A stretch of 64,000 nt of DNA from a virus. How positions within the stretch are numbered: position 1 is the stretch's first letter; each line of letters begins with the position of its first letter. The stretch lies in IMG/VR virus record IMGVR_UViG_3300037130_000236. One strand, 5' to 3'. The position numbers and the translations under genes are program-made. This document shows positions 1 through 64,000 of the stretch, piece after piece. Below the pieces are notes generated by a model. The model ran no database searches, was not told where the DNA came from, and saw only the letters and a list, made by a program, of their open reading frames with translations.

Positions 1-57
1 GCCAAGTTCCAGGCCGCACTTGCACCCGCAGCTCCCGCCGTTCCCGCGGCCAGCTAA
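1..57 (+). CDS. 3' end of an upstream gene (partial, ...AKFQAALAPAAPAVPAAS*)
   Basis: Open frame 1 ending in TAA at 55-57, Ala/Pro-rich tail, followed by a hairpin. Confidence 0.5.
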   Translation, partial: AKFQAALAPAAPAVPAAS

Positions 58-68
58 CCAAATCATGT

Positions 69-97
69 CCAGGCGGAGACTGCCGTCTTCCGCCTGG
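69..97 (+). terminator. GC-rich stem-loop after the upstream gene (no clear U-tract)
   Basis: CCAGGCGGAGAC-tgcc-GTCTTCCGCCTGG, one bulge. Confidence 0.45.
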
Positions 98-155
98 CCG
101 ACCCTGAGTCTTTGGTAGATCTCCGCCTTTATCGACACTCGGAAGTGGAGATCCT

Positions 156-764
156 ATGTCCAGTCTGATCGTGATGCCCGGCAGCGAAGAGTTCAAGAAA
201 ACGCTGGCCTCGATAGCAAAGGCGCCGCGCCGCCGGAAGCTTGTACAACCTGTCGACCTCGTAGGTCACACCTTGATGCTGAACACCGCCCTGGTCAAGA
301 CCTTCCAGTGTGGCGGCTTCGTCCTGGGCCCGAACAGGCCCATCGGTATTGTGGACGAACAGTCTCAGCAGATTCCGATTCGCAAGGCATTGGAAGAGAA
401 GAAGCTGATTGACGTCACCGGCAAGGACATGGCCACCAAAGGGTTCAAGGGAACCGGTGGCCAGACCTCGGCAATCACCGAAGAAGACACCGGCAAGAAG
501 GTATTCGTCGGCCGCGATCGCCGCGGCAACCTCTACATCGCAACTCCCAGATCCAAGACTGAAGCCAAGCGGTTCGAGCGCGAAATCCGGACGACTGGCA
601 CGCTCAAGAGCGTTGACTTCGAGACCGAGACCACAGGTCTCTGCGCCATTACCGAAGAGGTAGTGGAATCCAGCGAACAGCCTGTCAAGAAGCCCGCGAA
701 GAAGGTCAAGAAGAATGTCCGCACCCGTCGTACTTCAGGCAACGCCGTCCGATCAAGAAACTGA
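156..764 (+). CDS. Hypothetical phage protein, basic C-terminus
   Basis: 202-aa ORF, GGAG RBS upstream, coding-like codon usage. Confidence 0.75.
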   Translation: MSSLIVMPGSEEFKKTLASIAKAPRRRKLVQPVDLVGHTLMLNTALVKTFQCGGFVLGPNRPIGIVDEQSQQIPIRKALEEKKLIDVTGKDMATKGFKGTGGQTSAITEEDTGKKVFVGRDRRGNLYIATPRSKTEAKRFEREIRTTGTLKSVDFETETTGLCAITEEVVESSEQPVKKPAKKVKKNVRTRRTSGNAVRSRN

Positions 765-1419
765 TGTGGTTCTTGGCCAGGCGATCATCGTCGCTTTCGA
801 CCAGGCGCTCGACACCTCGACGCTGAACGATAGCACGTTCTCGTTGACGTTCCCCGCTCCAACTCAAGTTCTCACATCGGGCCAGCTCGTTGCTGGCGAG
901 GCCGCCCCTTCAACATTCAATGTTGAAGGGGTCTGGTCGTTTGCAGACGACACCACGGGTCGCACGATTGCGACCTTCACACCCACCAGACACTTCCAGG
1001 AGAACACGCTCTACACGGCGATGCTGCTGGGCGCTGATGCGTCCCTTTCGACCGAAGACGTGATGAACCCCGCCGGCGAATCGATGAATGTCAGCTACCA
1101 GTGGACATTCACCACCGGCATTTTGAACCTGCTGACACCTCCACCTGTTTCTCCTCTTCTGGATGCATTTCCAGCCCTTCAGCTCGATCAGATCAAGGTC
1201 ATTCCAAGACGGCGGATTGGCCAGGATTTGAGTCAGTCGTTCGACATTCTGTTTCCAGATGACATCGATCCGACCTCATTCTCGGTCGAGGACCTTTACA
1301 TGAGCATCGAGCCTCTCCTCGGGGATCCTACTGTATCTGTGCCGCAAGCTCTGCAGTATGCAGCCGTCATCACCGGTAACAAAATCCAGATCACGGTCAC
1401 AGGTTGGCCGTCAAGTTAG
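715..1419 (+). CDS. Ig-like (Big_5/SbsA-type) domain virion protein
   Basis: P..DQETDVVLGQAIIVAFDQALDTSTL...YTAMLLG...YQWTFTTG pattern typical of SbsA Ig-like domains. Confidence 0.7.
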   Translation: MSAPVVLQATPSDQETDVVLGQAIIVAFDQALDTSTLNDSTFSLTFPAPTQVLTSGQLVAGEAAPSTFNVEGVWSFADDTTGRTIATFTPTRHFQENTLYTAMLLGADASLSTEDVMNPAGESMNVSYQWTFTTGILNLLTPPPVSPLLDAFPALQLDQIKVIPRRRIGQDLSQSFDILFPDDIDPTSFSVEDLYMSIEPLLGDPTVSVPQALQYAAVITGNKIQITVTGWPSS

Positions 1420-1427
1420 GAAATGAC

Positions 1428-1880
1428 ATGTCACAACTTACACCGCACTTCGCAGACACTGAACCCGGACTGACTGTCCTGGCAGGCGCTGACTCGCACG
1501 TCATCGAGAACGTGACCTTCCTCTGCGAGAAGGTCCTCGAACCCATTCACGACAAGTTCGGAACTGTCCGCGTTCATGACAGCTACCGCGATCCTGGCCA
1601 CAACGCCCAGGTCGGCGGCAAGACAGCTTCCTTCCACCTTTGCATCGGCGGCCACGCCGCCGTCGATGTCGATGCGCCCGCAGTCTCCATGCAGGGTCTC
1701 TTCGACTGGCTGCGTCTCGAAAGCAAGCTTCCCTTCGACAAGGTCATCCTCGAGAAGAACAAGGCTGAAGTTCCGGCCTGCGTTCACATTCAGATCGACC
1801 GCCTCAATCCACCCAGACGCCAGGCATTCATCGGCCACACCGGCGCCGCAACCGTGTACACCCCAGTGGAAGTCAACTAG
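1428..1880 (+). CDS. Peptidase M15 family endolysin (Zn D-Ala-D-Ala peptidase fold)
   Basis: LTPHF, KVLEPIHDKFG..V.DSYR...HNAQVGG..ASFH....AAVD and VHI motifs; start taken at ATG 1428. Confidence 0.85.
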   Translation: MSQLTPHFADTEPGLTVLAGADSHVIENVTFLCEKVLEPIHDKFGTVRVHDSYRDPGHNAQVGGKTASFHLCIGGHAAVDVDAPAVSMQGLFDWLRLESKLPFDKVILEKNKAEVPACVHIQIDRLNPPRRQAFIGHTGAATVYTPVEVN

Positions 1881-1889
1881 GAGACCTTC

Positions 1890-2120
1890 ATGGCATACAG
1901 GATCGATCTGACAACCCGGAACGCTTCCATTGCGATCGTTCTCGGTTTGGACGTTCTCTTCTTCGCCGCCGCGATCGGGGCTTCCGTTCAACCTGCATTT
2001 GCAGACTTGAGCACGAAGCTCTGGGGCCTGTTTGCAGGCACCAACGGCGCGCTGATGCTCGCTCTGAACGCGAGCGGCAACACCCCAACACCCCCAACAC
2101 CAGCAGTGGCAGGCGCGTAA
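1890..2120 (+). CDS. Small two-TM membrane protein, holin candidate
   Basis: 76 aa, two hydrophobic segments, directly after the endolysin, GGAG RBS. Confidence 0.55.
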   Translation: MAYRIDLTTRNASIAIVLGLDVLFFAAAIGASVQPAFADLSTKLWGLFAGTNGALMLALNASGNTPTPPTPAVAGA

Positions 2121-2974
2121 TGAGACGCTTTCATCCTCGCTTTCAAGAACGAGCACTGAGATCCCGCCGGAAGTTCAAGCTTCCGGCGTGGTTCCTGCCT
2201 TTTGTGAAGGTTGCCGTCTTCGCGGTTCCGTTTGCGTTCCTTTGTGTTTGTCTCGGTCTGGCCGGCCTCGAAGCTCGCAAGGCAACCATTGGCTTGGAAG
2301 CCACTGACGCAGCGGCCAAGAACTTCATCGTTGACACCCAACAGCAGGTACATGTTGTGGGCAACAACACTAACCACCTCATTGTTGAGGCAGGTCTCAC
2401 CGCAAAGGAAGCGCGCCTGGCCGCTACTTCCCAACGCCAGTTCTGGGATAACGAAGTTCCTGTCCTGGCTGCCCGCGCGAACGGAACCTTTGACCGCACC
2501 GATGCGCTGCTTGCCTCCTTCCGCAAGACCTCAGACGGTCTCGACGCCGATCTGACCACCATTACGAACGACATTACTGACACGACAACCACGCTCAAAC
2601 CAGCCTTGGTCGCCACCGCCGCCGCCGCCACATCCGCATCGAACATGGCCCAGCAGGCCAGCAAGGATCTTGCCGATCCCAACATTCCGGCAACTCTGAA
2701 GAACATCAATGACGGTACTCATCAAATTGCTCTCACATCTGGTTCCGTTGCTCACACTGCTGACAATCTGGATCGCAAGGTCGACAAGATGCTTCACCCA
2801 GGATTCTGGGGAGCCGTCAAGGCCTACACCGTGTTCGGGGCCCAGCTCGCCACCGACGCAATCGAGATGCACTACTACCTGTTCTCAGTCGCCCCAGGTG
2901 CAACCGTCCAGACCGTCAAAGCAGCTGTCACGCACATCGCCAAACCCCTCACTCACCGGCCAGCAGCCAAGTAG
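2120..2974 (+). CDS. Membrane-anchored coiled-coil protein (spanin/MlaD-like), lysis cassette
   Basis: Basic N-terminus, TM helix, long Ala/Thr heptad region; TAATG coupling to the upstream gene. Confidence 0.55.
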   Translation: MRRFHPRFQERALRSRRKFKLPAWFLPFVKVAVFAVPFAFLCVCLGLAGLEARKATIGLEATDAAAKNFIVDTQQQVHVVGNNTNHLIVEAGLTAKEARLAATSQRQFWDNEVPVLAARANGTFDRTDALLASFRKTSDGLDADLTTITNDITDTTTTLKPALVATAAAATSASNMAQQASKDLADPNIPATLKNINDGTHQIALTSGSVAHTADNLDRKVDKMLHPGFWGAVKAYTVFGAQLATDAIEMHYYLFSVAPGATVQTVKAAVTHIAKPLTHRPAAK

Positions 2975-3026
2975 CTTTGGTAGTTCGGACCAACGCGCCA
3001 CACTCACGATAGGAGATACACCCGTT

Positions 3027-3371
3027 ATGAACATTTCATTCAAGTCCCTCGGACACGCCTTCGCCACCGCATTCAAATGGGTGGCCAACAATGCGCCCGC
3101 CGACATTGCCAAGATCGAAGCCACCAAGACCGTTGTGGATGAGGTTCTTCCCGAAGTCCCGACATACGGTGGGGTTGCAACCTCTCTGGCCGATCTCGGC
3201 TATGCCGCGTTGGGCGAGATTGCTTCGGTCATCACCACAGGCACTGCTGCCCAGAAGCAGTCGCTCTCGGACGCAGGTCTGGACAACAGTGTGATCACCG
3301 CCATTGAAACAGCCGTGAAGGGCTTCGGATCGATCGGCGGCTTCATCGCATCCCTCGTGTCCAAGAAGTAA
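3027..3371 (+). CDS. Hypothetical amphipathic protein (114 aa)
   Basis: AGGAG RBS then ATG 3027, within the 2709..3371 ORF. Confidence 0.7.
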   Translation: MNISFKSLGHAFATAFKWVANNAPADIAKIEATKTVVDEVLPEVPTYGGVATSLADLGYAALGEIASVITTGTAAQKQSLSDAGLDNSVITAIETAVKGFGSIGGFIASLVSKK

Positions 3372-3378
3372 CGACAGG

Positions 3379-3391
3379 CCTAACAGTTAGG
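3379..3391. promoter_or_regulatory. Operator-like palindrome CCTAACAGTTAGG
   Basis: CTAACNGTTAG core, repeated at 7602 and 52871, all at gene junctions. Confidence 0.55.
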
Positions 3392-3423
3392 TGGATCGCG
3401 TGTAGTGATCTTCAACAAAGCAG

Positions 3424-3452
3424 GAGGGCGGCTAATCCCGCCCTCTTGTTTC
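3424..3452 (+). terminator. Rho-independent terminator
   Basis: GAGGGCGG-ctaatc-CCGCCCTC followed by TTGTTTC. Confidence 0.7.
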
Positions 3453-3471
3453 ATGTCCCGCCGGAGTCTTC

Positions 3472-4119
3472 ATGATCTATCCAGGTGATACACACCAAAT
3501 CGTCTTCTCCCTTTCGCACGCAAACGGTACTACTCCTTCTGTGACCACGGCGCCCCTCGTCACGGTGATCAACCTGACGACAGGTGCGGCTGTTGTGACC
3601 GCCGCGGCGATGACTCTGGTTGCCGGAACCTGCCTGGTCTACTCCTATGCGTGGAATACGGCCGGCATGCTGAATGGTGACTATCTGGCAGTTGTTTCCT
3701 ACGCCGCCGACGGCAACACCGTCAACGGCCAGTACCTTGATCAGATCCGGCTGGGCGACACCAACATCCCCGGACCGGTGGCCCTCAACGCTACCGCGGC
3801 ACTCGATGCTACCGTGGCCAAGGACGCAACCGTGGCTCATCTCACGGATCTGGCGACGATCAACCCCAATACATCGTCCGTCATCCTGGCCATCCAGGCC
3901 AAGACGGCCAACTTGCCGGCTATCCCCGCCGCCCAGTCCGATGTAACCGCGCTGGTTCAGTTTCTCACCGACATTCACGACACGGTTTTGGGCACCTGGA
4001 TTGTCGACAAGACCCAGAATCCGAAGGTCCTGTCGTTTCTGCGGCTCAACGGAAGCACTCTCGCCACCTTCACGGTGACCGAGGACGACAATTCCGCGGC
4101 GCGCACGGTCAGCGCATAA
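3472..4119 (+). CDS. Hypothetical virion protein (beta-sandwich N-terminus)
   Basis: 215-aa Thr/Ala/Val-rich ORF with GGAG RBS. Confidence 0.7.
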   Translation: MIYPGDTHQIVFSLSHANGTTPSVTTAPLVTVINLTTGAAVVTAAAMTLVAGTCLVYSYAWNTAGMLNGDYLAVVSYAADGNTVNGQYLDQIRLGDTNIPGPVALNATAALDATVAKDATVAHLTDLATINPNTSSVILAIQAKTANLPAIPAAQSDVTALVQFLTDIHDTVLGTWIVDKTQNPKVLSFLRLNGSTLATFTVTEDDNSAARTVSA

Positions 4120-4127
4120 AGAAGCCA

Positions 4128-4144
4128 TCTTCCTATACTAGACA
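4128..4144 (+). promoter_or_regulatory. Putative phage late-promoter motif TCTTCCTATACTAGACA
   Basis: 17-bp exact match to 6821..6837; core also at 33285 and 57986; intergenic and upstream of genes. Confidence 0.65.
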
Positions 4145-4195
4145 CGACTGAGGGAGCGTTGTGCTCCCTCCATCCTCCCTCTAGGACGTCCACCC

Positions 4196-4513
4196 ATGGC
4201 CCTTTCTCAAGCAGCTGAAACCGAGCTTTTGACCAAAGTTCGAGAGATTCACGCAGTCTTCATTGGTATCGAAGGCCAGCCCGGCAGGTTTCAGGACCTG
4301 ACAGCAACAGTACATGCGCAAGGCAAGCGGCTTCGCGTGACCGAACGGTTTCAGTGGGTCTTGACCGGAGGTGGAATCGTTCTGGGTTTCATCGCCTATC
4401 ACTTCGAGCACCTTCTGAATGCGGTGCTGGAGATCAAGAAACTGGTCCCTGCGGTTCCCGCGGGTCAGGTCACGACAGGGTTCCTGCGTATTCCGGAGTT
4501 CTGGAGACTGTAA
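4196..4513 (+). CDS. Holin/XhlA-like small membrane protein
   Basis: Short coiled coil followed by one TM segment (WVLTGGGIVLGFIAY). Confidence 0.5.
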   Translation: MALSQAAETELLTKVREIHAVFIGIEGQPGRFQDLTATVHAQGKRLRVTERFQWVLTGGGIVLGFIAYHFEHLLNAVLEIKKLVPAVPAGQVTTGFLRIPEFWRL

Positions 4514-4818
4514 TGAGCAGTGTTGGTAGCCCGCTTTCCTATACCGTTCCTGTCAGCCAGGACTACGGCGCAAGCGGGGCGCTCAGACCCTCCTATCCCA
4601 ACCTTCCCAGCTTCGTCCTCTACGCATTCCTCAGCTCAGACTGGTGTGTTGGCAACACCGACCCGGCCTATGCTCGAGGAGCCTACCAGTTGGATTCGAC
4701 CGGAAACTGGCTTCTCAACCTGTTGCCGAATACCTACAATCTCGTGCTCATGAACGGGACCGGAACTGTGATTGTCTTCCAGTTCAACCTGGTGATCACG
4801 CTGCCTGCGAGCTCCTAA
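4513..4818 (+). CDS. Hypothetical protein (101 aa)
   Basis: TAATG overlap with the upstream stop; start taken at ATG 4513. Confidence 0.65.
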   Translation: MSSVGSPLSYTVPVSQDYGASGALRPSYPNLPSFVLYAFLSSDWCVGNTDPAYARGAYQLDSTGNWLLNLLPNTYNLVLMNGTGTVIVFQFNLVITLPASS

Positions 4819-4820
4819 TC

Positions 4821-5552
4821 ATGCAGAATCTGATCTTCCACATCTCGTTGCCCAAGGGCATCAAGCTGGTGAATGGCGCGACCTTGATGAAGGACGTGAC
4901 CTTCGACTTCATCAGCCAGATCACCCCGTACTACTCGACCATCGATATGGTCCGCCTGGCTGCCGGCCCGACCCTCAAGAAGCTCTCCGACATCACCATC
5001 GCCTGTCAGATCTACCGGTCCAGCAATGAGGCGGATCTGATCACGGCAGCCCGTGTTCCTCTTTCAGGTCTGCAGCACACTCGCTTGATTGGCAGCCGGC
5101 TGCAATACGTGACAGCATTGGCTTCCCGCGATCTGATGCTGAACGTGGTCTCGCTACTGGGCCCCGGCGCTCATGTGCTGGCAAACTTCTCCGTCGATCG
5201 CAAAGCGGACAATAAGCAGCGTCTGGCTGAGTTTGAGGATTCTCTCAAACTCTACGAGGTGGTTCTCCGCAGCGGCGGCCGGGTGATGCCAGGCGGCCGT
5301 CCAGACTTCCACTTCGCTGCCAAAGGCGTTCTGGACTGGGCGGAGCGCACACCGGCGCGCACCTGGTTCGCCAACGGCATGGGAGCCAATGCCAGTTCGA
5401 TGGACCCCGGATCTCCGACCGGCGGCCGCGGCAAGCCCATCAAGTTCTTCGCATCCCCGACGTGCTCCCCGCCAATGTCCTCCATGCGCATCGGCGTCTA
5501 CCAGCCGGGCTTCCCCGTCTCCCAGTTCTATCCGTACGCGATGGGACAGTAA
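4821..5552 (+). CDS. Putative neck / head-tail connector protein
   Basis: Position before the head-closure-like gene; start taken at ATG 4821; PYYSTIDMVR motif style of large-phage neck proteins. Confidence 0.5.
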   Translation: MQNLIFHISLPKGIKLVNGATLMKDVTFDFISQITPYYSTIDMVRLAAGPTLKKLSDITIACQIYRSSNEADLITAARVPLSGLQHTRLIGSRLQYVTALASRDLMLNVVSLLGPGAHVLANFSVDRKADNKQRLAEFEDSLKLYEVVLRSGGRVMPGGRPDFHFAAKGVLDWAERTPARTWFANGMGANASSMDPGSPTGGRGKPIKFFASPTCSPPMSSMRIGVYQPGFPVSQFYPYAMGQ

Positions 5553-5570
5553 GAGGACTGGAGTTGAACT

Positions 5571-6155
5571 GTGGACTTCTACCGGGACATCTCGGCGACC
5601 ATCGACCTGCGCGAGGAGCTGCACTCCGTAATTCATGGCAGTGAGGAGATTGTTGGACAAGGGCGTACCGTGATCCTGCGCCGGATGACCAACACAACCT
5701 GCCCCGGCTGCTGGGATCCAAAGACAGGCGGAAGCGTCCGGCCCAACTGTCGGTATTGCCAAGGCGAAGGCTGGCAGTTCTATGAGACCCAGGAGGTCAT
5801 GGCGCTCTACCGCGGCGTGGCTCCTGTCTACAAGCCTGGAGTCTTGGCCACTGGTGAGTATCCCCAGAATGCCATGGGCTACACAGATCAGAACCGATGC
5901 ACCGCCTATGTGGAGGTCTTTCGGGATGACGGCAGCCAAGTCTATCCCGACTACGAAAGGTACACCCTCCAGACTGCCAAGGCCTACGACAAACTCTACG
6001 AAACGAAGGTCGATCCGGAAGGCAACCCCATCACCGATTCCAGCGGGCGTTTTACCCGGACGGTCAAATGGAAGGTACTCTCGGTAGTGCCCACCTTCGG
6101 AGATAACGGGCGCATCGAGTTTTGGGAGCTTGGATTGGAAAAAGAAAACGTTTAG
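5571..6155 (+). CDS. Putative head-closure / neck protein with Zn finger
   Basis: CPGCWD...NCRYCQGEGW zinc-binding motif; C-terminal DNGRIEFW; position before the tail terminator. Confidence 0.6.
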   Translation: MDFYRDISATIDLREELHSVIHGSEEIVGQGRTVILRRMTNTTCPGCWDPKTGGSVRPNCRYCQGEGWQFYETQEVMALYRGVAPVYKPGVLATGEYPQNAMGYTDQNRCTAYVEVFRDDGSQVYPDYERYTLQTAKAYDKLYETKVDPEGNPITDSSGRFTRTVKWKVLSVVPTFGDNGRIEFWELGLEKENV

Positions 6156-6168
6156 AATCAACGTGATA

Positions 6169-6177
6169 TGGTATAAT
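6169..6177 (+). promoter_or_regulatory. Extended -10 sigma70 promoter (TGgTATAAT), likely leaderless transcript of the HNH gene
   Basis: Perfect TGnTATAAT ending 6 nt before ATG 6184; no SD. Confidence 0.55.
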
Positions 6178-6183
6178 AAGGCG

Positions 6184-6798
6184 ATGGCAAGACCAAAGGG
6201 AATACCGATGAGTGAGGAAGCCAAAGACCTCATTCGCCAGTTTCAGAAGGGTCGAACACGTTCTCCTGAAACAAGAGCAAGGATGTCTGTTGCAGCAAAG
6301 CTCCGCTCAGAAGAACATTATGCCAACTCCCGTTCGCCAGAAGCTCGTGCAAAAGCCAGCGCAAAGATGAAAGGTCGCAAACCCTGGCACTCACTTCGGC
6401 CTACAACGGAAGCTTTTCGCGAATCTCGGCGCCTCATCAACCTTGGTCGACCCAAATCTATCGAAACTCGTCTCAAAATGGCAGAGGCCAGGCGTGGTGA
6501 GAAGTCCCATCTTTGGAAGGGTGGACTTTCGAAAGAACACTATCGCGAACGCCAAAACGCCATGCAGACTGTGGAATACAGACTGTGGAAGGAATCCGTC
6601 TTCAATCAAGCTGGCAACATCTGTGCGTTGGAAGATGAGACGTGTTCTGGACCTCTTCAGGCCCATCACATTCAATCTTGGACCGAGTTTCCAGAGCTGC
6701 GATACGAGCTCTCCAATGGTCAGTGCTTGTGCAAAGATCACCATCAAAGGACCGACAACTTCGCAGGCCGAGCCCTCGCTCTAACTAAGGCCGCGTAA
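6184..6798 (+). CDS. HNH homing endonuclease with NUMOD3 repeats
   Basis: RSPETRARMS/KSIETRLKMA repeats, HLWKGG, C..LQAHHI....PELRYELSNGQCLCKDHH. Confidence 0.9.
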   Translation: MARPKGIPMSEEAKDLIRQFQKGRTRSPETRARMSVAAKLRSEEHYANSRSPEARAKASAKMKGRKPWHSLRPTTEAFRESRRLINLGRPKSIETRLKMAEARRGEKSHLWKGGLSKEHYRERQNAMQTVEYRLWKESVFNQAGNICALEDETCSGPLQAHHIQSWTEFPELRYELSNGQCLCKDHHQRTDNFAGRALALTKAA

Positions 6799-6820
6799 CC
6801 GAATTACCAGTCTGGTCGTG

Positions 6821-6837
6821 TCTTCCTATACTAGACA
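6821..6837 (+). promoter_or_regulatory. Putative phage late-promoter motif TCTTCCTATACTAGACA
   Basis: Identical to 4128..4144; sits right after the HNH gene. Confidence 0.65.
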
Positions 6838-6870
6838 GGATTGCCGGGGCTTTCCCCGCGAGGAGCGTGC

Positions 6871-7593
6871 ATGTCTGCAATCACCAGGCCCTCCTCGATC
6901 TTGCCTCCGCTGCGTTCGAGCAAGCCCGCGGCAGACATCAACGGCTTCTTCCAGATTGTCGGGCAGGCTCTCGCAGAGTTCATCAAGACGGAAGGTGCTC
7001 CCGAGGGAACAGTCCCTGTTTACGTGGAGACCTTCCCGAAGGAACGGCTCTCAGAGCCGGACACAGCGTTCGACGTCATTCTCTTCCATGTAGTCAGCGG
7101 TGAGATGGCGCCTACAAGCAATGACGGCGCTACTGTTCCCCGTTCGCCAATGCTTCGGAACGTCGCAAGAATCCCGAGCCAGGCAGGGTACAACCTGGCG
7201 CAGTACGGCTGGTGGGAGAACTACACCGTCGAGTTTGAGGTTTGGTCGAAGAGCAACTCTGTGGCCAATTCCCTGGCAGTATGGTTTCATCGCTTTCTGA
7301 TTCGGTATGCCTATTACTACAAGTTCTTCGAGGCATTTGGAGTCCAGCAATTCAAGTTCGCAGGACGCCAGGAAGATAAGTCCGACGAGAAAGAGAATCA
7401 AGAGCTCCAAATCCGTCGGCTTCGGTACTCGTTCCGCCTGGAGTTCCTTGACACCTTCACAGAGCGGCAGCTTACCGACCTGACTCTGAACTTCAAGATC
7501 AAGCGGGACGTTCAAACCGTTGAACTTGACACCGCTCAACAACACAACGCGGAACACGAACGTTTCCGATTTCCTGTGTCCAACCCTGTGTAG
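6871..7593 (+). CDS. Putative tail terminator / tail completion protein
   Basis: GAGGAG RBS then ATG 6871; VEFEVWSKSNSVANSLAVWF and RRLRYSFR pattern; directly before the sheath. Confidence 0.6.
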   Translation: MSAITRPSSILPPLRSSKPAADINGFFQIVGQALAEFIKTEGAPEGTVPVYVETFPKERLSEPDTAFDVILFHVVSGEMAPTSNDGATVPRSPMLRNVARIPSQAGYNLAQYGWWENYTVEFEVWSKSNSVANSLAVWFHRFLIRYAYYYKFFEAFGVQQFKFAGRQEDKSDEKENQELQIRRLRYSFRLEFLDTFTERQLTDLTLNFKIKRDVQTVELDTAQQHNAEHERFRFPVSNPV

Positions 7594-7600
7594 GTTACAG

Positions 7601-7613
7601 ACTAACCGTTAGT
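7601..7613. promoter_or_regulatory. Operator-like palindrome ACTAACCGTTAGT
   Basis: CTAACNGTTAG core in the gap before the sheath gene. Confidence 0.55.
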
Positions 7614-7645
7614 TTGTTGACCCGAGATCTACGAGGAGAAACAGA

Positions 7646-9577
7646 ATGGCCTTCAATAACCTGCCTGGGATTATCGTCAACACGGTTGACGGAGGTCTCG
7701 TCTCTGCCGCTCCGCCGCAGGACCACTCTATCCTGATTATCGGCACATGCGACCAGGGCGTGATCAATCAGCCTTACCAGGTCACCAACCGCGCGACGGC
7801 GGCTCTCCAATTCGGTCTGAACGGAAACCTGATCCGTTCGATGGAAGAGTGTGCTGCGAACTCTGACAACATCATTCTGTTTCGTATGGGTGCTCAGCCT
7901 CAAGTCCTGGCGGGCATCGGTGTGGAGACGGGTACCGGTGCGACTGCTGGCTTTTCATTGAGCTTCGGGCAGGCCACCGCGACGTCTGCCACCGATTACA
8001 AGATCTGGTACAAGGCCGGCGTTGTGGCCGTGTACTACCAGGGTGATCTGGAGTATTCGAACGATCCTCTTCAGACCACGGACAACGGTGACATCACCAT
8101 TGCCGGAACCATCTCCGGCAACACCGGCCTTCAACTCGGTACAGGTACGAGCGCCACCTTCGCAAACGCGATCACGGTGCAGGCCGCAGCCGCGTTGGTT
8201 GGTGCAACTTCGACTCCTGCCCCGACCTTGACCGCTGCCGTCACCGGCATCGGCCTGACGGGCCGCCAGACCTACCTCGCCTTTCTGGATGCAATCAACC
8301 TTCTGCAAGGGTTCCAGGTTGAGGAAGTTGTGGTTCCCGCCGCGACGTTCGATGCGCCGAATGTGGCTTTCTACTCGGCTGGCAACACAGCGACAGCCAC
8401 CAACAACCCGGCAACCAACCCCAATGCTCTTGACTGGCTTTTGATCGCGCGCGATGCCTACGGCGACCAGACCTATCAGTGGGCTTCGGAAGCCAATGCC
8501 TGGGCCAACGGTGCCCAAGTTACCACCTTCCCCGCCGGACTTACCGCTCAGACTGTGGCCGGAACTTCGATTCCGATCACGGCCGGCGCAGTTACGGCGA
8601 TGCCCGGGACGGTTTCGACCGCTTCCGCGCGCCAGGCGCTCGGCTTTGCCGAAGTCAACTGGGGCCATGCAATCGCCAGCTTCTGCGCATCGATCAGTAC
8701 GCTGGACAAGACCTGCATCGGTTTCATCGGCACGTCCGTCCCCGCTACCTACAAGCTGGTGGATGTTCGTCGGTGGGTCGGCTTCCTGCCCCTTTACAAC
8801 GCCAATGACGACGTGCAAAATCCCGGTGCCGGCCTGCTCGGTATCCCCTACACCGTCGGGACCAACGCCAGCGGCTTGAACGCACTTTGCTTTGACTTCA
8901 GCTCTGGCTATCGCCAACCTGGCTTCTTCCAGACCGAGAACGGACAGTATGACGGCACCGTCATGCAGGACATCAACCAGAACAACATCGACGTCGGTGC
9001 GTACCTGCACGTTGTGGCCGATCAGGCCATCATGTCGAATGGATATGCCACCAACTATGTGAGCAATCTGGCCAACTATGTCGCCGGCTTCTGCTCGGCT
9101 CTCGACGAGAAGACCGCGCTGACCAACCAGAAGGTGCCGCTCAAGCAGCTGCCGGGCCTGATCTACACACCCGGACAGCTCGACTCCCTGACCCAGGCGA
9201 ATATCAATGTGCTCCGCACCAAGGGATCCTACAGCAACCCCGCGCTGCTGCATGACTTCACCTGCGCCACGGACATCAGCGATTACACCGAACTGCTTCG
9301 TGTTCGCATCAAGGGCCTGGTGATTGCGACGATGCTTGCGATCGGCGATCCGTTTGTCGGAGCCAGTTCGCTCGACGGCCTCCAGCTCGTGTCGCTCAAG
9401 ACCGCTCTGGACAATGGCCTGGTGGCCCTGCAGCAACGTGGCTACATCTCGAATCCGCAGGTGACCATCACCACGACCGCTGCCGAATCTCTGATCGGGC
9501 ATGCCAACCTGTTCCTCACCTTCCATCCGGCTGATGAACTCGTTCAGCTCAGCGCCTACGTCGGCCTGAGTTCGTAA
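7646..9577 (+). CDS. Contractile tail sheath protein
   Basis: 643 aa; N-terminal LPGIIVNTVDG..ILIIGT; sheath C-domain (QLDSLTQANINVLR..DYTELLRVRI..DPFVG..PADELVQL). Confidence 0.9.
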   Translation: MAFNNLPGIIVNTVDGGLVSAAPPQDHSILIIGTCDQGVINQPYQVTNRATAALQFGLNGNLIRSMEECAANSDNIILFRMGAQPQVLAGIGVETGTGATAGFSLSFGQATATSATDYKIWYKAGVVAVYYQGDLEYSNDPLQTTDNGDITIAGTISGNTGLQLGTGTSATFANAITVQAAAALVGATSTPAPTLTAAVTGIGLTGRQTYLAFLDAINLLQGFQVEEVVVPAATFDAPNVAFYSAGNTATATNNPATNPNALDWLLIARDAYGDQTYQWASEANAWANGAQVTTFPAGLTAQTVAGTSIPITAGAVTAMPGTVSTASARQALGFAEVNWGHAIASFCASISTLDKTCIGFIGTSVPATYKLVDVRRWVGFLPLYNANDDVQNPGAGLLGIPYTVGTNASGLNALCFDFSSGYRQPGFFQTENGQYDGTVMQDINQNNIDVGAYLHVVADQAIMSNGYATNYVSNLANYVAGFCSALDEKTALTNQKVPLKQLPGLIYTPGQLDSLTQANINVLRTKGSYSNPALLHDFTCATDISDYTELLRVRIKGLVIATMLAIGDPFVGASSLDGLQLVSLKTALDNGLVALQQRGYISNPQVTITTTAAESLIGHANLFLTFHPADELVQLSAYVGLSS

Positions 9578-9615
9578 GCCAACCTCACCTACCGTGGCTA
9601 ACCTGCCGCGGTCTG

Positions 9616-9649
9616 GCTCCGCTGGGGATCGCCCTGGTCCCCGCGGAGC
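9616..9649 (+). other. Stem-loop between sheath and tube genes
   Basis: GCTCCGC(t)GGGGA...TCCCC-GCGGAGC, no U-tract. Confidence 0.4.
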
Positions 9650-9695
9650 TGCAATTCACGATCTTACGTGAGCTTCATCCTCCCAAGGAGTAAAC

Positions 9696-10391
9696 ATGTC
9701 TTCTCTTCCCGGCGGCGTCCTTGCAAGCGAGATCAGCCGCTCCTACAACTCGTTTGCTGGTGCTGACATTACTGCTGTGATTGGTCAGTTCCAGTTTGCA
9801 GAGCTCCAGGCTATCTCCTACTCCGTGACTCGTGAAAAGGCACCGATCTACACGATGGGTTCTTGTGATCCTCGTGCATACTCGCGCAACAAGCGCGGCA
9901 TCGCCGGCTCGCTCGTCTGGATCAACTTCGATCGCCATGCGCTGCTCAACCTCTTCCAAATGGCTCTCGGCACCTTTGTGGCCGATGCCGATGAGATCCG
10001 GCCCCAGTTCTCGAATGTGGCCAACGGGACAGCTGTCTTCCAGTCCTCGGTCGTTCGGGACACAGGTCCCTCGATCTCTTCGACCATCAGTCAGCTCGAT
10101 CAGATGACCATGACCAGCAGCGCCTCCAACAGCGAACTGGCGACGCCTTGGTATTCCGACCAGATCCTGCCCTTCGACGTGACGCTGAGCGGCGCCAATG
10201 AGTACGGCGCGATGTGCGCGGCCAAGATCTTCGGCGTTGAGATCCTCAACGAGGGAATGGGCATCTCCATCGACGATGCCGTGACCGAGATGCAGGCGAC
10301 TTTCGTTGCCCGCGTGGTCGAGCCCATGTCGGCCGTTCCGAGTCCGTTCCAGTCTGCGAGTGGCATCGGCGGGACATCCTTCACACTGTAA
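9696..10391 (+). CDS. Major tail tube protein
   Basis: Follows the sheath, AGGAG RBS; SFAGADI..ELQAISYSVTREKAPIYTMG..RGIAGSLV motif. Confidence 0.8.
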   Translation: MSSLPGGVLASEISRSYNSFAGADITAVIGQFQFAELQAISYSVTREKAPIYTMGSCDPRAYSRNKRGIAGSLVWINFDRHALLNLFQMALGTFVADADEIRPQFSNVANGTAVFQSSVVRDTGPSISSTISQLDQMTMTSSASNSELATPWYSDQILPFDVTLSGANEYGAMCAAKIFGVEILNEGMGISIDDAVTEMQATFVARVVEPMSAVPSPFQSASGIGGTSFTL

Positions 10392-10412
10392 TCGCTTTCC
10401 CTTTCGCTCTCT

Positions 10413-10470
10413 GGGCAGCTTCTGGCTTTGGCTCTTTGTTCTTCTCCGCCATGCTAGAAGCTGCCCTTTT
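10413..10470 (+). terminator. Long-loop terminator/attenuator after the tube gene
   Basis: GGGCAGCTTCT (10413-23) pairs with AGAAGCTGCCC (10456-66), then TTTT. Confidence 0.55.
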
Positions 10471-10478
10471 GTTCAGAT

Positions 10479-11489
10479 ATGAGCATCCCTCCCATCAGTT
10501 ACGTCTCCTCCGACCAAAGCATGGTAACCAGCGGTGTCGAGTCCTTCTCGTCACAGGCCACTCCCATTGTGTCTGGAGGTCTCCAGACCGACGCCAGCCC
10601 GGCGCCTGCGGTGCCGAACGCCTCGGAAGCATCGACCAGCTATACCGATTCCACCCAGCCAGGAATGGTTCTGGGCAGCGACGGCAACTACTATCCGGCA
10701 TCGAGTGTTTCTGCCGGCGGCGGAATCACCGGCCCTCCCATTTCGTCCTTCAACCCGATCAGCGCCGCCCTTCAATCCTCGTCAGTGCCAGCGAACAATC
10801 CCGCGCAACAGCACAACCTGAATCCAGGCAACGGACTGTATCACGAGGCATCCTACACGGGATCGAACCTGAAGGTGATGATCGAGGTGGCCAATGACGG
10901 CACCAACACGACCAATCCTACTGGCCTGTCGACAACCACCAACTCCAACAGTGTCTCCCAGCAGGCGACTTCCAAGCCTGCGCGCCAGGCAAAGCAGCTT
11001 GTGGAGCTGACCACCATTACGGTATCCGTCCATCGTGTGAAGTCTCCCGCGGTTGCATGTGGTTACATCAATCCAAAAGGCTGGGCGCGCGGCCGGCGCA
11101 CAATCGCCGGCACCTTGGTGATGACCAAGTTCACTACGGACGTCCTTTACGCCTTCCTCAATTCCGGCGCGTTCACATCCGACCTCTCCAAAGACACAAC
11201 CTACATGAAGGTGGATCAGCTTCCTCCCTTCAACCTCACTCTTCTGTTCGCCGATGAGTATGGGAACACCAGCTCTCAGCGGTTGCTGGGTGTCGAGCTT
11301 GTGACGTCGGGTGACGTCTACTCCATCCAGGACATGTTGAGCGAACAGACAATCTCCTACGTTGCCGCGGACTTCACGCCCTTGATGCCTCTCAACAAGA
11401 GCAGCCTTTACGGAGCCGCCGCCGGGAGTACCGTGACGGCGCCGCAGAGAACCGTGGGCACGGTCCTGAACCAACAGGCAGCTCAGTAA
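10479..11489 (+). CDS. Tail tube paralogue 2 with low-complexity Ser/Pro N-terminus
   Basis: YTGSNL..ELTTITVSVHRVKSP..RGRRTIAGTLV..DQLPPFNLTL aligns by eye to the tube protein. Confidence 0.7.
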   Translation: MSIPPISYVSSDQSMVTSGVESFSSQATPIVSGGLQTDASPAPAVPNASEASTSYTDSTQPGMVLGSDGNYYPASSVSAGGGITGPPISSFNPISAALQSSSVPANNPAQQHNLNPGNGLYHEASYTGSNLKVMIEVANDGTNTTNPTGLSTTTNSNSVSQQATSKPARQAKQLVELTTITVSVHRVKSPAVACGYINPKGWARGRRTIAGTLVMTKFTTDVLYAFLNSGAFTSDLSKDTTYMKVDQLPPFNLTLLFADEYGNTSSQRLLGVELVTSGDVYSIQDMLSEQTISYVAADFTPLMPLNKSSLYGAAAGSTVTAPQRTVGTVLNQQAAQ

Positions 11490-11498
11490 GGAATCGAA

Positions 11499-12320
11499 GT
11501 GACGATTATCGCCGGCAGTCCGATGGCACCAACGGCAAGTTCCAATGCCGTTCAGCAGCCCCCAGCTCCGGGATCGGCCACTCCGGCTGCGGCGAATGCC
11601 CAGAACACTCCCGGCGGTATCGTCATCCCCTCGCTTGCTCCCAGCTACGAGTGGATCTATCCCAACTCGACGGATGGCAAGTATTTCACTGCCACACAGG
11701 CCCAGATGTACATCGGCAACCTGTTCATCGACGAGTTGGTGAACCTGCAGTTTGCCTATCAGGGCAACCGAATTCCCATGTTTGGGTATTGTTCACGAAG
11801 CGCGGATGCGTTTGGGACCGGCAGGCTTTTGGTACAAGGGCAGATCGCGATTAACTTCGTGACTGAAGGCTACCTGTACACGGTCCTCAAAGAGTTCTCG
11901 AAGATCTACACCCAGCCGGTTCAGGCATCAGCAACAGGACAGGCGGGCGCGCAGATCGCTTCTCTGGTGCAGCAGAGTCAGCAGATCACTAACGCCATGC
12001 AAGGCGCCTTGTCGCCGTCTGCCACCGCAAGCTACCAGGCGCAGTTGAACATCATCAGCCAGCAGATCCAGTCTCTGGCCGCCCAGGGCGGCCCGGACGC
12101 GATCAACGCCGCCAAGCAATCCGCCACTGTTCAGAGCGACACTCCAAACGCGATTGTGCTGAACATCCCGTTCGACATTCACTGCGAACTGACAGGCGCG
12201 GGCCGCACGGTGGAGAGGATTCTCCGCAACTGTCTGCTGATCTCGAACGAGCAGGTTTACGACCAGTCCGGACAGACCCTGCTGGACTGTTATGGCTTCG
12301 TTGCCCGTTCCGCAAACTAA
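11499..12320 (+). CDS. Tail tube paralogue 3 / tube initiator-like
   Basis: YFTATQAQMYIG..DELVNLQF..IPMFGY..GRLLVQGQIAINF tube-like pattern. Confidence 0.6.
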   Translation: MTIIAGSPMAPTASSNAVQQPPAPGSATPAAANAQNTPGGIVIPSLAPSYEWIYPNSTDGKYFTATQAQMYIGNLFIDELVNLQFAYQGNRIPMFGYCSRSADAFGTGRLLVQGQIAINFVTEGYLYTVLKEFSKIYTQPVQASATGQAGAQIASLVQQSQQITNAMQGALSPSATASYQAQLNIISQQIQSLAAQGGPDAINAAKQSATVQSDTPNAIVLNIPFDIHCELTGAGRTVERILRNCLLISNEQVYDQSGQTLLDCYGFVARSAN

Positions 12321-12346
12321 CGACCAACCCTTAGGAGCATCGACTC

Positions 12347-12775
12347 ATGTCCGATCAGATCAGAGAACAACCCCAAATCACCCCTTTCGAGTTCCTCCAT
12401 ACATTCCCGGAGGCTCCGAGCCTGGAGCAGATCGAACAATGGAAGCAGCAGGCGCCAGGCGCGCGCCTCCGTATCTGGCACTCGACGGATGGGAAGCGCG
12501 TTTATGTGCTGCGGGCCATCGGTGGCCAGGAACTGGGGCAACTGCAGGCGAGCCTGCCCCCAAACATCCCGCCAGAGAAGTTGCAGGCCGAGGTCCAGAT
12601 CCTCATGGCGATCCGCTGTTGCGTGTGGACCAGCTCGACCATCGATCACAAGCTGTCCGATCTCGCACTGAAGGGAGCAGGCGCCGGCCTTCCCCAGACG
12701 CTGCAAGAGATCATCTATCAGCTGTCTGACTACATGGACCCGATGGACATCAACCGCTTCAGCGCCGATCTGTAA
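12347..12775 (+). CDS. Putative tail assembly chaperone
   Basis: 142 aa, position after the tube genes, AGGAG RBS. Confidence 0.5.
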   Translation: MSDQIREQPQITPFEFLHTFPEAPSLEQIEQWKQQAPGARLRIWHSTDGKRVYVLRAIGGQELGQLQASLPPNIPPEKLQAEVQILMAIRCCVWTSSTIDHKLSDLALKGAGAGLPQTLQEIIYQLSDYMDPMDINRFSADL

Positions 12776-12783
12776 GGAGCGCC

Positions 12784-13359
12784 ATGCAGGTATTCTTTGC
12801 CCGTTGGCCAAGTGGCCGTAAAGTGAAGTGGCGTTCACTCACCTGGGCAGAGTTCAAGAAGTTTGATCGACAACTCGATTATGACTGCCCGGCTTCCGTC
12901 TACTGCGACGTATACCGGGCAGTTGTGCTTGATGGCCCTCCTCTGGATGGCGATCCTGTTTACCAGGCGCCGGCCGGACTCGTCGAATGGATTGCACGAG
13001 CATTGCTGGACTCGAATCCGTTCAACGGAGAATACAAGGACGTCAAGCGCGCGCTCGAAATGAAGCGCATCGAACTGAAGTCAAGCTGGTTGAACTCCGC
13101 CAAGTCGATCATCGCCGGGATCTTCCGTTACACCTTCGAGGAGATCGAGCAGTGGGATGCGGAGATGTTCTTCGAGCGTCTCGCCTCCGCCGAGTTCGTC
13201 TCTGGGCGCAAGCTCGAGCCGGGAGACCCGGATAAGCTGGATGCCCAGCATCCTGGGAAGAAGCCTGGTCACCCTGAAGGCCCTCCGAAGCCTGCCAAGC
13301 GCGAGCTGAGTCCGGCACAACAGAAGGTTGTCAATCGCGTCGTCAACTCCCGTAAGTAA
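12784..13359 (+). CDS. Putative tail assembly chaperone 2
   Basis: 191 aa, YTFEEIEQW motif, own AGGAG RBS. Confidence 0.45.
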   Translation: MQVFFARWPSGRKVKWRSLTWAEFKKFDRQLDYDCPASVYCDVYRAVVLDGPPLDGDPVYQAPAGLVEWIARALLDSNPFNGEYKDVKRALEMKRIELKSSWLNSAKSIIAGIFRYTFEEIEQWDAEMFFERLASAEFVSGRKLEPGDPDKLDAQHPGKKPGHPEGPPKPAKRELSPAQQKVVNRVVNSRK

Positions 13360-13368
13360 GGGGATGCT

Positions 13369-16300
13369 GTGCCCTTGGATTCCTCCCAACCCGTGATCGA
13401 AACCACAGCCGGGCGTCCTCGTTTCGCTTCCGACAAATCCTTTCAACTGGAAAGTGAAGAGGCCTACAATCCCTGGGTCCGAGCGATCGGAGTCGGGGTT
13501 GTGGGCACGGCTTTGTATGCCACGCATCGGACGATGCTGGCGACGGTGCCGGAGTATGCCCCGACGCTTCAGAACTGGGCGCAGAAGTTCGAGAATCAGA
13601 CTCCCTTCCACATTGGCCGGACCTTCGCGTTTACCGAACGGCTCTCTTCCTACACAACTCCCGAAGAGTTGAAGTTCACACGGTCGATGCTGACCAACCT
13701 GGACGGGTCGCTCAACGCCGTCGGCGAGACATTCCAACGTCAGTTCAAAGATGCAGGCGTCGATTTCGATGTCCTCCAGCACGTCACCGAAGACAACCCC
13801 TTGCTGTTCAAGGGCCGTCGGCGCGCTGGCTCTGCCTACATGAAACTGGTGGGCCGGGACAGGATCGACTTCGAGACCCGCTTCACTCCATCGGAAGGCC
13901 GTCTCGCTGGCACTGCTTCCCGTCTTGGCCAGAACCTGCACCAGCCGCCCCTCCATTGGTCCACGAATCCCAACTTCCGCGAGCGGATCTGGGAGAACTT
14001 CCAGACCTACAGATCTTCGCAGCGCATCACCAACGCGTCTCCCTGGAGAGAGGCCGCCAAGGATGCTTCTGATCCGAAGTTCCGGCCGTTCCACAGCCGG
14101 GCTCATGTCGAAGGCAATCTGAGTGAGGAGGCTGCGCAGACAGCTCGCAACGTCTGGTCGCGCTTTCAGGTTGAATCTCTCGAAGCAGTAGAGCGCCCTC
14201 AACGGCTCTTTGCCGAAGCAGGTTTCGGTCTCAAGGCAGGCACCTGGAACAAGACCTTCCATCTTCCTTTCGCCGGCGAAGGTGGCATCGTCAACAAGAT
14301 GATCACCAGGCGTGTGCTGCCGATCGCGCTGGCTGCGACCGCCGCAGGCTGGCTGGATTACAAGCTTGGACATCCCAGCGACAAGGTCATCGATCTCGGC
14401 CTCAAGGCCAACGTCCTCCGGGCGGATCTGACAGACATGCTTCCCGGTGGCCGCAAGGTCACCGAATTCTACGAGAATACTGTCCCCGGGCCACAGTACG
14501 GTCCGCTGGCGCTCCCCGCGGCCGGTGCTTTTTCCGGCGGCCTGCTGCACTACTCGCGCGTCGTGCGCGGCCAGTTCGCCACCGAAGATCTCCGCAAAGC
14601 AGGCTCACGCCTTCTGCCGGATGTGAAGGCCCTGCGGACATGGGCCGGCACCAGCGGTAAGAAGCTGGCATCCATCGAAGGCCTGGCTCAGATCTGGAGA
14701 GGTCTGGGCACACCCGGCAGAGGAGCGGCAATTGGTCTGGTGGCAGCGTTGCCCTTCCTGCCTGGAATGCTTGGTTCTCGCAAGACTGGCAACGAGTTGC
14801 GCGATGTCTATTCCGGACTGGACGAGGTTCCAATCCGAAGTGGACGCTGGTGGGAGTTGGGATCAACTCCCTTTGAAGGCGCGCGCATCAAGGCATGGCG
14901 GCCTCACTGGAGCGTCCTGCACAAGAGCCGCGCGGAAGACATCTCGCTGTTCGGATCGGAAGAAGAGAAGTGGAAGCACAACCCGATACTGCATCCACTG
15001 CGCTGGCTGAAGGACCCCTACTACCTCGAAAAACTGCACTACGAGGACCGCCCGTACCCCGTGGCGTCGCCGGCGTTTACCAATTTGCCGCTCATCGGCC
15101 CGTTGCTTGGCGCCACGATCGGCAAGCTGGTCAAGCCGACGATCAGAATGCACGAAGAGGATTGGGATGGCAAGGAGTACACCCTCTACTCGACACGCAT
15201 CGAACCCAAAGGCCCGGAGGCTCTCCCGCCGCCACTGCCGAAGGACGAATTCTCGATCGGCAACGCACTCAAGAAGGAAGCGACGATCTTTGCCGAGTAC
15301 ACCGGACTCTACGGCTTCATTGCCAAGAGTGGCTATCAGGGACTGTTCCCCAACACCAACAGTCTGGGCAAGGAGGTCGACTATCAAGGATCTCGTCAGA
15401 TCGACAACTTCTCTCGTCGTTACTACGAGAAGGAGCTGGGCGCCGGCATTGGTCCGTCCCTCTCAGGCACAGAGCACTTCGGCTATACAGAACCCTTCCG
15501 CCGCTTTGTCCAGCGGGAGAGCTTCTCTCCCCAGGCCAACGAGATCCCCAATACAGCCGCCAGTTGGCTGCCAGGAGATGACTACTACACCAACTTCCAT
15601 GTCGGCGATCCCTTCATCAAGGTCGACCAGGGATTTGCCCGTCTGCCCGGCGCCGGCTACGAAGCCATCCATCCCGAGCTGAAGGGAGTCGATCCAGAAG
15701 ACTACCCCGACATACACAAGATGGCCATCCTGGCCGATGTGGCTCCATACTCACGTGAGTACCACAACGTCAGGCAGCGTGTAGCCCAGCAAGCCAAGGG
15801 CAATACCGAACTGGAGATCGAATACGAAAAGATCATGAACCGGGTCAAACAGACCCGTGAATCGATCATCCGGATGAACGACAGGCACTTCACCGCCCCT
15901 GTCGATGAGATCTCCGGCACCGTGGACGACGTTTCTCCCGGCGGAGTCATCCTCAAGGAGTTTCCCGGCCGGCGCTTCCAGTTCTCCTCCGTGGGCATGA
16001 GTGCGGCAGACCTGTCGGCGCGGATCCTCGGCGAGAACAACAACATGACCCGTAGCGAGGTGGCCCTCGAAGTGGATCGCCGCCGCGGCGCCATGCAGCA
16101 ATATCTGGCCGATCATTTGGCCGAAGGCACCTCGATCCGAGCTGTTGTTCCGAAAGGATCTGCGAGCAATGCAGAGCAGATCCGGGCTGTCATCCTGGCC
16201 AATGGAGAGAACGTCAATCGGGAGCTGATCGACCAGGGGTTTGGTCAGTATCGTGAAGATCTCGGCGGGGCCGAAGCTCGTTCCATGCACGGCAAACTGG

Positions 16301-17382
16301 GGCGCGCCATCGGCGGCGTGGCTGAGGGTCTGGCCTTCCAGGGAGATTCCAGCGCATTGAATCCAATGCGGTATGTGCCATCGCCGGCCCACACCAAGTT
16401 CTGGCAGGAACGCACCCCGCTGGCCCAGTACATCAACAACGAGGTTGCAGGCACCAGGATGCGGCGTTGGGAGCGCCCGATCCACGACTTCCTCATGCCC
16501 TATGCCCGCGGTCTGGTCGAGCGCGTGACCGGCCAAACTGTGCTGCCTGGCGACGTTCAGAAACGCCGGGACCTCAACACTCTGGCCGACGTAATGACCT
16601 ACCTGCGCGATCTGGATGGACGTGCGTCAGGTTCCTATACTAATAAGGGGCAGAGGACATCGATTGGCGCCAACCTGTTTGCTGCGCCGACCTTTGTCGC
16701 TTCCACCCTTCCCGCTCGTGAATCCCACTACTTCCGTGAGTTTCTTGCCGAGACTGATCCGAGCAAGAGAACCCAGATCCTGAAGGTTGCATCCCCAGAG
16801 ATGCAACGCGCTTTGTCTGCCCAATGGGCAGTGCAGAAGTCCCGCATTGCCGAGGTGGAAGGCAAGGATCACGAGGAGATCGGCGAGGGCGGCCGGCTGT
16901 ACGACGAAGCCGACGTTGAAGAGTTCGAGAAGGCTGACACCGGCCTCGACTACGGCAACTGGCTGCGTTCGAAAGAGATCGCGGACTTCTTCTCCCGGAC
17001 TGGATTCGCTCTCCCTGAGCACGGCTTTGAAGCGTTTGAAGAGGCTTTGGATTACCAGGATGTTGAGCTGAAGATAATCCAGCAGGAGGGGTATGACGCA
17101 CACGACTTCAACATCTTCGACGACAGGGCTTCCCTCCTGTGGCGGAAGCCTTACATCGATGGAGCTGTTCGTGAATTGACCAGCGGCGATGATCGTTCTC
17201 CCGACCAGCTTCGGCGTGCGGTGGAACAGATCATGCAGGCAGCCAATGACAAGAAGGCGGACGTTAGAACCTCCGTTCATGCAGGACATGTGAACCACAC
17301 GAATGTTCGCGTGAGCGCCGATATAGATCAGACAGAAGACTTGCTGAGAGATATTCGCCGGAATCCAGAGGATTACCAGTGA
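13369..17382 (+). CDS. Tape-measure-like giant virion protein with degenerate SNase (OB-fold) domain
   Basis: 1337 aa in the tape-measure slot, several Gly/Ala TM-like segments; RAVILANGENVNRELIDQGFG resembles the SNase C-terminal motif. Confidence 0.6.
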   Translation: MPLDSSQPVIETTAGRPRFASDKSFQLESEEAYNPWVRAIGVGVVGTALYATHRTMLATVPEYAPTLQNWAQKFENQTPFHIGRTFAFTERLSSYTTPEELKFTRSMLTNLDGSLNAVGETFQRQFKDAGVDFDVLQHVTEDNPLLFKGRRRAGSAYMKLVGRDRIDFETRFTPSEGRLAGTASRLGQNLHQPPLHWSTNPNFRERIWENFQTYRSSQRITNASPWREAAKDASDPKFRPFHSRAHVEGNLSEEAAQTARNVWSRFQVESLEAVERPQRLFAEAGFGLKAGTWNKTFHLPFAGEGGIVNKMITRRVLPIALAATAAGWLDYKLGHPSDKVIDLGLKANVLRADLTDMLPGGRKVTEFYENTVPGPQYGPLALPAAGAFSGGLLHYSRVVRGQFATEDLRKAGSRLLPDVKALRTWAGTSGKKLASIEGLAQIWRGLGTPGRGAAIGLVAALPFLPGMLGSRKTGNELRDVYSGLDEVPIRSGRWWELGSTPFEGARIKAWRPHWSVLHKSRAEDISLFGSEEEKWKHNPILHPLRWLKDPYYLEKLHYEDRPYPVASPAFTNLPLIGPLLGATIGKLVKPTIRMHEEDWDGKEYTLYSTRIEPKGPEALPPPLPKDEFSIGNALKKEATIFAEYTGLYGFIAKSGYQGLFPNTNSLGKEVDYQGSRQIDNFSRRYYEKELGAGIGPSLSGTEHFGYTEPFRRFVQRESFSPQANEIPNTAASWLPGDDYYTNFHVGDPFIKVDQGFARLPGAGYEAIHPELKGVDPEDYPDIHKMAILADVAPYSREYHNVRQRVAQQAKGNTELEIEYEKIMNRVKQTRESIIRMNDRHFTAPVDEISGTVDDVSPGGVILKEFPGRRFQFSSVGMSAADLSARILGENNNMTRSEVALEVDRRRGAMQQYLADHLAEGTSIRAVVPKGSASNAEQIRAVILANGENVNRELIDQGFGQYREDLGGAEARSMHGKLGRAIGGVAEGLAFQGDSSALNPMRYVPSPAHTKFWQERTPLAQYINNEVAGTRMRRWERPIHDFLMPYARGLVERVTGQTVLPGDVQKRRDLNTLADVMTYLRDLDGRASGSYTNKGQRTSIGANLFAAPTFVASTLPARESHYFREFLAETDPSKRTQILKVASPEMQRALSAQWAVQKSRIAEVEGKDHEEIGEGGRLYDEADVEEFEKADTGLDYGNWLRSKEIADFFSRTGFALPEHGFEAFEEALDYQDVELKIIQQEGYDAHDFNIFDDRASLLWRKPYIDGAVRELTSGDDRSPDQLRRAVEQIMQAANDKKADVRTSVHAGHVNHTNVRVSADIDQTEDLLRDIRRNPEDYQ

Positions 17383-17410
17383 TGCAAGTAAACCGTTCCT
17401 ATGTGGTCGA

Positions 17411-17547
17411 ATGAGGCTTTGGTAGATCCCTGCCAACAGGGAGACTCGTAACAGCCTCATCGGCCCCTGCCGGGCGGATCAAAACCTGGACTTCCACCCA
17501 AGCACACTCGTCCTCGTGCTCCTCGCCTTGATCGGAAGCATCCGCCC
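17411..17547 (+). ncRNA. Structured intergenic/leader RNA (two nested stem-loops) before the RNAP-like gene
   Basis: ATGAGGCT/AGCCTCAT enclosing TCCCTG-ccaa-CAGGGA; GGGCGGAT/ATCCGCCC enclosing CTTCC/GGAAG and AGCAC/GTGCT. Confidence 0.4.
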
Positions 17548-17559
17548 AACCCCCTTCCT

Positions 17560-20500
17560 GTGACCCTTATGGACCCTCGTGACTTCTTCAAGAACCTGAC
17601 CGGCGTTTACGGCTGGGCTGCAGAACGGCCTGGTCTGATGTTCGGCGCCGGCGCGGCCGCATTGGCTGCGCCCCTGTTCATGAAGAACGACGAACGGGGC
17701 TACTTCAAGACATCCACCATGACGACGCCGGCGATTGTCGCCGCGGCCATGGTGGCGCCCCGCCTTATCCCTACGGCGGTCAGCGAAGGCAAGCGGCTTA
17801 TCGATGTCGTCAAGCAGGTTCCCACGGACTACGGGTTCCGCGATGGAGTTTACCAGGCCGCCACCGGAGCAGTGAACATCGCCGCGCTGCGCAGCGCCTA
17901 TGAAGAAGGCCGCATCTCGATCAATGAATACCTCGCCGGACAGAGTCGCTTCTATTCCGGCCTTCCCATTGAGGAGATCACCAGCAACCAGGTCGAGCGT
18001 GAGTTCTCCGCCTTGACCTCACATTTCAATCGCCTCTACGAAGACCCGACCAAGCATCGCCTCCTGGAGAACGCGCTCTTTCACGCCCAACTGAAGCAGT
18101 CGGGCGCTGCCGACAAGCTGGGCTGGCAGGGCCTGACGGCCGTGGCGCCAACGATGACGGCGAACGAAATGAGCGACATCATCGACGCCAACTCCAAGGA
18201 CATCGATTGGATCAGGGAGATGAACTTCCGGCTCCGTGAGGCATCCGGAGCCAAGGTTGCCGGCGAAGGTGCTGTCGTTCCCCAGCTCAAAGATCTGACG
18301 TCCGCCAATGCCGAGTTCATGACATCTGAAAGCTATGCCGGTCGTGGGCGCGCTTTGCTTGAAGAGCAACATGCTGCCCTGGCTCAAGAGATCGATGCCC
18401 TGCTGGGAGACAAGGCCGCAGTCAAGCAGTACGGCTACCGTGCCGAGAACATCGAGGTCATCACTCTGCCGGCCGGACGGAACCGACCGATCAACGAGAT
18501 CGTTGGACTGCGTATCGACGGCGACCTGACCATCCCTGTCATCGATGGCAACGGTGGCATCAGACTGGGAAGCTCCTTCGAGAACTCAGGCGTCTCCCGC
18601 TTCTTCATGCAGCACGGCGGCGATGTCAGCGCCGATGTTTACGGCGTGCGCGGCCTCCGCTATGGGAAAGACTTCGTGCGCGGCGAGCTGAGCCGGGCTC
18701 AGTTCGTTGTCGGCCGTGATCCTCTCAACGGCAACCCTTTCCAGGCCGAAGATGCCGGTGTCGCCCAGGCAACCCGCCGCCAGCAGCAGTTCTACAGCAA
18801 CCAAGGTGTCTTTGCCGATATGCCTGGGTCTTTCCCCGTGGACGGCGAGGACCGCGGTGTTTGGAGTCGGATGCGCCCGGAGCGCAAGGTTGCAGAGATC
18901 ACCCACCAGGTTGATTCCGGCGGCAAGATACGCACCACGGGCGGCACGAAGATCGACACCCTGGAACGGGAGGAAACCCGGCTCATCGAGCCCATGGGTG
19001 TTCACAACCGTGAGAAGGAAAGCCTGCGCATCAAGTCGATGAACAAGTCGATTTGGGCGGAAGTGGCCGAAGGCCATGCCGGTTTCTCCGCGACGGATTA
19101 CACCGACCTTCCGGAGTTTGGCGTTCGTTCCCTCCAGATCACTCCCAGCCAACGCGCGCTGTTCGGCGACCTGCCTGAGTGGGAGCAGGTTGCAGGCGCT
19201 GGTTTCGATTCCAGGCTGGCACTCGAAGATTCAGCGCGGGCCCTTTCGCTCGATATGGCCCTCAGCAAGATCGGCGCGAAGCAGCGGGCGGTCGGCTATA
19301 TCGCCAAGGACGCCGGCGTCAACGAGATGATTGCGACAGACATGTGGGATAAGCTCCTGCCTTTCCTGTCCAACCGGAAGAACTACGAAGCAATGCGCAA
19401 TGTCGGCTACATCGGCGAGGGCGCGCGCATCATGAAGAAGAACGTGGGCGCCGAGGCTGTGCGCCATGTGAACTACGTCGTTCACGAGAACATGCTGTCC
19501 GAGGACCTCCTCAAGGGAGGGACGTTTGGGCGCGATCAGGTTCTCGGAATGAAGTACGGCACCTCCATGTTTGCCCAGGGCGACAGCAACCGCATCATCA
19601 ACCACTCGGTCAACGAGGCGGACGGAACGATCCTCCTCCAGGTTGAAGAGCGTCTGGTCGTCCAGGGGATGAAGACCCACAACCTGGGCAAGCAGACCGT
19701 TAGTCGCGCGCTCGAAGACGTCGAGATGGAGCGGGTGATCCGCGGCTTCAACAACTACTTCAGGGTCTCAGGACAGGGCGGCGCTGTGGCCGATGAAGTC
19801 GACAGCGTGGTTCTGGAACAGTTCAACAGCGCCAAGGCGAACAATCCGCTGCAGGTTCTCAACGACTCCCTGGGCGATACGTTCCGCCGGCTTGACGGTA
19901 TCTACGGCGCTGGCAACACGCCTGCCTTTCTGACCGAAGCAAAGTTCTCCGGCCGCAGCCATTTGGATCGCCTGGCCGAGCTGGGCTATTCCTACGAGAA
20001 TGGTCGCCTGATCACGCACACCGGCAATCTGCGCAACCTTCAAGGGTCGGCCGCCGATTACACCCAGGCCGCCGATTACATCCGCGACCTGATGGACGAG
20101 GTCGGGGCGCGCATCAAGAGCAAGCAGATCGCTGGCGATCGGTTCATGGAAAGCTATATCGACTGGTCGTTTAAGCATGAGGACGGAACCTACCTCGAAT
20201 ACCTGATGCAGCGGGCGCTGCCTGAGTCCATGAGCGTGTCGGATCACATGGCACTCAACCACGCTTCCCGTGTCGGTATCACCCGCGATGCTCTCCAGCA
20301 GATGTCTCTGGCCGGGGAACATGAAACGGCGCGCGAGATCCTGAGCCGACTCGAAACGGATGGCTCTACAGGCATGACCTGGGATTTCATGCAACACACC
20401 GATCCCAGTGTGCGCGACTTCTCGAAGCCGTTTGGGGACGCCAGCATCTCGATCGATGAAGCAGTGGGCGACAGCCTGATCGACAGGCTGGGCACTGCCG

Positions 20501-22599
20501 AAGGCCGCGTCACGAAAGCGACCGGGCCTGACGGCAAAGTCGGGATCAGACCGACGATCTTCGACCCAGCTCACGACCTGGCGCAGAGGAACTACTCAAT
20601 CAAAGCGAGTGTCGCCGGCAAGGACTACTTCATTCCGGTCCTTGGACGCGAGGCATACGGCGGCAAGGCCAATGCTCACGACCTGATGGGCTACTCGGCG
20701 AATAAGTGGGAGAACGAGCTGCGCAACGTGTTGCAGACCGCCAACGATGTGAACGAGGGCTTCGGCACCAAGATTCCCTTCGAGGACGTACTCGCCAACT
20801 ATGTTCAGAAGGTCCGGGAATCCTACGGCGTCGGCAAGGAAGGTGTTTGGAGAGCTCCGACGATTGATCCCTTGGGATTCGAGGGCCGGGCGACTGCGCG
20901 TGCGTCAACACTGCGCTACGCCGACGGCTCTGTCAATCCCTTCGAGATTGGTGTCGGCGAAGAGTATCTGGACCTGATGTCCAAGGAGCATGCCGAGATC
21001 CTGCGCGGCGGCGGCCGCGTGCAGGCCGTATCTGTCCGGCATCCCATCAATGCCGTGGTCATGGCCGATGTGAGATACGATCCGAATCTCAACGGCTCAT
21101 GGCAGGTCGGCGCCGATCCGGTGATGCAGCGCATGATGCGCATGGACGCCGACGGCGACCGGCTGTCGTTCCACATGGCAAACACCCAGGCCGTGAAGTG
21201 GGCAGAGGACGTTGCCGATCCGGCTGCTCTCCAAGGTGAGCGCGCGGCAGAGTATGCCCGCTGGCAAAGGTTCTCAGAACAGATCAACAATCCGGAAAGC
21301 CTGCAAGGCAGGCTCGGAGCCTTCCGCCGCGTCTTTGAAGGCGACGAATTGAACCCTCGTGAATACGTGAAGGGTTCGATGACGGACGTGTTCTCCAACG
21401 TCAGGAAGTTCGCGGGAAGGGATCTCCGCAAAGCGATTCAGGCCCGTACCGCCGCGGCCGACGTGGGCATGCTGTCGAATACCTTCGACCAGCTCGAAAC
21501 CTCGATGGCTCACAACGATCTTTTCCGCGATCCGTTCGAGAAGCTGATCACCCATGAGTTCTCTTACGACATCGTGCGCGAAGCATCGATCGCCGCGGCA
21601 AAGCTGAAGGGCGGCGGAGCGTACCAGGATCTGACCACCCTGATGGCATGGAACAACTCTCTTCGCTCGGCGCTCAATGACCGTAGCGAAAAGGGCATGA
21701 ACCGGTTCATCACCGCCATGACGGAGGGCGCACAGAACTTCGGCAAAGAGATCGCGGTCAACGATGCCCAGAAGGCATTCTTCAAGATTGCCGACGAGAC
21801 CGCAGAGATCAATCCGTACCTTGAGTTCGCGCAGCAACGGCGCGACCTGTTGGAGAAGCTGTGGCGAGGCCACGACTCCACGGTCAGCGAGATCCAGCAG
21901 ATCATGACCGTGACTGGCGAGAATGCTGCGAAGTACGCGAGGCGCGACATCGTCACCCTGTTCAACAATCAGGTGCCTGCGGTACAGGCATTTGCCCACC
22001 GGGGCGCCAGTGACTACTCGGCTGCCACTCTGGGTGCGGAAAACGCCCGTACGGCCGCCGGGAAGTTCGCTCAGAAGACAGGCCGGGCCGCCGAGGGCGT
22101 CTTCAACCAGGCAGCTCGCTCTGTCGAAGAGGTCGTGCAGGCGGCGCGCGGGACCGGCGCAATGAAGGCACTCGGCATTGGAGCGGCCGTCGCAGTTGGA
22201 TCTGGCATCCTGTTCGGCTCCTTGCGCAGTCCTCGAAAGGGACAGGCATTGGCTCCCTCCGGGAACCGTTTCCGCCCAGAAGAGAAGATCGGCGTCGATG
22301 GTCATGTTCCAGGAGAACCTGAGACTGGGGTTATGGCGCCTGCCAACCCTCCTCGTAGAATCAGGCCCGCCCAGGGCGGTGTACGAACCGCAGTCGTCGC
22401 GCCGATCGGTCGCACGACGGAGCTTGAAGTCCACATGCGGGCGGATGATCGCGGAAGGGCTGCAGAAGCCTCGAAGATAGCGACCCGTCTGGCAGCTCCA
22501 GCAGGCAACTCCCACGTCTCGATCACCTACCGAGACACTACGCGCCTTGACAGCTTGCGGACCAAAGAACGGATCCGCGAGGCAATGGACGAGAGATAA
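17560..22599 (+). CDS. Candidate single-chain two-barrel (beta/beta-prime-like) DNA-dependent RNA polymerase with tape-measure-like termini
   Basis: Motifs GYIGEG (616-621), GMKTHNLGKQTV (K705, K711), GKEGVWR (1092), RHP (R1160), DADGDRLSFH (D1196/D1198/D1200); hydrophobic N- and C-terminal segments. Confidence 0.75.
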   Translation: MTLMDPRDFFKNLTGVYGWAAERPGLMFGAGAAALAAPLFMKNDERGYFKTSTMTTPAIVAAAMVAPRLIPTAVSEGKRLIDVVKQVPTDYGFRDGVYQAATGAVNIAALRSAYEEGRISINEYLAGQSRFYSGLPIEEITSNQVEREFSALTSHFNRLYEDPTKHRLLENALFHAQLKQSGAADKLGWQGLTAVAPTMTANEMSDIIDANSKDIDWIREMNFRLREASGAKVAGEGAVVPQLKDLTSANAEFMTSESYAGRGRALLEEQHAALAQEIDALLGDKAAVKQYGYRAENIEVITLPAGRNRPINEIVGLRIDGDLTIPVIDGNGGIRLGSSFENSGVSRFFMQHGGDVSADVYGVRGLRYGKDFVRGELSRAQFVVGRDPLNGNPFQAEDAGVAQATRRQQQFYSNQGVFADMPGSFPVDGEDRGVWSRMRPERKVAEITHQVDSGGKIRTTGGTKIDTLEREETRLIEPMGVHNREKESLRIKSMNKSIWAEVAEGHAGFSATDYTDLPEFGVRSLQITPSQRALFGDLPEWEQVAGAGFDSRLALEDSARALSLDMALSKIGAKQRAVGYIAKDAGVNEMIATDMWDKLLPFLSNRKNYEAMRNVGYIGEGARIMKKNVGAEAVRHVNYVVHENMLSEDLLKGGTFGRDQVLGMKYGTSMFAQGDSNRIINHSVNEADGTILLQVEERLVVQGMKTHNLGKQTVSRALEDVEMERVIRGFNNYFRVSGQGGAVADEVDSVVLEQFNSAKANNPLQVLNDSLGDTFRRLDGIYGAGNTPAFLTEAKFSGRSHLDRLAELGYSYENGRLITHTGNLRNLQGSAADYTQAADYIRDLMDEVGARIKSKQIAGDRFMESYIDWSFKHEDGTYLEYLMQRALPESMSVSDHMALNHASRVGITRDALQQMSLAGEHETAREILSRLETDGSTGMTWDFMQHTDPSVRDFSKPFGDASISIDEAVGDSLIDRLGTAEGRVTKATGPDGKVGIRPTIFDPAHDLAQRNYSIKASVAGKDYFIPVLGREAYGGKANAHDLMGYSANKWENELRNVLQTANDVNEGFGTKIPFEDVLANYVQKVRESYGVGKEGVWRAPTIDPLGFEGRATARASTLRYADGSVNPFEIGVGEEYLDLMSKEHAEILRGGGRVQAVSVRHPINAVVMADVRYDPNLNGSWQVGADPVMQRMMRMDADGDRLSFHMANTQAVKWAEDVADPAALQGERAAEYARWQRFSEQINNPESLQGRLGAFRRVFEGDELNPREYVKGSMTDVFSNVRKFAGRDLRKAIQARTAAADVGMLSNTFDQLETSMAHNDLFRDPFEKLITHEFSYDIVREASIAAAKLKGGGAYQDLTTLMAWNNSLRSALNDRSEKGMNRFITAMTEGAQNFGKEIAVNDAQKAFFKIADETAEINPYLEFAQQRRDLLEKLWRGHDSTVSEIQQIMTVTGENAAKYARRDIVTLFNNQVPAVQAFAHRGASDYSAATLGAENARTAAGKFAQKTGRAAEGVFNQAARSVEEVVQAARGTGAMKALGIGAAVAVGSGILFGSLRSPRKGQALAPSGNRFRPEEKIGVDGHVPGEPETGVMAPANPPRRIRPAQGGVRTAVVAPIGRTTELEVHMRADDRGRAAEASKIATRLAAPAGNSHVSITYRDTTRLDSLRTKERIREAMDER

Positions 22600-22601
22600 C
22601 C

Positions 22602-25600
22602 ATGAGCGTCATCACCACCGAAAAGGATTACAGCACGAACAACCCACTCGATGCGGGCTACTTCCGCGTCGGGTTTGTCACCCTGCAGATCCCACCACAG
22701 GACATTGTGACCTCGCGTGTTGTGAACAACGAGAAGATCACGCCTCTCCGCGGCATGAACGAGATGTTCCAGAAGACGGGGCAAGCTCGCTGGGATGTGA
22801 CCGTGAGTTGGACGGCACTGTTGAATGACGCCGATCAGGTCACCAGGTATCAGCAGTGGGAAGACCTTCGCAATATGGTCGCCATCTTCAAGGCTGCTCC
22901 TTTCGTGGAGGTGGAGTCTCCGCACCTGCGCCAGATGCTGGCTGCTCATGATCCGGAGTTCTCCACCAGACGCCTCTCGATGGGCCTCCGCCAGCTTCGC
23001 GTCGACAACCATCCAGATGTCATCGACGCACTCAAGGTCACCCTGACGATGACCTACTTCAACTGCCTGCCCTATACCCAGGACTTCGGATACCAAGGTG
23101 ATTCCGGACAGAGTGTAAGTGCTTACCAGTCACAGAAGTTCAAGAAGTACATTTCCCAGTGGCGCCAGATCAACATGGAGCGGGCATTCCGCTACCCAGG
23201 AGACCCGATCTGCCCCTTGTGGCTGGCCCAGAATCCTGGCGAACTGGCTCTCAAGTGGAGGACCTACCTTCCAATACAATCTGGGCAAGTACCGGACTAC
23301 GCCGGCCAGCTCAACGCACCGGCGACCATCGGCGGAACGGTTGTTCCATCCACGGTGACGCCGAAGGCTCCGAAGGGGAAGGTTGCGCTTCCGCCTGCAA
23401 TCGCTCAGCTCATTCAGCAGATCGCACCGCAGTTTGGTCTTGACCCTGCAATAATGCAAGGAATCTGCTGGTACGAAAGCAAAGGCAATCCCAACGCCAA
23501 GAGTCCAAACTCGACTGCCACAGGTCTCTTTCAACTGCTCAATGGAACTGCAAAGGCCATGGGAGTCACAAACTCCTATGACCCGACCCAGAATACAACC
23601 GGGGCCTGCAAACTCATGTCCCAGCTGTATCGTCAGTTCGGATCGTACGAGCTTGCCATAGCTGCTTACAATGCAGGATCTGCTTACGTCAAGTGCTATC
23701 TGAACGGAACCAGTCAGACCTTGAAAAGTGGTGTAGTTATCAATCCAGGCAAGCAGATGACAGGCGGGATTCCTCCAGCAGGTGTTCCTGCAGGCGAGAA
23801 CGTGCCAAAGTACATCTCGACGGTCATGAGTATCGCTCAGTCCTCGTTTGGGTACAACGGCACCGCCACGTCCACAACCCCAACCGTAGCGCCCGGCCCT
23901 GCGCCGGCAACGAATGCAACGACACCGGCCAGCTCAGGGTCAAACCCGACAACTTCGACCAGTTCGAGCACCGAAGCTGCCTTTGAAGCACAGGTGAACA
24001 ACCTTGTGGCTCAAGGCTGGAGTGTCGATCACCGGGCCGATCCCGGTGGCGTCGGCGTTCTCTTCCTGTACAAGGAGAACGAACTTCGGGTTGCTCCTCA
24101 AGACTCCAATTCAGGAGGCGTGCAACCGGGCCTCTGGCCGGAAGGCATCTCGGTTCTCTTCGTCAACAACCTCGCGCAGATCCCGCTGGCTGGCTTCCAG
24201 TATCCGACCTACCAGCACGTCGGGCCCTGCAGCTCTCTTGTGCAGGTGTCATTCGGTTCCCAGGGGACGCGCGACAATCCGAACACGGACGAGCCGATCC
24301 ACAACGGTCTGATGACCCTGACCTCGATGGCTCATATGCTGGAGCAGCAGTACCAGCGCCTGCGCACGCAATTCCGTTCGATCGCATCGGTTCACAGGAT
24401 GCACGCGGTCTATGTCGAGAACCAGGTTCTGAATATGCTCGGTATCTTCGGGCTGATGCTCGATCAGGTGACCACCGAGACAGTGCCTGATTCCTCGGAT
24501 ATGGCCATGGCCCAACTCACGGCCTGCCAGTACGAGAACAAGTTCGAAGAACTCACCTCCTACAAAGTCAACGCGATCGACGGCGTCTACATGACTGCCC
24601 TGCAACAGACGGTGTTGCAGGGAGACACGCTTGCCCAGGCGGCAACGGCGGCGTCGCCTGATGAGAGGGCACTGATGGGTGCGGCCTTCACCTATCGCCA
24701 GCACATGGCCAGCTCCGACGAGAACGACATGAGCGCCCGGCTTCTCAATGCAGCCGAAAACCCCTCTGACTCGTCGCCCTTCGGATTCATGAACGGAGCC
24801 CAGTCATTCTTTGTCAGCGAAACAGATGCGGATGCGCTGACGAACGAGTTTATGGAAAAGTCTTCCAGTTACCCGGTCGCCGCGGCGCGCGTGAAGCAGC
24901 TTCAGCAGTCGGGCAATACAACGCAGTGGACGATGGCCGATTACCTGATGTTCAAGTCCTGCGCTTATGACGCAGCGGGAACTGGCGCCATCACATCCCT
25001 CGTATCGAGCATCGATCAGGGTCTGGCGGCCGACACCGATCTGAGCCGGCAGAAGATGGTCAGCGATGTGTATTCGCGGCTCTTTCCCTACTTCGCGGAG
25101 AACGATCCGAGCCTGCGCAACGCCCTGAACCAGATCATGCAGAGTCCAACGCTCGGCGCGAGCATCAAGAACTCCGTCTCTGCAAGCGACCCCGCCCTCT
25201 CGAATGCCGATCATGGGGCCTACCGCGACATGGGCCTGAACAGTCAGGTCCTCGATGGCGAAGACTTCAACCCCGGGATGTACTTCACCAGCGACAAGAC
25301 GACCTATCTGGCCAAGACGAGGACAGCCCTCGGGAACATCACGGCACAGATTGCCTCAGGTTCAAGTCAACTGAACAGCGACAGCAACGGATACCAGGTT
25401 CCTGCGGGAACGATTCCTCTGTCCACGACGACCTCGATTCCCGGCAACATGGACTCGATCATGAAGATGATCAATGTTCCTGGTTACAGCATGACCGAGG
25501 CATTCCCGACCTTCAAGCTGTTCTTTATGGAGGACGCCAACAGTGGCATCTATTACGCATTCGACAACTTCTACAGCTACAGTGCGGTGATCGACATCGA

Positions 25601-28148
25601 GGTACAGCGGCCAACCAACAAGCCGGCGACCCTCCGCATGAAGCTGATGAATCTCACTCACCTGTTGAGCCACAAGCTCTATGATGCTTCGCTGGCCGGC
25701 AAGTGGGAGGCATCGCTCGACAGATTCGCCATCAGCACAGGCGGCACGGCTGCGGCCACAGGCTCGGATGTTCCCACCAAAGGATTCGTCGGACGGAACG
25801 GCATCGGTGGCGCGCCTTATCAGATCATGGGCAAGGACAACACCGAAGGCTACGCCGGTGGCGACATGTCCAACCGCAGGATTCCGCTTCAATACTTTCC
25901 TCTTCAGACGGGCAGTAAGATCCAGCTTCGTGTGGGGTTCTCCAACAATCCGGACAAGCTGACACCTGTCTTCTGTGGCGAGGTCACCGACATCGAGGGC
26001 AACGAGATCCTGACTGTCACTGCCCAGAGCTACCTGCTTGAGCTTGCGTCCTTGAGCGGTGACAAGATGAACTCGAACTCATGGTTCCAGCTCGGATCGC
26101 TGCTTCAGAACACGGTCAACATCCTGATACCGGGATCGGGTGGCGGCATGTCCAAAGGGCCTGCCTACGGAGGCGTCACCATCTTCGGCGATGCCGGCGA
26201 TGTGGGCACGGTGATCTGGATGATGCTCAAGAACTCCGGAGCCAAGCACTTCGGTCACTGGCAGGTAAACAGTCCTGCCAATTCCTTGCTCAAGGGCTTT
26301 TCATGGAAGGAGCTGGCCGCCGCGCCGGCCGCCGGCGCCGCCAGTATTGCCGGTATGGACAACGTGGCCACCGCGCTTCAGAACGTCTACGACCGGTGCG
26401 ACGAGAACATCATGGTCGATACGGCCGTTCAGTATGACGGGACGTCGGTCAGCACGGACCCCAAGACCCACTCTCAATCCCGGAGCTGGATGGATCAGCG
26501 GAAGTATCCCTGGGCACCGGCATCCTACTATGTCGATTCCAAGACCACGTTGACGGTGTGGGAACTCATTCAGGACATCGCCAGACGGTATCCGGAATAC
26601 CTGCTGCTCGAGAAGTGGTACGGTTTCCCTTACAGCTGTGACGCGACCCTGGTCTTTGGCCATCCCTTCGACTGGTACACAGCAAGGCCTCAGATGCTCG
26701 GCGACACGGAACGTGTGCGCGCGCTGAACCAGAACAACCAGGCATACACCCAGTGGTGGAATGCGAGCGGCAAGCAGATGTTCCTCGATGTCATGGGGGA
26801 CGGCACCATGCCTGTCACCGTGGCTCTCTACAAGAACCAGCTGCTCCAACAAGCAGGCGCGAGTCCGTCTGGGCTTGCCGCGGCACTTCAGTCGCTGTTG
26901 ACGATCGCGGTGGATGGTGTCGATACGGGTTCACAGACTGCCAACGATTGGCTGGCTCTTCCTGGCAAGCTCATCTACACCATCATCCCCGGAGAACGGG
27001 AGGCTCTTCGAAATCTCCAGAAGAAGATCAACGCAGTGCAGAGCGCGTACTACGCTTCCATCCTGGCCGGGGATCAGAAGTCGACCGACTTCCTGAAGCC
27101 GGTGCGTCGCTACCACTTCATCGACCATCAGTCCATCGTGCATAACGGGATGAGGGTCAACGACAAGATATACAACTGCATCCGCATCGGCGATCCGGAG
27201 AAGAACGGCAAGACCTATCCCATCCTGGCCAACGCCAGCATTCCTCCCAACCATGTGCGCGCGCTTGATGTCACAGACCAGATCAACGATCCCAAGCAGA
27301 ATGTGATCGACCAATCCCTTTCCGGCAACACCGGGCTGATCATGGCCTACGGCCAGAGCTTCCTGAGGGAAGAGTTGGGCAAGATGTACCGGGGCGAGAT
27401 CGTGCTGCGCTGCATTCCCGAGATCGAACCGCAAGACGTTCTTCTCATCACCGATCCGTCCACAGGGATGGTCGGGCCGGTCGAGGTCGAGACCGTCACC
27501 CACGTCATGAACCTGGAATCGGGATTCATCACCATCATCAAGCCGCGCGCAGTCATCACGATCAACGAAGCGGCATCGGCCAATTTCTTCCGAATGCTGA
27601 TGATGGCTATGGGAACCGTGATCCCGGAGATCCACCGTCTGAGCAATCTCTCCGTCTACTCATGGATGGAAGGAGCAGCCGTCGCCACAACCACGGCGGT
27701 CGGCGCCGGTGCGGTGGTGGCCGGATTGAGCTACGCAGGCGGCGCAGTGGCCACAGCAGCGGAAGGCACCGGTTTGGTGGCTATCGCTGCAGGTGCAACG
27801 ACTGAGTGGGCGGCTGCCGGCGCGGCCTTCCTTTGTGGCCCTCCGGGTTGGATCATCCTGGGCCTCTGCGCGATCGCGGCGGTCGGCGCCGCGGTCTGGT
27901 GGTTCACCGACAGCACAGCCAAGCTGAACCCCGTCGTGATCTGCCCTTGCACCAAGTTCGGGCGGCCGTGGGTCGGCGGCATCGAGGGCTGGTCCATCAA
28001 CGACCTGGTGGGCGTGGTGAACAATAAGGCGATGCAGTTTGTGGCCGACGAGATCTTCCCGCTGATCGATGCCTGGAAGGCCTTCCACGGCTACCCGACC
28101 CAGATTCCTCCCACTCCCCAGCCTTCCTGGGGTCTGTCTGCTCCATAA
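22602..28148 (+). CDS. Baseplate hub / tail lysin fusion: SLT lytic transglycosylase + gp27/late-control-D-like hub + C-terminal TM hairpin
   Basis: ICWYES (E292)..ATGLFQL..AIAAYNAG SLT motifs; MYRGEIVLRCIPEIEPQD..VETVTHVM..GFITII hub motif. Confidence 0.8.
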   Translation: MSVITTEKDYSTNNPLDAGYFRVGFVTLQIPPQDIVTSRVVNNEKITPLRGMNEMFQKTGQARWDVTVSWTALLNDADQVTRYQQWEDLRNMVAIFKAAPFVEVESPHLRQMLAAHDPEFSTRRLSMGLRQLRVDNHPDVIDALKVTLTMTYFNCLPYTQDFGYQGDSGQSVSAYQSQKFKKYISQWRQINMERAFRYPGDPICPLWLAQNPGELALKWRTYLPIQSGQVPDYAGQLNAPATIGGTVVPSTVTPKAPKGKVALPPAIAQLIQQIAPQFGLDPAIMQGICWYESKGNPNAKSPNSTATGLFQLLNGTAKAMGVTNSYDPTQNTTGACKLMSQLYRQFGSYELAIAAYNAGSAYVKCYLNGTSQTLKSGVVINPGKQMTGGIPPAGVPAGENVPKYISTVMSIAQSSFGYNGTATSTTPTVAPGPAPATNATTPASSGSNPTTSTSSSTEAAFEAQVNNLVAQGWSVDHRADPGGVGVLFLYKENELRVAPQDSNSGGVQPGLWPEGISVLFVNNLAQIPLAGFQYPTYQHVGPCSSLVQVSFGSQGTRDNPNTDEPIHNGLMTLTSMAHMLEQQYQRLRTQFRSIASVHRMHAVYVENQVLNMLGIFGLMLDQVTTETVPDSSDMAMAQLTACQYENKFEELTSYKVNAIDGVYMTALQQTVLQGDTLAQAATAASPDERALMGAAFTYRQHMASSDENDMSARLLNAAENPSDSSPFGFMNGAQSFFVSETDADALTNEFMEKSSSYPVAAARVKQLQQSGNTTQWTMADYLMFKSCAYDAAGTGAITSLVSSIDQGLAADTDLSRQKMVSDVYSRLFPYFAENDPSLRNALNQIMQSPTLGASIKNSVSASDPALSNADHGAYRDMGLNSQVLDGEDFNPGMYFTSDKTTYLAKTRTALGNITAQIASGSSQLNSDSNGYQVPAGTIPLSTTTSIPGNMDSIMKMINVPGYSMTEAFPTFKLFFMEDANSGIYYAFDNFYSYSAVIDIEVQRPTNKPATLRMKLMNLTHLLSHKLYDASLAGKWEASLDRFAISTGGTAAATGSDVPTKGFVGRNGIGGAPYQIMGKDNTEGYAGGDMSNRRIPLQYFPLQTGSKIQLRVGFSNNPDKLTPVFCGEVTDIEGNEILTVTAQSYLLELASLSGDKMNSNSWFQLGSLLQNTVNILIPGSGGGMSKGPAYGGVTIFGDAGDVGTVIWMMLKNSGAKHFGHWQVNSPANSLLKGFSWKELAAAPAAGAASIAGMDNVATALQNVYDRCDENIMVDTAVQYDGTSVSTDPKTHSQSRSWMDQRKYPWAPASYYVDSKTTLTVWELIQDIARRYPEYLLLEKWYGFPYSCDATLVFGHPFDWYTARPQMLGDTERVRALNQNNQAYTQWWNASGKQMFLDVMGDGTMPVTVALYKNQLLQQAGASPSGLAAALQSLLTIAVDGVDTGSQTANDWLALPGKLIYTIIPGEREALRNLQKKINAVQSAYYASILAGDQKSTDFLKPVRRYHFIDHQSIVHNGMRVNDKIYNCIRIGDPEKNGKTYPILANASIPPNHVRALDVTDQINDPKQNVIDQSLSGNTGLIMAYGQSFLREELGKMYRGEIVLRCIPEIEPQDVLLITDPSTGMVGPVEVETVTHVMNLESGFITIIKPRAVITINEAASANFFRMLMMAMGTVIPEIHRLSNLSVYSWMEGAAVATTTAVGAGAVVAGLSYAGGAVATAAEGTGLVAIAAGATTEWAAAGAAFLCGPPGWIILGLCAIAAVGAAVWWFTDSTAKLNPVVICPCTKFGRPWVGGIEGWSINDLVGVVNNKAMQFVADEIFPLIDAWKAFHGYPTQIPPTPQPSWGLSAP

Positions 28149-28221
28149 GCGTTCATTCAAGGTATGAGCAGAGAGATGCCGGCGGGCTATATTATTCTGG
28201 ATCATATAGGAGTCAATCGGC

Positions 28222-29130
28222 ATGGATACTAGCCACGAAGTCCCAGCATTCGAATGCGCTACGGACGAATTTGGAACAAGGGCCAGTGTTTCAGCTCCTT
28301 CCAATACGGACGGATTGAATCCGACTATCGCGATTCTGGTCGCTCTTTGGTACAGCTTTACGGCAGCCGCAGCGATGTCGAGGGGCTTCGCCTTCCTTTA
28401 TGAACGTGGCCAGAACGACTACTACTTGGCTCAAAACCTAATGTGGACTGCTGGAATCGGGATCGGAATCGCGCTAGCAGTCAGTCTCGTCAGGAACTCG
28501 CATTTCACTGTTGGGGCGATCTCGTCAGTCATCATGTCGGGTCTCTTGCTATCGCTTCTTCTCCTGGGTCCAAGCAATGAGGTGGCTGATGTATCCCTGT
28601 TTGGATTCAGACCATCTGGAAACCAGTTCCTCATAGGGATCGCGATCCTGACTCTGATCTCGGGATTACTTGGGACTGTCGCTGGGAGCGCCCTCCGGGC
28701 CGACGAATCACTGGCGGACCCCCTGCTTGGCATTCGGCATCATCACTGGTTTTGGCTTTGGCTAGCACTCTATGCTTGGGTCGTAATTCTCCCCACTGGT
28801 GTCTACTACCTCTGGTTGGAGGTCATAAGCACGGGGTACGTGCTCATCCATCCGAGTCTCTGGTTTAATGATGCGTGGACTGAAGGCTGGACCTTGACGT
28901 TTGGTTTCGCTGGTTTCGCCGCTGCCTTTTACGGAATCGACTTGTCCATACGGAACGTGTCTGCCAAATGCAGTTCAAATGTGCGAACCCGGAAGAGGGT
29001 GCTCCTGTTCCTCTTGGGGACGCTCATCCTGGCTGGGCCAGTTGCGAATGTTCTCTTCCGTATTGCGATCAGCAGCCTTCAACACCTGCCAGATGGGATT
29101 ACGGCAAATCCGTGGTGGATCTTGCGATGA
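28222..29130 (+). CDS. Multi-pass membrane protein (cargo)
   Basis: 302 aa, about 7-8 hydrophobic helices, AGGAG RBS. Confidence 0.75.
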   Translation: MDTSHEVPAFECATDEFGTRASVSAPSNTDGLNPTIAILVALWYSFTAAAAMSRGFAFLYERGQNDYYLAQNLMWTAGIGIGIALAVSLVRNSHFTVGAISSVIMSGLLLSLLLLGPSNEVADVSLFGFRPSGNQFLIGIAILTLISGLLGTVAGSALRADESLADPLLGIRHHHWFWLWLALYAWVVILPTGVYYLWLEVISTGYVLIHPSLWFNDAWTEGWTLTFGFAGFAAAFYGIDLSIRNVSAKCSSNVRTRKRVLLFLLGTLILAGPVANVLFRIAISSLQHLPDGITANPWWILR

Positions 29131-29149
29131 ATAGCTGTGTTGCGCATCG

Positions 29150-29485
29150 TTGGAAGGTGCAGCCTTGAATGCCAGGAGACGCCAAGAAACTCTCCTAACT
29201 GTACTCGGTGCGGCCATGCTGCTTGTGGCGGCATTCGGCAAGTACCCCTACGGCTTTTACATGGTGCTTCGCCTAGTCGTCACGGTTGGCGCCATTTATT
29301 GGGCGTGGAGAGTGTATCAGGCAGGACTGCGGGGCTGGACTTGGGCATTTGTTGCCGTGGCGCTGCTCCTGAACCCGTTTTTGCCGATCCGGATGCAGCG
29401 CGCGCAGTGGCAACCAATCGATCTATGGCTTGGCATTCTCCTCCTCGGCTGGTCCACGTATTGGCTCGTCCGCAAACCTGAATAG
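29150..29485 (+). CDS. DUF6804-like small membrane protein (cargo)
   Basis: PYGFYMVLRLVV..ALLLNPFLPI....WQPID pattern; start uncertain. Confidence 0.7.
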   Translation: MEGAALNARRRQETLLTVLGAAMLLVAAFGKYPYGFYMVLRLVVTVGAIYWAWRVYQAGLRGWTWAFVAVALLLNPFLPIRMQRAQWQPIDLWLGILLLGWSTYWLVRKPE

Positions 29486-29544
29486 TACCTGGAGGCTTCG
29501 CCTGCTTCTCACCATCGGTCAGATGATGTGCAGCGTAAATCGAA

Positions 29545-30576
29545 TTGCAGACCTACGGAAGTAGTGGAATACTGAATACGGTGACTAAAACACAGCTAAT
29601 TCTACTGCAAAGCGCTTGCGACGATTTGAAGAAAAAGATCGTCCAGGAAGGCCCTATTGCGTTACGCGGCACCGCCTCTGTGATTCTAGCTCCGCCGCCC
29701 AAGTTACTTTCTGACGCTGGAAGGGTTCATTTACGGAGGGGGGTTATTGAGGTAATTGAGAGGTGTACGATTGCGGTATTGTGCACGTACGATGATGGCA
29801 CCATCGCCGGCGAAACAGTTCACCACCAACTCAACATTGTTGCCATCGCGCTTCAATTGGTGAAGCCAACGTGTTCCTTCTTGGATTTATGGCTGCGGCT
29901 TGACGGCGAGAATTTGACCGAAATGGTATCGAGGCCTGTTTCTGACCTCGATCGATTCCAGCCAGTCCCGTATTTGCAATATCAACAGCACCATTGCATC
30001 ACCGAATCTGACCTTCGGCGAGCTGTCGGTCTGGTCCCTGGCCTGTCGAAGGCTCTAGACCGAGCGTACGGCTCTTGGGATCACCCGGTGCTTCCGATAC
30101 ACCGTGCCGTGATGTTCTTCTGTCAAGGCTACACAGTTACTCCGCACGAGCCGCGCCAATTTCTATGGGCGGCAGGACTCGACTGCCTGTTTGCTTCGAA
30201 GGTTGATAAAAAGAAGCAGGTATCATCGGAGATTGCCCGCCGGATGCAAATCCTTCTTGGGCCGAAATTGAAACTATATGAAGCTGATACAGTTTCCGTC
30301 CCAATACATCAAACAACACGTATCCACAAGGAACTGCAGACTGTAAGCAACGACATATTCAAACTACGGAATGCGTTTGCGCATGGAAAGCCAATACCTG
30401 ATAACGCTTGGCTTGCTAATAGAGGACAGCCAGAGGAGTCCTCGTATGCTTATCAGTTGGTGGAACAGACGGAAATATCCCTGCGTCTAACCCTGTTACG
30501 CATTCTGGAGAATCCGACGCTCTTCGCTACATTTTCTGATTCAAGCAAGCTGGATTCATACTTCGCAATTCCATAG
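29545..30576 (+). CDS. HEPN-domain protein (Apea-like), putative RNase/defence effector
   Basis: QFLWAAGLDCLF helix and C-terminal Rx4H motif (LRNAFAHG, 30367-30384); start uncertain. Confidence 0.65.
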   Translation: MQTYGSSGILNTVTKTQLILLQSACDDLKKKIVQEGPIALRGTASVILAPPPKLLSDAGRVHLRRGVIEVIERCTIAVLCTYDDGTIAGETVHHQLNIVAIALQLVKPTCSFLDLWLRLDGENLTEMVSRPVSDLDRFQPVPYLQYQQHHCITESDLRRAVGLVPGLSKALDRAYGSWDHPVLPIHRAVMFFCQGYTVTPHEPRQFLWAAGLDCLFASKVDKKKQVSSEIARRMQILLGPKLKLYEADTVSVPIHQTTRIHKELQTVSNDIFKLRNAFAHGKPIPDNAWLANRGQPEESSYAYQLVEQTEISLRLTLLRILENPTLFATFSDSSKLDSYFAIP

Positions 30577-30739
30577 CCGTGCATACCCTGAACTCTTGCG
30601 CAGGGTCGGGTAAGCTGATCCGCTGCGCGCGCCGAATGTTATCTCCTGTCCAAGCCCAGCCAATCTTTTTGCTGCCCAATACGTTTAACATTACCTTCAA
30701 CCTCGAATCAGGAAGGCCGAAAACACCCGCAGTGACTCT

Positions 30740-32419
30740 TCAGATATCTACATCTTGAAAATCGCCAGCTTCGTCAAATTGGTACGGAATGACAAGCTTC
30801 CCGCCGCTGTCAATGTAGCCATATTTTCGGTCTCTTCGATGATGGACTTGCCCACCTTTGTCCTGGAGCACGCGCCAATGTTCTTGCCCGGACTCGCTCA
30901 CGACTGCGACGCCATTGGCAAACCCACCCGTGGAATCAAATTGCGGCTCAATAACCGCCCTACCTTCGATGTCGATAAAACCCACCTTCTCATTTGGATA
31001 TGTTCCGACCATGATCGAGGCGAGGCCATCCTTAAATCCATAAGCATCCATCCAGTTCGGGTTTAGTCCTGGGATGCTTTCACCGACGACGGCACCATCC
31101 CTATCGATCATCCTCCAACCAACATCTTTCACAAGGGCAACGGCCCTCCCGTTTTTGAAAGGCGTGGCCTGGACAAACTGCGGAGCGATCTTCACTTGTC
31201 CTTTTGCATCCACAAATCCATACGCTTTCCAGGCCGGATAGCCATCAACGAACGTATGCCAGTTTTCAGGTATAGTGCGTTCTACCATGCCCAAGCCTCC
31301 ACTGAACGGGGCGGCGGCATTTAGAAAGTGATCTTGGCTCTCGATAATGGACTTCCCGTCTGAATCGAGGAAAATCCCTCGCGCTGGATCGCAGTATTCA
31401 TGAGTGCATGAGCTACATTCTATGCAAACTCGGTGACCTTCACCTTCATCCGAGGAGACCAGTCTCAGGTGCTCGCACTCGTCAGTATAGATTCTTCTTC
31501 TGAGGGTCACAAAAGCAATATCGTCGACAAAATCCCCTAAGCCCTTTCTTCCCATGTTCGTATTCTCTTCAATCTTCTTGCACCGGTAAATAGAGTCACC
31601 CACCGTATTGATATATCCGACATGATCCGCCAAATCGTAGACTCTTGCCCGCCCGCAATGGAAACCATCTGCACGGGCGAATTGTGGCTCTATCGCAAAA
31701 GAGCCATTGCTATCAATGTATCCATACCTGCCAGCAATCTCTGCCGCAGGGGCCAATCCCTCAGAATATTCGCCCAGATAATAGAGACGGGGCTGAATGA
31801 CAAAGTCGCCCTCCGCGTTAATAAGCCCATACTTCCCATCCAGATATACCTGGCATAGATCGCCTTGGAAATCCCTCACTCCGTCAAATCGAGGCTCGAT
31901 GACAAACTCTCCGCTTCGGTCGATGAATCCCCATTTTCCATGAAGCCTTACTCCAGCCAATCCCTCGCGAAACAGGCGTACAAACTCAAATCGTGCGGCG
32001 GAAATGGGTTTTCCAGAAGAGTCGAGAAATCCCCATGAGCAAGGATCGGCAACAAGCCCTGGCCCAAAGTCATCTGTGTACAAGATGTAGCGGTGCTCAT
32101 GCCAAAGGATATTGTTTTCCTTATAGAACTGGTCCGAGCTCCTTGCCCCACCGATCCAATCACAAAACGCTGCCCTGCCTTCGCTGAAGTCGTGTAAACC
32201 ATGAAAGACCGGCTCGGAAACAAAGGTCCCTTGTATATCTATCAGGCCCCACTTTCCATGGAACTTAACTCTGGCAAGGCAACGGGGCTCCTTCTTTCGC
32301 AGCAGGAGGCTTGAAGCCTCCCTACGCCCCCGCGCGATCAGGCTTGCACCTGCCTCCGAAAGAACGAGGGAAGTGCTGTCAGGCTTCGGCAGGCGCAGGA
32401 GTTCCGTCTTATCGGCCAC
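30740..32419 (-). CDS. WG-repeat (KWG) protein
   Basis: Many FSEGLA.V...GKWGFID..G.FVIEP.F repeats. Confidence 0.9.
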   Translation of the reverse strand: MADKTELLRLPKPDSTSLVLSEAGASLIARGRREASSLLLRKKEPRCLARVKFHGKWGLIDIQGTFVSEPVFHGLHDFSEGRAAFCDWIGGARSSDQFYKENNILWHEHRYILYTDDFGPGLVADPCSWGFLDSSGKPISAARFEFVRLFREGLAGVRLHGKWGFIDRSGEFVIEPRFDGVRDFQGDLCQVYLDGKYGLINAEGDFVIQPRLYYLGEYSEGLAPAAEIAGRYGYIDSNGSFAIEPQFARADGFHCGRARVYDLADHVGYINTVGDSIYRCKKIEENTNMGRKGLGDFVDDIAFVTLRRRIYTDECEHLRLVSSDEGEGHRVCIECSSCTHEYCDPARGIFLDSDGKSIIESQDHFLNAAAPFSGGLGMVERTIPENWHTFVDGYPAWKAYGFVDAKGQVKIAPQFVQATPFKNGRAVALVKDVGWRMIDRDGAVVGESIPGLNPNWMDAYGFKDGLASIMVGTYPNEKVGFIDIEGRAVIEPQFDSTGGFANGVAVVSESGQEHWRVLQDKGGQVHHRRDRKYGYIDSGGKLVIPYQFDEAGDFQDVDI

Positions 32420-33191
32420 GCTGTTTCACCCCCGTAGCCCTGGTCTCATGCTCCCTTTTCGCATCGCCTATCTTCTCGCGTACCGTTGCGGCTATTTCAG
32501 CCAATAGATCGCGATTCTCATGCCGTGCGAGCTCAACGCCTTGCTGGAGGAGTGCAATCTCACTGCCCCGCAGAGCAACCAACTCCCGTTCTATGGCAGT
32601 TATACGGTCCCTAACCTGTTTCAACTGACGCAATACGCGGATCAGGTCAGCGCCGACGCCGGAACCCTGCACGGCATCAGGGCTGGCATCAAGGCCGGCG
32701 AGAATGCGCCGGAGTGCATCTTCGTCCCCGGCCACATACGCGGCATTGACTTCCTTCATCAGTCGCTCGCGCCGCGCGCGGTCCTTTTCATCGGTCGCGG
32801 TGTCCGGGTGAACCCGTTTAGCGGCCTCGTAATAGAGTTTCTTCAAGGCGGGAGACGGCGTAAAGGGCTGAACCTCCGCCGCCTCACCGTGGGCCGCCGA
32901 ATAGGCCTCCTCAGCCTGCGTGCGCGCCTCCGCTGCTGCGGCTTTTGCCTCGGCTGTGCCGGTCTGCTCAGCGTGGAGCTCGGCAAGGTGTGCATTCCAC
33001 TCGTCGAGTTCTGCGTAAAGTACGCCTACCCGGCGAAGATACAAGCCCTCAAAAGCTGCCAGTTCCGCTTTGAGGCTGGCCAGCAAAAGCTCTTGATCTG
33101 CAAGTTGCGCTTCGAGCCGCGCTAGTTCTTCTCGCTTGGCTGCAAGCTCTTCCTCTTCCGGCGTGAGTCGGCGCACTAGCTCTGTTTTCAT
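32409..33191 (-). CDS. J-domain (DnaJ-like) protein flanked by coiled coils
   Basis: LKKLYYEAAKRVHPD...MKEVNAAY; HPD at 32802-32810. Confidence 0.8.
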   Translation of the reverse strand: MKTELVRRLTPEEEELAAKREELARLEAQLADQELLLASLKAELAAFEGLYLRRVGVLYAELDEWNAHLAELHAEQTGTAEAKAAAAEARTQAEEAYSAAHGEAAEVQPFTPSPALKKLYYEAAKRVHPDTATDEKDRARRERLMKEVNAAYVAGDEDALRRILAGLDASPDAVQGSGVGADLIRVLRQLKQVRDRITAIERELVALRGSEIALLQQGVELARHENRDLLAEIAATVREKIGDAKREHETRATGVKQRGR

Positions 33192-33284
33192 GAGAATTTC
33201 GGAATCCTCGGTTGGGGTTATTTTACAGCCTTGCTCCGCTGATCAGCTCCTCCGACCGTCGAACCTTTGGTGCAAGGACATGGG

Positions 33285-33297
33285 TTCCTATACTAGA
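33285..33297 (+). promoter_or_regulatory. Putative late-promoter motif TTCCTATACTAGA
   Basis: Same core as 4128/6821; 5 nt before ATG 33303, at the right edge of the cargo island. Confidence 0.6.
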
Positions 33298-33302
33298 GAG
33301 AA

Positions 33303-33905
33303 ATGAAGCCCGATACCAGCACTCCCAATCCGGTTCATCTGGCGATCGTGAGTCCGTGCTCGTCCTGTCAGAACCAACTGACTGTTAGTCAGAACGGGAT
33401 GCCGGCATGCCCGCGGCGCGTCGCTCAACAGAACATTCAGTACATGCAGAGCGCCGGCATCGACACGACCGGCGTCCAGCATCTGGCGCTGTACGGCACG
33501 GAAGGCGCCGCGCAGGCGGGCAACGGTTCCTATCTTAACCCCGTCTATTCAGATAGATTGCACGCCATTCTAATCTGGATTGCCCTTCTCGAGGACAACG
33601 GCGGCGTGTTGGACAGCCAGGGGAATCAGCTCTGTCCGAACCTCCTCGACCCCAGCTTCAACACATCCTACATCCAGTGCCATTCGCTCCCGGTTACGAC
33701 CCGTGACAACGAAGCGGTCTATTTCCAGAAGGGGGCGTTCGCGGCGAACGACCAACTGGAAGTGACCCTTTCGGCGCGGCAACAGATGACGACGGATGGC
33801 AGCGCGCTTCCGGTCTTGATCGATGGCTTTGCCCAGAAGGTCAACTTCATCTTCAACCACCCGAGGACACCCCTGAATAAGGACCTCTGTCCCGCAGGCT
33901 GCTGA
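33303..33905 (+). CDS. Hypothetical baseplate-region protein (Cys-rich N-terminus)
   Basis: 200-aa ORF where the spike/gpV gene is expected. Confidence 0.6.
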   Translation: MKPDTSTPNPVHLAIVSPCSSCQNQLTVSQNGMPACPRRVAQQNIQYMQSAGIDTTGVQHLALYGTEGAAQAGNGSYLNPVYSDRLHAILIWIALLEDNGGVLDSQGNQLCPNLLDPSFNTSYIQCHSLPVTTRDNEAVYFQKGAFAANDQLEVTLSARQQMTTDGSALPVLIDGFAQKVNFIFNHPRTPLNKDLCPAGC

Positions 33906-33912
33906 ACTTTCA

Positions 33913-34485
33913 ATGCGAATACACCGAAAGAACGATTCTGAGAAATACTGCCCCGGATGCGAGACGGTCCTCGGTGTTGGATCGTTCAACAAAAAGGGTA
34001 TTGGAAAGAAAGGACAGCAACTGTTTTCCAGCTACTGCAAGTCTTGTCTGAGTGACAAAACAAGTGAATGGGTGAGGCCCAGTCGTGAACAGAATAGGCA
34101 GTATCGAAAGCAGTGGCTTAACACTTCGGAGACGGCTCGTAAATCCATTACAGAAGAACGGCAAAGAAGGCGAAAACGAGACCCTGATCGCACGAAACAG
34201 ACAGATCTGAAGAGCGATCTCAAGAAGTATGACCTGACATTGCAGTCATTTATTGACATGAATGATTTGCAAGAAGGCGTCTGTGCCATTTGCAAAGAGC
34301 CTCCGGCAAAAGGTAGGCGCTTGTGCATTGATCATGACCATGCGATAGCTGATCACATTTATGTACGTGGTCTGCTTTGTAACATATGCAACGTACTTCT
34401 TGGGATGGCTAAGGATAACGTTGAGATACTCCGGGCCGCTATCGCCTACTTGCAGCAAACCATGATTCTTTCTGAGGCAGTGTAA
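33913..34485 (+). CDS. Endonuclease VII-family homing endonuclease
   Basis: QEGVCAIC..LCIDHDH..VRGLLCNICNVLLG..KDN motif; AT-richer than neighbours. Confidence 0.9.
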   Translation: MRIHRKNDSEKYCPGCETVLGVGSFNKKGIGKKGQQLFSSYCKSCLSDKTSEWVRPSREQNRQYRKQWLNTSETARKSITEERQRRRKRDPDRTKQTDLKSDLKKYDLTLQSFIDMNDLQEGVCAICKEPPAKGRRLCIDHDHAIADHIYVRGLLCNICNVLLGMAKDNVEILRAAIAYLQQTMILSEAV

Positions 34486-34883
34486 TGTCCAGCCAGCCTC
34501 TCGTCTACGATCTGGAAAACCAGGATGGCACCTACGAGCTCCAGCCGAAGTCGCTTTATGCCGGGGACTCGTATCAGGGCCAGCCGTCCGTCGCTGTTAC
34601 CGAGGATGAGATCATCCTGGCCGGCGACTCGAACAACGTCATCCGGGTTGATCCGGACTTCGGTGTTCTGCTTTCCGGGAATCTGAGCCTGTCGGCGATG
34701 CCTCAACAGGTCTCCTTCGGGGGAGGCTACTACCGTCTCAACCCACTGCTTCTGACATGCCTCCCCTCCACCACCCCCACTCCCATTCCCACGCTGGTCA
34801 AGGACACTCCCAATCTCCTGACCGGCAGTGACACGCTGACTTCCTGCATGTCCTTTCTGACCAGCAATTCGGATGCCGCCTAA
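34485..34883 (+). CDS. Hypothetical baseplate (spike-associated) protein
   Basis: 132 aa, TAATG-coupled on both sides. Confidence 0.6.
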   Translation: MSSQPLVYDLENQDGTYELQPKSLYAGDSYQGQPSVAVTEDEIILAGDSNNVIRVDPDFGVLLSGNLSLSAMPQQVSFGGGYYRLNPLLLTCLPSTTPTPIPTLVKDTPNLLTGSDTLTSCMSFLTSNSDAA

Positions 34884-35254
34884 TGGCCGTTGACTTTCGA
34901 TGGATGTCTCGGGGCGGCGTGCTGCTCGACAGCACCGGCGATGTGTCGTTCACACAGTCGCCTTGGGAATGCCTGCGCAGCATGGCGAACTCACGCCTCA
35001 AGGCGGCCTTCGACGGCTGGAAGAGCTACCAGATCGGGGCGGACCTGGAGAACGTGATCGGATCGACAGTCGCGGCCGAGTTGGAAACCACGATTCAACG
35101 CCAAGTGGAGTCGTCCATGAGCCAGGATTTCCTGCCTATGGGTTCCTTTACGGTCAGCACATTGAAGGTGGGCAACCAAGCCTACCAGGTCTTCGTTTTC
35201 ATCCAGAACCAGTTGGTGGCAAGCACCACGGTAAGCACTCCGGCGAGCACATAA
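34883..35254 (+). CDS. Baseplate wedge gp25/gpW-like protein
   Basis: GDVSF..RL....GW..YQIGADLENVIG pattern; directly before the J-like gene. Confidence 0.7.
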   Translation: MAVDFRWMSRGGVLLDSTGDVSFTQSPWECLRSMANSRLKAAFDGWKSYQIGADLENVIGSTVAAELETTIQRQVESSMSQDFLPMGSFTVSTLKVGNQAYQVFVFIQNQLVASTTVSTPAST

Positions 35255-35258
35255 ACCG

Positions 35259-36461
35259 ATGATCCAGACACCCAGTACCGCATCAACCTACCAGGCCAAC
35301 ATTCTGGCGTCTCTCCAGTTGACCGGCATCACCAACACGTCTCCGGGCGCCAAGGCGCGCGCCTTCACCGATGCCGTGGGAGACCAGATTGGCCAGTCGG
35401 AGGCCAACAGCTTCACATCGATCGCGCAGACATTGCTGCCCTATGCCACTGGATCGAATCTGGATTTCATTGGCCAGATGTTCGGCATTCCCAGGTTGCA
35501 GGCATCCGATGTGAGCAGCTCGGCTCTGGACAACAACTTCGAGTTCTACGTTGCGCGCGGGACTTTCGGAACAATCAACAACGGCCAGGACATCACGATT
35601 CCTGCCGGCACTCAGATCTACACGGTACAGGGCCTCAGAGGGCAGGTAGTTTTGACCTCCAACCCGGTGACCTGCAAGGCTTCCCAGTCGAGCGCCCCGT
35701 TTGCGGTTACGAATCTTCAGTCGGCATCAGCCGGCAATGCCGCGGCCGGCGTGTTCACAAACAGCAACTTCACCAACTATGCCGATTCCGCATACGGCTC
35801 ACTCCTGGTGACCAACAACTATGGATTGATCGGAGGCCGCGATGTTGAAACCGACGACGACTATCGCTATCGCATCAACCTCTGGATCCAATCCAAAGGC
35901 GGCGCCGCCGAAGCGGACCTTCGTCTCGCGGTTCTTGTACTCCCTGGAATCCAGGATCTTGATTTTGTGCGACAGGCTGGCACCTTCCTCTGCTACGTCT
36001 ACGGCATCTCGCCGGTAGTTCCGCCGTCGCTCATCAATCTGGTTCAGGGTACGCTCGACAACCTCACTTCTTATCCGCTCTCGGGTACTGCGACTTCGCC
36101 AGCTTTGGTAGGCATCTCCTTCTCGACGACACTTACATTTATCAGCAGTGCGAACTCGTCCGATCAGCAGAACGCGATCGCCAACGCAATGTCCGCAGCG
36201 CAGAGCTACATCAACAACCTGGCCATGGGCCAGGAGTTTGTCATCAATCAGCTGGCGGATCAGGTTCAGAACGCCGACCCGAACATCCTGGACATCGGGT
36301 CTCCGGACCAGCCCATCAACGAGATCTTCATTTGGCGCAGCCGCGACGACGGTACGCGCTACTCTCGCTACCTGGTGGCGGATTACACCCCGGCAACAGG
36401 CGAACGCATCGTGGTTGAAACCTCCATCTCGAATCCGATCGTTCTGACTTCCGCGTCGTAA
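35259..36461 (+). CDS. Baseplate J-like protein
   Basis: PGAKARAF..ATGSNLDFIGQMFGIPR..GGRDVETDDDYRYRI. Confidence 0.9.
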   Translation: MIQTPSTASTYQANILASLQLTGITNTSPGAKARAFTDAVGDQIGQSEANSFTSIAQTLLPYATGSNLDFIGQMFGIPRLQASDVSSSALDNNFEFYVARGTFGTINNGQDITIPAGTQIYTVQGLRGQVVLTSNPVTCKASQSSAPFAVTNLQSASAGNAAAGVFTNSNFTNYADSAYGSLLVTNNYGLIGGRDVETDDDYRYRINLWIQSKGGAAEADLRLAVLVLPGIQDLDFVRQAGTFLCYVYGISPVVPPSLINLVQGTLDNLTSYPLSGTATSPALVGISFSTTLTFISSANSSDQQNAIANAMSAAQSYINNLAMGQEFVINQLADQVQNADPNILDIGSPDQPINEIFIWRSRDDGTRYSRYLVADYTPATGERIVVETSISNPIVLTSAS

Positions 36462-36472
36462 TCAGGAACCCT

Positions 36473-38353
36473 ATGCCGGCCACACTTGTCTCGATCGCAG
36501 TTTCCGGACCACAGACGGCCCTGTCGATTTCAAGTCAGGAGCAGTTGACGGCCACCGCTACCTATAGCGATGGGTCGGCGCTCAATGTGACGGCGCTTTG
36601 CACCTGGTCAACGAACACTGCATGCCTGTCGGTCACCAGCGGCGGCGCGGTCATCGCAGTCCGAGCGCCCAATCCTCAGACCAACGGAGCGCGGCCGCAG
36701 TTCACCACGACGGTATCTGCCACACTGAACGGGATCACAGGCACGATGGCGATCTCGATCGTGGTGGGTACAACTGCGGCGGCCACACCTGTTCTGCCCT
36801 CTTACCGATCCCATCGGACTCAGGTTCTGCTGAACTACTTCGACATCACTGACCGGCGCGTCCGCGAAGAGCCCTACACAATCGATGCGCAACTCTTGAA
36901 CACGGCGGCCATCGCTCTTGACGACAGCCAGCAGCGCATTGCACGGGAGATCGCTTCGCGCACTTTGGCGACATGCCCGACGGGGATCGACAACCGCGGC
37001 GTTTACTACATGGTGAAGCTGCCGAGTGACTTTCCCTTGGCGCCAGGCCAGACCCTCTTGAATCAGGTGATCGGAACCCTCATTTCTGGTTCGACCTCAC
37101 AGAACATTGCCGTCCAACCGTACGATGACAGACTGCCGGTTCCGACCGGCTACATTGCAGATCCTTCGCAGGCCCAGGTTGCCATGGCCTGTCCGGTCCT
37201 CTTCGACGTGACCGGCAGCGGCGACTCTGCGGTGAGCATCTGGAATCCCCAGACTCTTGGACCGTTCTCCCTGCCCATTCCGAACATCCTGACCTTCTGG
37301 GTCGAAGGCGTCCAAGGCAGCCAGATGTCGCTCAGCATCTTTGTGCAGGGCGAGGAATATCCTTTGCCCGTCTGGGCCGACCAGCAGGAAGGCGCCAGCG
37401 AGACGATTACCGCGTCGAACGAGGGCGTCTTCACCGGTATCAAAACCTGGCAGAACATCTCCAGCATCATCGTCCGCGGGCTTCCCGCCGGCGTCAGACT
37501 GCGCTGCTGGCAGATGCCGTTCAACCTTCCGGCAGTCCCAGACAGCACGCGGCCGTACACTCATCCCATTTTCCGGGATACGTTGTTCGACAGGTACTGG
37601 CTCATCTCGACAGGCGAGAAGCTGCTCAAAGAGCTGTACATGATGGACAACTTCAGCACCCTCGAATACATCCAGTCCTACGCCATGACCACGCCTCTGG
37701 GCGCGATCGCTGTGGAACCGAACACCTGGGGCATGCTGGGAGCGGCAGGAACGAGCCTCATTTACTGGGATAGGCGTGAGCCACTTCCTGGCCAGCTCTC
37801 CGCGCCGGCGATGACGACCGAACCTCTGTATGGACTCAACGTCAAGTACGACATCTCCAAGCCAGGAGCGATTCGGTACGCGATCCTGCTGCCGGTGCCT
37901 TACGGCTCCGCATCAACGGCTTCCAACTGGCGCTACCTCGTCATGACTCCTGACGGCAACTTTCAAGTCCTGCTTCCGGATGGAATGCTCGTTGCGTATT
38001 CGGGAAGCGCAGGATGGCAATCCGGGACACTTTCGACCCCAGCACCAGTTTCTCTGGCTCTGACCATGATTGGGACTTATCTCCTGATGCTGGAGTGCAC
38101 GGGAAACGGCCAGACAGCTACTGCCGATGAAGTTCCCTATCCGAACCTTGCAACTCCAGTCATCAACACCTACGACCTTTCCAACATCGTGCCCGCGATT
38201 CAAGGCATTGCTTATGACGTGATGGGAAGGCTCTGGTTGTGGACTGGCAGCAATGCAGTCGCAGTCAAGCCGAGATACGACGGATACATTCTCGATCCGA
38301 ATAGTCTGGCCATCTATCTGACCGACACCTACGACAGCGTTTCGTTTGAGTAA
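36473..38353 (+). CDS. Baseplate/tail protein with N-terminal Big_2 Ig domain
   Basis: LVSIAVS..QLTATATYSDGS..VT..CTWS Big_2 signature. Confidence 0.7.
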   Translation: MPATLVSIAVSGPQTALSISSQEQLTATATYSDGSALNVTALCTWSTNTACLSVTSGGAVIAVRAPNPQTNGARPQFTTTVSATLNGITGTMAISIVVGTTAAATPVLPSYRSHRTQVLLNYFDITDRRVREEPYTIDAQLLNTAAIALDDSQQRIAREIASRTLATCPTGIDNRGVYYMVKLPSDFPLAPGQTLLNQVIGTLISGSTSQNIAVQPYDDRLPVPTGYIADPSQAQVAMACPVLFDVTGSGDSAVSIWNPQTLGPFSLPIPNILTFWVEGVQGSQMSLSIFVQGEEYPLPVWADQQEGASETITASNEGVFTGIKTWQNISSIIVRGLPAGVRLRCWQMPFNLPAVPDSTRPYTHPIFRDTLFDRYWLISTGEKLLKELYMMDNFSTLEYIQSYAMTTPLGAIAVEPNTWGMLGAAGTSLIYWDRREPLPGQLSAPAMTTEPLYGLNVKYDISKPGAIRYAILLPVPYGSASTASNWRYLVMTPDGNFQVLLPDGMLVAYSGSAGWQSGTLSTPAPVSLALTMIGTYLLMLECTGNGQTATADEVPYPNLATPVINTYDLSNIVPAIQGIAYDVMGRLWLWTGSNAVAVKPRYDGYILDPNSLAIYLTDTYDSVSFE

Positions 38354-38356
38354 CCA

Positions 38357-39145
38357 ATGAACACTTCCACGCAGATTCAGCGCGTAAACAGCTTGACCTA
38401 TGCAGATGTGGCGGGCATGAATGTCGGCCTCACTCGTATGCAGGGCGAGGACTCCGTTGCTTTCCTTGAACGCTGCTATCTGGCCACGACATGCCGCCAG
38501 GACAGCACCTATGAAGGCGAGCAGGACCAGGTTTGCTTGCAGCTTGGTTTGAATCAGTGGGCAGGAATCGCAGTCAGCTCCACATCTCTCGGTATGACCA
38601 TCACTGTTTGCATCGGATTGGTCACGGTCGTTTTGAATGGTGTCACTTACACCATCCCTACGGTGACGATGGCTCCTGACGATTACTGGGTCTGGAGAAA
38701 GATCAGCGATGTCGTGAATGACCTGAATGCCATCACAGGTGTGACGGCAACTCTGCTCGGCCCGGATGGGCCGGCGCTTCAGATCGCCAAGCAGAGCAAC
38801 CAGTTCACGGTGCCCAGTGAAGCCATCGACATGACTGACCAGATGCTGGCTCATGCAAATGTGATCGAGTCTTCGCTCACCTTCAGTGTGGCGCCGGGCA
38901 GTTACGTGTTCAATCCTCAAACCGGAGAGCTGATATTCTCGGGTACCTTGCCGTCCGGTTTGTCCGTGGCTTACCAGTACATCGCCATGCCCTACAACAT
39001 CGTGTGCAGCGAGCTGGGCCTGTTTGGCCTGGTCGAACCTTCCCTGGCTACTGTGGGCGTTAGCTCTGACAACGTGCTTGCTTACCAACTCCGCGAAGTC
39101 GTGCAGGCCGTGATGAATGCGGATCCCTCCTACTGGGCACAATAA
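38357..39145 (+). CDS. Baseplate wedge-associated protein
   Basis: 262 aa; VGLTRMQGED..FLER resembles gpI/tail-formation motifs. Confidence 0.5.
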   Translation: MNTSTQIQRVNSLTYADVAGMNVGLTRMQGEDSVAFLERCYLATTCRQDSTYEGEQDQVCLQLGLNQWAGIAVSSTSLGMTITVCIGLVTVVLNGVTYTIPTVTMAPDDYWVWRKISDVVNDLNAITGVTATLLGPDGPALQIAKQSNQFTVPSEAIDMTDQMLAHANVIESSLTFSVAPGSYVFNPQTGELIFSGTLPSGLSVAYQYIAMPYNIVCSELGLFGLVEPSLATVGVSSDNVLAYQLREVVQAVMNADPSYWAQ

Positions 39146-42100
39146 TGATCGCTTTCTACCAAGACGCAGCACTTCAAGACCCGGCTGTGGCGGCCACGCC
39201 AAAGCGGTTCCTGTTGCCACTCGCCGGCGGTGTCAAGCCAGGCACTCTTTATCTCGGCGACCCTTACACGGCTGCGGTCACTGCACCTGCTGCCATCGGC
39301 GCGGCAGTAGTCTCTTTGGATCAGACTTTCCAGTTTCCGGCATCGGGTTCCGCGGTTGTCTACGTCCCGGCAAACGGATCGACCGCTGCTTCCCAGATGG
39401 TCATCAGCTATACCGGGACGAGCAACAATAGCCTCACCGGGGTTACAGGCATCACCCAAACCATCGGCGACGAATATCTGATCCGCCCGAACATCGTGTG
39501 GCGCTCGCGCGGCAATGTGGTGTTCTTCGGTTCAGGTTCCGATGTTCCTAACAACCTGCTGGTGGCGTTTGGGGTTCCCACAAACCCCTCAGCTTCGTGC
39601 CGATCCACGGCCTTCGGGGTTGCGGGTGGCGCGTACATCTCTGCGGCTCAATCGATCGCCGCCGGCGCCGAGAACATGATGCGCATCGACATCAGCGTGA
39701 CAGTTCCGCCGGGTGTGCAGCAGGAGTTCACCAACTGGGGAGTGTCGACGAGTTCATTCTTCGCGTACCAGACAGGGAACACCTCAGCCATTCCGACGAC
39801 GGCTCTGGGTGTTGTTCCGATGGCTGCCGGCTATGTGATCCGCCGTGACCAGATGGTTCCTCTGGCAGCTCGTCTGTTGCCATCCAACCGTCAGGTATCT
39901 GCCACAACTCCCGGCTTTGTGATTGGCCAGTACCGTTGGCGCGACGAGGACGAAATCAATGCCGCGGCGCTTGTGCCCATCGAATGGGATGCCGATGTGA
40001 ACGCGATCGGGATCGACAAGTTCACCAGCGGGATTGGCGACAACGACGATCTCCAGCCGTTGGAATTTGTGGAAGGCACGGGTAATGACGCCAACTCCGT
40101 GTTCCTGCAGATCCAGGACGGATCGTACTTTGCCGGGCCCGTGCGTTACTTCCTGCCAGGCACACCGGGTTTGGAGTTTCATCCCGGTACGGTGCTCACA
40201 CACGTTCTGGCAAACCAGCCCAATCTCAACAAGCCGATCTTCGTGGGAACCTGGCAGCAGGATTCCGACGGCTTTTATTCAGTTGCCACCAGCTATCGCT
40301 ACCGGGCAGTTGCCTTTGTGAATGACGGCAGCCCCCAGTTCCAGTTGAACCAGGCGACAAAGACGATCACGATCAATCAGCCTCTGGCTCAGCAGACCCT
40401 GTTCCTCGGAGTTCTCGGCGGGACAGGAAACGACACGTTCAACCTGCCGGTGTATCCGATCTATTCCATTCAGAATATGTACATCGCGCTGGGCGGCGAC
40501 CTGGGAACTGCGGCGCTCAACAACTTCGACTTCGATTCCGACGACGGCACGGTCTCCGTCACCTCGACACCGGGCGGCCTCTACACACAAGGGCAGCCCG
40601 TCTATGCGGTGTGCAATCCCGCGATTGCCCTCCAGTACGAGCTGGCGGCTCAGACCTATGCCACGTCGCACACCTACAGGCTCTCGACGGCGGGTCAGGG
40701 GCTTGTCCAAGCCCTGGCCAGCTTGAACCCGAGTCAAACCTATTCGTCCGGTATCTGGGTCGACGGTGCTCTTGCTTACAACCTTGGGCCTTCCTACAAC
40801 GTCCTGGTCGTCGACCGAGCAACAATGGTGAACGAGTCCTTCACGACGTTCGAGATCATGGGAAGCCAGGCCGTTGAAGCCGAAGTGATGGCCAACTTCC
40901 TGAGCAGTCTGGACTCGAGCAAGATCGTCATCATCGTGTCTTATGGTGATCCTCAATCCAACCGGCTGGTTCCTGATTTGCTTGCTGCCATTCGGAACTG
41001 CGGAGGAGGCCCGGTATACACATCCGCGGCATTCTGCGCGGAGTCTGCCTACATCCTCGTGGGCATTCCGGGGATTGGCTATGGAAATGGCTTGGAGTAT
41101 TACAAGGGTTCGGGCGACAACGATCCTACGGCTTCTTTGTGCATCCCGCTGACCATCACTGCCGGCAATGTTCCGGGCATCAACACCCCTGCGATTCCTT
41201 CGGCAACCAACACGACTACGAACACACGGCAGCTTCCGGTTGACTTGAATCCGGCTTTCTCCGGCATCACCAGCGGGTTTGTCTACCTCCAGCACAGGCA
41301 GCTCGCTCCCGTCTCAATCTCTCTGGCCTGCGACAAGCCGCTGATTGCGATTCCTGCGACTCTTGAGTCGATCATCGATCTGGTTGCCTACGGTCCGGTC
41401 TACTTCAACGGAGACTATTCCCTCCTGAGTGCAACGGCTCATGGCCCTCTCAATGGAGAGGTCGTTCCAAACGTGACCATGAAGGTTGTGGTGGACTCGG
41501 ACACTTGGTCGGGTCTGATCAATTACCAAGATCCGACCGCGGAAGAAGTCACAGTCACCACCGGCGCGGACGGCGTTGTGAACATGATCTATACGCCCAA
41601 GGCCGATTGGGGTGTCTACGTTCCGACGACGGCCGCCGGCAGCGGCCTGGCGGGCATCAAAGAAACCTTCCAGGCAGGCGACACGGTTGTCCTTCCAGAA
41701 GCTCTGCCGATCTCACAGGTGTGGGATGGCGCCAACTGGCTCGTCACTCTCTACTCCGTGCTGGACAACAGCCCGATCTACGGGATGATCGGCGCCAACA
41801 CCATTCAGGGCCAGGTTCCATGGACAACATCGGGAACACCCGGTGAAGCGAACTACAAGACCAATGGCCAGCTCGTGGCATGGATCGGTCCGAACACCGC
41901 GCAAGTTACACTGGCTGCCGCCATTGGCGCATCGAGTATTTCTCTGAATCAGACAGGCAACTTTCCGGCATCCGGAACAGCCGTTGTCGACAACATGATC
42001 GTTGCCTACACCGGCAAGACCGCGACAGCCCTGACAGGTGTCACAGGCATCACGGCGGCCATTTCCGTCGGCGATCTGATTTACCCGCCCAGGACAGCAC

Positions 42101-42450
42101 AAGGCCCGATCGTACCGATCGAGGCGTTGGATGTGAACGGGAACAACTACACCTCGTCTTTGTTTACCGGCGAGGTTGTGGCTCTGGTTTATGCCCAGCC
42201 GATCCCGTCTTCCACCACAACGGGCGCTTACTTCCTGACGTTCCTTCAGCGCGTCCAGATCAATCTTCAAGTCGTCGACTCGAATCTGTCTTCGAACACG
42301 GTCCTGCTGCAGATGGCCGATCCGCCTCTGATCATTGAGAATCCGTGGCTCGTTCTCAGCGACGCCATTCAGGGTTACCTGGCCCAGTACAGGCTCGGCC
42401 AGTCCAATGCAGGTTCGTCATCCGGCCCTACATCACTGCCTCCCGGCTAA
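39145..42450 (+). CDS. Large baseplate/tail protein with ILEI/PANDER-like lectin domain and internal duplication
   Basis: YNVLVVDRAT..FTTFE..MANFLSSL..IVIIVSYGD..SAYILVGIPG (about 40790-41100). Confidence 0.65.
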   Translation: MIAFYQDAALQDPAVAATPKRFLLPLAGGVKPGTLYLGDPYTAAVTAPAAIGAAVVSLDQTFQFPASGSAVVYVPANGSTAASQMVISYTGTSNNSLTGVTGITQTIGDEYLIRPNIVWRSRGNVVFFGSGSDVPNNLLVAFGVPTNPSASCRSTAFGVAGGAYISAAQSIAAGAENMMRIDISVTVPPGVQQEFTNWGVSTSSFFAYQTGNTSAIPTTALGVVPMAAGYVIRRDQMVPLAARLLPSNRQVSATTPGFVIGQYRWRDEDEINAAALVPIEWDADVNAIGIDKFTSGIGDNDDLQPLEFVEGTGNDANSVFLQIQDGSYFAGPVRYFLPGTPGLEFHPGTVLTHVLANQPNLNKPIFVGTWQQDSDGFYSVATSYRYRAVAFVNDGSPQFQLNQATKTITINQPLAQQTLFLGVLGGTGNDTFNLPVYPIYSIQNMYIALGGDLGTAALNNFDFDSDDGTVSVTSTPGGLYTQGQPVYAVCNPAIALQYELAAQTYATSHTYRLSTAGQGLVQALASLNPSQTYSSGIWVDGALAYNLGPSYNVLVVDRATMVNESFTTFEIMGSQAVEAEVMANFLSSLDSSKIVIIVSYGDPQSNRLVPDLLAAIRNCGGGPVYTSAAFCAESAYILVGIPGIGYGNGLEYYKGSGDNDPTASLCIPLTITAGNVPGINTPAIPSATNTTTNTRQLPVDLNPAFSGITSGFVYLQHRQLAPVSISLACDKPLIAIPATLESIIDLVAYGPVYFNGDYSLLSATAHGPLNGEVVPNVTMKVVVDSDTWSGLINYQDPTAEEVTVTTGADGVVNMIYTPKADWGVYVPTTAAGSGLAGIKETFQAGDTVVLPEALPISQVWDGANWLVTLYSVLDNSPIYGMIGANTIQGQVPWTTSGTPGEANYKTNGQLVAWIGPNTAQVTLAAAIGASSISLNQTGNFPASGTAVVDNMIVAYTGKTATALTGVTGITAAISVGDLIYPPRTAQGPIVPIEALDVNGNNYTSSLFTGEVVALVYAQPIPSSTTTGAYFLTFLQRVQINLQVVDSNLSSNTVLLQMADPPLIIENPWLVLSDAIQGYLAQYRLGQSNAGSSSGPTSLPPG

Positions 42451-42491
42451 TCGTTGGTCCGCAATTTCCAATTTCCAAACGAGGTTTTTTC

Positions 42492-44102
42492 ATGTCCACC
42501 TTCAATCAGGCACGCTATCGCTATATCGACTGGATCGCTGAACGCATTCTCGAAGCCAGCGAACTGGACAGGCTCCAGCAGATCATGCAGGGTGTTGCTC
42601 CCGATGACGTCACACGCTGGGCTTGGGACCTGGGAGCGATCTACAAGGAAGGCGCGACCTTCAACGTGACTCCCACGGTCGCAGGAACAACCGTGACCCT
42701 GACGGCGACCAATTCCTCGCAGCCGATGCTGGTGTTCGTTCGCGGACGTTGGGAGATCCTGCAGACCAGCGAAGCGACCCCGGTTACCTTGACTTCGGGA
42801 CAGACGAACCTCTATCTGAACTGGCAGCTGGTCATCGTCAACAACACCGTTGATCCATCGCTGGTCGATTCCGCCACAGGAGAGCCCACGGCCGAGATGG
42901 GGCAGCTGGTGCTGCAGGTGGCAGCGGCGGACACGTCTACCACGACATTGAACACCTCCCTTTACTTCCAGCAGAACTCGAACCCGATTGTGCTGTTCTC
43001 CTTTGCAGTGGCATCCGGGACAGGCGTTCTCACGGTGGTGAGTTCTTCAGGCGTCAAGATTCAGGCATTGGCGTCTGGCGCGAAGGCCGGCATGGTCTCT
43101 TTGACCACTACGACATCGAGCGGCCAAGCTCTGTCGTCCGATGATCCGAGTGTGACCAACTCCCGCAACCCGAATCCGCTGAGTGTGACGGACGCCGCGG
43201 TGCGCGTGCCGGTGCTTTCCGGAAGCAATACGCTGCCGATCGGCACAGGAGCGGGACAAGATCCTGGTGGCATCTCCACTGCCAAACTCATTCACGTTCC
43301 AACCAGCCAGACCGGGGCTACAGTCATCGAGGCGGTGCGCGCGCAGGCCAATGCCACTCAGGCAGCCTTTGCGGCCCACGCGCCGGCGCCTCTCGGCAAC
43401 GGCGTTCATCAGATGCCCACCGCATCCCAAGTTGGGGCAGCTCCCGCCAGCCACGTCGGCCAGGTGCTTGGACTCTCCACTTCCCATCCCCCGGAGGTCG
43501 ACGCTGATTCAGGTGGCTTTGAGGTTCTCCGCGATCCGGGAGCGGCGGCGGCTGCCATGGATCCCGGTTTCGGGATTCTCATGGCCAACGTCCTTCAGTC
43601 AGGATTGCTGCACAACGGGGATGTCTATGGGCTTTTGAGCCAGGGCATTACCGCCTATCCCGGCGCAGTGGACGGCGACGGCGCCATGACTACAACTTCC
43701 CTGGGTCTTATGAGCGCAATCGCCAGCATTCTCGTGGGGCACATCAACAAGGTCAGCCACAAGAACCCGCACGGAATTACGCTGCCTGACCTGGGTCTCA
43801 CCATCTCATACGACTTCGTGGCGAACAACGGCTACATCAAGTTTGCCATGGGAACCAACGTGTTCATGATTCAGTGGGGCACGAAGGCATCTGTGGGGAA
43901 CAGCGCACCTGGTTCATCCTTCTTCTTCAATCCGGAGTTTCCCAACAACTGCTTCGGGGTGTATGGAGTGGCAGTTTGCCTTCCAGGATTCGATTCTGGA
44001 TTCTTTGTTCTCTCTGACACTCCCAGCACGTACGGCTTTACTGCCTACGTTGGCGGACCGCCTTCTGCCCGGACCGTCTACTGGATCGCAGTCGGTAACT
44101 AA
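42492..44102 (+). CDS. Tail fibre protein (DUF4815-like N-terminus, gp53-like C-terminus)
   Basis: ERILEASELDRLQQI; C-terminal GYIKF..MIQWG..FPNNCFGV..VYWIAVGN; start taken at ATG 42492 after GAGG. Confidence 0.75.
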   Translation: MSTFNQARYRYIDWIAERILEASELDRLQQIMQGVAPDDVTRWAWDLGAIYKEGATFNVTPTVAGTTVTLTATNSSQPMLVFVRGRWEILQTSEATPVTLTSGQTNLYLNWQLVIVNNTVDPSLVDSATGEPTAEMGQLVLQVAAADTSTTTLNTSLYFQQNSNPIVLFSFAVASGTGVLTVVSSSGVKIQALASGAKAGMVSLTTTTSSGQALSSDDPSVTNSRNPNPLSVTDAAVRVPVLSGSNTLPIGTGAGQDPGGISTAKLIHVPTSQTGATVIEAVRAQANATQAAFAAHAPAPLGNGVHQMPTASQVGAAPASHVGQVLGLSTSHPPEVDADSGGFEVLRDPGAAAAAMDPGFGILMANVLQSGLLHNGDVYGLLSQGITAYPGAVDGDGAMTTTSLGLMSAIASILVGHINKVSHKNPHGITLPDLGLTISYDFVANNGYIKFAMGTNVFMIQWGTKASVGNSAPGSSFFFNPEFPNNCFGVYGVAVCLPGFDSGFFVLSDTPSTYGFTAYVGGPPSARTVYWIAVGN

Positions 44103-44119
44103 CTCGTTTGGAGAATGCA

Positions 44120-45670
44120 ATGCCGCCAACTGGAATCCAGACTTTCTACTATGGCAAGAACCTGCCGGCCCGTGCCATCGCCATTGCGCAGGTAACGGCC
44201 GAGGACGTGAGTCCCGCCGACCTGATCGATATTGTGAACACACCATACCTGCCCGGTTCGCTGGGCATCTGGAAGGCATCGGAAGGTCTTGCCACTTCTC
44301 CGAACTTCACGGCTCCTGACTACAACCAATCGGTGACGATCACAGGCGATGTTCTGTACATGGTCCAGAACCAGTTCTTTCAGATTACCAATCAGTTCGC
44401 CGCCGATGGAGTGACGCCGCTCTACTTCTACCACAACTTCGGGCAGTCGGTGTCTGGCGCGACGATCCTCAATCTGGACGGATCAGTGGTCACACCGGCC
44501 CCAACTGTATTGTTCAGCGGCAACTGGATGTACCACGATGTTCCTTCCACGCTTCCTTACCAGGTGCGTTATGTGGACAGCGCCGGCCGTGTTCAGATCA
44601 GCCTGCTTCATTGCAACCAGGTGATGCCTCTGAGCACCAATGGTGATACTTCCAAGGGCTACGCTTTCACGGGCGGAATGATCGAGCTTGCCAGCGCGGC
44701 CGTCTCATACTCCATCCGCTTTCTGGTGCAGAACGGCTACCAGGCGCTGCCTCCTTACGAGGCGCCCTCCTATCTGCCATGGTTCCCGCGCGTGCGATTC
44801 TCGCTGCAGCCTCCGGCTTTGGAATATCCCATCCAGAGTTTCCTGCCCACCCGGCCGTATCTGCTGGGCTATTGGATTCCGGGCACGGTCCTCGGGCCCA
44901 ACCTGATCCAGTTCGACAGGCATGGAATCTACAACGACCCCAACCATCTGCCCGACATCGTTGTATTCGACAGCAACCAGAAGATCAAGTACGCGATGGA
45001 TGGCTCTGCAAATGGAGAGCCTGAAACGCACGGCACGCTCTATCCCTGGAAGCGAAATCAGATCTCGGATGTCGATCCTTTCACGGGCAGAGTGGCTGTT
45101 GTGCCCACGGTGCTCACCACCGACACCGTCTATGGGTTCTACTCCTACTTTGAGCCGGACGTCGTTTACACGGCGCTGGATGTGAATCCCGTCACCAACC
45201 CCAGCATCAAGAACACGGTCATCTGCTTTTACTACCGTGCCACAAGCAATCCCTTGCAGGAGATTTACCACCAGGTCTTCAACGATTCAGGCCCGATCGC
45301 GGGGATGACCAACGATCCCAACCCTCCGACCTGGAGCGGACAGACCCCGGCGAGCGGGACTGTCTTCGCCGAGATGGTGGTTGGTGTCTCCTTCGGCATT
45401 GCGACCTTTGAAATGACCGACGTCCGCACTCGCGGCGGCGGGCTCGCCCCGGCCTATCAGACCATTCCCCAGGCGGACAACTTCTGGGATCTTGGCTACC
45501 TCGATGGGCGGCCTTACCCGGTCGGCGGAGCTTTGGTTGTCTATCTGCCAACGCGCATTCTGAACACAATGACCCGTGATGTGGTTGCCGGCATCGTCAA
45601 TTCCGTTCTGCCCATGGGAACCATTGCCGCGATCCGCTACTACGATCCGGAAGGGAACGAAAGTGTCTAG
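44120..45670 (+). CDS. Virion structural (baseplate/fibre-attachment) protein
   Basis: GGAGA RBS then ATG 44120; C-terminal DVRTRGGGL..FWDLGYLDGRPYP motif. Confidence 0.6.
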   Translation: MPPTGIQTFYYGKNLPARAIAIAQVTAEDVSPADLIDIVNTPYLPGSLGIWKASEGLATSPNFTAPDYNQSVTITGDVLYMVQNQFFQITNQFAADGVTPLYFYHNFGQSVSGATILNLDGSVVTPAPTVLFSGNWMYHDVPSTLPYQVRYVDSAGRVQISLLHCNQVMPLSTNGDTSKGYAFTGGMIELASAAVSYSIRFLVQNGYQALPPYEAPSYLPWFPRVRFSLQPPALEYPIQSFLPTRPYLLGYWIPGTVLGPNLIQFDRHGIYNDPNHLPDIVVFDSNQKIKYAMDGSANGEPETHGTLYPWKRNQISDVDPFTGRVAVVPTVLTTDTVYGFYSYFEPDVVYTALDVNPVTNPSIKNTVICFYYRATSNPLQEIYHQVFNDSGPIAGMTNDPNPPTWSGQTPASGTVFAEMVVGVSFGIATFEMTDVRTRGGGLAPAYQTIPQADNFWDLGYLDGRPYPVGGALVVYLPTRILNTMTRDVVAGIVNSVLPMGTIAAIRYYDPEGNESV

Positions 45671-46097
45671 GCCTCGCACATTCACAGTCGAAGAACAGCA
45701 TGAGAAAGACCGAGCCCGCCAACGACGTTGGCGGGCCAATCATCCGACTGAAATGAGGAAGGTCTGGGCTAAGTGGTACAAACTGCATCCAGAAAAAGCC
45801 CTGATCACTCGGATCAAAGGGAAGGCCAAGCGTAACGGAATTGCCTTTGACCTTCTGCCATCTGACATAGAGTTTCCGAAAGTGTGTCCGGTGTTGGGTT
45901 TTCCGATGAACTATGAGGATGTTGGTTCAGACGGCTATCCCCATCTTGATCGGATTGTGCCATCGGTAGGCTACGTCTCTGGAAATGTTTGCATCATCTC
46001 AAGCCGCGCGAACCGCATCAAGCAGGATGGTACGGCTCAGGAACATCTGCTGATCGCCGACTATATCGATGCTTACACCGAAAAGAAGGCAGCATAA
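45663..46097 (+). CDS. HNH-like (His-Me finger) homing endonuclease
   Basis: CPVLG..LDRIVPSVGYVSGNVCIISSRANRIK; start taken at GTG 45663. Confidence 0.8.
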   Translation: MSRPRTFTVEEQHEKDRARQRRWRANHPTEMRKVWAKWYKLHPEKALITRIKGKAKRNGIAFDLLPSDIEFPKVCPVLGFPMNYEDVGSDGYPHLDRIVPSVGYVSGNVCIISSRANRIKQDGTAQEHLLIADYIDAYTEKKAA

Positions 46098-46624
46098 TGG
46101 CAAAACCCTTCTATCTCATCTGGCAGGAAGGAACAACCGTCCTTGAAGGCTACGACGGCGCCAACTGGATCGACGGTCAGTTGACCTTTCCTATCGTGTT
46201 CCCCGGCATCACGACCACGCCGCTGGCGCTTTCGCTGAGTTCTTCTGCCAGCGTCAATCTGACGTTCGAGACACTGATCAACGTCGCCTTCTATCTGACA
46301 GGCAGCGATGCGCCCACGGTGCAAGGCGAGTGGCCTTACATCACCGATGCCTATGGCAACGCGACGGCGTCGGTAACCGGCGGTGTTGAGATCAGCTTTG
46401 ACAACGGCCTGACCTGGAACCGCTTCTCGAACACGGTCGGTCTGGAAAGCACTCCCTCCACATGGCTGCCGCTTCCTCAGGAAGCGGTCGGTTCTGTTGG
46501 CGTGGCCGGCCAGATCGGGGCCTTCGACACAGCTCACATGCTGGTGCGATATGTCATCCCTCCATCGGTCTCTCTGACCAAGGTTCTTGACGTTCAACTG
46601 CAAGTCGATTGCGACGTGGTGTAA
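46097..46624 (+). CDS. Hypothetical virion protein
   Basis: TAATG-coupled, 175 aa, beta-rich. Confidence 0.7.
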   Translation: MAKPFYLIWQEGTTVLEGYDGANWIDGQLTFPIVFPGITTTPLALSLSSSASVNLTFETLINVAFYLTGSDAPTVQGEWPYITDAYGNATASVTGGVEISFDNGLTWNRFSNTVGLESTPSTWLPLPQEAVGSVGVAGQIGAFDTAHMLVRYVIPPSVSLTKVLDVQLQVDCDVV

Positions 46625-46627
46625 AGA

Positions 46628-48820
46628 ATGCAACTCCTCGGGAACTATCAATCCACACTCAGCTCGTCCTACTACCAGCAACTCGTGACGCTGTTGCAGC
46701 AGGCGATCCAGGCAGGCGACTTCGGTGGCGGTCAGGTGTTCGACCAAGCCGCCCTGGTGGCCCTTCAGAAGCAGGCGCAGAACTTCTCCACACTGCCGCA
46801 GCCTTCCGCTGGCCAGGTGGTGACGGATGAGTCGTTCAACAATCCCTTCACCTTGCTGGCTGCCCAGTTCACCGCACTGTTGAATGAGTCGAATGCCTTT
46901 GCGACGCAGATGGCTGCTCTGCTCTCAGTCCTCGGCAAGGACACGGCTCTTGTCGATCAGCTTCTGGCCGAAGCCGATCTTCAGACATGGGCCAGCACAA
47001 TTCCCGCGGTGACCGGCGCCACTCCTATCATGTGGGATTTCGGAGTGGGCTACGGTCCGATCGCTCCCCTGTCCTTGACAGTAATCTGGACCGACCCTGC
47101 CACGAGCGCGACCTACCCCAACAATCCGACGTTGTCTTCCAATCTGGCGACGGTGCTTCTTCCAGGGTTGACTGCTACCGCGTCAGGGTTGACTTGCCCA
47201 CAGAACATTGCCACGGTGCCGGTCAATAACCTGACCTGGACGTACACCACGGGCAATGCGCAGGTCGAGGTTTTGAACCAGGACAGTTGGACAAAGTTGA
47301 CCCTGCTGGAACCTCAGCCTCTCATCAACTTCTCTTCCACGCCGAGTGTTACACCTGCGGCGAGTCCGTTTGTTGTGACTGGAACTTCAAACCTCGGTTC
47401 GCTTCCGGTTTACATCCAGACCTCCTTTGTTGGACGGCAAAGGCACACCACCGCTTCGGCCACCAACGGAACGACGATCTCTCTGTCTCCCTACAGGGTG
47501 GACACCGATGAAGTCTTCGTCTTCGTCGGATATGGCACCACCAAGCAGCAGTTGCTTTCCTCGGCCACCGATTACACGGTGGATCAGTATGGCAACTTCA
47601 CACCCATCACACTCGCCGCGGCCGCCACGACAGTCGACATCTTCTTTGAGGAAGAGTTCCCGGCGTACCAGTGCTCGGTTGATCAGGTCAACTGGTCGCC
47701 TTTGCTCATGCTGGACCCGGCCCGGCCATATCCAGACGGAGCCACCTCGTTCCCGCCGATTGCTTGGAGTATGGACAGCAAAGGGAACCTGGCCCTGCCC
47801 GTCACCGACGAGATCGGCACGCCGACAGGGATGTACATCGAGATCGGATCGGCAGTTCCGACGCAGGCTTACCTCTTGCAGGCGGTGGGCCAGGCTTCCC
47901 CAAACACGGTGGGAGCCACGGCGCTGCTTGAAATCGACTTCGCCCAGCTCAGCTATTTGACGGTTCTCAGGGTGACGCCGTTCACAACTTTCCCCATGAT
48001 TCTGACAAAAGTAGAGATTCAGGGGATAACAACCAATACTAGACAGACAGTGTGGAGTGGTTCGACACCGATCGATCAGCCAACTGCTCTCCACCTTGAC
48101 CAGATAATGGGTATTAACCCGTTGGTTTCAAAGGTGTTCCTGACGTTTTACCAGCCGAACTACTCCCTGAAACAGCAAACGGTTACCCCTCCTGACGCCC
48201 TGCGCTTGAATGTCATGAGCCAGTTGCAGGCAGTTCTTCCGTTCAATGCCCGCAATGTGGTTCCTCCGCCGGCCGTCGTCTACACAGGTGCCCAGTATGA
48301 GTTTGGGGTGGCTGATGTTTCCGGAGAAGCCTGGACGGCCTCGTCAGGTGTGTTTGTTTCAGGTCCAAATAGGTTTGTGGGCATCCCTGAACTGATCCGG
48401 TTTGATGCGGTTTCCACGGATGGTATTTCCAACGCTACCTACACGGGCACCTACGTTCCTCCGAATCTCATCAACAAGATTCCCTCTGCTCAGAACTCGT
48501 CGGGGTCGTTGGCACACATGATGAGTGGCGAGTCCTTGGCTATGTCAGAGGACACCTCGGGCGGTCCAGTCGACTTCTACCTGTGCTTTCAGGCCTTCGA
48601 CAATACAGGCACAGTGATCAAACAGAATCTGACTGGGTATCTGTTGCCTACAGGAGGCAGCGGCCAGTGCTTCTCTTTCACCTACCCGTTTATCAATGGA
48701 TGGAGCATCGGCTCTGGTGCCCTTTCTCAAATCGATCATGTCGATTTCTACATCAAGATTGTCCATCGGAGCTCGTCGGCCGTCGCCCAGCATTACATGT
48801 TGCAAGTGACCGGCCAGTAA
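46628..48820 (+). CDS. Virion structural protein
   Basis: 730-aa ORF in the co-oriented tail operon. Confidence 0.7.
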   Translation: MQLLGNYQSTLSSSYYQQLVTLLQQAIQAGDFGGGQVFDQAALVALQKQAQNFSTLPQPSAGQVVTDESFNNPFTLLAAQFTALLNESNAFATQMAALLSVLGKDTALVDQLLAEADLQTWASTIPAVTGATPIMWDFGVGYGPIAPLSLTVIWTDPATSATYPNNPTLSSNLATVLLPGLTATASGLTCPQNIATVPVNNLTWTYTTGNAQVEVLNQDSWTKLTLLEPQPLINFSSTPSVTPAASPFVVTGTSNLGSLPVYIQTSFVGRQRHTTASATNGTTISLSPYRVDTDEVFVFVGYGTTKQQLLSSATDYTVDQYGNFTPITLAAAATTVDIFFEEEFPAYQCSVDQVNWSPLLMLDPARPYPDGATSFPPIAWSMDSKGNLALPVTDEIGTPTGMYIEIGSAVPTQAYLLQAVGQASPNTVGATALLEIDFAQLSYLTVLRVTPFTTFPMILTKVEIQGITTNTRQTVWSGSTPIDQPTALHLDQIMGINPLVSKVFLTFYQPNYSLKQQTVTPPDALRLNVMSQLQAVLPFNARNVVPPPAVVYTGAQYEFGVADVSGEAWTASSGVFVSGPNRFVGIPELIRFDAVSTDGISNATYTGTYVPPNLINKIPSAQNSSGSLAHMMSGESLAMSEDTSGGPVDFYLCFQAFDNTGTVIKQNLTGYLLPTGGSGQCFSFTYPFINGWSIGSGALSQIDHVDFYIKIVHRSSSAVAQHYMLQVTGQ

Positions 48821-48827
48821 GAAGACC

Positions 48828-50306
48828 ATGTTCAATTCCCTCCTTCTCGACAGCAACGACAGCGTCATCGCGGACCGGCTTTCGCGGCTGCAGGATTCCC
48901 TGCGCGGACTCACTCTCTCAACGCGCGAGGAGTACCAAGCCGCGGTGTATTCCATGGTCAATACGGTTTTGAATCTGGGCGATAACATGCAGACCTTGAC
49001 GCAGATCCGGTCGAAGCCTGCCATCGTTGGTGACCTGTCTCAGAACCTGACCCTGCTGAACCAGGACTCCAATGACATCGCTGCCGAGATCCTGAGGATC
49101 GAGAACAGCGCCGGCGACCTTTACAACCTTGCGGCCGCATCGCAGAACGCACTGCGCCAGCTGATCCGCCAGTCGATCTACATCTCGAACCAGCAGCAGT
49201 TCCTGGCGCCGTTCATTGACGATTCCGTTCTCCAGCCGGGTTACACGGCAACGCTTGATTACAACGCTGGTCTGGCAACACTTCCGTTGGGCACACAGAC
49301 CCTGCTTTCGCCGACTTTCTCGATAGGCATCGGCAGCTCAGGGAGCGCCGTCAATGCCATCAGCAACCTGTCTTCAACAACGGTGGGGACTTCCTTCCAA
49401 TGGTCTGGATCTTCCTTGGAGATGCTCCTGTCATTCCCCAGTCCGACGATCGTCAACAGGTTGCAGATCGCACTGGACACCTACACCGGCCTCGAGATCA
49501 CCAACTTGACCAGTTCTCCCGATGGTCTGGTATTCAACGACGTGCTGGCAGACCTCGATGTGCCCATGATCATTCTGGATGCCACCTCGGGGAAATGCTC
49601 TGGCGATGTGATCATCGACTTTCCGCCCCGTCTGGTTCAACAGATGAGGGTGGTGATTGCCTGCCGCGCGGGCCAGACGAGCTTTGCTCTGCGCTCGTTC
49701 AATGCCTACAAACGGTCCTACCAATCGTCGGGTATGGTGACGAGCCAGCCGATCTATCTCTCCAGCACCTCGGCCGAATTCGCCGCCGAGCAGGTCACCA
49801 CCAGCCCATACACTTCCATCACCCACCAGATCTCCACGGATGGTGTGAACTTCGTAAGCATCACACCTGGGGTCGTGGCTGTGTCACAACCCTTCTGGTA
49901 TCGGGCGATCCTGAATCGCAGCGATAGCGCCTTCAGCAAACAGAGTTCGCCGCTGTTGCCGCTGCCATCGAGTGCGGCTGCAAATACGCCGTACACGATC
50001 AACAGCCAGACCACCACGACTTTGAACAACGGGATGGTCGAGCAGACAATCGTCTTGAGCAATGTCACGGGCCCTGTGGTCTTTCAGGACGCACCGCTCA
50101 CCGGCAGTCTGAGCGCGCAGGTGGGATCGCTCTTCTTGAAGAACACTTCCGACTTCACGCTGACAGGCAACACTCTGACCTTCACAGCGACACAGCCCTT
50201 GGTGACCATCTCCTATCAGACGTCCGCACTGGGCGCATCGGCTCTTGCTTCGTTGCAAGGCTACTACTCCCCACTTCTCTACGAAGCCAGTTTCCAGGCA
50301 GTCTAA
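48828..50306 (+). CDS. Virion structural protein
   Basis: 492 aa, helical N-terminus plus beta-rich C-terminus. Confidence 0.7.
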   Translation: MFNSLLLDSNDSVIADRLSRLQDSLRGLTLSTREEYQAAVYSMVNTVLNLGDNMQTLTQIRSKPAIVGDLSQNLTLLNQDSNDIAAEILRIENSAGDLYNLAAASQNALRQLIRQSIYISNQQQFLAPFIDDSVLQPGYTATLDYNAGLATLPLGTQTLLSPTFSIGIGSSGSAVNAISNLSSTTVGTSFQWSGSSLEMLLSFPSPTIVNRLQIALDTYTGLEITNLTSSPDGLVFNDVLADLDVPMIILDATSGKCSGDVIIDFPPRLVQQMRVVIACRAGQTSFALRSFNAYKRSYQSSGMVTSQPIYLSSTSAEFAAEQVTTSPYTSITHQISTDGVNFVSITPGVVAVSQPFWYRAILNRSDSAFSKQSSPLLPLPSSAAANTPYTINSQTTTTLNNGMVEQTIVLSNVTGPVVFQDAPLTGSLSAQVGSLFLKNTSDFTLTGNTLTFTATQPLVTISYQTSALGASALASLQGYYSPLLYEASFQAV

Positions 50307-50308
50307 TC

Positions 50309-51652
50309 ATGAGCACATCCCTTCCCACATTCCAATTCGGTGAAGTTGCTTCGGCATCGCAGCTGATGGCTGCGTTCAATGTTCTGTGGAATCAGGGAGA
50401 GAACATCCTGAATGCCCTGACCAACTATCGCAATCTTTCGTTGGTGGATTTCCAGCAGCAGGTCGAGGCCCTGAACAGCCGGTTGCAACGGGCCAATCGC
50501 ATCAGTCCGCCCTACACGACCGTGAACTTTGTCACCACGGACTTTCTGGACATCGATCAGACTCAGACATCGGCCACGGTTCGTGCCGATGCGCAGGCCG
50601 TAACTCTCAAAGAGAGATCCACGACGACCAATGCCGTCATCCAGAACCAGACCTTTGCTACATCGGATGGAACGGCAGAAGCCATCTCGACTGACAATTC
50701 GCTCTATCGCGTCAACACGACGGACGGTTCAATTCCAACCGGCACATTCACGGTGCAGTTGGCTCAGTCCTTGAACATGACGGTGCTGACCTTTGACCTG
50801 GCTGCCATGCCGCCGACCCCGGTTTTCAAGGTCTCAGCATCACCTGACGGAACCACATTCACGCAAGCCGTACAGGTGAGCATGAACGGGTATCGCTTGA
50901 CGGCTTGGTTCGCGCCGATGGAGATGCTTTACATCACCTTGGCGATTACGCCGGCGGCCCCCGACACTCTGGGAGGTTCGTCATACACCTTCGGCCTTAC
51001 GGACTTCGCCGGGACTGAGACAGAATTCGAGATGGTGTCCGAGATGGTGACGAAACCCATCTTCTTCACTCCCGCCAGCGCCAGCCTGAAACTGGTCGCA
51101 CCTGCGACTCCAGGCATTCTTTACTTCCTCAGCTTCAATGGCGGCCTCTGGCAGGAGTATGCGGCTGGCAGTGTGGTTCCTGTTCCCAACACAGGCACAG
51201 TTTCGGCTACTGGTGTCACCGTGTCGGCCATGTCGGGCGCGCCGGAATATAGCGGTTACAGCATCAATATGCCAAGCGGCACTCGTGAGTTTGAAACGAT
51301 CTTCTTGAACTCGATCCAAGTCACTGACCTGACAACTGGGCTTCCGCTTAGAGTGGCACCGGGGCTGAACCCTGCATTTGCCAACCCCCTTGGGGTAAAC
51401 GGTGGAAGGTATGGACCTATTCCTGGGATGACTCATGACTATGTGGCGCAGGGTGGGTATGGGGGCGGTCTGATGCTGATCCCCGGCAACCCAACCAACA
51501 CCTTCTCAGGGAAGACCTACAGTGTCTCCTACTCAGGGGTCACCGCAAACTGGATTCCCATCACTTGGTCCGTGCAACTCAAAGTTCAACTGTCCACTTC
51601 AGATCGAACCGTGACGCCCACTTTCACCGGCGCGTCGCTGCAGGAGATGTAA
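50309..51652 (+). CDS. Virion structural protein
   Basis: 447 aa, same architecture as the two upstream genes. Confidence 0.7.
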   Translation: MSTSLPTFQFGEVASASQLMAAFNVLWNQGENILNALTNYRNLSLVDFQQQVEALNSRLQRANRISPPYTTVNFVTTDFLDIDQTQTSATVRADAQAVTLKERSTTTNAVIQNQTFATSDGTAEAISTDNSLYRVNTTDGSIPTGTFTVQLAQSLNMTVLTFDLAAMPPTPVFKVSASPDGTTFTQAVQVSMNGYRLTAWFAPMEMLYITLAITPAAPDTLGGSSYTFGLTDFAGTETEFEMVSEMVTKPIFFTPASASLKLVAPATPGILYFLSFNGGLWQEYAAGSVVPVPNTGTVSATGVTVSAMSGAPEYSGYSINMPSGTREFETIFLNSIQVTDLTTGLPLRVAPGLNPAFANPLGVNGGRYGPIPGMTHDYVAQGGYGGGLMLIPGNPTNTFSGKTYSVSYSGVTANWIPITWSVQLKVQLSTSDRTVTPTFTGASLQEM

Positions 51653-52134
51653 TGAAAGGCAAGCAACCCGTCATCGATGCATTGAACCAGGCCGCGCGCG
51701 GCGAGCTTCAGGCGATCTGCCAGTATCGCACCCACCGGGAACTGCAGAAGGCAGCAGGCTATAGCCGGCTGTCCAAGCGACTTTCGCGTGAGCACCTGGA
51801 AGACGAGGAGAGGCATCTTCGTCTGTTCATGGAGCGGATCATCTTCCTCGAAGGTGTTCCCGACATCAGCCACATGCCCAGCCTGAAGATTGGCGACAAC
51901 ATTCCGGCCCAGTTCGAGAACGACTTGTCGGCCGAGTATGAGGCGATCGCTCAATACAGAGAGGCATCCATTCTCTGCGGAACGCAGGGTGACTTCACCT
52001 CGCAGAACCTGTTCGAGGACATCCTGGCCGAGGAAGAAGATCACGCCTCGGACTTCGAGCAGCAACTTGCGGTCATCAATCAGACCGGGCTGGAGGCTTA
52101 CCTCGCCCGGAATTCACACGTTGAGGCGAAATAA
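51652..52134 (+). CDS. bfr: Bacterioferritin (heme-ligand Met replaced by Glu)
   Basis: MKGKQPVIDALN..GELQAICQY..DEERH..ERIIFLEG..DLSAE..EEEDH; ferroxidase ligands E18, E52, H55, E95, E128, H131. Confidence 0.9.
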   Translation: MKGKQPVIDALNQAARGELQAICQYRTHRELQKAAGYSRLSKRLSREHLEDEERHLRLFMERIIFLEGVPDISHMPSLKIGDNIPAQFENDLSAEYEAIAQYREASILCGTQGDFTSQNLFEDILAEEEDHASDFEQQLAVINQTGLEAYLARNSHVEAK

Positions 52135-52874
52135 TGGCCACTCTTCCGCTGACCTCTCTGGCGCTGGTCTCCACGCAGAGAACCGTTCCACTGAACGGTT
52201 CCCCAACGTCGCAGGACTACAACGATGACCAGAACGACGGGCTGATCGATCTCACATCGATCGTCTCGTTCATCAATGGGACACTCATTCCACTGCTGCA
52301 GGTGCTGCCTAGTCTGGCCGCGACCGCGGGCCTCGAAGGCCGCGCAATCAACACGGACTCAACCAACCTGACGGCGCTGTGCTTCAACGCTCTGACTTCG
52401 ACACCTCTGACGGTCGCCCAGTCTCTCAACTACTTGCAGAACCTGCAGACGAACTTGCAGGGCCAGATGACCAGCCTGAGCACACAGGTGGCGGTTCTCT
52501 CCTCGCAGTTGTCAGCCACCAACCAGAACGACATTTCACTGGCGTTGCAGAACTTCCAATCGGTGCTGAACACAACGACTGCGACTCTCAATGCCCTTCA
52601 GACTGCAGTCAACAACAACGCGGCCACAACGGCGCAGGTGGTGACGCCCTCGATTGCAGCATCGAGCCATACGAATGTCGTTGTGGGCTGGGCCAGTTCC
52701 TTCACCGGCAACAACTACACCGTCACCCTTTCGGTGGAAGATTCGACCGGCTTCCTGCAGATCGACTCCTGGTTCTATAACGCTGGCGGGGCAGGCGTGA
52801 CCGTCAAGGTAAGCAACACCGACTCCGCCGCTGCCCACACCGGCACCATTCATGCCATCGCCATTCCTGCCTAA
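52134..52874 (+). CDS. Coiled-coil fibre/whisker-like virion protein
   Basis: Central heptads and a beta-rich C-terminal domain; TAATG-coupled to bfr. Confidence 0.6.
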   Translation: MATLPLTSLALVSTQRTVPLNGSPTSQDYNDDQNDGLIDLTSIVSFINGTLIPLLQVLPSLAATAGLEGRAINTDSTNLTALCFNALTSTPLTVAQSLNYLQNLQTNLQGQMTSLSTQVAVLSSQLSATNQNDISLALQNFQSVLNTTTATLNALQTAVNNNAATTAQVVTPSIAASSHTNVVVGWASSFTGNNYTVTLSVEDSTGFLQIDSWFYNAGGAGVTVKVSNTDSAAAHTGTIHAIAIPA

Positions 52875-52881
52875 CTGTTAG
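52871..52881. promoter_or_regulatory. Operator-like palindrome CTAACTGTTAG
   Basis: Third exact CTAACNGTTAG, overlapping a stop codon just before the large fibre gene. Confidence 0.5.
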
Positions 52882-52916
52882 TAGGTATGCACAACTGCTG
52901 ACTTCCGAGGGACTCC

Positions 52917-55900
52917 GTGCGCCAGCTTAAATCCATCCTTGTATTCCTGTTCGTTCTCCTGCCTGTTCTGGCTTACGGCCAGGTCACGCAGCTTTCCGGG
53001 CCTGTAAAGAACAATGCCAATGCGGCCGTGCCGAATGCCACGGTGACGTTCGTCCTGACGAACTGCGGGTCATCTGCACCGACTAATCCAGTTGATGTGG
53101 CGATCACCACCTCCGGGGGTTATATCAATGCGGAGATCCCCAGGAACCACAGCTTCAAATGCATCGGAACAGACTATTACCAGGTCACACTGGCGGACGC
53201 TTCCGGCAATCTGATCTGGACGCGGCCTTACATGTTCACGACTCAGGTGGGCAACCTGAATAGTCCTCTGACGACGCTTCCTCCGGCGGTCCCTGGATTG
53301 AGTTCAGGAAATGGCGCGATTCTGGATGCAAAGCAGATCGGCGGTGTCTACCAGGTCGATCAGTTCTCTGGCTCGGACATCGGAGTCAAGATTGCCAATT
53401 GCCTGAGTGGGTTGAATCAGACCTACGGCGGCACCTGCGATGCACGGAACTTTGTGGGAACGCTGTCGATGGCGTCGAACCTGACGATCTCGACGACCAA
53501 CGCCGTGATCTATCTGCCTTGCGCCACGATCTCGACGGCCAGTCAGATCATAGTGCCGGCGGCAGTGCGCAACGTGGTTCTGCATGGCTGTTCTTTGCGA
53601 GGTATTAGCACCGCGAGTGGAAGCCAGGGAGGCACCGTTCTTTTGTACTCCGGGCCGAGCAATGCTGTTCAGGTCGGAGACACCACGTATGCCCAGAACA
53701 CAATGGGTTTCAAGATGGACAACGTGGCCATCAACACCACAGGATCGACCAGCGCGGCGACCGGCTTCTATGCCTATCGCGCGCAGGAGATCCGCCTTGA
53801 GAGCAGCTACTTCCTCGGCAACCAGAACCAGACTGGCATGACCATAGACGGCACCGGCAATTATGCCGGTGGCACCTTCGAGGACCTGGAGTTCACTGGC
53901 TTTGGACAGGCGATCAATGGCACGGGCCATCTGATCTCGAATGCAGCCACAACGGACTGGATGAATGCCAGCACCTTCATCAGAGTTCACATCGATTGCC
54001 CGGAGAGTAATGGCAATCCGATCACAGGGATCTACGGCATCAACCTGCAAGCAGGCGATGGGAATACCTTCATCGGCGGCGATGTCGAGGGTTGCGGGAC
54101 CATGTTCCATCTCGGCTCGCACGCACAGAACAACACGATCCTGGGCCTGCGCAACGAGGTCTCCGCCATTCAGTATCAGGCGGACTCGGGTTCGCAGTTC
54201 AATTCCGTGCTCACAGGCGGCACCTTCTTTACCGGCGATCTGATCGACAACGGCAGCCGCAACAACTTCGAGGATGCATTCCACCGCGACTCCAATGGCA
54301 TGAAGGGCGACTGGTACGCCAGCCAGCAAGATGTGACCATCGAAGATCACCAACGGCTCGGCATCGGTGTGGGTAATGAGCGCGGCCGATTGACTGAAGT
54401 CCAAACCGATTATGGATACCGTTGGATCTACGGTCTCGGTGATGGCACGTCGGGCATGCAGATGTATTACGTTCAGGACCTGCTCAACAGTGTGTACAGG
54501 CTCTCGATTGGACAATATCTCAGCGCGAACGGGAACTCCGTTGTGGGTGTGTCCCTGAACAACGGCGGGACCTACACGTCTTCGACACCGCCGACGATCA
54601 CATTCTCGGGTGGAGGCGGGACAGGCGCCGCCGGCACCGCTGTCATGTATGGAAGCGGCACCAGTTGGTACGTGCTTTCAGTTACCATGACCAACAACGG
54701 GTCTGGGTACACCAGCGCGCCTACGGTCACATTTACTGGGCCCAACCAGACCAAGGCGCCGAATGCCGTGGCCGAGATCACCCTGTCTGGAAGTACCAAC
54801 AACCAGACCGTGCTCAATGCTGCTGGCACCGGCGCGATTGTGCTCAATGGTTCTAACAACTCCGGTACTGGCGGCGTCATCTTCGGCTCTGGCGGCCCAA
54901 GCGAAACCACTGTTGGCTTGATCGATGGCCATGGCAACGCCACCTTCCAAGGCACTCTGACTGTGGCAGGCGAGACTGTCTTTCAGACCTCTGCTGAGGT
55001 GCGAAATGGTGTTGATGCTGAGTCGGACTTCTCGTTGTGGTCTGGCCTGACGACTGCTCAGAAGGAATCTCTCACCTACAAGGACTGGAATGGCAGCAGC
55101 CAGTGGTACATGGAGAAGGACCAGTACAACAACTGGGTGTTGAACTCCGCCGTTGACAACCTTGATCACTTCAAGGCCTACCAGAATGGAGATGACTATA
55201 TCGACGCGGCCAGCGGCGCAACGGTGCGTGTCAATTACGAGAGCGGTTCTGGTTCCGGTTTTGCTGTCTACGGCGGCAACAGCTCGACTTTGTATTTCAG
55301 CCTCACGGCAGCGAATGCTGTCAAGATCCCTGGGCTTGCCGCGAGCAGCGGGCACAACTGCTTGCAGATCGACAACTCGGGTTGGGTCACCAACACCGGC
55401 TCAGCTTGCGGATCTGGATCGACGGGCGGAACTGTCACCAGCGTTGGGCTGACAGAGACGGACAGTTCGAGCTATTTCACCATCACGAGCAGCCCTGTCA
55501 CTTCTTCCGGGAACCTCGGCATCAAGCTGACAAGCGTGACCGGCACTGGCAACCAACTGGTGACTTCGGCCAGTCCGGTCATCAATGATCTGGCCATGAC
55601 AGGCTACGCCGAGATCGGCGGCGCGCCGTATGCCTCGTCTCCGGAGTTTCTCATTGCAGATACGAGTGCTGTTGTGCCGATGTTCATCATGCCTACTTAC
55701 TTTGGCATCGTGGCTCCGAACTCTGGAGCTTACGATCTCATGGAGTTCTGGCAGAACGGCGCGATTGTCTTTGAGATGGGGATGGCCGGTGACATCACGA
55801 GAGGCAGCTGGTCGGGATCGCCGATCCAGAACGTGTACCTGGCCAATTCAACAATCGTCATCAACGGAACGACCTGCACACTGGGTTCTCCTTGCACGGT

Positions 55901-57977
55901 GAGCACCAGCACTTTCTCTGGCACTTCACTCCCCAGCACAGTGACCGGATCTTACCTCACCAGCGTCGGGACAATCACTACAGGCGTGTGGCAAGGAACT
56001 CCGATTGCGAACGCGTATTTGGCCAATTCCTCGACCACGGTCAACGGCCAGCCATGTGCTCTCGGCGGCGCCTGCACGATCACAGCTTCTCTTTCTGGCA
56101 CGAGCCTTCCCAGTTCGGTCGTGACCTCTTATCTGACGGCAGTGGGGACGATCACCACCGGCGTCTGGCAGGGCACGCCTGTTGCGAATGCCTATCTGGC
56201 CAACTCATCGGTGACGGTGGCGGGCCAGAGCTGCGTGCTTGGATCATCCTGCGCAATCGCCGCGGCGAACCTTAGCAACGGCACGAGCGGCTCCGGAGCA
56301 GTCGCGTTGGTAAACGCACCGACCTTCACGGGCAACGTCACGACACACGCGAACAATGCTGCCAGCCAGGACTACCTGATCATCCAGCCAGGCACAGGCG
56401 GCACCGACTACATCGGTGCTCTGGAGTTCGCCAACTACGCGGGCACCAGCCAATGGGAGATCCGCAAGGATGCGAGCAACACCTTCCGGATCCGGGACAC
56501 CGTCAACTCTGTGGATAGGTTCATTCAATATGCCGGCAGCCAGACACAAATCAACTCCGGTGGAACTTCTTCGGTGGCCATCAACGGCGCCAGCTCTTCT
56601 GGCTCCGGGGGCTTTGTGGTCTATGAAGGTGGGTTGAACTACACGACCCTTGCCTTCGCGGTGACCAGCTCGGGCAATGCCAATGTGGCCGGAGTCATCA
56701 CGGCGGCGGGTGTCAAGGATACAGCGATTCTCTCCGCATACCTGCTCGGGACCGACAGCAGCGGAGACTTGCTTGCGGAAACCATGTCGGGAGACGCAAC
56801 CCTCGGATCGGGAGGCGCCCTGACGCTGGCATCGGTGAACAGCGGCAGTGCAGGGAGCTTTGGCTCTTCGACTGCGATTCCCACCTTCACCGTCAATGCC
56901 AAGGGGCTCATCACCGCAGCCGGAACAACCGCGGTGGTTGCGCCAGCCGGTACGCTGACGGGGACGATCCTGGTCTCGACTGTGGTGACTTCCTCGCTGA
57001 CCTCTGTCGGCACGATCGGTACGGGCATTTGGCAAGGTACCGCCGTCGGAGTGGCCTACGGCGGCGTGAACAACACCGTGGCGCCGGCGGCCGGCCAGAT
57101 TCTCATTGCACAATCTGCGACGGCCTACGCCCCTGAGACGGTATCGGGTGACTGTACCCTGGCGATTACCGGCGCGTTTACTTGCACCAAGAGCAACGGT
57201 ACAGCATTTGGCACGGGTGCCTTTGCAATCGTCGCCAACTACGCTACGTTGGCTTCGCCGACATTCACCGGAACACCCTCCGCACCAACGCAGACTACCG
57301 GCGACAATACAACCGCCCTGGCAACGGATGTCTTTGTGAATGCATCCATCACAGCCGGCGGCTTCCTGACCACTTCTTCGGCTTCCAGCACGTACGCGCC
57401 GAAGGCCTCGCCAACTTTTAGTGGTACGGTTACGGTGCCAACAGAGACCATTGTCTCCAGCGGCAACATGCATTTGGACGCGGCAACCGGTGCTTACTAC
57501 GTTTGCATCAACTGCGACAACAATACCGGCACCAGCGGCTTCGTTGTCCAGAACGGCACAGGCAGCAGTCCCACAACTGAGTTCCAGGTCACCGGATCTG
57601 GCAACACGACGGCCACAGGCTACCTCTCTTCGAAGGGATGGTTCGGCAACTACACGGCTAGTTATACCGCCGGAGCGGCGGCAGGCACCAGCCCTACCAT
57701 TGCCTGCGCCACTACACATACCTGCACCAACATCCAGGGCACCTACAGCATCAAGACGGGCACCAGTCCCACGACCGGTACTCTCGTGACGATCAACCTC
57801 AATCACACGCAGAACAATATCCTCGACTGCTCGAGCGATCTCTGGCTCCCTGGCACTGGCCACATCCTTACCTACGAGCTCACCAACTCCACCACCAGCA
57901 CCATTGTGGTGACCTTGGATGCGGCCCTGACCGCGTCGACCACCTATTACTTCACCTACGTCTGCGGCAGCTACTAA
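52917..57977 (+). CDS. Large tail-fibre/tailspike-like adhesin with beta-helix region and Sec-type signal peptide
   Basis: 1686 aa; MRQLK-ILVFLFVLLPVL-AYG/Q N-terminus; pectin-lyase-like N/G/T-rich repeats; GTPTAPT/DN.T.LAT..FV fibre motif. Confidence 0.75.
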   Translation: MRQLKSILVFLFVLLPVLAYGQVTQLSGPVKNNANAAVPNATVTFVLTNCGSSAPTNPVDVAITTSGGYINAEIPRNHSFKCIGTDYYQVTLADASGNLIWTRPYMFTTQVGNLNSPLTTLPPAVPGLSSGNGAILDAKQIGGVYQVDQFSGSDIGVKIANCLSGLNQTYGGTCDARNFVGTLSMASNLTISTTNAVIYLPCATISTASQIIVPAAVRNVVLHGCSLRGISTASGSQGGTVLLYSGPSNAVQVGDTTYAQNTMGFKMDNVAINTTGSTSAATGFYAYRAQEIRLESSYFLGNQNQTGMTIDGTGNYAGGTFEDLEFTGFGQAINGTGHLISNAATTDWMNASTFIRVHIDCPESNGNPITGIYGINLQAGDGNTFIGGDVEGCGTMFHLGSHAQNNTILGLRNEVSAIQYQADSGSQFNSVLTGGTFFTGDLIDNGSRNNFEDAFHRDSNGMKGDWYASQQDVTIEDHQRLGIGVGNERGRLTEVQTDYGYRWIYGLGDGTSGMQMYYVQDLLNSVYRLSIGQYLSANGNSVVGVSLNNGGTYTSSTPPTITFSGGGGTGAAGTAVMYGSGTSWYVLSVTMTNNGSGYTSAPTVTFTGPNQTKAPNAVAEITLSGSTNNQTVLNAAGTGAIVLNGSNNSGTGGVIFGSGGPSETTVGLIDGHGNATFQGTLTVAGETVFQTSAEVRNGVDAESDFSLWSGLTTAQKESLTYKDWNGSSQWYMEKDQYNNWVLNSAVDNLDHFKAYQNGDDYIDAASGATVRVNYESGSGSGFAVYGGNSSTLYFSLTAANAVKIPGLAASSGHNCLQIDNSGWVTNTGSACGSGSTGGTVTSVGLTETDSSSYFTITSSPVTSSGNLGIKLTSVTGTGNQLVTSASPVINDLAMTGYAEIGGAPYASSPEFLIADTSAVVPMFIMPTYFGIVAPNSGAYDLMEFWQNGAIVFEMGMAGDITRGSWSGSPIQNVYLANSTIVINGTTCTLGSPCTVSTSTFSGTSLPSTVTGSYLTSVGTITTGVWQGTPIANAYLANSSTTVNGQPCALGGACTITASLSGTSLPSSVVTSYLTAVGTITTGVWQGTPVANAYLANSSVTVAGQSCVLGSSCAIAAANLSNGTSGSGAVALVNAPTFTGNVTTHANNAASQDYLIIQPGTGGTDYIGALEFANYAGTSQWEIRKDASNTFRIRDTVNSVDRFIQYAGSQTQINSGGTSSVAINGASSSGSGGFVVYEGGLNYTTLAFAVTSSGNANVAGVITAAGVKDTAILSAYLLGTDSSGDLLAETMSGDATLGSGGALTLASVNSGSAGSFGSSTAIPTFTVNAKGLITAAGTTAVVAPAGTLTGTILVSTVVTSSLTSVGTIGTGIWQGTAVGVAYGGVNNTVAPAAGQILIAQSATAYAPETVSGDCTLAITGAFTCTKSNGTAFGTGAFAIVANYATLASPTFTGTPSAPTQTTGDNTTALATDVFVNASITAGGFLTTSSASSTYAPKASPTFSGTVTVPTETIVSSGNMHLDAATGAYYVCINCDNNTGTSGFVVQNGTGSSPTTEFQVTGSGNTTATGYLSSKGWFGNYTASYTAGAAAGTSPTIACATTHTCTNIQGTYSIKTGTSPTTGTLVTINLNHTQNNILDCSSDLWLPGTGHILTYELTNSTTSTIVVTLDAALTASTTYYFTYVCGSY
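55800..56267 (+). repeat. 59-aa (177-nt) tandem repeat in the fibre gene
   Basis: Units at 55914 and 56091 (SGTSLPS.V..SYLT.VGTITTGVWQGTP.ANAYLANSS.TV.GQ.C.LG..C), partial unit upstream. Confidence 0.85.
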
Positions 57978-57985
57978 ATGGCTGG

Positions 57986-57997
57986 CTATACTAGACA
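57986..57997 (+). promoter_or_regulatory. Putative late-promoter motif CTATACTAGACA
   Basis: Same core; intergenic, before the GGAGG RBS of 58013. Confidence 0.55.
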
Positions 57998-58012
57998 GCT
58001 TTTGGAGGCAGC

Positions 58013-58414
58013 GTGCCTGTGGCAACGAAGACGCGGAAGCTGGTTTCCTATTCGGTCCGGCGGAAGCACAACCGGAAGCGGCCGGCCTCGAAGCTTGAGA
58101 AGGCAGTGTATGCCATGCTCAAGGCCGAGAAGATTCTCTTCACAAAGGAGAAGCAGATTGGCCGTTGTCATGTGGACGTCTTCATTGAGCCGTGGGCAGT
58201 CGTGGAGATCCAGGGATGCTACTGGCACAAGCACTCCTGCCACCGGCCCAAGGCAGGCTGGACGCACGAGGATCTGGCCGTTCAGGCCAGGGACACCGAT
58301 CGCTTTGCCTACCTCAAAGCTCAAGGCTACAAGGTTGTCGTAATCTGGGAGTGCGAGATCGAGCGAGATCAGGAATGGATTCGATCGCTGCTGCGCAGCC
58401 TCAAGCAGGTTTAG
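58013..58414 (+). CDS. Vsr/DUF559-family (PD-(D/E)XK) endonuclease
   Basis: SKLE..VDVF..VVEIQGCYWH.H..RD..LKAQGYKVVVIWECEI. Confidence 0.85.
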   Translation: MPVATKTRKLVSYSVRRKHNRKRPASKLEKAVYAMLKAEKILFTKEKQIGRCHVDVFIEPWAVVEIQGCYWHKHSCHRPKAGWTHEDLAVQARDTDRFAYLKAQGYKVVVIWECEIERDQEWIRSLLRSLKQV

Positions 58415-58677
58415 TGGCCGAGAAGATAGATTCCCAAAGCACCCACACCGATGATTCCTCCGACAACGAGCAGGACAAGACAGATGCTTATCAGGGCGGG
58501 CTGGATCGAGTTCTTCCAGGCATAGCGAACGGGATGATGTGCTTTCTCGTATGCCGCTTCTGCCAGGATTGCTTCTCGCGTGTCGAGGCTGACCCCTTCA
58601 GACCCAAACTCATCTCGTCGGTTGTATAAGGTCGTGGCAGTCCTTGTGGCGACCTGAATGATTGACAAGGGGTTCAT
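58411..58677 (-). CDS. Small protein with C-terminal TM helix
   Basis: 88 aa, strong C-terminal hydrophobic segment, fits the gap between + genes. Confidence 0.6.
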   Translation of the reverse strand: MNPLSIIQVATRTATTLYNRRDEFGSEGVSLDTREAILAEAAYEKAHHPVRYAWKNSIQPALISICLVLLVVGGIIGVGALGIYLLGH

Positions 58678-58722
58678 GCCAGGATTCTACACCGGTTCAC
58701 CCTCACCAACTTTGGAGACACC

Positions 58723-59457
58723 ATGATTGGCCCGCTTGCTGGACTCGCTGATGATGTACTGGGGTTGTTTGCCCGGTACAGCGGCGGCTTGTTCGGAAAG
58801 AAGGCTCCTGACTACGAGGGCCGGAACGGCGGAACGTTCGGGAGTCCCGAGTTCTTCCAAGATGCGCATGCCGGAGATTACCGGGCGCTGGCGCGTCTCG
58901 AGAAAGAAGGTTACGGCTCCGTATGGAACCGGCCCTTCTTCCGTGGAGTAGTCGAAAGCGAGATCACCCGCAACATCGCGCGCGGCAAGACCAGGATGCC
59001 TCGTGGCCTTCTGACTGGCAGTCCCATGTACGGCTACAACAAGTTTGCCGACAATCTCTGGGGCAAGCAGGCCAGGACGGGATTGAAGTTCGGCGTTCCG
59101 ATTGCTCTTCTGGGCGTAGCCACAGCTCCCAAAGGAGAGATGGTCAAGCGGGGAGCTGAAGGTCTTGGAATGCTCACCGGCCAAGCCCTGGGCGGTGCCG
59201 TAGGCGGCCTTTTCCTCGGCATGCCAGGTGAAATCGTGGGACAGATCATCGGTGGCACGGTAGGAGAAAAGATCGGCTCCACGCTGAAGCCTCTCGATGA
59301 TCTCGGCCATCAGGCTTATCACCTGAACTTCGGCGGCGAATACCATGACACGGAAGTTGCTTGGACGATGAGACAGCGTGCCGTTCAAGAGATGGGATCG
59401 AGCGCCCTCAACGCACGGCAATACCTTGGTAAGGAAGCGTTGCTGTTTCACACATAA
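58723..59457 (+). CDS. Glycine-zipper membrane-active protein, putative internal/ejected virion protein
   Basis: GxxxG repeats (GQALGGAVGGLFLG..GQIIGGTVG); C-terminal TMRQRAVQ..NARQYLGKEA. Confidence 0.65.
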   Translation: MIGPLAGLADDVLGLFARYSGGLFGKKAPDYEGRNGGTFGSPEFFQDAHAGDYRALARLEKEGYGSVWNRPFFRGVVESEITRNIARGKTRMPRGLLTGSPMYGYNKFADNLWGKQARTGLKFGVPIALLGVATAPKGEMVKRGAEGLGMLTGQALGGAVGGLFLGMPGEIVGQIIGGTVGEKIGSTLKPLDDLGHQAYHLNFGGEYHDTEVAWTMRQRAVQEMGSSALNARQYLGKEALLFHT

Positions 59458-59459
59458 TC

Positions 59460-60011
59460 ATGGGAAAAGATCACGCACTCGTTGATTTGACTGGCAAGCA
59501 GTTTGGAAACTGGCTTGTTCTTTCCCGTGCTGAGAATATGGGCAGAAATGTCCGATGGCTCTGTCGTTGCACTTGTGGAAGCGGTATAGAACGAATCGTA
59601 ATGGGGAATTCGCTTAGAGGCGGGTACAGCAAAGGCTGTGGTTGCATCCTCAAAGAGGCGATGATTGAGGTCAGAAAACGGTTGAATCCCAATCCGCACT
59701 CTCAACTGAATGAGTACAAACTTTATCAGGCAGCCAAGACTCGGGCCAAACGGGACGGTTTGCCGTTCGATATTACCTATCAGGATGTCATTATTCCGAC
59801 GCATTGCCCGGTCTTGGGTATCGAACTTGAACCCTGTGTTGGTACACACGGTCCAAGCGACAACAGTCCGTCCGTCGACAAGATCATTCCCGATCTTGGC
59901 TATGTGAAAGGCAACATTAAGGTGATCAGCTTTCGAGCAAACACCATCAAGCGGGATGCAACGGCTGAAGAACTGCGCAAGGTTTTGCAATATGTTGAAC
60001 AGGCGGCGTAA
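59460..60011 (+). CDS. HNH-like homing endonuclease, paralogue of 45663..46097
   Basis: DLTGKQFGNWLVL..WLCRCTCG N-terminus; CPVLG..SPSVDKIIPDLGYVKGNIKVISFRANTIK. Confidence 0.85.
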   Translation: MGKDHALVDLTGKQFGNWLVLSRAENMGRNVRWLCRCTCGSGIERIVMGNSLRGGYSKGCGCILKEAMIEVRKRLNPNPHSQLNEYKLYQAAKTRAKRDGLPFDITYQDVIIPTHCPVLGIELEPCVGTHGPSDNSPSVDKIIPDLGYVKGNIKVISFRANTIKRDATAEELRKVLQYVEQAA

Positions 60012-60050
60012 GGAAGCCGCCCTGATGCATCAGTAGAACAGGAGAAAGAT

Positions 60051-60314
60051 ATGTCAACGACACCGTACTCCACAGCCCAACTGAGTTCCATGATGGATGC
60101 ATTGACGTCGAGGGTGACCACTCTCGATGGGATTGGACTGCCCGCCGGCACACAGGGACTGGTGCCGGTCCTGACAGCTCGGGCCAATGGCACCGATACC
60201 AAGATCCGTCAGGTCGTGACCAACCTGGAGAGCCAGCTCGCTTCGCTCAAGAGCGGCATTGCGACATTTACGACATCCGTCCGGCAGCTTCTCGGCCTGT
60301 CCGTGACATCTTAG
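60051..60314 (+). CDS. Small coiled-coil protein
   Basis: 87 aa, AGGAG RBS. Confidence 0.65.
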   Translation: MSTTPYSTAQLSSMMDALTSRVTTLDGIGLPAGTQGLVPVLTARANGTDTKIRQVVTNLESQLASLKSGIATFTTSVRQLLGLSVTS

Positions 60315-60316
60315 TT

Positions 60317-60340
60317 GTACGGCTGAAACCGTGTCCTTTC
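60317..60340. repeat. Degenerate Acidobacteria-type REP-like palindrome
   Basis: GTACGGCTGAAACCGTGTCCTTTC resembles the recalled GCACGGCTGAAGCCGTGCCCT repeat of Acidobacteriaceae; single copy here. Confidence 0.4.
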
Positions 60341-60445
60341 CAACCGGGTTATGAAACAGCTTCTAGGGTGTTCCCCTTATGGTTTGACCTGATTTCCACA
60401 TGCTAGAGTAGTTTGGATTAAAATCCGTAACACTCTGAGGTTACT

Positions 60446-60697
60446 TTGGTTCGTATCGTGGCTCACCTGAAGACTGAACTTCAGGAAGTTGAAGCGCAGC
60501 TATTGGCGCTTTATGAGAAGCGCGATGGCCTGCGGCAAGTTCTTCGCGCGACAACTGAGAGCACGTCGAACAATTCCCATGCAGGACCTCGGCTTTGTTT
60601 CACCAACCCTCTATCGGTAGCGCGCTGCCCGCGAGGGCATGCCAGCTGCGGGATATGTGAAAGGTCCGTGACCTGCGAACACAGACTGCGAGCATAA
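60446..60697 (+). CDS. Hypothetical protein (coiled coil + Cys-rich tail)
   Basis: 83-aa ORF ending at the terminator; start uncertain. Confidence 0.45.
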   Translation: MVRIVAHLKTELQEVEAQLLALYEKRDGLRQVLRATTESTSNNSHAGPRLCFTNPLSVARCPRGHASCGICERSVTCEHRLRA

Positions 60698-60732
60698 CAA
60701 AGATGCCTGGGCCAACGCCCAGGCATCTTTGT
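60697..60732. terminator. Bidirectional rho-independent terminator
   Basis: Perfect 16-bp stem ACAAAGATGCCTGGGC-caac-GCCCAGGCATCTTTGT between convergent genes. Confidence 0.85.
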
Positions 60733-60758
60733 CTGTATCGACTCATCATAGATGTCAA

Positions 60759-61313
60759 TTACTTTCCTCTACTGGCCAAGATGCTAGCCGCCGTTGCAGT
60801 GCCAGCGAGAACGGCTACATCGGCACCGCCACGTTGGGTGGGAAGGGAACCGACCTCATGGAACCAGGACGAGTCCTGAAGAGCGTCCGCGGCGACGGTC
60901 CAATGCTGGGTCTTCACAGCCTCCAGGGTGTTCACGAACTTGGACAAGCCATGCTCGCCCATATTGAAAACCAGATCGACAAGCACGAGCTGCTTGTCAG
61001 CGGGCAGGTCATCGAAATTGGGAACAAGGTTCTTGGCTCCCGTGACGGCCATGGCGGCCGTGGTGTCGAGCAGCTCGTCCACTTGGTTGGCGGTGATGAT
61101 GACTCTGCCGGCCTTGATCCCCGCGTAGTCAAGATGGAGGCCGGTAACAATGGCCTGAGCGCCAGGCGCTTCCAGATCGAAGCCAACACCGATGTGAGCT
61201 TTGCCCACCAGGACCGTTGTTGGAGTGATGGGCTTGCCGGTCTTGTCGTCGTAGGCAGCGAAGCGTGTTGATTCCCAGCGCGTGATCCATTTCTTGATGA
61301 GAGCGAGGTTCAT
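60759..61313 (-). CDS. GH24 (T4-type) lysozyme
   Basis: WE(14)..YDD..HIGVG..LVDLVFNMG..LSKF..AADAL.DS.W. Confidence 0.85.
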   Translation of the reverse strand: MNLALIKKWITRWESTRFAAYDDKTGKPITPTTVLVGKAHIGVGFDLEAPGAQAIVTGLHLDYAGIKAGRVIITANQVDELLDTTAAMAVTGAKNLVPNFDDLPADKQLVLVDLVFNMGEHGLSKFVNTLEAVKTQHWTVAADALQDSSWFHEVGSLPTQRGGADVAVLAGTATAASILASRGK

Positions 61314-61328
61314 GAGTCTCCAGTCCGG

Positions 61329-62564
<1,236 letters not shown>

Positions 62565-62582
62565 CCGAACAATAGATAAACC

Positions 62583-62801
62583 TTGGTTGTTCGAACACTG
62601 CATCGTTACGAATGTTTGCGGCTGGGGAATCGTGAGCGCGAACTGAACGGGATGGAGACCATGGCGAGACAACGACAGAATGCTCGGCGGTTGGGCGGAT
62701 ATTGGCGTTTCTGCCTATCCGCACTTGACCTCATGGATGCGTTCACAGCACAATCATTTCAGCCAGCCGTTTCGCGTGAAGTGATCAGGAGAGCATCTTG
62801 A
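62583..62801 (+). pseudogene. Possible degenerate second xis-like ORF
   Basis: RRLGGYWRFCLSALD resembles the xis wing (GKLWRFRASDL) but the HTH helix is not recognisable; stop overlaps the integrase start. Confidence 0.35.
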
Positions 62802-64000
62802 AATTCACGCGCAATCGGTATCAACAAGGAAGTCTACGAAAAGTGCGACGCAAGTCTGGAGCTGAGGTTTGGGAGTACAGGTTTCGCAACCATGCGGAGC
62901 CGGGAAGTCCTATGCGCCAGATAACGCTCAGTGCATTGGAGTATCCAACCGAAACAAAAGCTCTTGTCCGTCTGCAAGAGGACGTGCTTCGAATCAACGA
63001 TTCGAAAGCCTTCAAGGCGCACAACAGGCCAACGCTGGGATTGGTGATTGACCGATTCTCAACCGAGGAGCGCCTGGAAGGAATTCTGCGACAGGCACCG
63101 GGGGAGGCCACCATCACGGACGGCTTTTCCTGGAGCACCGCCGCCGGTTACCGCAGCTACCTCAAGAAGCACATCCGGCCCAAATGGGGTAGCACTCTAC
63201 TCACAGACGCCAGACCACTCGAAATCTCTGAATGGTTGAAGTCTTTGCCTCTGTCGCCGAAGACACGCGGCCATGTCGGAGCCCTCCTGCATCTCCTGTT
63301 CGAGCGGGCAATGCTGTGGGGCTTGATGGACGTTCAGCGAAACCCTATGGAGTTGGTGAAGCTGAAGGGAACCAGCAAGCGGCTTAAAAAGCCGCAAATT
63401 CTCACCCCTGAGAAGTTTCAGGAGTTGGTTTCCATGCTGCATGAGCCATACAGGACGATGGTCATTGTCGCGATGTGCACCGGGATGCGGGTGTCCGAGG
63501 TTTTGGCCCTTCGCTGGGAGCATATCGACTTCGAGGCCGGAGCGATGTTGGTTCAACAGGGTGTCGTCAACGGCCGGATCGGAAGAGTGAAAACTGAAGC
63601 GTCCAACGATTACATCCCACTTGATCCCGCATTTGCTCAAATCCTGCGCGATTGGAGGGGAGCCAGAACGACCGGGCTTGTCTTCCCGTCGCACGTCACC
63701 GGCGGCTGCTACTACGCGGGCGTCATTCAGCAACAGATTCTGAAGCCTGCCGGTGAAAAGATTGGCCATCCGGGAATTGGTTGGCACGTCTTCAGGCACA
63801 CGTATCGTTCCTTTCTGGACGAAACGGGCGCTCCCATCGGTGTGCAGCAGAAACTCATGCGGCACAGCAACGTGGCCACGACCATGAACGTCTACGGCAA
63901 CGCCAGCCTGAGAGCCAAGCAGACGGCCAACTCAAAGGTTGTGCAGATGGTGATGCCGCAAGAACCACCACTGGCTGTGCGGCAGTCAGTGGCGGTTTGA
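62798..64000 (+). CDS. int: Tyrosine recombinase / phage integrase
   Basis: Arm-binding N-terminus; catalytic R (TGMR), K (VKT), HxxR (HVFRH), H (MRH), Y (MNVY); AGGAGA RBS, TTG start. Confidence 0.95.
   Translation: MKFTRNRYQQGSLRKVRRKSGAEVWEYRFRNHAEPGSPMRQITLSALEYPTETKALVRLQEDVLRINDSKAFKAHNRPTLGLVIDRFSTEERLEGILRQAPGEATITDGFSWSTAAGYRSYLKKHIRPKWGSTLLTDARPLEISEWLKSLPLSPKTRGHVGALLHLLFERAMLWGLMDVQRNPMELVKLKGTSKRLKKPQILTPEKFQELVSMLHEPYRTMVIVAMCTGMRVSEVLALRWEHIDFEAGAMLVQQGVVNGRIGRVKTEASNDYIPLDPAFAQILRDWRGARTTGLVFPSHVTGGCYYAGVIQQQILKPAGEKIGHPGIGWHVFRHTYRSFLDETGAPIGVQQKLMRHSNVATTMNVYGNASLRAKQTANSKVVQMVMPQEPPLAVRQSVAV

Follow-up and report, generated by a model that had tools for sequence, protein, structure and literature searches.

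Injected polymerases are known from N4-like phages (T7-type), crAss-like phages, jumbo phiKZ-like phages (multisubunit) and one lineage of Thermus siphoviruses, in which the enzyme is fused to the tape measure. Such enzymes let the phage programme start without the host enzyme, bypassing host-directed defences. Single-chain polymerases of the YonO type, reportedly described by Forrest et al. in 2017, are said to be ~800–900 aa long, to lie outside the tail genes and not to be virion proteins. The two-barrel superfamily is defined by a pair of double-psi beta-barrels (DPBBs) that form one catalytic core (PMC7824862). One of its members, gp96 of Thermus phage P23-45 (also P74-26, G20c and TSP4), is a virion two-barrel RNA polymerase (RNAP) fused to the tail tape measure (Chaban et al. 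2024, PDB 8H2M/8H2N; PMC10770324). A tail-block virion polymerase of this kind has so far been published only for that long-tailed Thermus phage, which is unrelated to the phage described here, and gp96 is the closest published case to the protein analysed below.

The window, by which we mean the whole stretch of 64,000 nucleotides analysed (IMG/VR virus record IMGVR_UViG_3300037130_000236), contains within its tail-gene block the gene P0001, whose product, as judged from its modelled fold, is the core of a cell-type RNA polymerase on a single chain, in strongly diverged form. We hold with moderate confidence that P0001 is a two-barrel polymerase, most likely a DNA-dependent RNAP, carried in the virion and ejected with two other giant proteins. 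The main landmarks around the gene are as follows.

7646..9577, + strand: tail sheath gene, which marks the contractile tail (phrog_16991 tail sheath, 1.3e-37)
13369..17382, + strand: P0002, the upstream giant, 1337 aa, with a gene of its kind at the same position in 5/5 of the relatives' loci that reach upstream of the polymerase gene
17560..22599, + strand: P0001, whole gene, 1679 aa counted from the GTG at 17560
22602..28148, + strand: P0003, the downstream giant (1848 aa), whose residues 270–370 form an SLT lytic transglycosylase domain
35259..36461, + strand: Baseplate J-like gene, bounding the region downstream (PF04865, 1.7e-18)
62798..64000, + strand: integrase, running off the window, a temperate marker (phrog_1 integrase, 1.1e-55)

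The P0001 ORF (17560–22599, +) is uninterrupted over 1679 codons in the ORF list and its translation. Homologues begin at the methionine of MDP..., which corresponds to ATG 17569, three codons inside the ORF; because the relatives begin there, the N-terminus of P0001 is probably MDP... from ATG 17569 rather than from GTG 17560. The phage is contractile-tailed and integrated, and its host is an acidobacterium. Its temperate nature is seen in the integrase, in the provirus class given by IMG/VR to three of four near-identical records, and in a 98% identical copy within a 3.26-Mb contig of an Acidobacteriaceae MAG; an earlier note on this DNA had called it a temperate acidobacterial phage. The P0001 family was not found among 401 sampled Acidobacteriota genomes, a sample that does not prove absence.

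P0001 comes second among the three giant genes that lie between the sheath/tube genes of the tail and the baseplate, and computed comparison revealed that the giant-gene order around the polymerase is kept in all six relatives' loci examined (relatives down to E 1e-16): sheath, a ~235-aa gene, a ~325-aa gene, two small ORFs, giant 1, an AAA+ gene in some loci, polymerase, giant 3 and baseplate J. The ClpB-like AAA+ gene of the relatives does not occur in the window. P0003 matched PF01464 (3.6e-20) and PHROG tail lysins and has membrane-like segments at its C-terminus; the SLT domain of giant 3 was recorded in the window and in two of the relatives' loci (L001 and L003). P0002 gave no family match (Pfam, PHROGs etc.) and no usable match in an ESM-Atlas feature search, and P0001 has no segment in common with either P0002 or P0003. 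A 1,686-aa ORF at 52917–57977, considered as a paralogue of P0001, was ruled out on comparison. The earlier note had placed P0001 in the tape-measure position between tube chaperones and the baseplate hub. The gene does lie in the tape-measure region, and of the neighbours only sheath, SLT and Baseplate_J were supported; no library recognised the chaperones or the hub, and it is P0002, not P0001, that follows immediately on the pair of small conserved ORFs (145 and 191 aa) taken for tail chaperones in that note. None of the three giants was called a tape measure by any library searched. The top structural match of P0001 in BFVD is annotated as 'minor tail protein', and chunks of crAss-like proteins also appear among the BFVD matches. 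Two cultured phages with BFVD matches, Microcystis MaMV-DC and Acinetobacter ME3, suggest themselves as possible experimental systems.

An exhaustive HMM profile search collected 69 representative relatives of P0001, most of them 1,500–1,750 aa long, so that the family comprises at least 69 clusters at 50% identity, recognised by no annotation library. P0001 itself matched nothing in Pfam (even at E≤1), PHROGs, NCBIfam or PDB sequences by phmmer/hmmsearch, and tblastn with its core against 50,697 GenBank phage records returned no match. The motifs and regions of the protein are as follows, the motifs given by residue having been located by script.

17629..17769, + strand: N-terminal Gly/Ala-rich hydrophobic stretch and R46-G-Y...T55-T-P57 block (aa 24–70)
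19402..19719, + strand: beta-like double-psi barrel as predicted (aa ~615–720), with G619, E620, G663, K705 and K711
aa 614–625: NVGYIGEGARIM
aa 652–663: KGGTFGRDQVLG
aa 702–716: QGMKTHNLGKQTVSR, including K705 and K711
19720..20832, + strand: inter-barrel region (aa 721–1091), mixed helices and strands in the secondary structure of the model
20833..21177, + strand: beta'-like catalytic double-psi barrel as predicted (aa 1092–1206)
aa 1092–1098: GKEGVWR
aa 1158–1162: SVRHP, including R1160
21145..21159, + strand: DADGD, candidate Mg2+-binding aspartate triad (aa 1196–1200), position confirmed
21235..21609, + strand: helical region past the catalytic barrel (aa ~1226–1350), with long helices at model residues 637–759
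22159..22224, + strand: C-terminal membrane-like segment (aa 1534–1555), with conserved G1541 and G1549
22225..22596, + strand: C-terminal tail domain of ~120 aa, the best-conserved stretch of the family

The ORF is real and every motif lies at the residue and base first assigned to it, including K705/K711, R1160 and DADGD at nt 21145–21159; the spacing of 36 residues between R1160 and D1196 was also exact. This distance is 35–38 in the family (mode 36), and the equivalent distance in beta' of a bacterial genome (G001) is 35. An alignment of 60 family sequences with a mean column identity of 20% contains only five invariant columns, G1092, P1162, D1196, D1198 and D1200; the three aspartates are kept in 60/60 relatives, some as low as 17% identical, and every full-length member carries DxDxD at the corresponding position, as the earlier note's reading of DADGD had demanded. 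K705 (94%) and K711 (88%), both located in the first barrel's strand block, belong with K1093, R1098 and R1160 to a set conserved at 88–98% in the family, and these residues together with G619 and E620 reach 88–100% in 51 full-length representatives. Because the invariant columns of a 20%-identity alignment are motif residues, the motifs are, at the level of sequence conservation, not a product of chance. The signature of the beta'-like barrel reads G1092-K1093...R1098, R1160-x-P1162 and D1196-x-D1198-G-D1200. P0001 has in DADGD (aa 1196–1200) the aspartate triad of the two-barrel superfamily, and K705 and K711 would, according to the model, be the two basic residues contributed by the beta-like barrel. 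Correspondence to E813 and K1065/K1073 of E. coli beta is suggested by conservation and fold. A hybrid-barrel insert in the beta-like barrel (aa ~636–698) is possible.

Outside the barrels, conserved residues include T908, D910, G919, G935, N1011, P1026 and G1029 in the inter-barrel region, and R1296, G1303, S1306, N1307, I1344 and K1348 (94–100%) in the helical region at aa ~1226–1350, which may be the equivalent of the bridge helix. The R46-G-Y...T55-T-P57 block is 80–90% conserved among the 51 full-length relatives. The earlier note had the core flanked by Gly/Ala-rich TM-like segments on both sides. This held for the C-terminal one (aa 1534–1555), where the Kyte-Doolittle 19-residue window peaks at 1.85 and which is the sole clearly membrane-like segment of P0001; the N-terminal stretch stays below the threshold of 1.5, which makes its membrane insertion uncertain. 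Mean column conservation is ~0.5 over aa 1551–1679, compared with 0.2–0.48 elsewhere in the protein.

An AF2 model of aa 590–1360 built from the 60-sequence alignment reached a pLDDT of 90.4 and a pTM of 0.87 and superseded a model from a 4-sequence alignment (pLDDT 51). Model residues below refer to this model, in which residue ~360 is aa ~949. A strand-rich block at residues 33–129 forms the region of the beta-like barrel. Foldseek against the PDB gave 91 matches at E≤1e-3, and the best 50 of the 91 were all RNAP beta', Rpb1 or AR9 beta' chains. VIA-align returned 349 chains at Z≥8, led by QDE-1 (Z 11.5, rmsd 3.8–3.9, 271 residues aligned over both barrels, model 26–771) and followed by maize RDR2 (Z 10.9), P23-45 gp64 (Z 10.4) and P74-26 gp62 (Z 10.1–10.2), the last two also over both barrels, and by the largest subunits Rpb1, A190, vaccinia and ASFV (Z 9–10; 9.3–9.9); P23-45 gp96 (Z 7.3–7.6, model 26–771) and crAss gp66 (Z 6.5) scored lower. 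Single-chain two-barrel enzymes align from model residue 26–29 on, and matches to largest subunits (Rpb1/beta') start at model ~360. The best match in the ESM-Atlas, a viral cluster that fuses Rpb2_6 (PF00562) with Rpb1_2 (PF00623), aligned over 490 residues (TM 0.51, query residues 23–683); its members are fused viral RNAPs of ~900 aa that, unlike P0001, are recognised by Pfam. These predictions support the single-chain two-barrel polymerase in a contractile-tail module proposed by the earlier note, and the double-psi beta-barrels that it had expected are present in the model, with two-barrel polymerases as top matches.

Similarity in sequence is another matter. The sole hhalign match of the family profile to gp96 placed RHP...DADGD on RNP...DFDGD (E 0.025, 69 columns, probability 1.9%), and the sole match to a bacterial beta' segment placed DADGD on NADFDGD at the catalytic loop (E 0.029); alignment with gp64 and with a bacterial beta segment yielded nothing meaningful. 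Taken alone, such sequence comparison gives no significant similarity to any known RNAP (E 0.025–0.029, probability <2%), and P0001 does not reach the gathering thresholds of the Pfam families PF00623 and PF00562. By its model, P0001 is a structural and motif-level relative of RNAPs and not a member of their sequence families. That no sequence library recognises the protein, and that its structure is a prediction, would also suit a spurious resemblance, in which double-psi barrels are present without a polymerase. Isolated DPBBs from AAA ATPases, from expansins and from formate dehydrogenase subunits do match one barrel at Z 6–9, model 515–619 can be superposed on DPBB domains, isolated or designed (rmsd 2.2–2.3, 85–86 residues), and the DUF2118 barrel 3d4r matches model 47–109 weakly (Z 6.0). 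However, unrelated DPBB matches span ~85–110 residues, compared with 240–350 over both barrels for polymerases, the best 50 of the 91 Foldseek matches are RNAP largest subunits, and the invariant residues coincide exactly with the polymerase signature; we regard a chance likeness as very improbable. Two double-psi barrels in one core are indicated at the level of prediction by AF2, VIA-align, the ESM-Atlas and DPBB superposition.

The closest solved structures, QDE-1 and RDR2, are RNA-dependent polymerases, so that the template may be DNA or RNA; a further ESM-Atlas match bears the cluster name 'RNA dependent RNA polymerase domain-containing protein'. These neighbours would fit a protein that is structural first, a tape measure or channel former of the tail or ejection apparatus, whose two-barrel module serves RNA-templated synthesis, priming or nucleotidyl transfer, or is mainly a scaffold. 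So would the fact that conservation in the family peaks in the C-terminal tail and not in the polymerase, and the one match of the 60-sequence profile (E 0.014), a weak one that pairs the N-terminal region with the coiled coil of an M23 peptidase chain and may point to a long helical stretch like that of a tape measure. That the three aspartates, G1092 and P1162 stay invariant down to 17% identity argues instead for kept catalysis, the known single-chain phage enzymes whose structural neighbours are the same (gp64, gp96 and gp66) are DNA-dependent RNAPs (PMC10770324), and PolD-type DNA polymerases are absent among the matches listed. A primarily structural role is accordingly improbable in our assessment, if less so than a chance likeness.

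A strand-specific 10-mer, CTATACTAGA, is found at the heads of structural operons. The window has four exact copies, all intergenic, of which three closely precede blocks of structural or other + strand genes, and a related record of 178 kb (G005) has seven, on one strand only. If CTATACTAGA were the promoter of the polymerase, the enzyme would act late rather than early. These sites would suit an active two-barrel RNAP that is not part of the virion and, like YonO, is made in the infected or induced cell and transcribes the late or structural operons, perhaps from CTATACTAGA. Evidence from fold and active site serves this explanation as well as it serves a virion enzyme, the best Atlas match consists of ~900-aa fused viral RNAPs, and the phage is temperate, as is SPbeta. 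Canonical RNAP or sigma genes likewise did not appear in a search with PF00623, PF00562, PF00940 and PF04542 of four related viral records, which are 38–83% complete, though divergent enzymes would escape such a search and the PF00940 control gave no signal anywhere, so that the result does not show absence of RNAP or sigma. Yet CTATACTAGA, which includes TATACT, could simply be a host −10-type promoter, and a late polymerase inside the operon that it must transcribe could not easily bootstrap itself. A soluble enzyme would have no use for ~900 extra residues, a membrane-like segment and a strongly conserved C-terminal tail, and family-wide linkage to two giants, one a cell-wall lysin, in the tail block is strict: P0001 is not a compact soluble enzyme of ~800–900 aa outside the structural modules and lies in the tail block in every relative examined. 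We consider a non-virion enzyme unlikely.

The virion reading, by contrast, is favoured by the conserved gene order, by the place of the gene in a late structural operon, as virion polymerases show, by the 'minor tail protein' label of the top BFVD match and by gp96 as a published precedent (PMC10770324). The phage probably carries P0001 in its virion and injects it. The catalytic core would lie at aa ~615–1350, with K705 and K711 supplied by the beta-like barrel, the Mg2+-binding triad D1196/D1198/D1200 by the beta'-like barrel, and the catalytic loop shaped by R1160, P1162, G1092, K1093 and R1098; it would sit between an N-terminal region of ~600 aa and the C-terminal membrane-like segment, followed by the conserved tail domain. 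Of three giants made together with the tail proteins, P0001 would be the middle one, and the third would cut peptidoglycan through its SLT domain. We infer the virion location, ejection and timing of P0001, as well as its template and product chemistry, along these lines: the three giants would be built into the virion, in the tail lumen or at the head-tail junction, and ejected as the sheath contracts, after which the polymerase would work at the envelope on the DNA as it enters, so that the first transcripts are made independently of the host, and might help draw in the genome, as has been put forward for P23-45 gp96. Against a virion location stands the size of the folded core (~85 kDa), which cannot fit the lumen of the tail tube unless unfolded. 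Early genes cannot depend on the injected enzyme alone, because none is present after prophage induction, and the temperate lifestyle argues against strict reliance of early transcription on it; P0001 poses the question of what use an injected polymerase is to a phage able to start from a prophage.

A more specific version, which we put forward only tentatively, is a three-protein ejection set inside the tail, made of giant 1 (nuclease-like in some members), the polymerase and the SLT lysin, with an adjacent ClpB-like AAA+ loader in many members; the polymerase, brought to the inner membrane by its C-terminal anchor on contraction, would be both first transcriptase and genome-reeling motor. 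If true, such a set would follow an N4/T7-like ejectosome logic that arose independently in myovirus-type virions and would be dispensable on prophage induction.

Compared with gp96, P0001 has the same single-chain two-barrel core with a DxDGD motif, the same lack of similarity to RNAPs detectable by ordinary sequence comparison, and the same setting of a tail-gene block with membrane-like segments. However, gp96 is a protein of 5,002 aa from a non-contractile siphovirus, with the polymerase at its N-terminus and a metallopeptidase domain, whereas P0001, at 1,679 aa, has its polymerase part centrally placed, and its gene is one of three separate giants in a contractile-tailed, temperate, acidobacterial phage. 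As to a possible tape-measure fusion, P0001 has a C-terminal membrane-like segment and a location between the sheath/tube and baseplate genes; it has no peptidase and shares the slot with two other giants. For gp96, both presence in the virion and activity have been proven; for P0001 they are predicted. Unlike in P23-45, no gp64-like second polymerase was identified beside P0001. The best structural match among phage proteins is gp64/gp62 (PDB 8F72, 8F5M; Z 10.1–10.4, rmsd ~4.2, ~240 residues over both barrels), but gp64 is a soluble early product of ~600 aa without flanking regions or membrane-like segments. QDE-1/RDR2 (PDB 7Y7P, 2J7N, 7W82; Z 10.9–11.6, both barrels), the top neighbours overall, are shared with other phage single-chain RNAPs; they are cellular RNA-silencing enzymes using RNA or ssDNA templates, have no virion or tail context and are ~10–13% identical over aligned residues.

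Among other phage enzymes, gp66 of crAss-like phi14:2 (PDB 6VR4; Z 6.5, 316 residues over model 29–771) is a giant single-chain two-barrel virion RNAP ejected into the host, as P0001 would be, but it has 2,180 aa, is packaged in the head of a podovirus-like virion and comes from another lineage of virulent phages. YonO of the Bacillus prophage SPbeta resembles P0001 in having both barrels on one polypeptide in a temperate phage. Phages phiKZ and AR9 are contractile-tailed and deliver cell-type RNAPs (AR9 beta' is the top PDB match in Foldseek, and phiKZ nvRNAP has a VIA-align Z of 7.7), but their enzymes consist of four or five subunits, are head-packaged and belong to virulent phages, whereas P0001 is one chain in the tail block of a temperate phage. 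The P0001 family would add very divergent branches to the tree of two-barrel polymerases, and it widens the range of cell-type polymerases on one chain to include the tail-gene block of temperate soil phages of Acidobacteria with contractile tails.

The open reading frame of the putative polymerase P0001 (+ strand, 17560–22599) comprises 1,679 open codons; its true start is probably the ATG at 17569, three codons inside the frame, since relatives begin at that ATG, and no Shine-Dalgarno sequence was found upstream of either start candidate (17560 or 17569). A script located each polymerase motif listed in the earlier note at the residue claimed, with DADGD at nt 21145–21159 and the R1160-to-D1196 spacing at 36 residues, as given there. 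The equivalent spacing is 35 in β′ of a bacterial genome (G001) and 35–38 (mode 36) across the P0001 family. Searches of P0001 against Pfam, PHROGs, NCBIfam and all PDB chain sequences revealed no match, nor did tblastn against 50,697 GenBank phage records. A word-indexed search returned only five relatives (42–98% identity), and the loci of three of these were retrieved. An exhaustive HMMER search with a profile of the aa 550–1320 region (alignment A2) yielded 69 cluster representatives (clustering at 50% identity); 62 reached E ≤ 1e-10, and lengths were mostly 1,500–1,750 aa.

Analysis of this family revealed DxDxD at the equivalent place in every full-length member, so the expectation that DADGD would be conserved in homologues held. 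In an alignment of 60 sequences (A3; mean column identity 20%), the only invariant columns were G1092, P1162, D1196, D1198 and D1200. Among 51 full-length representatives, conservation was high in both the first barrel (G619, 100%; E620, 88%; G663, 98%; K705, 94%; K711, 88%) and the second barrel (K1093, 98%; R1098, 94%; R1160, 96%), and an additional conserved block comprised R1296, G1303, S1306, N1307 and K1348. The family consensus near the triad runs GK-x4-R, RHP, AD-x-D-x-D, the bacterial β′ counterpart being GKQGRFR, NRAP, NADFDGD. Judged from these alignments, the conserved putative active-site residues are those demanded by the definition of two-barrel polymerases, namely a DxDxD triad from one barrel and two basic residues from the other (PMC7824862). 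The best-conserved part of the family lies outside the polymerase core, in aa 1556–1679 (window 22225–22596) after a membrane-like segment; mean column conservation of these C-terminal ~120 residues is about 50%, above that of the core, and they may serve as a signal for assembly or anchoring.

The AlphaFold2 model of aa 590–1360 built from the 60-sequence alignment reached a mean pLDDT of 90.4 and a pTM of 0.87 (pLDDT 51 with four sequences only). Foldseek against the PDB gave 91 matches at E ≤ 1e-3, of which the best 50 were all RNAP β′/Rpb1-type chains, with β′ of phage AR9 at the top. VIA-align, run over 48,161 representative chains and repeated over Foldseek's best 1,000, found 349 chains in total at Z ≥ 8; the predicted structure agrees with the anticipated two-barrel fold, as its matches to one-chain two-barrel enzymes span both barrels.

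VIA-align matches of the model (model residues numbered from aa 590)
QDE-1: Z 11.5–11.6, rmsd 3.8–3.9, 271 aligned; model residues 26–771, both barrels
Maize RDR2: Z 10.9; both barrels
P23-45 gp64 / P74-26 gp62: Z 10.1–10.4; both barrels
Pol I, Pol II, vaccinia and ASFV largest subunits: Z 9.3–9.9; from model residue ~360
P23-45 gp96: Z 7.3–7.6; model residues 26–771
crAss phi14:2 gp66: Z 6.5; model residues 29–771

Isolated or designed double-psi beta-barrel domains matched model residues 515–619 (aa 1104–1208) with rmsd 2.2–2.3. A "hybrid-motif" segment, also proposed from the sequence, drew faint support from a DUF2118 barrel on model residues 47–109 (Z 6.0). The best ESM Atlas match was a cluster of ~900-aa viral proteins with both PF00562 and PF00623 (TM 0.51; 490 residues aligned; query residues 23–683). 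BFVD contained four structural relatives (TM 0.3–0.48): a "minor tail protein" from an uncultured siphovirus, one protein without a name, and two uncharacterised ones, from Microcystis phage MaMV-DC and from Acinetobacter phage ME3. Many viral RNAP large subunits came next. Profile-profile comparison of the family with gp96 (aa 327–1124) and with a bacterial β′ segment gave a single match each, placing DADGD on DFDGD with weak statistics (E 0.025 and 0.029, respectively).

The gene lies in a block of tail genes that includes three giant proteins.

Tail block in the window
7646–9577: tail sheath (phrog_16991, 1.3e-37)
9696–13359: five ORFs without informative matches
13369–17382: P0002, giant 1, 1,337 aa
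17560–22599: P0001, polymerase, giant 2
22602–28148: P0003, giant 3, 1,848 aa, with an SLT domain plus membrane-like segments at the C-terminus
35259–36461: Baseplate_J

Within the tape-measure region the polymerase is the second of the three giants, and it does not directly follow the pair of small ORFs (145 and 191 aa) taken earlier for tail chaperones. In the family, the sheath is followed by a ~235-aa gene, one of ~325 aa, a variable set, genes of ~146 and ~180 aa, giant 1, the polymerase, giant 3, a trio of small genes and ~400-aa baseplate J; this order was kept in all six relatives' loci as far as each contig reaches, down to a profile E of 1e-16. In four of the six, giant 1 and the polymerase are separated by a ClpB-like AAA+ gene (~350 aa; AAA_2, ClpB_D2-small), whose product may unfold or load the giant proteins.

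ClpB-like AAA+ genes in relatives' loci
L001: 8796–9869
L003: 219–1301
L019: 8762–9850
L020: 8355–9398

This gene is absent from the whole window, and a 177-nt spacer (17383–17559) occupies its usual site. The giant-1 homologue of the distant relative L020 (4221–8339) contains DUF559 and MTES_1575 endonuclease-like Pfam domains, a hint that the first giant can carry a nucleic-acid enzyme too.

Other features of the region were also recorded. The stretch at 28222–33191, from P0003 to the baseplate genes, has lower GC (0.51–0.54 vs ~0.59) and two minus-strand genes, one encoding a WG-repeat protein (30740–32419; PF14903, 3.6e-70); it is an inserted accessory island, since L001 and L021 pass directly from giant 3 to a ~200-aa gene. 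An endonuclease VII/HNH-like gene among the small baseplate-proximal genes (33913–34485; phrog_2633, 4e-30) is probably a homing-type insertion. A 1,101-aa ORF (39145–42450) has an ILEI domain (PF15711, 2.2e-07), unusual for a phage tail block, and a second ORF of 1,686 aa (52917–57977), downstream of the baseplate genes and unrelated to the polymerase, is by position alone guessed to be a tail fibre.

The element carrying P0001 is temperate. An integrase lies at 62798–64000, a 98% identical copy resides in an Acidobacteriaceae MAG, on a contig of 3.26 Mb, and three of four near-identical IMG/VR records are classed as provirus. CheckV-type completeness of related IMG/VR records (G003–G006) was 38% at 82 kb, 46% at 99 kb and 83% at 178 kb, and thus the expected genome is about 215 kb, possibly that of a jumbo-sized temperate phage. 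Against this estimate, within the 178-kb record a promoter-like motif occurs in only ~85 kb.

This motif bears on the main rival explanation, that P0001 is a YonO-like non-virion polymerase. The window has TATACTAGA four times without mismatch, each time embedded in the wider conserved string TTCC-TATACTAGA-CAG. Every copy is intergenic and lies on the coding strand, in most cases a short way ahead of a + strand gene block.

Copies of TATACTAGA
4134–4142, + strand
6827–6835, + strand
33289–33297, + strand
57987–57995, + strand

The 178-kb record (G005) likewise contains seven exact copies of CTATACTAGA, on one strand only. Strand-specific TTCC-TATACTAGA-CAG might be a promoter for a YonO-like P0001, but a host promoter is equally possible because the motif contains a −10-like TATACT. 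We treat it as a candidate promoter of the structural operons, read by the host or a phage polymerase. Overall, the YonO-like role is rather unlikely.

The fold, the preserved catalytic residues and the constant linkage to the tail block are computational results; beyond them, we infer with somewhat better than even confidence a virion-carried polymerase. Expression alongside late structural genes, together with a membrane-like anchor and extensive non-catalytic flanking regions, fits a packaged enzyme better than a soluble one. P0001 would be packaged in the virion, ejected along with the SLT lysin and giant 1, and would then transcribe the entering DNA at the envelope; a comparable scheme was proposed for gp96 of P23-45 (PMC10770324). 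Two points count against this reading: the temperate lifestyle, since there would be no injected enzyme after induction, and the folded core, which would not fit inside a tail tube.

The closest published system is the virion RNAP that P23-45 and three related phages carry fused to the tape measure, an association of polymerase and tape measure that its paper termed "previously unsuspected" (PMC10770324); in the literature searched, no later publication extending it to contractile-tailed phages was found. P0001 has no significant sequence homology to gp96 and, in contrast to the case in P23-45, belongs to a temperate, contractile-tailed phage of an acidobacterial host, has a central core without a peptidase, and is one of three giants.

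Follow-up and report, generated by a model that had tools for sequence, protein, structure and literature searches.

In bacterioferritins (Bfr), haem normally passes electrons for the release of iron and is axially ligated by Met52 at the dimer interface, while the di-iron ferroxidase centre is formed by Glu18, Glu51, His54, Glu94, Glu127 and His130 (E. coli numbering). Iron handling by phages has been discussed mostly for the tail fibres of marine phages, under the 'Ferrojan horse' idea, and for genes that the host induces upon infection. An increase of host bfrB transcripts upon phiKZ infection is reported in PMC8244752, and an enrichment of Bfr in virocells in PMC12282109. The classical haem-binding Bfr (TIGR00754; PDB 4am2, 3fvb/9gzu, 3is7 and 1bcf) consist of a four-helix bundle with a fifth helix and possess the six ligands. 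Haem-free Bfr chains are also described in bacteria (PMC12120770, PMC12867745). The Bfr1 chains of the hetero-bacterioferritins of Magnetospirillum and Shewanella (9iig_A, 9h1u) have another residue in place of Met52 and retain an intact ferroxidase centre (PMC12120770, PMC12867745, PMC6529640); the hallmarks of Bfr1 named in PMC12867745 are a one-residue insertion in the ferroxidase helix (T127) and changed residues 33, 41 and 60.

On the viral side, ferritin-superfamily proteins of phages (Dps-like, Ftn-like, Bacillus phage G gp346 and proteins named prohead protease) are present in the BFVD. Literature searches on phage-borne bacterioferritin returned a single preprint, on a temperate Nitrosospira soil phage (bioRxiv 10.64898/2026.05.02.722434), which lists a bfr among accessory or metabolic genes, amid many host-like metabolic genes.

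Here, we analysed a 64,000-nucleotide stretch of viral DNA (IMG/VR record IMGVR_UViG_3300037130_000236; the window) that carries a bfr-like gene on the plus strand at 51652..52134. The frame starts with ATG at 51652, comprises 160 codons and ends with TAA at 52132-52134; its product, P0001, is a 160-aa Bfr homologue lacking the haem ligand. P0001 passed the Pfam model Ferritin PF00210 (E 3.4e-25, 89.1 bits; cut-off 24.5) and stayed under the cut-off of the NCBIfam equivalog model bfr TIGR00754 (116.1 versus 125.55 bits). The best solved relative is Bfr of Blastochloris viridis (4am2, E 2.9e-32). An AlphaFold2 model (pLDDT 95.2) with helices at residues 5-34, 38-65, 84-111, 115-145 and 147-153 shows the ferritin-like bundle of four helices, followed at the C-terminus by a short fifth one, and its top Foldseek matches were all Bfr (TM 0.94-0.97). 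P0001 thus falls into the same length class as the classical Bfr and superimposes on them closely (TM 0.94-0.97, rmsd 0.8-1.1 Å) at 34-41% identity. Unlike these, it has Glu for Met52, an inserted His48 in helix B and a TIGR00754 score below cut-off, and it is phage-borne. No N-terminal leader or extra domain is present, and the protein ends as cellular Bfrs do except for about seven C-terminal residues; the C-terminus is conserved among its close homologues. A homodimer prediction (two copies, alignment A4) scored 0.25 with the mark at 0.42, which says nothing either way.

P0001 belongs to a clade made up of a small set of 160-aa proteins that are 56-93% identical and all have the same traits. 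As the earlier note had claimed, all six ferroxidase ligands are present, and E18, E52, H55, E95, E128 and H131 occur in 7/7 full-length clade members. The column of Met52 is occupied by Glu (E53) in the same seven proteins and by Arg in the sister sequence P0071. Among the other top representatives, it holds Met in 110/147 and another residue in 35/147. Met52 is kept in all 16 aligned cellular rows and in 8/8 matched bfr loci of the host genus (L072-L079), and the motifs at this site in solved and cellular relatives read E-EMAH, E-EMHH, GEMKH and DEMKH. The alignments require a one-residue gap in the partner just before E53, so that the Glu and the one-residue insertion described earlier both stand; the insertion lies in helix B. 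The inserted residue corresponds to His48, which is invariant in the clade and missing from 64/64 cellular rows; it could alter the chemistry. Further changes specific to the clade in comparison with Bfr are W35 to A, A to L56, L to F59, I to M60 and L to F135. By sequence and fold, P0001 is a Bfr-type protein that has retained its ferroxidase ligands and lost Met52. The loss of Met52 is not unusual per se, as 35 of 147 near representatives differ at this position and haem-free Bfr chains have been published.

P0001 shares with Bfr1 chains the replaced Met52 and the intact ferroxidase ligands. By analogy to these chains, it may be specialised for the oxidation and storage of iron without haem-mediated release. 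Unlike Bfr1, it aligns to cellular Bfrs without a gap in the region of residues 120-135, and its insertion is located at residue 48. At the positions of the Bfr1 assembly rules (33, 41 and 60), K33, S41 and E61 of P0001 look unspecialised, with the transfer of numbering being approximate. A kinship to Bfr1 via a common insertion was discarded, as 9iig_A lacks the helix-B insertion. The BFVD viral ferritin-like proteins have a ferritin-like fold in common with P0001, and some belong to structural modules; they are only 10-17% identical to it, of the Dps/Ftn type and in many cases fused to other domains. The Nitrosospira phage gene is likewise a bfr carried by a temperate soil phage. Phage-borne genes of the Bfr type are hardly documented elsewhere, with no family for P0001 in PHROGs and no convincing record in INPHARED. 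The latter database gave ten matching records, all below 38% identity, at least six of which are large records with the match annotated as ordinary bacterioferritin; the best match (Pseudomonas phage Y5, 37.8%) lies in a record that is marked UNVERIFIED and has no annotation.

The clade is also set apart from cellular Bfrs by its phylogenetic position. Its cluster scored 312 bits versus 159.6 bits for the next representative, and in a tree that took in no named Bfr1 sequences the seven clade rows were monophyletic (SH-aLRT 92) with P0071 as sister (96). The clade fell outside the Bfr groups of the host genus and of Terriglobia. No cellular Bfr that was found exceeds 43% identity to P0001; those of the host genus reach 38-40%, and all of these nearest Bfrs have Met52. 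The earlier note had named a recent, near-identical host copy as the finding that would speak against it and had proposed a phylogeny against host bfr; the identities of at most 43% and the placement in the tree rule out a recent host origin, and the clade is separate from the Bfr group of the host genus. The host phylum is putatively Acidobacteriota, based on the nearest cellular homologues. The dN/dS ratio of bfr was 0.10-0.12 in comparison with the related loci L028-L031 (dS about 0.45) and 0.022 with L001, which shows purifying selection; the gene has long resided in phage genomes. The 90% cluster of the clade member P0002 comprises 155 member sequences from many contigs, and P0010 is a frameshifted variant. 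For the more distant members P0003, P0004, P0005, P0007 and P0009 and for P0071, no IMG/VR locus was found that would give their gene context, nor did they occur among the 26 genome-contig loci or the at least 33 metagenome loci; synteny therefore covers bfr relatives of at least 91% identity. The contig that carries P0007 measures 89.6 kb.

We then turn to the surroundings of bfr. The upstream gene (50309..51652, plus strand) encodes a 447-aa phage-type protein of unknown family without a Pfam or PHROG match; its Atlas neighbours are viral clusters, discoidin leads remained below 0.9, and its dN/dS is 0.03-0.09. The downstream gene (52134..52874, plus strand) encodes a 246-aa protein, likewise without a Pfam or PHROG match, with viral Atlas neighbours; leads to lectin and Gp53-like_C stayed below 0.9. 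With a pLDDT of 52.7, the AlphaFold2 model of this 246-aa protein did not qualify for a fold search; at this low confidence, predicted long helices ahead of a beta domain at the C-terminus give it a fibre-like look. A baseplate J-like wedge gene at 35259..36461 on the plus strand (PF04865, 1.7e-18; phrog_6, 1.6e-26) identifies the block as a baseplate/tail-fibre module. A tyrosine integrase at 62798..64000 on the same strand (PF00589, 5.5e-19), which runs past the end of the window, indicates that the phage is temperate. Correspondingly, a related integrase adjoins tRNA-Lys and host genes in the prophage of genome G001. Runs containing the stretch carry the labels peat, permafrost or wetland, in line with the acidic, iron-rich habitats that the earlier note had in mind. 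PADLOC returned no defence-system match for bfr or its neighbouring genes. In the 64-kb window, we found no second ferritin-like frame that might provide a partner bfr, and a Bfd-type ferredoxin partner was dismissed after a crude motif scan of the window gave no C.C...C..C frame.

On either side, bfr is joined to its neighbours by a TAATG overlap, as the earlier note had reported. At the left junction (51650..51654, plus strand), the TAA of the 447-aa gene at 51650-51652 shares its final A with the ATG of bfr, and at the right junction (52132..52136, plus strand) the final A of the bfr stop codon is the first base of the ATG at 52134. One-base overlaps of this kind occur at six junctions of the operon and hence represent its usual style and nothing particular to bfr. 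An AGGAG Shine-Dalgarno-like motif (51642..51646, plus strand) is positioned 5 nt ahead of the bfr ATG; read from the alignment, it serves the 246-aa gene in relatives without bfr. A GAGG (52123..52126, plus strand) lies within the closing codons of bfr (..HVEAK), 7 nt ahead of the next ATG, and the C-terminus may owe part of its conservation to this constraint on the nucleotides. The GC content of bfr (0.576; GC3 0.739) is similar to that of the adjacent genes. A scan of 44000-60394 with the sigma-70 consensus gave no promoter-like or terminator-like site on the plus strand. The assignment of the gene to the tail operon is thus borne out by a co-oriented, overlapping late tail and baseplate block in which bfr has no such plus-strand site of its own.

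The comparison with related phages shows that this position is fixed and the gene itself optional. The same site with the same junctions was found in six other contigs with flanks of only 82-95% identity, and the left TAATG junction is seen in L001 and L028-L031. In four otherwise close relatives, the integrated prophage of G001 as well as G002, L081 and L083, exactly these 482 bp are missing and the two TAATG junctions are merged into one. Of the relatives with the most similar flanks (93-99% identical), these four lack bfr and only one besides the window has it, so that any benefit of the gene is conditional. Both forms occurred together in one peat DNA run (X2), and close relatives have repeatedly lost or exchanged bfr. 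The gene is therefore dispensable for the phage. In the three RNA libraries covered, the only junction seen is the one without bfr: a contig of run X16 joins 51649 to 52132, skipping 482 bases, and X15 has loose ends. The region 51765-52066 is almost uncovered in X15, X16 and X18; these are contigs and not reads, and the missing cover proves nothing. In the genus of G001, host bfr is patchy as well, being above the cut-off in 12 of 25 genomes, and none was found in G001 itself (89% complete), the host of a related phage.

With moderate confidence, we read bfr as an optional accessory gene that would be co-translated late and whose haem-free product would oxidise Fe(II) and, if caged, sequester iron; here, we infer expression, activity, cage and benefit. 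The carrier appears to be a temperate, contractile-tailed phage lineage from peat, in which bfr would be translated together with the late baseplate and tail-fibre genes via the overlapping stop and start codons. The Bfr-type chain would then oxidise Fe(II) at its intact di-iron centre, and, if a cage forms, iron would be locked away late in infection. As there is no haem for electron transfer, the chain should act as a one-way iron sink, and in acidic peat rich in Fe(II) this may spare the replicating and packaged DNA some Fenton damage. The benefit would be greatest in hosts without a bfr of their own. Whether a cage assembles without haem is uncertain when judged from related proteins: haem-free Bfr1 chains from several bacteria are reported to form no 24-mers by themselves (PMC12867745), and the apo Bfr of one species is reported to stay monomeric in solution (PMC13532695).

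Being a host-type metabolic gene that is patchy in close phages and under selection, bfr has the properties of an accessory or auxiliary metabolic gene, and it is probably an iron-handling gene of this kind rather than a virion component. The earlier note had also considered that a ferritin fold might have been taken over for the virion or its assembly. Such a protein would be packaged with the particle or donate iron to metal-bearing tail parts. This is rather unlikely in our estimation, even though bfr shares translational coupling with the structural genes around it, tail fibres and spikes that bear iron have been described (PMC11705849; works cited in PMC8244752), and some viral proteins named prohead protease have fused ferritin-like domains. 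A structural protein of the virion would be conserved in all close relatives, and the clean absence of bfr from the four with 93-99% identical flanks makes an essential virion role unlikely. In addition, P0001 has no extra domain, and its gene lies in the tail and not in the head module. Among the 19 tail-module ORFs (33303-58343), most of which are His-poor, an HxH motif occurred only in an endonuclease VII gene and in none of the tail-fibre-like ORFs; a link to tail-fibre iron of the T4 gp37 type was discarded on this motif search.

A slightly less doubtful alternative, still unlikely, is that the phage chain is non-functional alone and co-assembles with a haem-binding Bfr of the host into mixed cages, as Bfr1 does with Bfr2 or an unspecialised Bfr. 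Such cages would oxidise more iron and release less of it in a haem-dependent manner, so that the phage would re-tune the iron store of its host. Haem-free chains with a ferroxidase centre generally co-assemble and often form no 24-mers alone (PMC12867745), and a haem-type bfr exists in those 12 of 25 host-genus genomes. However, the clade is without the Bfr1 hallmarks, with K33, S41 and E61 resembling unspecialised Bfr and no insertion at 127, the identity to host-genus Bfrs is only 38-40%, and G001 lacks a bfr to pair with. Lysogenic conversion, in which bfr would be expressed from the prophage as an iron store for the host, is compatible with a temperate phage (integrase; prophage at tRNA-Lys in G001) and with the patchy host bfr. 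We regard it as very unlikely, as bfr lies deep in the late operon and overlaps either neighbour by one base; a moron would have its own promoter and terminator, and the sigma-70 scan of the plus strand at 44000-60394 gave neither. The least probable case, which we hardly credit, is a functionless passenger heading for loss: the repeated loss or exchange and the frameshifted P0010 would fit, but a dN/dS of about 0.1 across a dS of about 0.45, the 160 aa and six ligands kept down to 56% identity and the 155 sequences clustering with P0002 argue against it.

Returning to the accessory iron-handling gene that we favour, the main new result is that the gene is optional; it represents a divergent and selected Bfr lineage with a fixed site in a late operon of peat phages. 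Natural variants with and without bfr in one sample render the fitness value of an iron-sequestering protein directly testable, and the clean presence/absence polymorphism offers natural isogenic pairs for tests of viral iron handling. Studies on haem-independent cage assembly would also gain a Bfr that is haem-free by nature and has an unusual insertion in helix B. A bolder reading, to which we assign a low probability though not the lowest, takes the clade as a phage-specific Bfr lineage that has lost haem, has gained an invariant His a helical turn ahead of a ferroxidase ligand and has a conserved C-terminal extension. Instead of a plain iron store, the protein would be a one-way iron trap that the phage switches on at the end of infection or a particle-borne ferritin, in both cases within a wider, undescribed habit of large soil phages to place ferritin-type proteins in structural blocks.

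The open reading frame at 51652-52134 (+) comprises 160 codons, has ferritin matches and is called bfr here for its bacterioferritin (Bfr) homology. Its ATG overlaps the TAA of the upstream 447-aa gene by one base and its TAA likewise overlaps the ATG of the downstream 246-aa gene by one base, and both junctions read TAATG in the sequence, as the earlier note had stated; overlaps of this type are present at 6 junctions of the same gene block. In composition (GC 0.576, GC3 0.739) bfr resembles its neighbouring genes. The encoded protein, P0001, matches Pfam Ferritin (E 3.4e-25) and scores 116.1 bits against the NCBIfam bfr equivalog model, slightly below the cut-off of 125.55. Nearly all of the 54 distinct PDB sequences matching P0001 are bacterioferritins (top match 4am2, E 2.9e-32). 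An AlphaFold2 model built on a 72-row alignment (pLDDT 95.2) has five helices, of which the first four are long and the last is short, and agrees with Bfr structures at a TM of 0.94-0.97 and an rmsd of about 0.8-1.1 Å. All six ferroxidase ligands (E18, E52, H55, E95, E128 and H131) are present, Glu occupies the haem-ligand column, and each alignment of P0001 opens a gap of one residue in the partner sequence immediately before that column. The alignments hence uphold the ligand set, the Glu and the one-residue insertion previously read from the sequence alone.

A search of 5.8 billion proteins grouped P0001 closely with other 160-aa proteins (P0002-P0005, P0007 and P0009; 93-56% identical), beyond which identity falls to at most 42%. 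Throughout this clade the helix-B insertion is present, the haem-ligand site reads DEE[RK]H and the C-terminus is conserved. In a search of 1.84 billion representatives, the clade profile recovered its own cluster at 312 bits, then two fragments, and then the best outsider at 159.6 bits. On a tree of 128 rows (quick search, rooted on two Desulfobacterota rows), the clade forms a single branch (SH-aLRT 92) outside a Terriglobia Bfr group and outside the Bfrs of genus g1, to which G001, a bacterial genome with a related prophage, belongs; this is the outcome of the phylogeny against host bfr that had been proposed as a check. Met is kept in all 11 Acidobacteriota/Terriglobia Bfr loci from a pattern scan (40-43% identical) and in all eight bfr loci fetched from genus g1 (L072-L079; 37.7-40.4% identical). 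With these cellular relatives at most 43% identical and all carrying Met, bfr is not a recent host copy, the alternative that the earlier note had considered. The sister of the clade (SH-aLRT 96) is P0071. This 160-aa protein from a 2357-bp metagenome contig is 38-40% identical, has the clade's helix-B insertion and ...ARxS... C-terminus, and carries Arg in the haem-ligand column. P0010 (170 aa, from a 660-bp contig) tracks the clade sequence for ~107 residues and then diverges completely; it represents a copy with a frameshift or else a misassembly.

Among the 147 other representatives listed, the haem site holds Met in 110 and another residue in 35, the other two being fragments without this column. 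Among cellular proteins, the haem-less Bfr-like type is therefore common; the haem-less state is a real trait here, yet as a protein type it is not rare. Compared to 64 cellular rows, the clade is distinguished by an inserted, invariant His48 and by the changes M to E53, W to A35, A to L56, L to F59, I to M60 and L to F135. Several of these positions presumably fall on the side of helix B that faces the Bfr haem pocket, and the residues in question suggest that the pocket has been refilled instead of merely left empty.

In function, the Bfr1 chains of hetero-bacterioferritins, which are free of haem but bear a ferroxidase centre (PMC12120770, PMC12867745), come closest to the clade. The clade insertion lies in helix B, a helix without any insertion in the Shewanella Bfr1 chain 9iig_A, and clade positions 33, 41 and 60 look unspecialised, unlike those of Bfr1. 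Membership of the clade in Bfr1 was considered and is unsupported, as the clade is without the Bfr1 insertion at position 127. The ferritin-superfamily proteins on record from phages belong to the Dps or Ftn type, share only 10-17% identity with P0001 and are in some cases fused to proteins named prohead protease; PHROGs has no family for P0001. Ten INPHARED records match P0001, every one below 38% identity; at least six are large records whose match is annotated as an ordinary bacterioferritin, and the best match is an UNVERIFIED record without annotation. A full-text literature search for phage-borne bacterioferritin returned one relevant passage, on a bacterioferritin in a Nitrosospira phage (bioRxiv 10.64898/2026.05.02.722434). 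What is new is a Bfr lineage that is phage-borne and divergent, has a helix-B insertion of its own and occupies a fixed junction in a late operon. Matches of the P0001 model in BFVD also include a ferritin-like domain in several uncultured Caudovirales proteins of 333-763 aa named prohead protease.

The gene lies inside a co-oriented block (33303-58343) that includes a Baseplate J-like wedge gene (Pfam match; phrog_6), a protein whose C-terminus resembles a Gp53-like tail fibre, just under the Pfam cut-off, and several very large ORFs without known family. No family was found for either immediate bfr neighbour; in the Atlas both proteins neighbour viral clusters, all leads to lectins, discoidins or fibres stay below 0.9, and a low-confidence model of the downstream 246-aa protein displays long helices followed by a beta domain. 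A tail-fibre module is a reasonable reading of these surroundings. A passage of PMC11705849 describes HxH as a tail-fibre iron motif; none was found in the tail-fibre-like ORFs of the module, and a tail-fibre iron link is therefore unsupported. A scan of the + strand over 44000-60394 found no promoter-like or terminator-like site. An integrase gene lies at the end of the window. The G001 element, 93-98% identical to the window, also ends in an integrase, adjoining tRNA-Lys(ctt), beyond which cellular genes follow, including sigma-54, UDP-glucose dehydrogenase and an epimerase. As this related element sits integrated beside the tRNA and cellular genes, the phage lineage is temperate. The bfr-less G001 element is an integrated prophage, with its integrase/tRNA-Lys end at 12229-13453 of locus L084 (G001:C3:225000-238500); its host flank has a GC of 0.639 versus 0.576 for the window.

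We also compared the window at 44000-63900 with G001 and the IMG/VR record G002. Both are 93-99% identical on either side of bfr, and their matches break off at 51654 and restart at 52124. The junction of the bfr-less relatives reads ...GAGATGTAATGGCCAC..., in which two TAATG are fused into one and exactly 482 bp are absent. Among four IMG/VR contigs encoding the downstream protein at 99-100% identity, bfr is absent from L080 (= G002), L081 and L083 and present in L082, the contig carrying L001. Identical site and junctions occur in at least six bfr-bearing contigs (L001 and L028-L032, with L030 and L032 short or partial), whose flanks share only 82-95% identity with the window. The synteny check gave a fixed position where bfr is present, and absence from four close relatives. 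In X2, a DNA run from peat, bfr is covered by contigs that show no difference, and loose ends show the bfr-less junction too; one contig of RNA library X16 joins 51649 to 52132, and loose ends in RNA library X15 show the bfr-less junction. In natural populations of peat phages, presence and absence of bfr segregate as a clean polymorphism. On both flanking-gene trees, rows with bfr are mixed with rows that lack it; L028, L029 and L031, the three rows that branch farthest away, all carry bfr, and the two trees conflict with each other. This pattern fits an old resident gene that is lost repeatedly, or exchanged between alleles through homologous recombination. In window 49500-54000, contigs of the metatranscriptome libraries X15, X16 and X18, each from a different study, cover the tail genes on both sides of bfr at 90-99% identity. 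Related phages may be transcribed in situ, or the contigs may stem from DNA carry-over in the libraries.

With dN/dS of 0.10-0.12 versus L028-L031 (dS about 0.45) and 0.022 versus L001, compared to 0.02-0.09 for the flanking genes, bfr is under purifying selection. The earlier interpretation stands in part: the haem-less Bfr is real, but an essential virion component is unlikely, since bfr is cleanly missing from close relatives. Together, the intact di-iron site, the Bfr fold, selection, the fixed, signal-free position and dispensability indicate that P0001 is most likely a functional, non-essential protein, predicted to be made with the late genes. It would oxidise Fe(II) at its ferroxidase centre and, if a cage forms, store the oxidised iron; haem-dependent release via a Bfd-type ferredoxin would be absent, and a crude motif scan found no such partner in the window. 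On cage assembly without haem, PMC12867745 reports that haem-free Bfr1 chains of several bacteria form 24-mers only with haem-binding partners, and PMC13532695 that one apo Bfr stays monomeric in solution and that other Bfrs assemble without haem. An iron-sequestering accessory gene is the best available reading of bfr, argued from these features. A benefit to the phage is plausible in three contexts. Each of the 14 DNA rows that contain half or more of the window's words is labelled peat, permafrost or wetland (one possibly being the source sample). Host bfr is patchy, being above cut-off in 12 of 25 genus g1 genomes, in 0/16 of the neighbouring family f2 (including the unpublished G036) and not in G001 (89% complete). 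Finally, passages of PMC8244752 and PMC12282109 report that the cells' own Bfr is raised upon infection in other systems.

Several further features of the window were observed. A gene of the HNH/endonuclease VII type (144 aa; 45663-46097 (+); phrog_3322, 8.9e-29) is, after bfr, the second insert of gene size at a TAATG junction in this operon; its GTG start overlaps the stop of a 520-aa gene and a TAATG junction lies at its end. It is absent from all eight relatives examined, which have a plain TAATG junction instead. With a GC of 0.513 and a GC3 of 0.545, both far lower than in its neighbours, it resembles a recent homing-endonuclease arrival. Directly after the downstream neighbour of bfr, a 1686-aa ORF (52917-57977 (+)) has a hydrophobic, signal-peptide-like N-terminus (MRQLKSILVFLFVLLPVLAYGQ) and 24 Cys, unusual for a tail protein, and its sole family match is a weak stretch of PHROG 'head closure Hc2'. 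Two opposite-strand genes at 30740-33191 (-) break up the structural block: the product of one (559 aa) contains eight WG beta repeats (3.6e-70), and that of the other (260 aa) weakly matches DnaJ. A 1848-aa ORF at 22602-28148 contains an SLT lytic transglycosylase domain.
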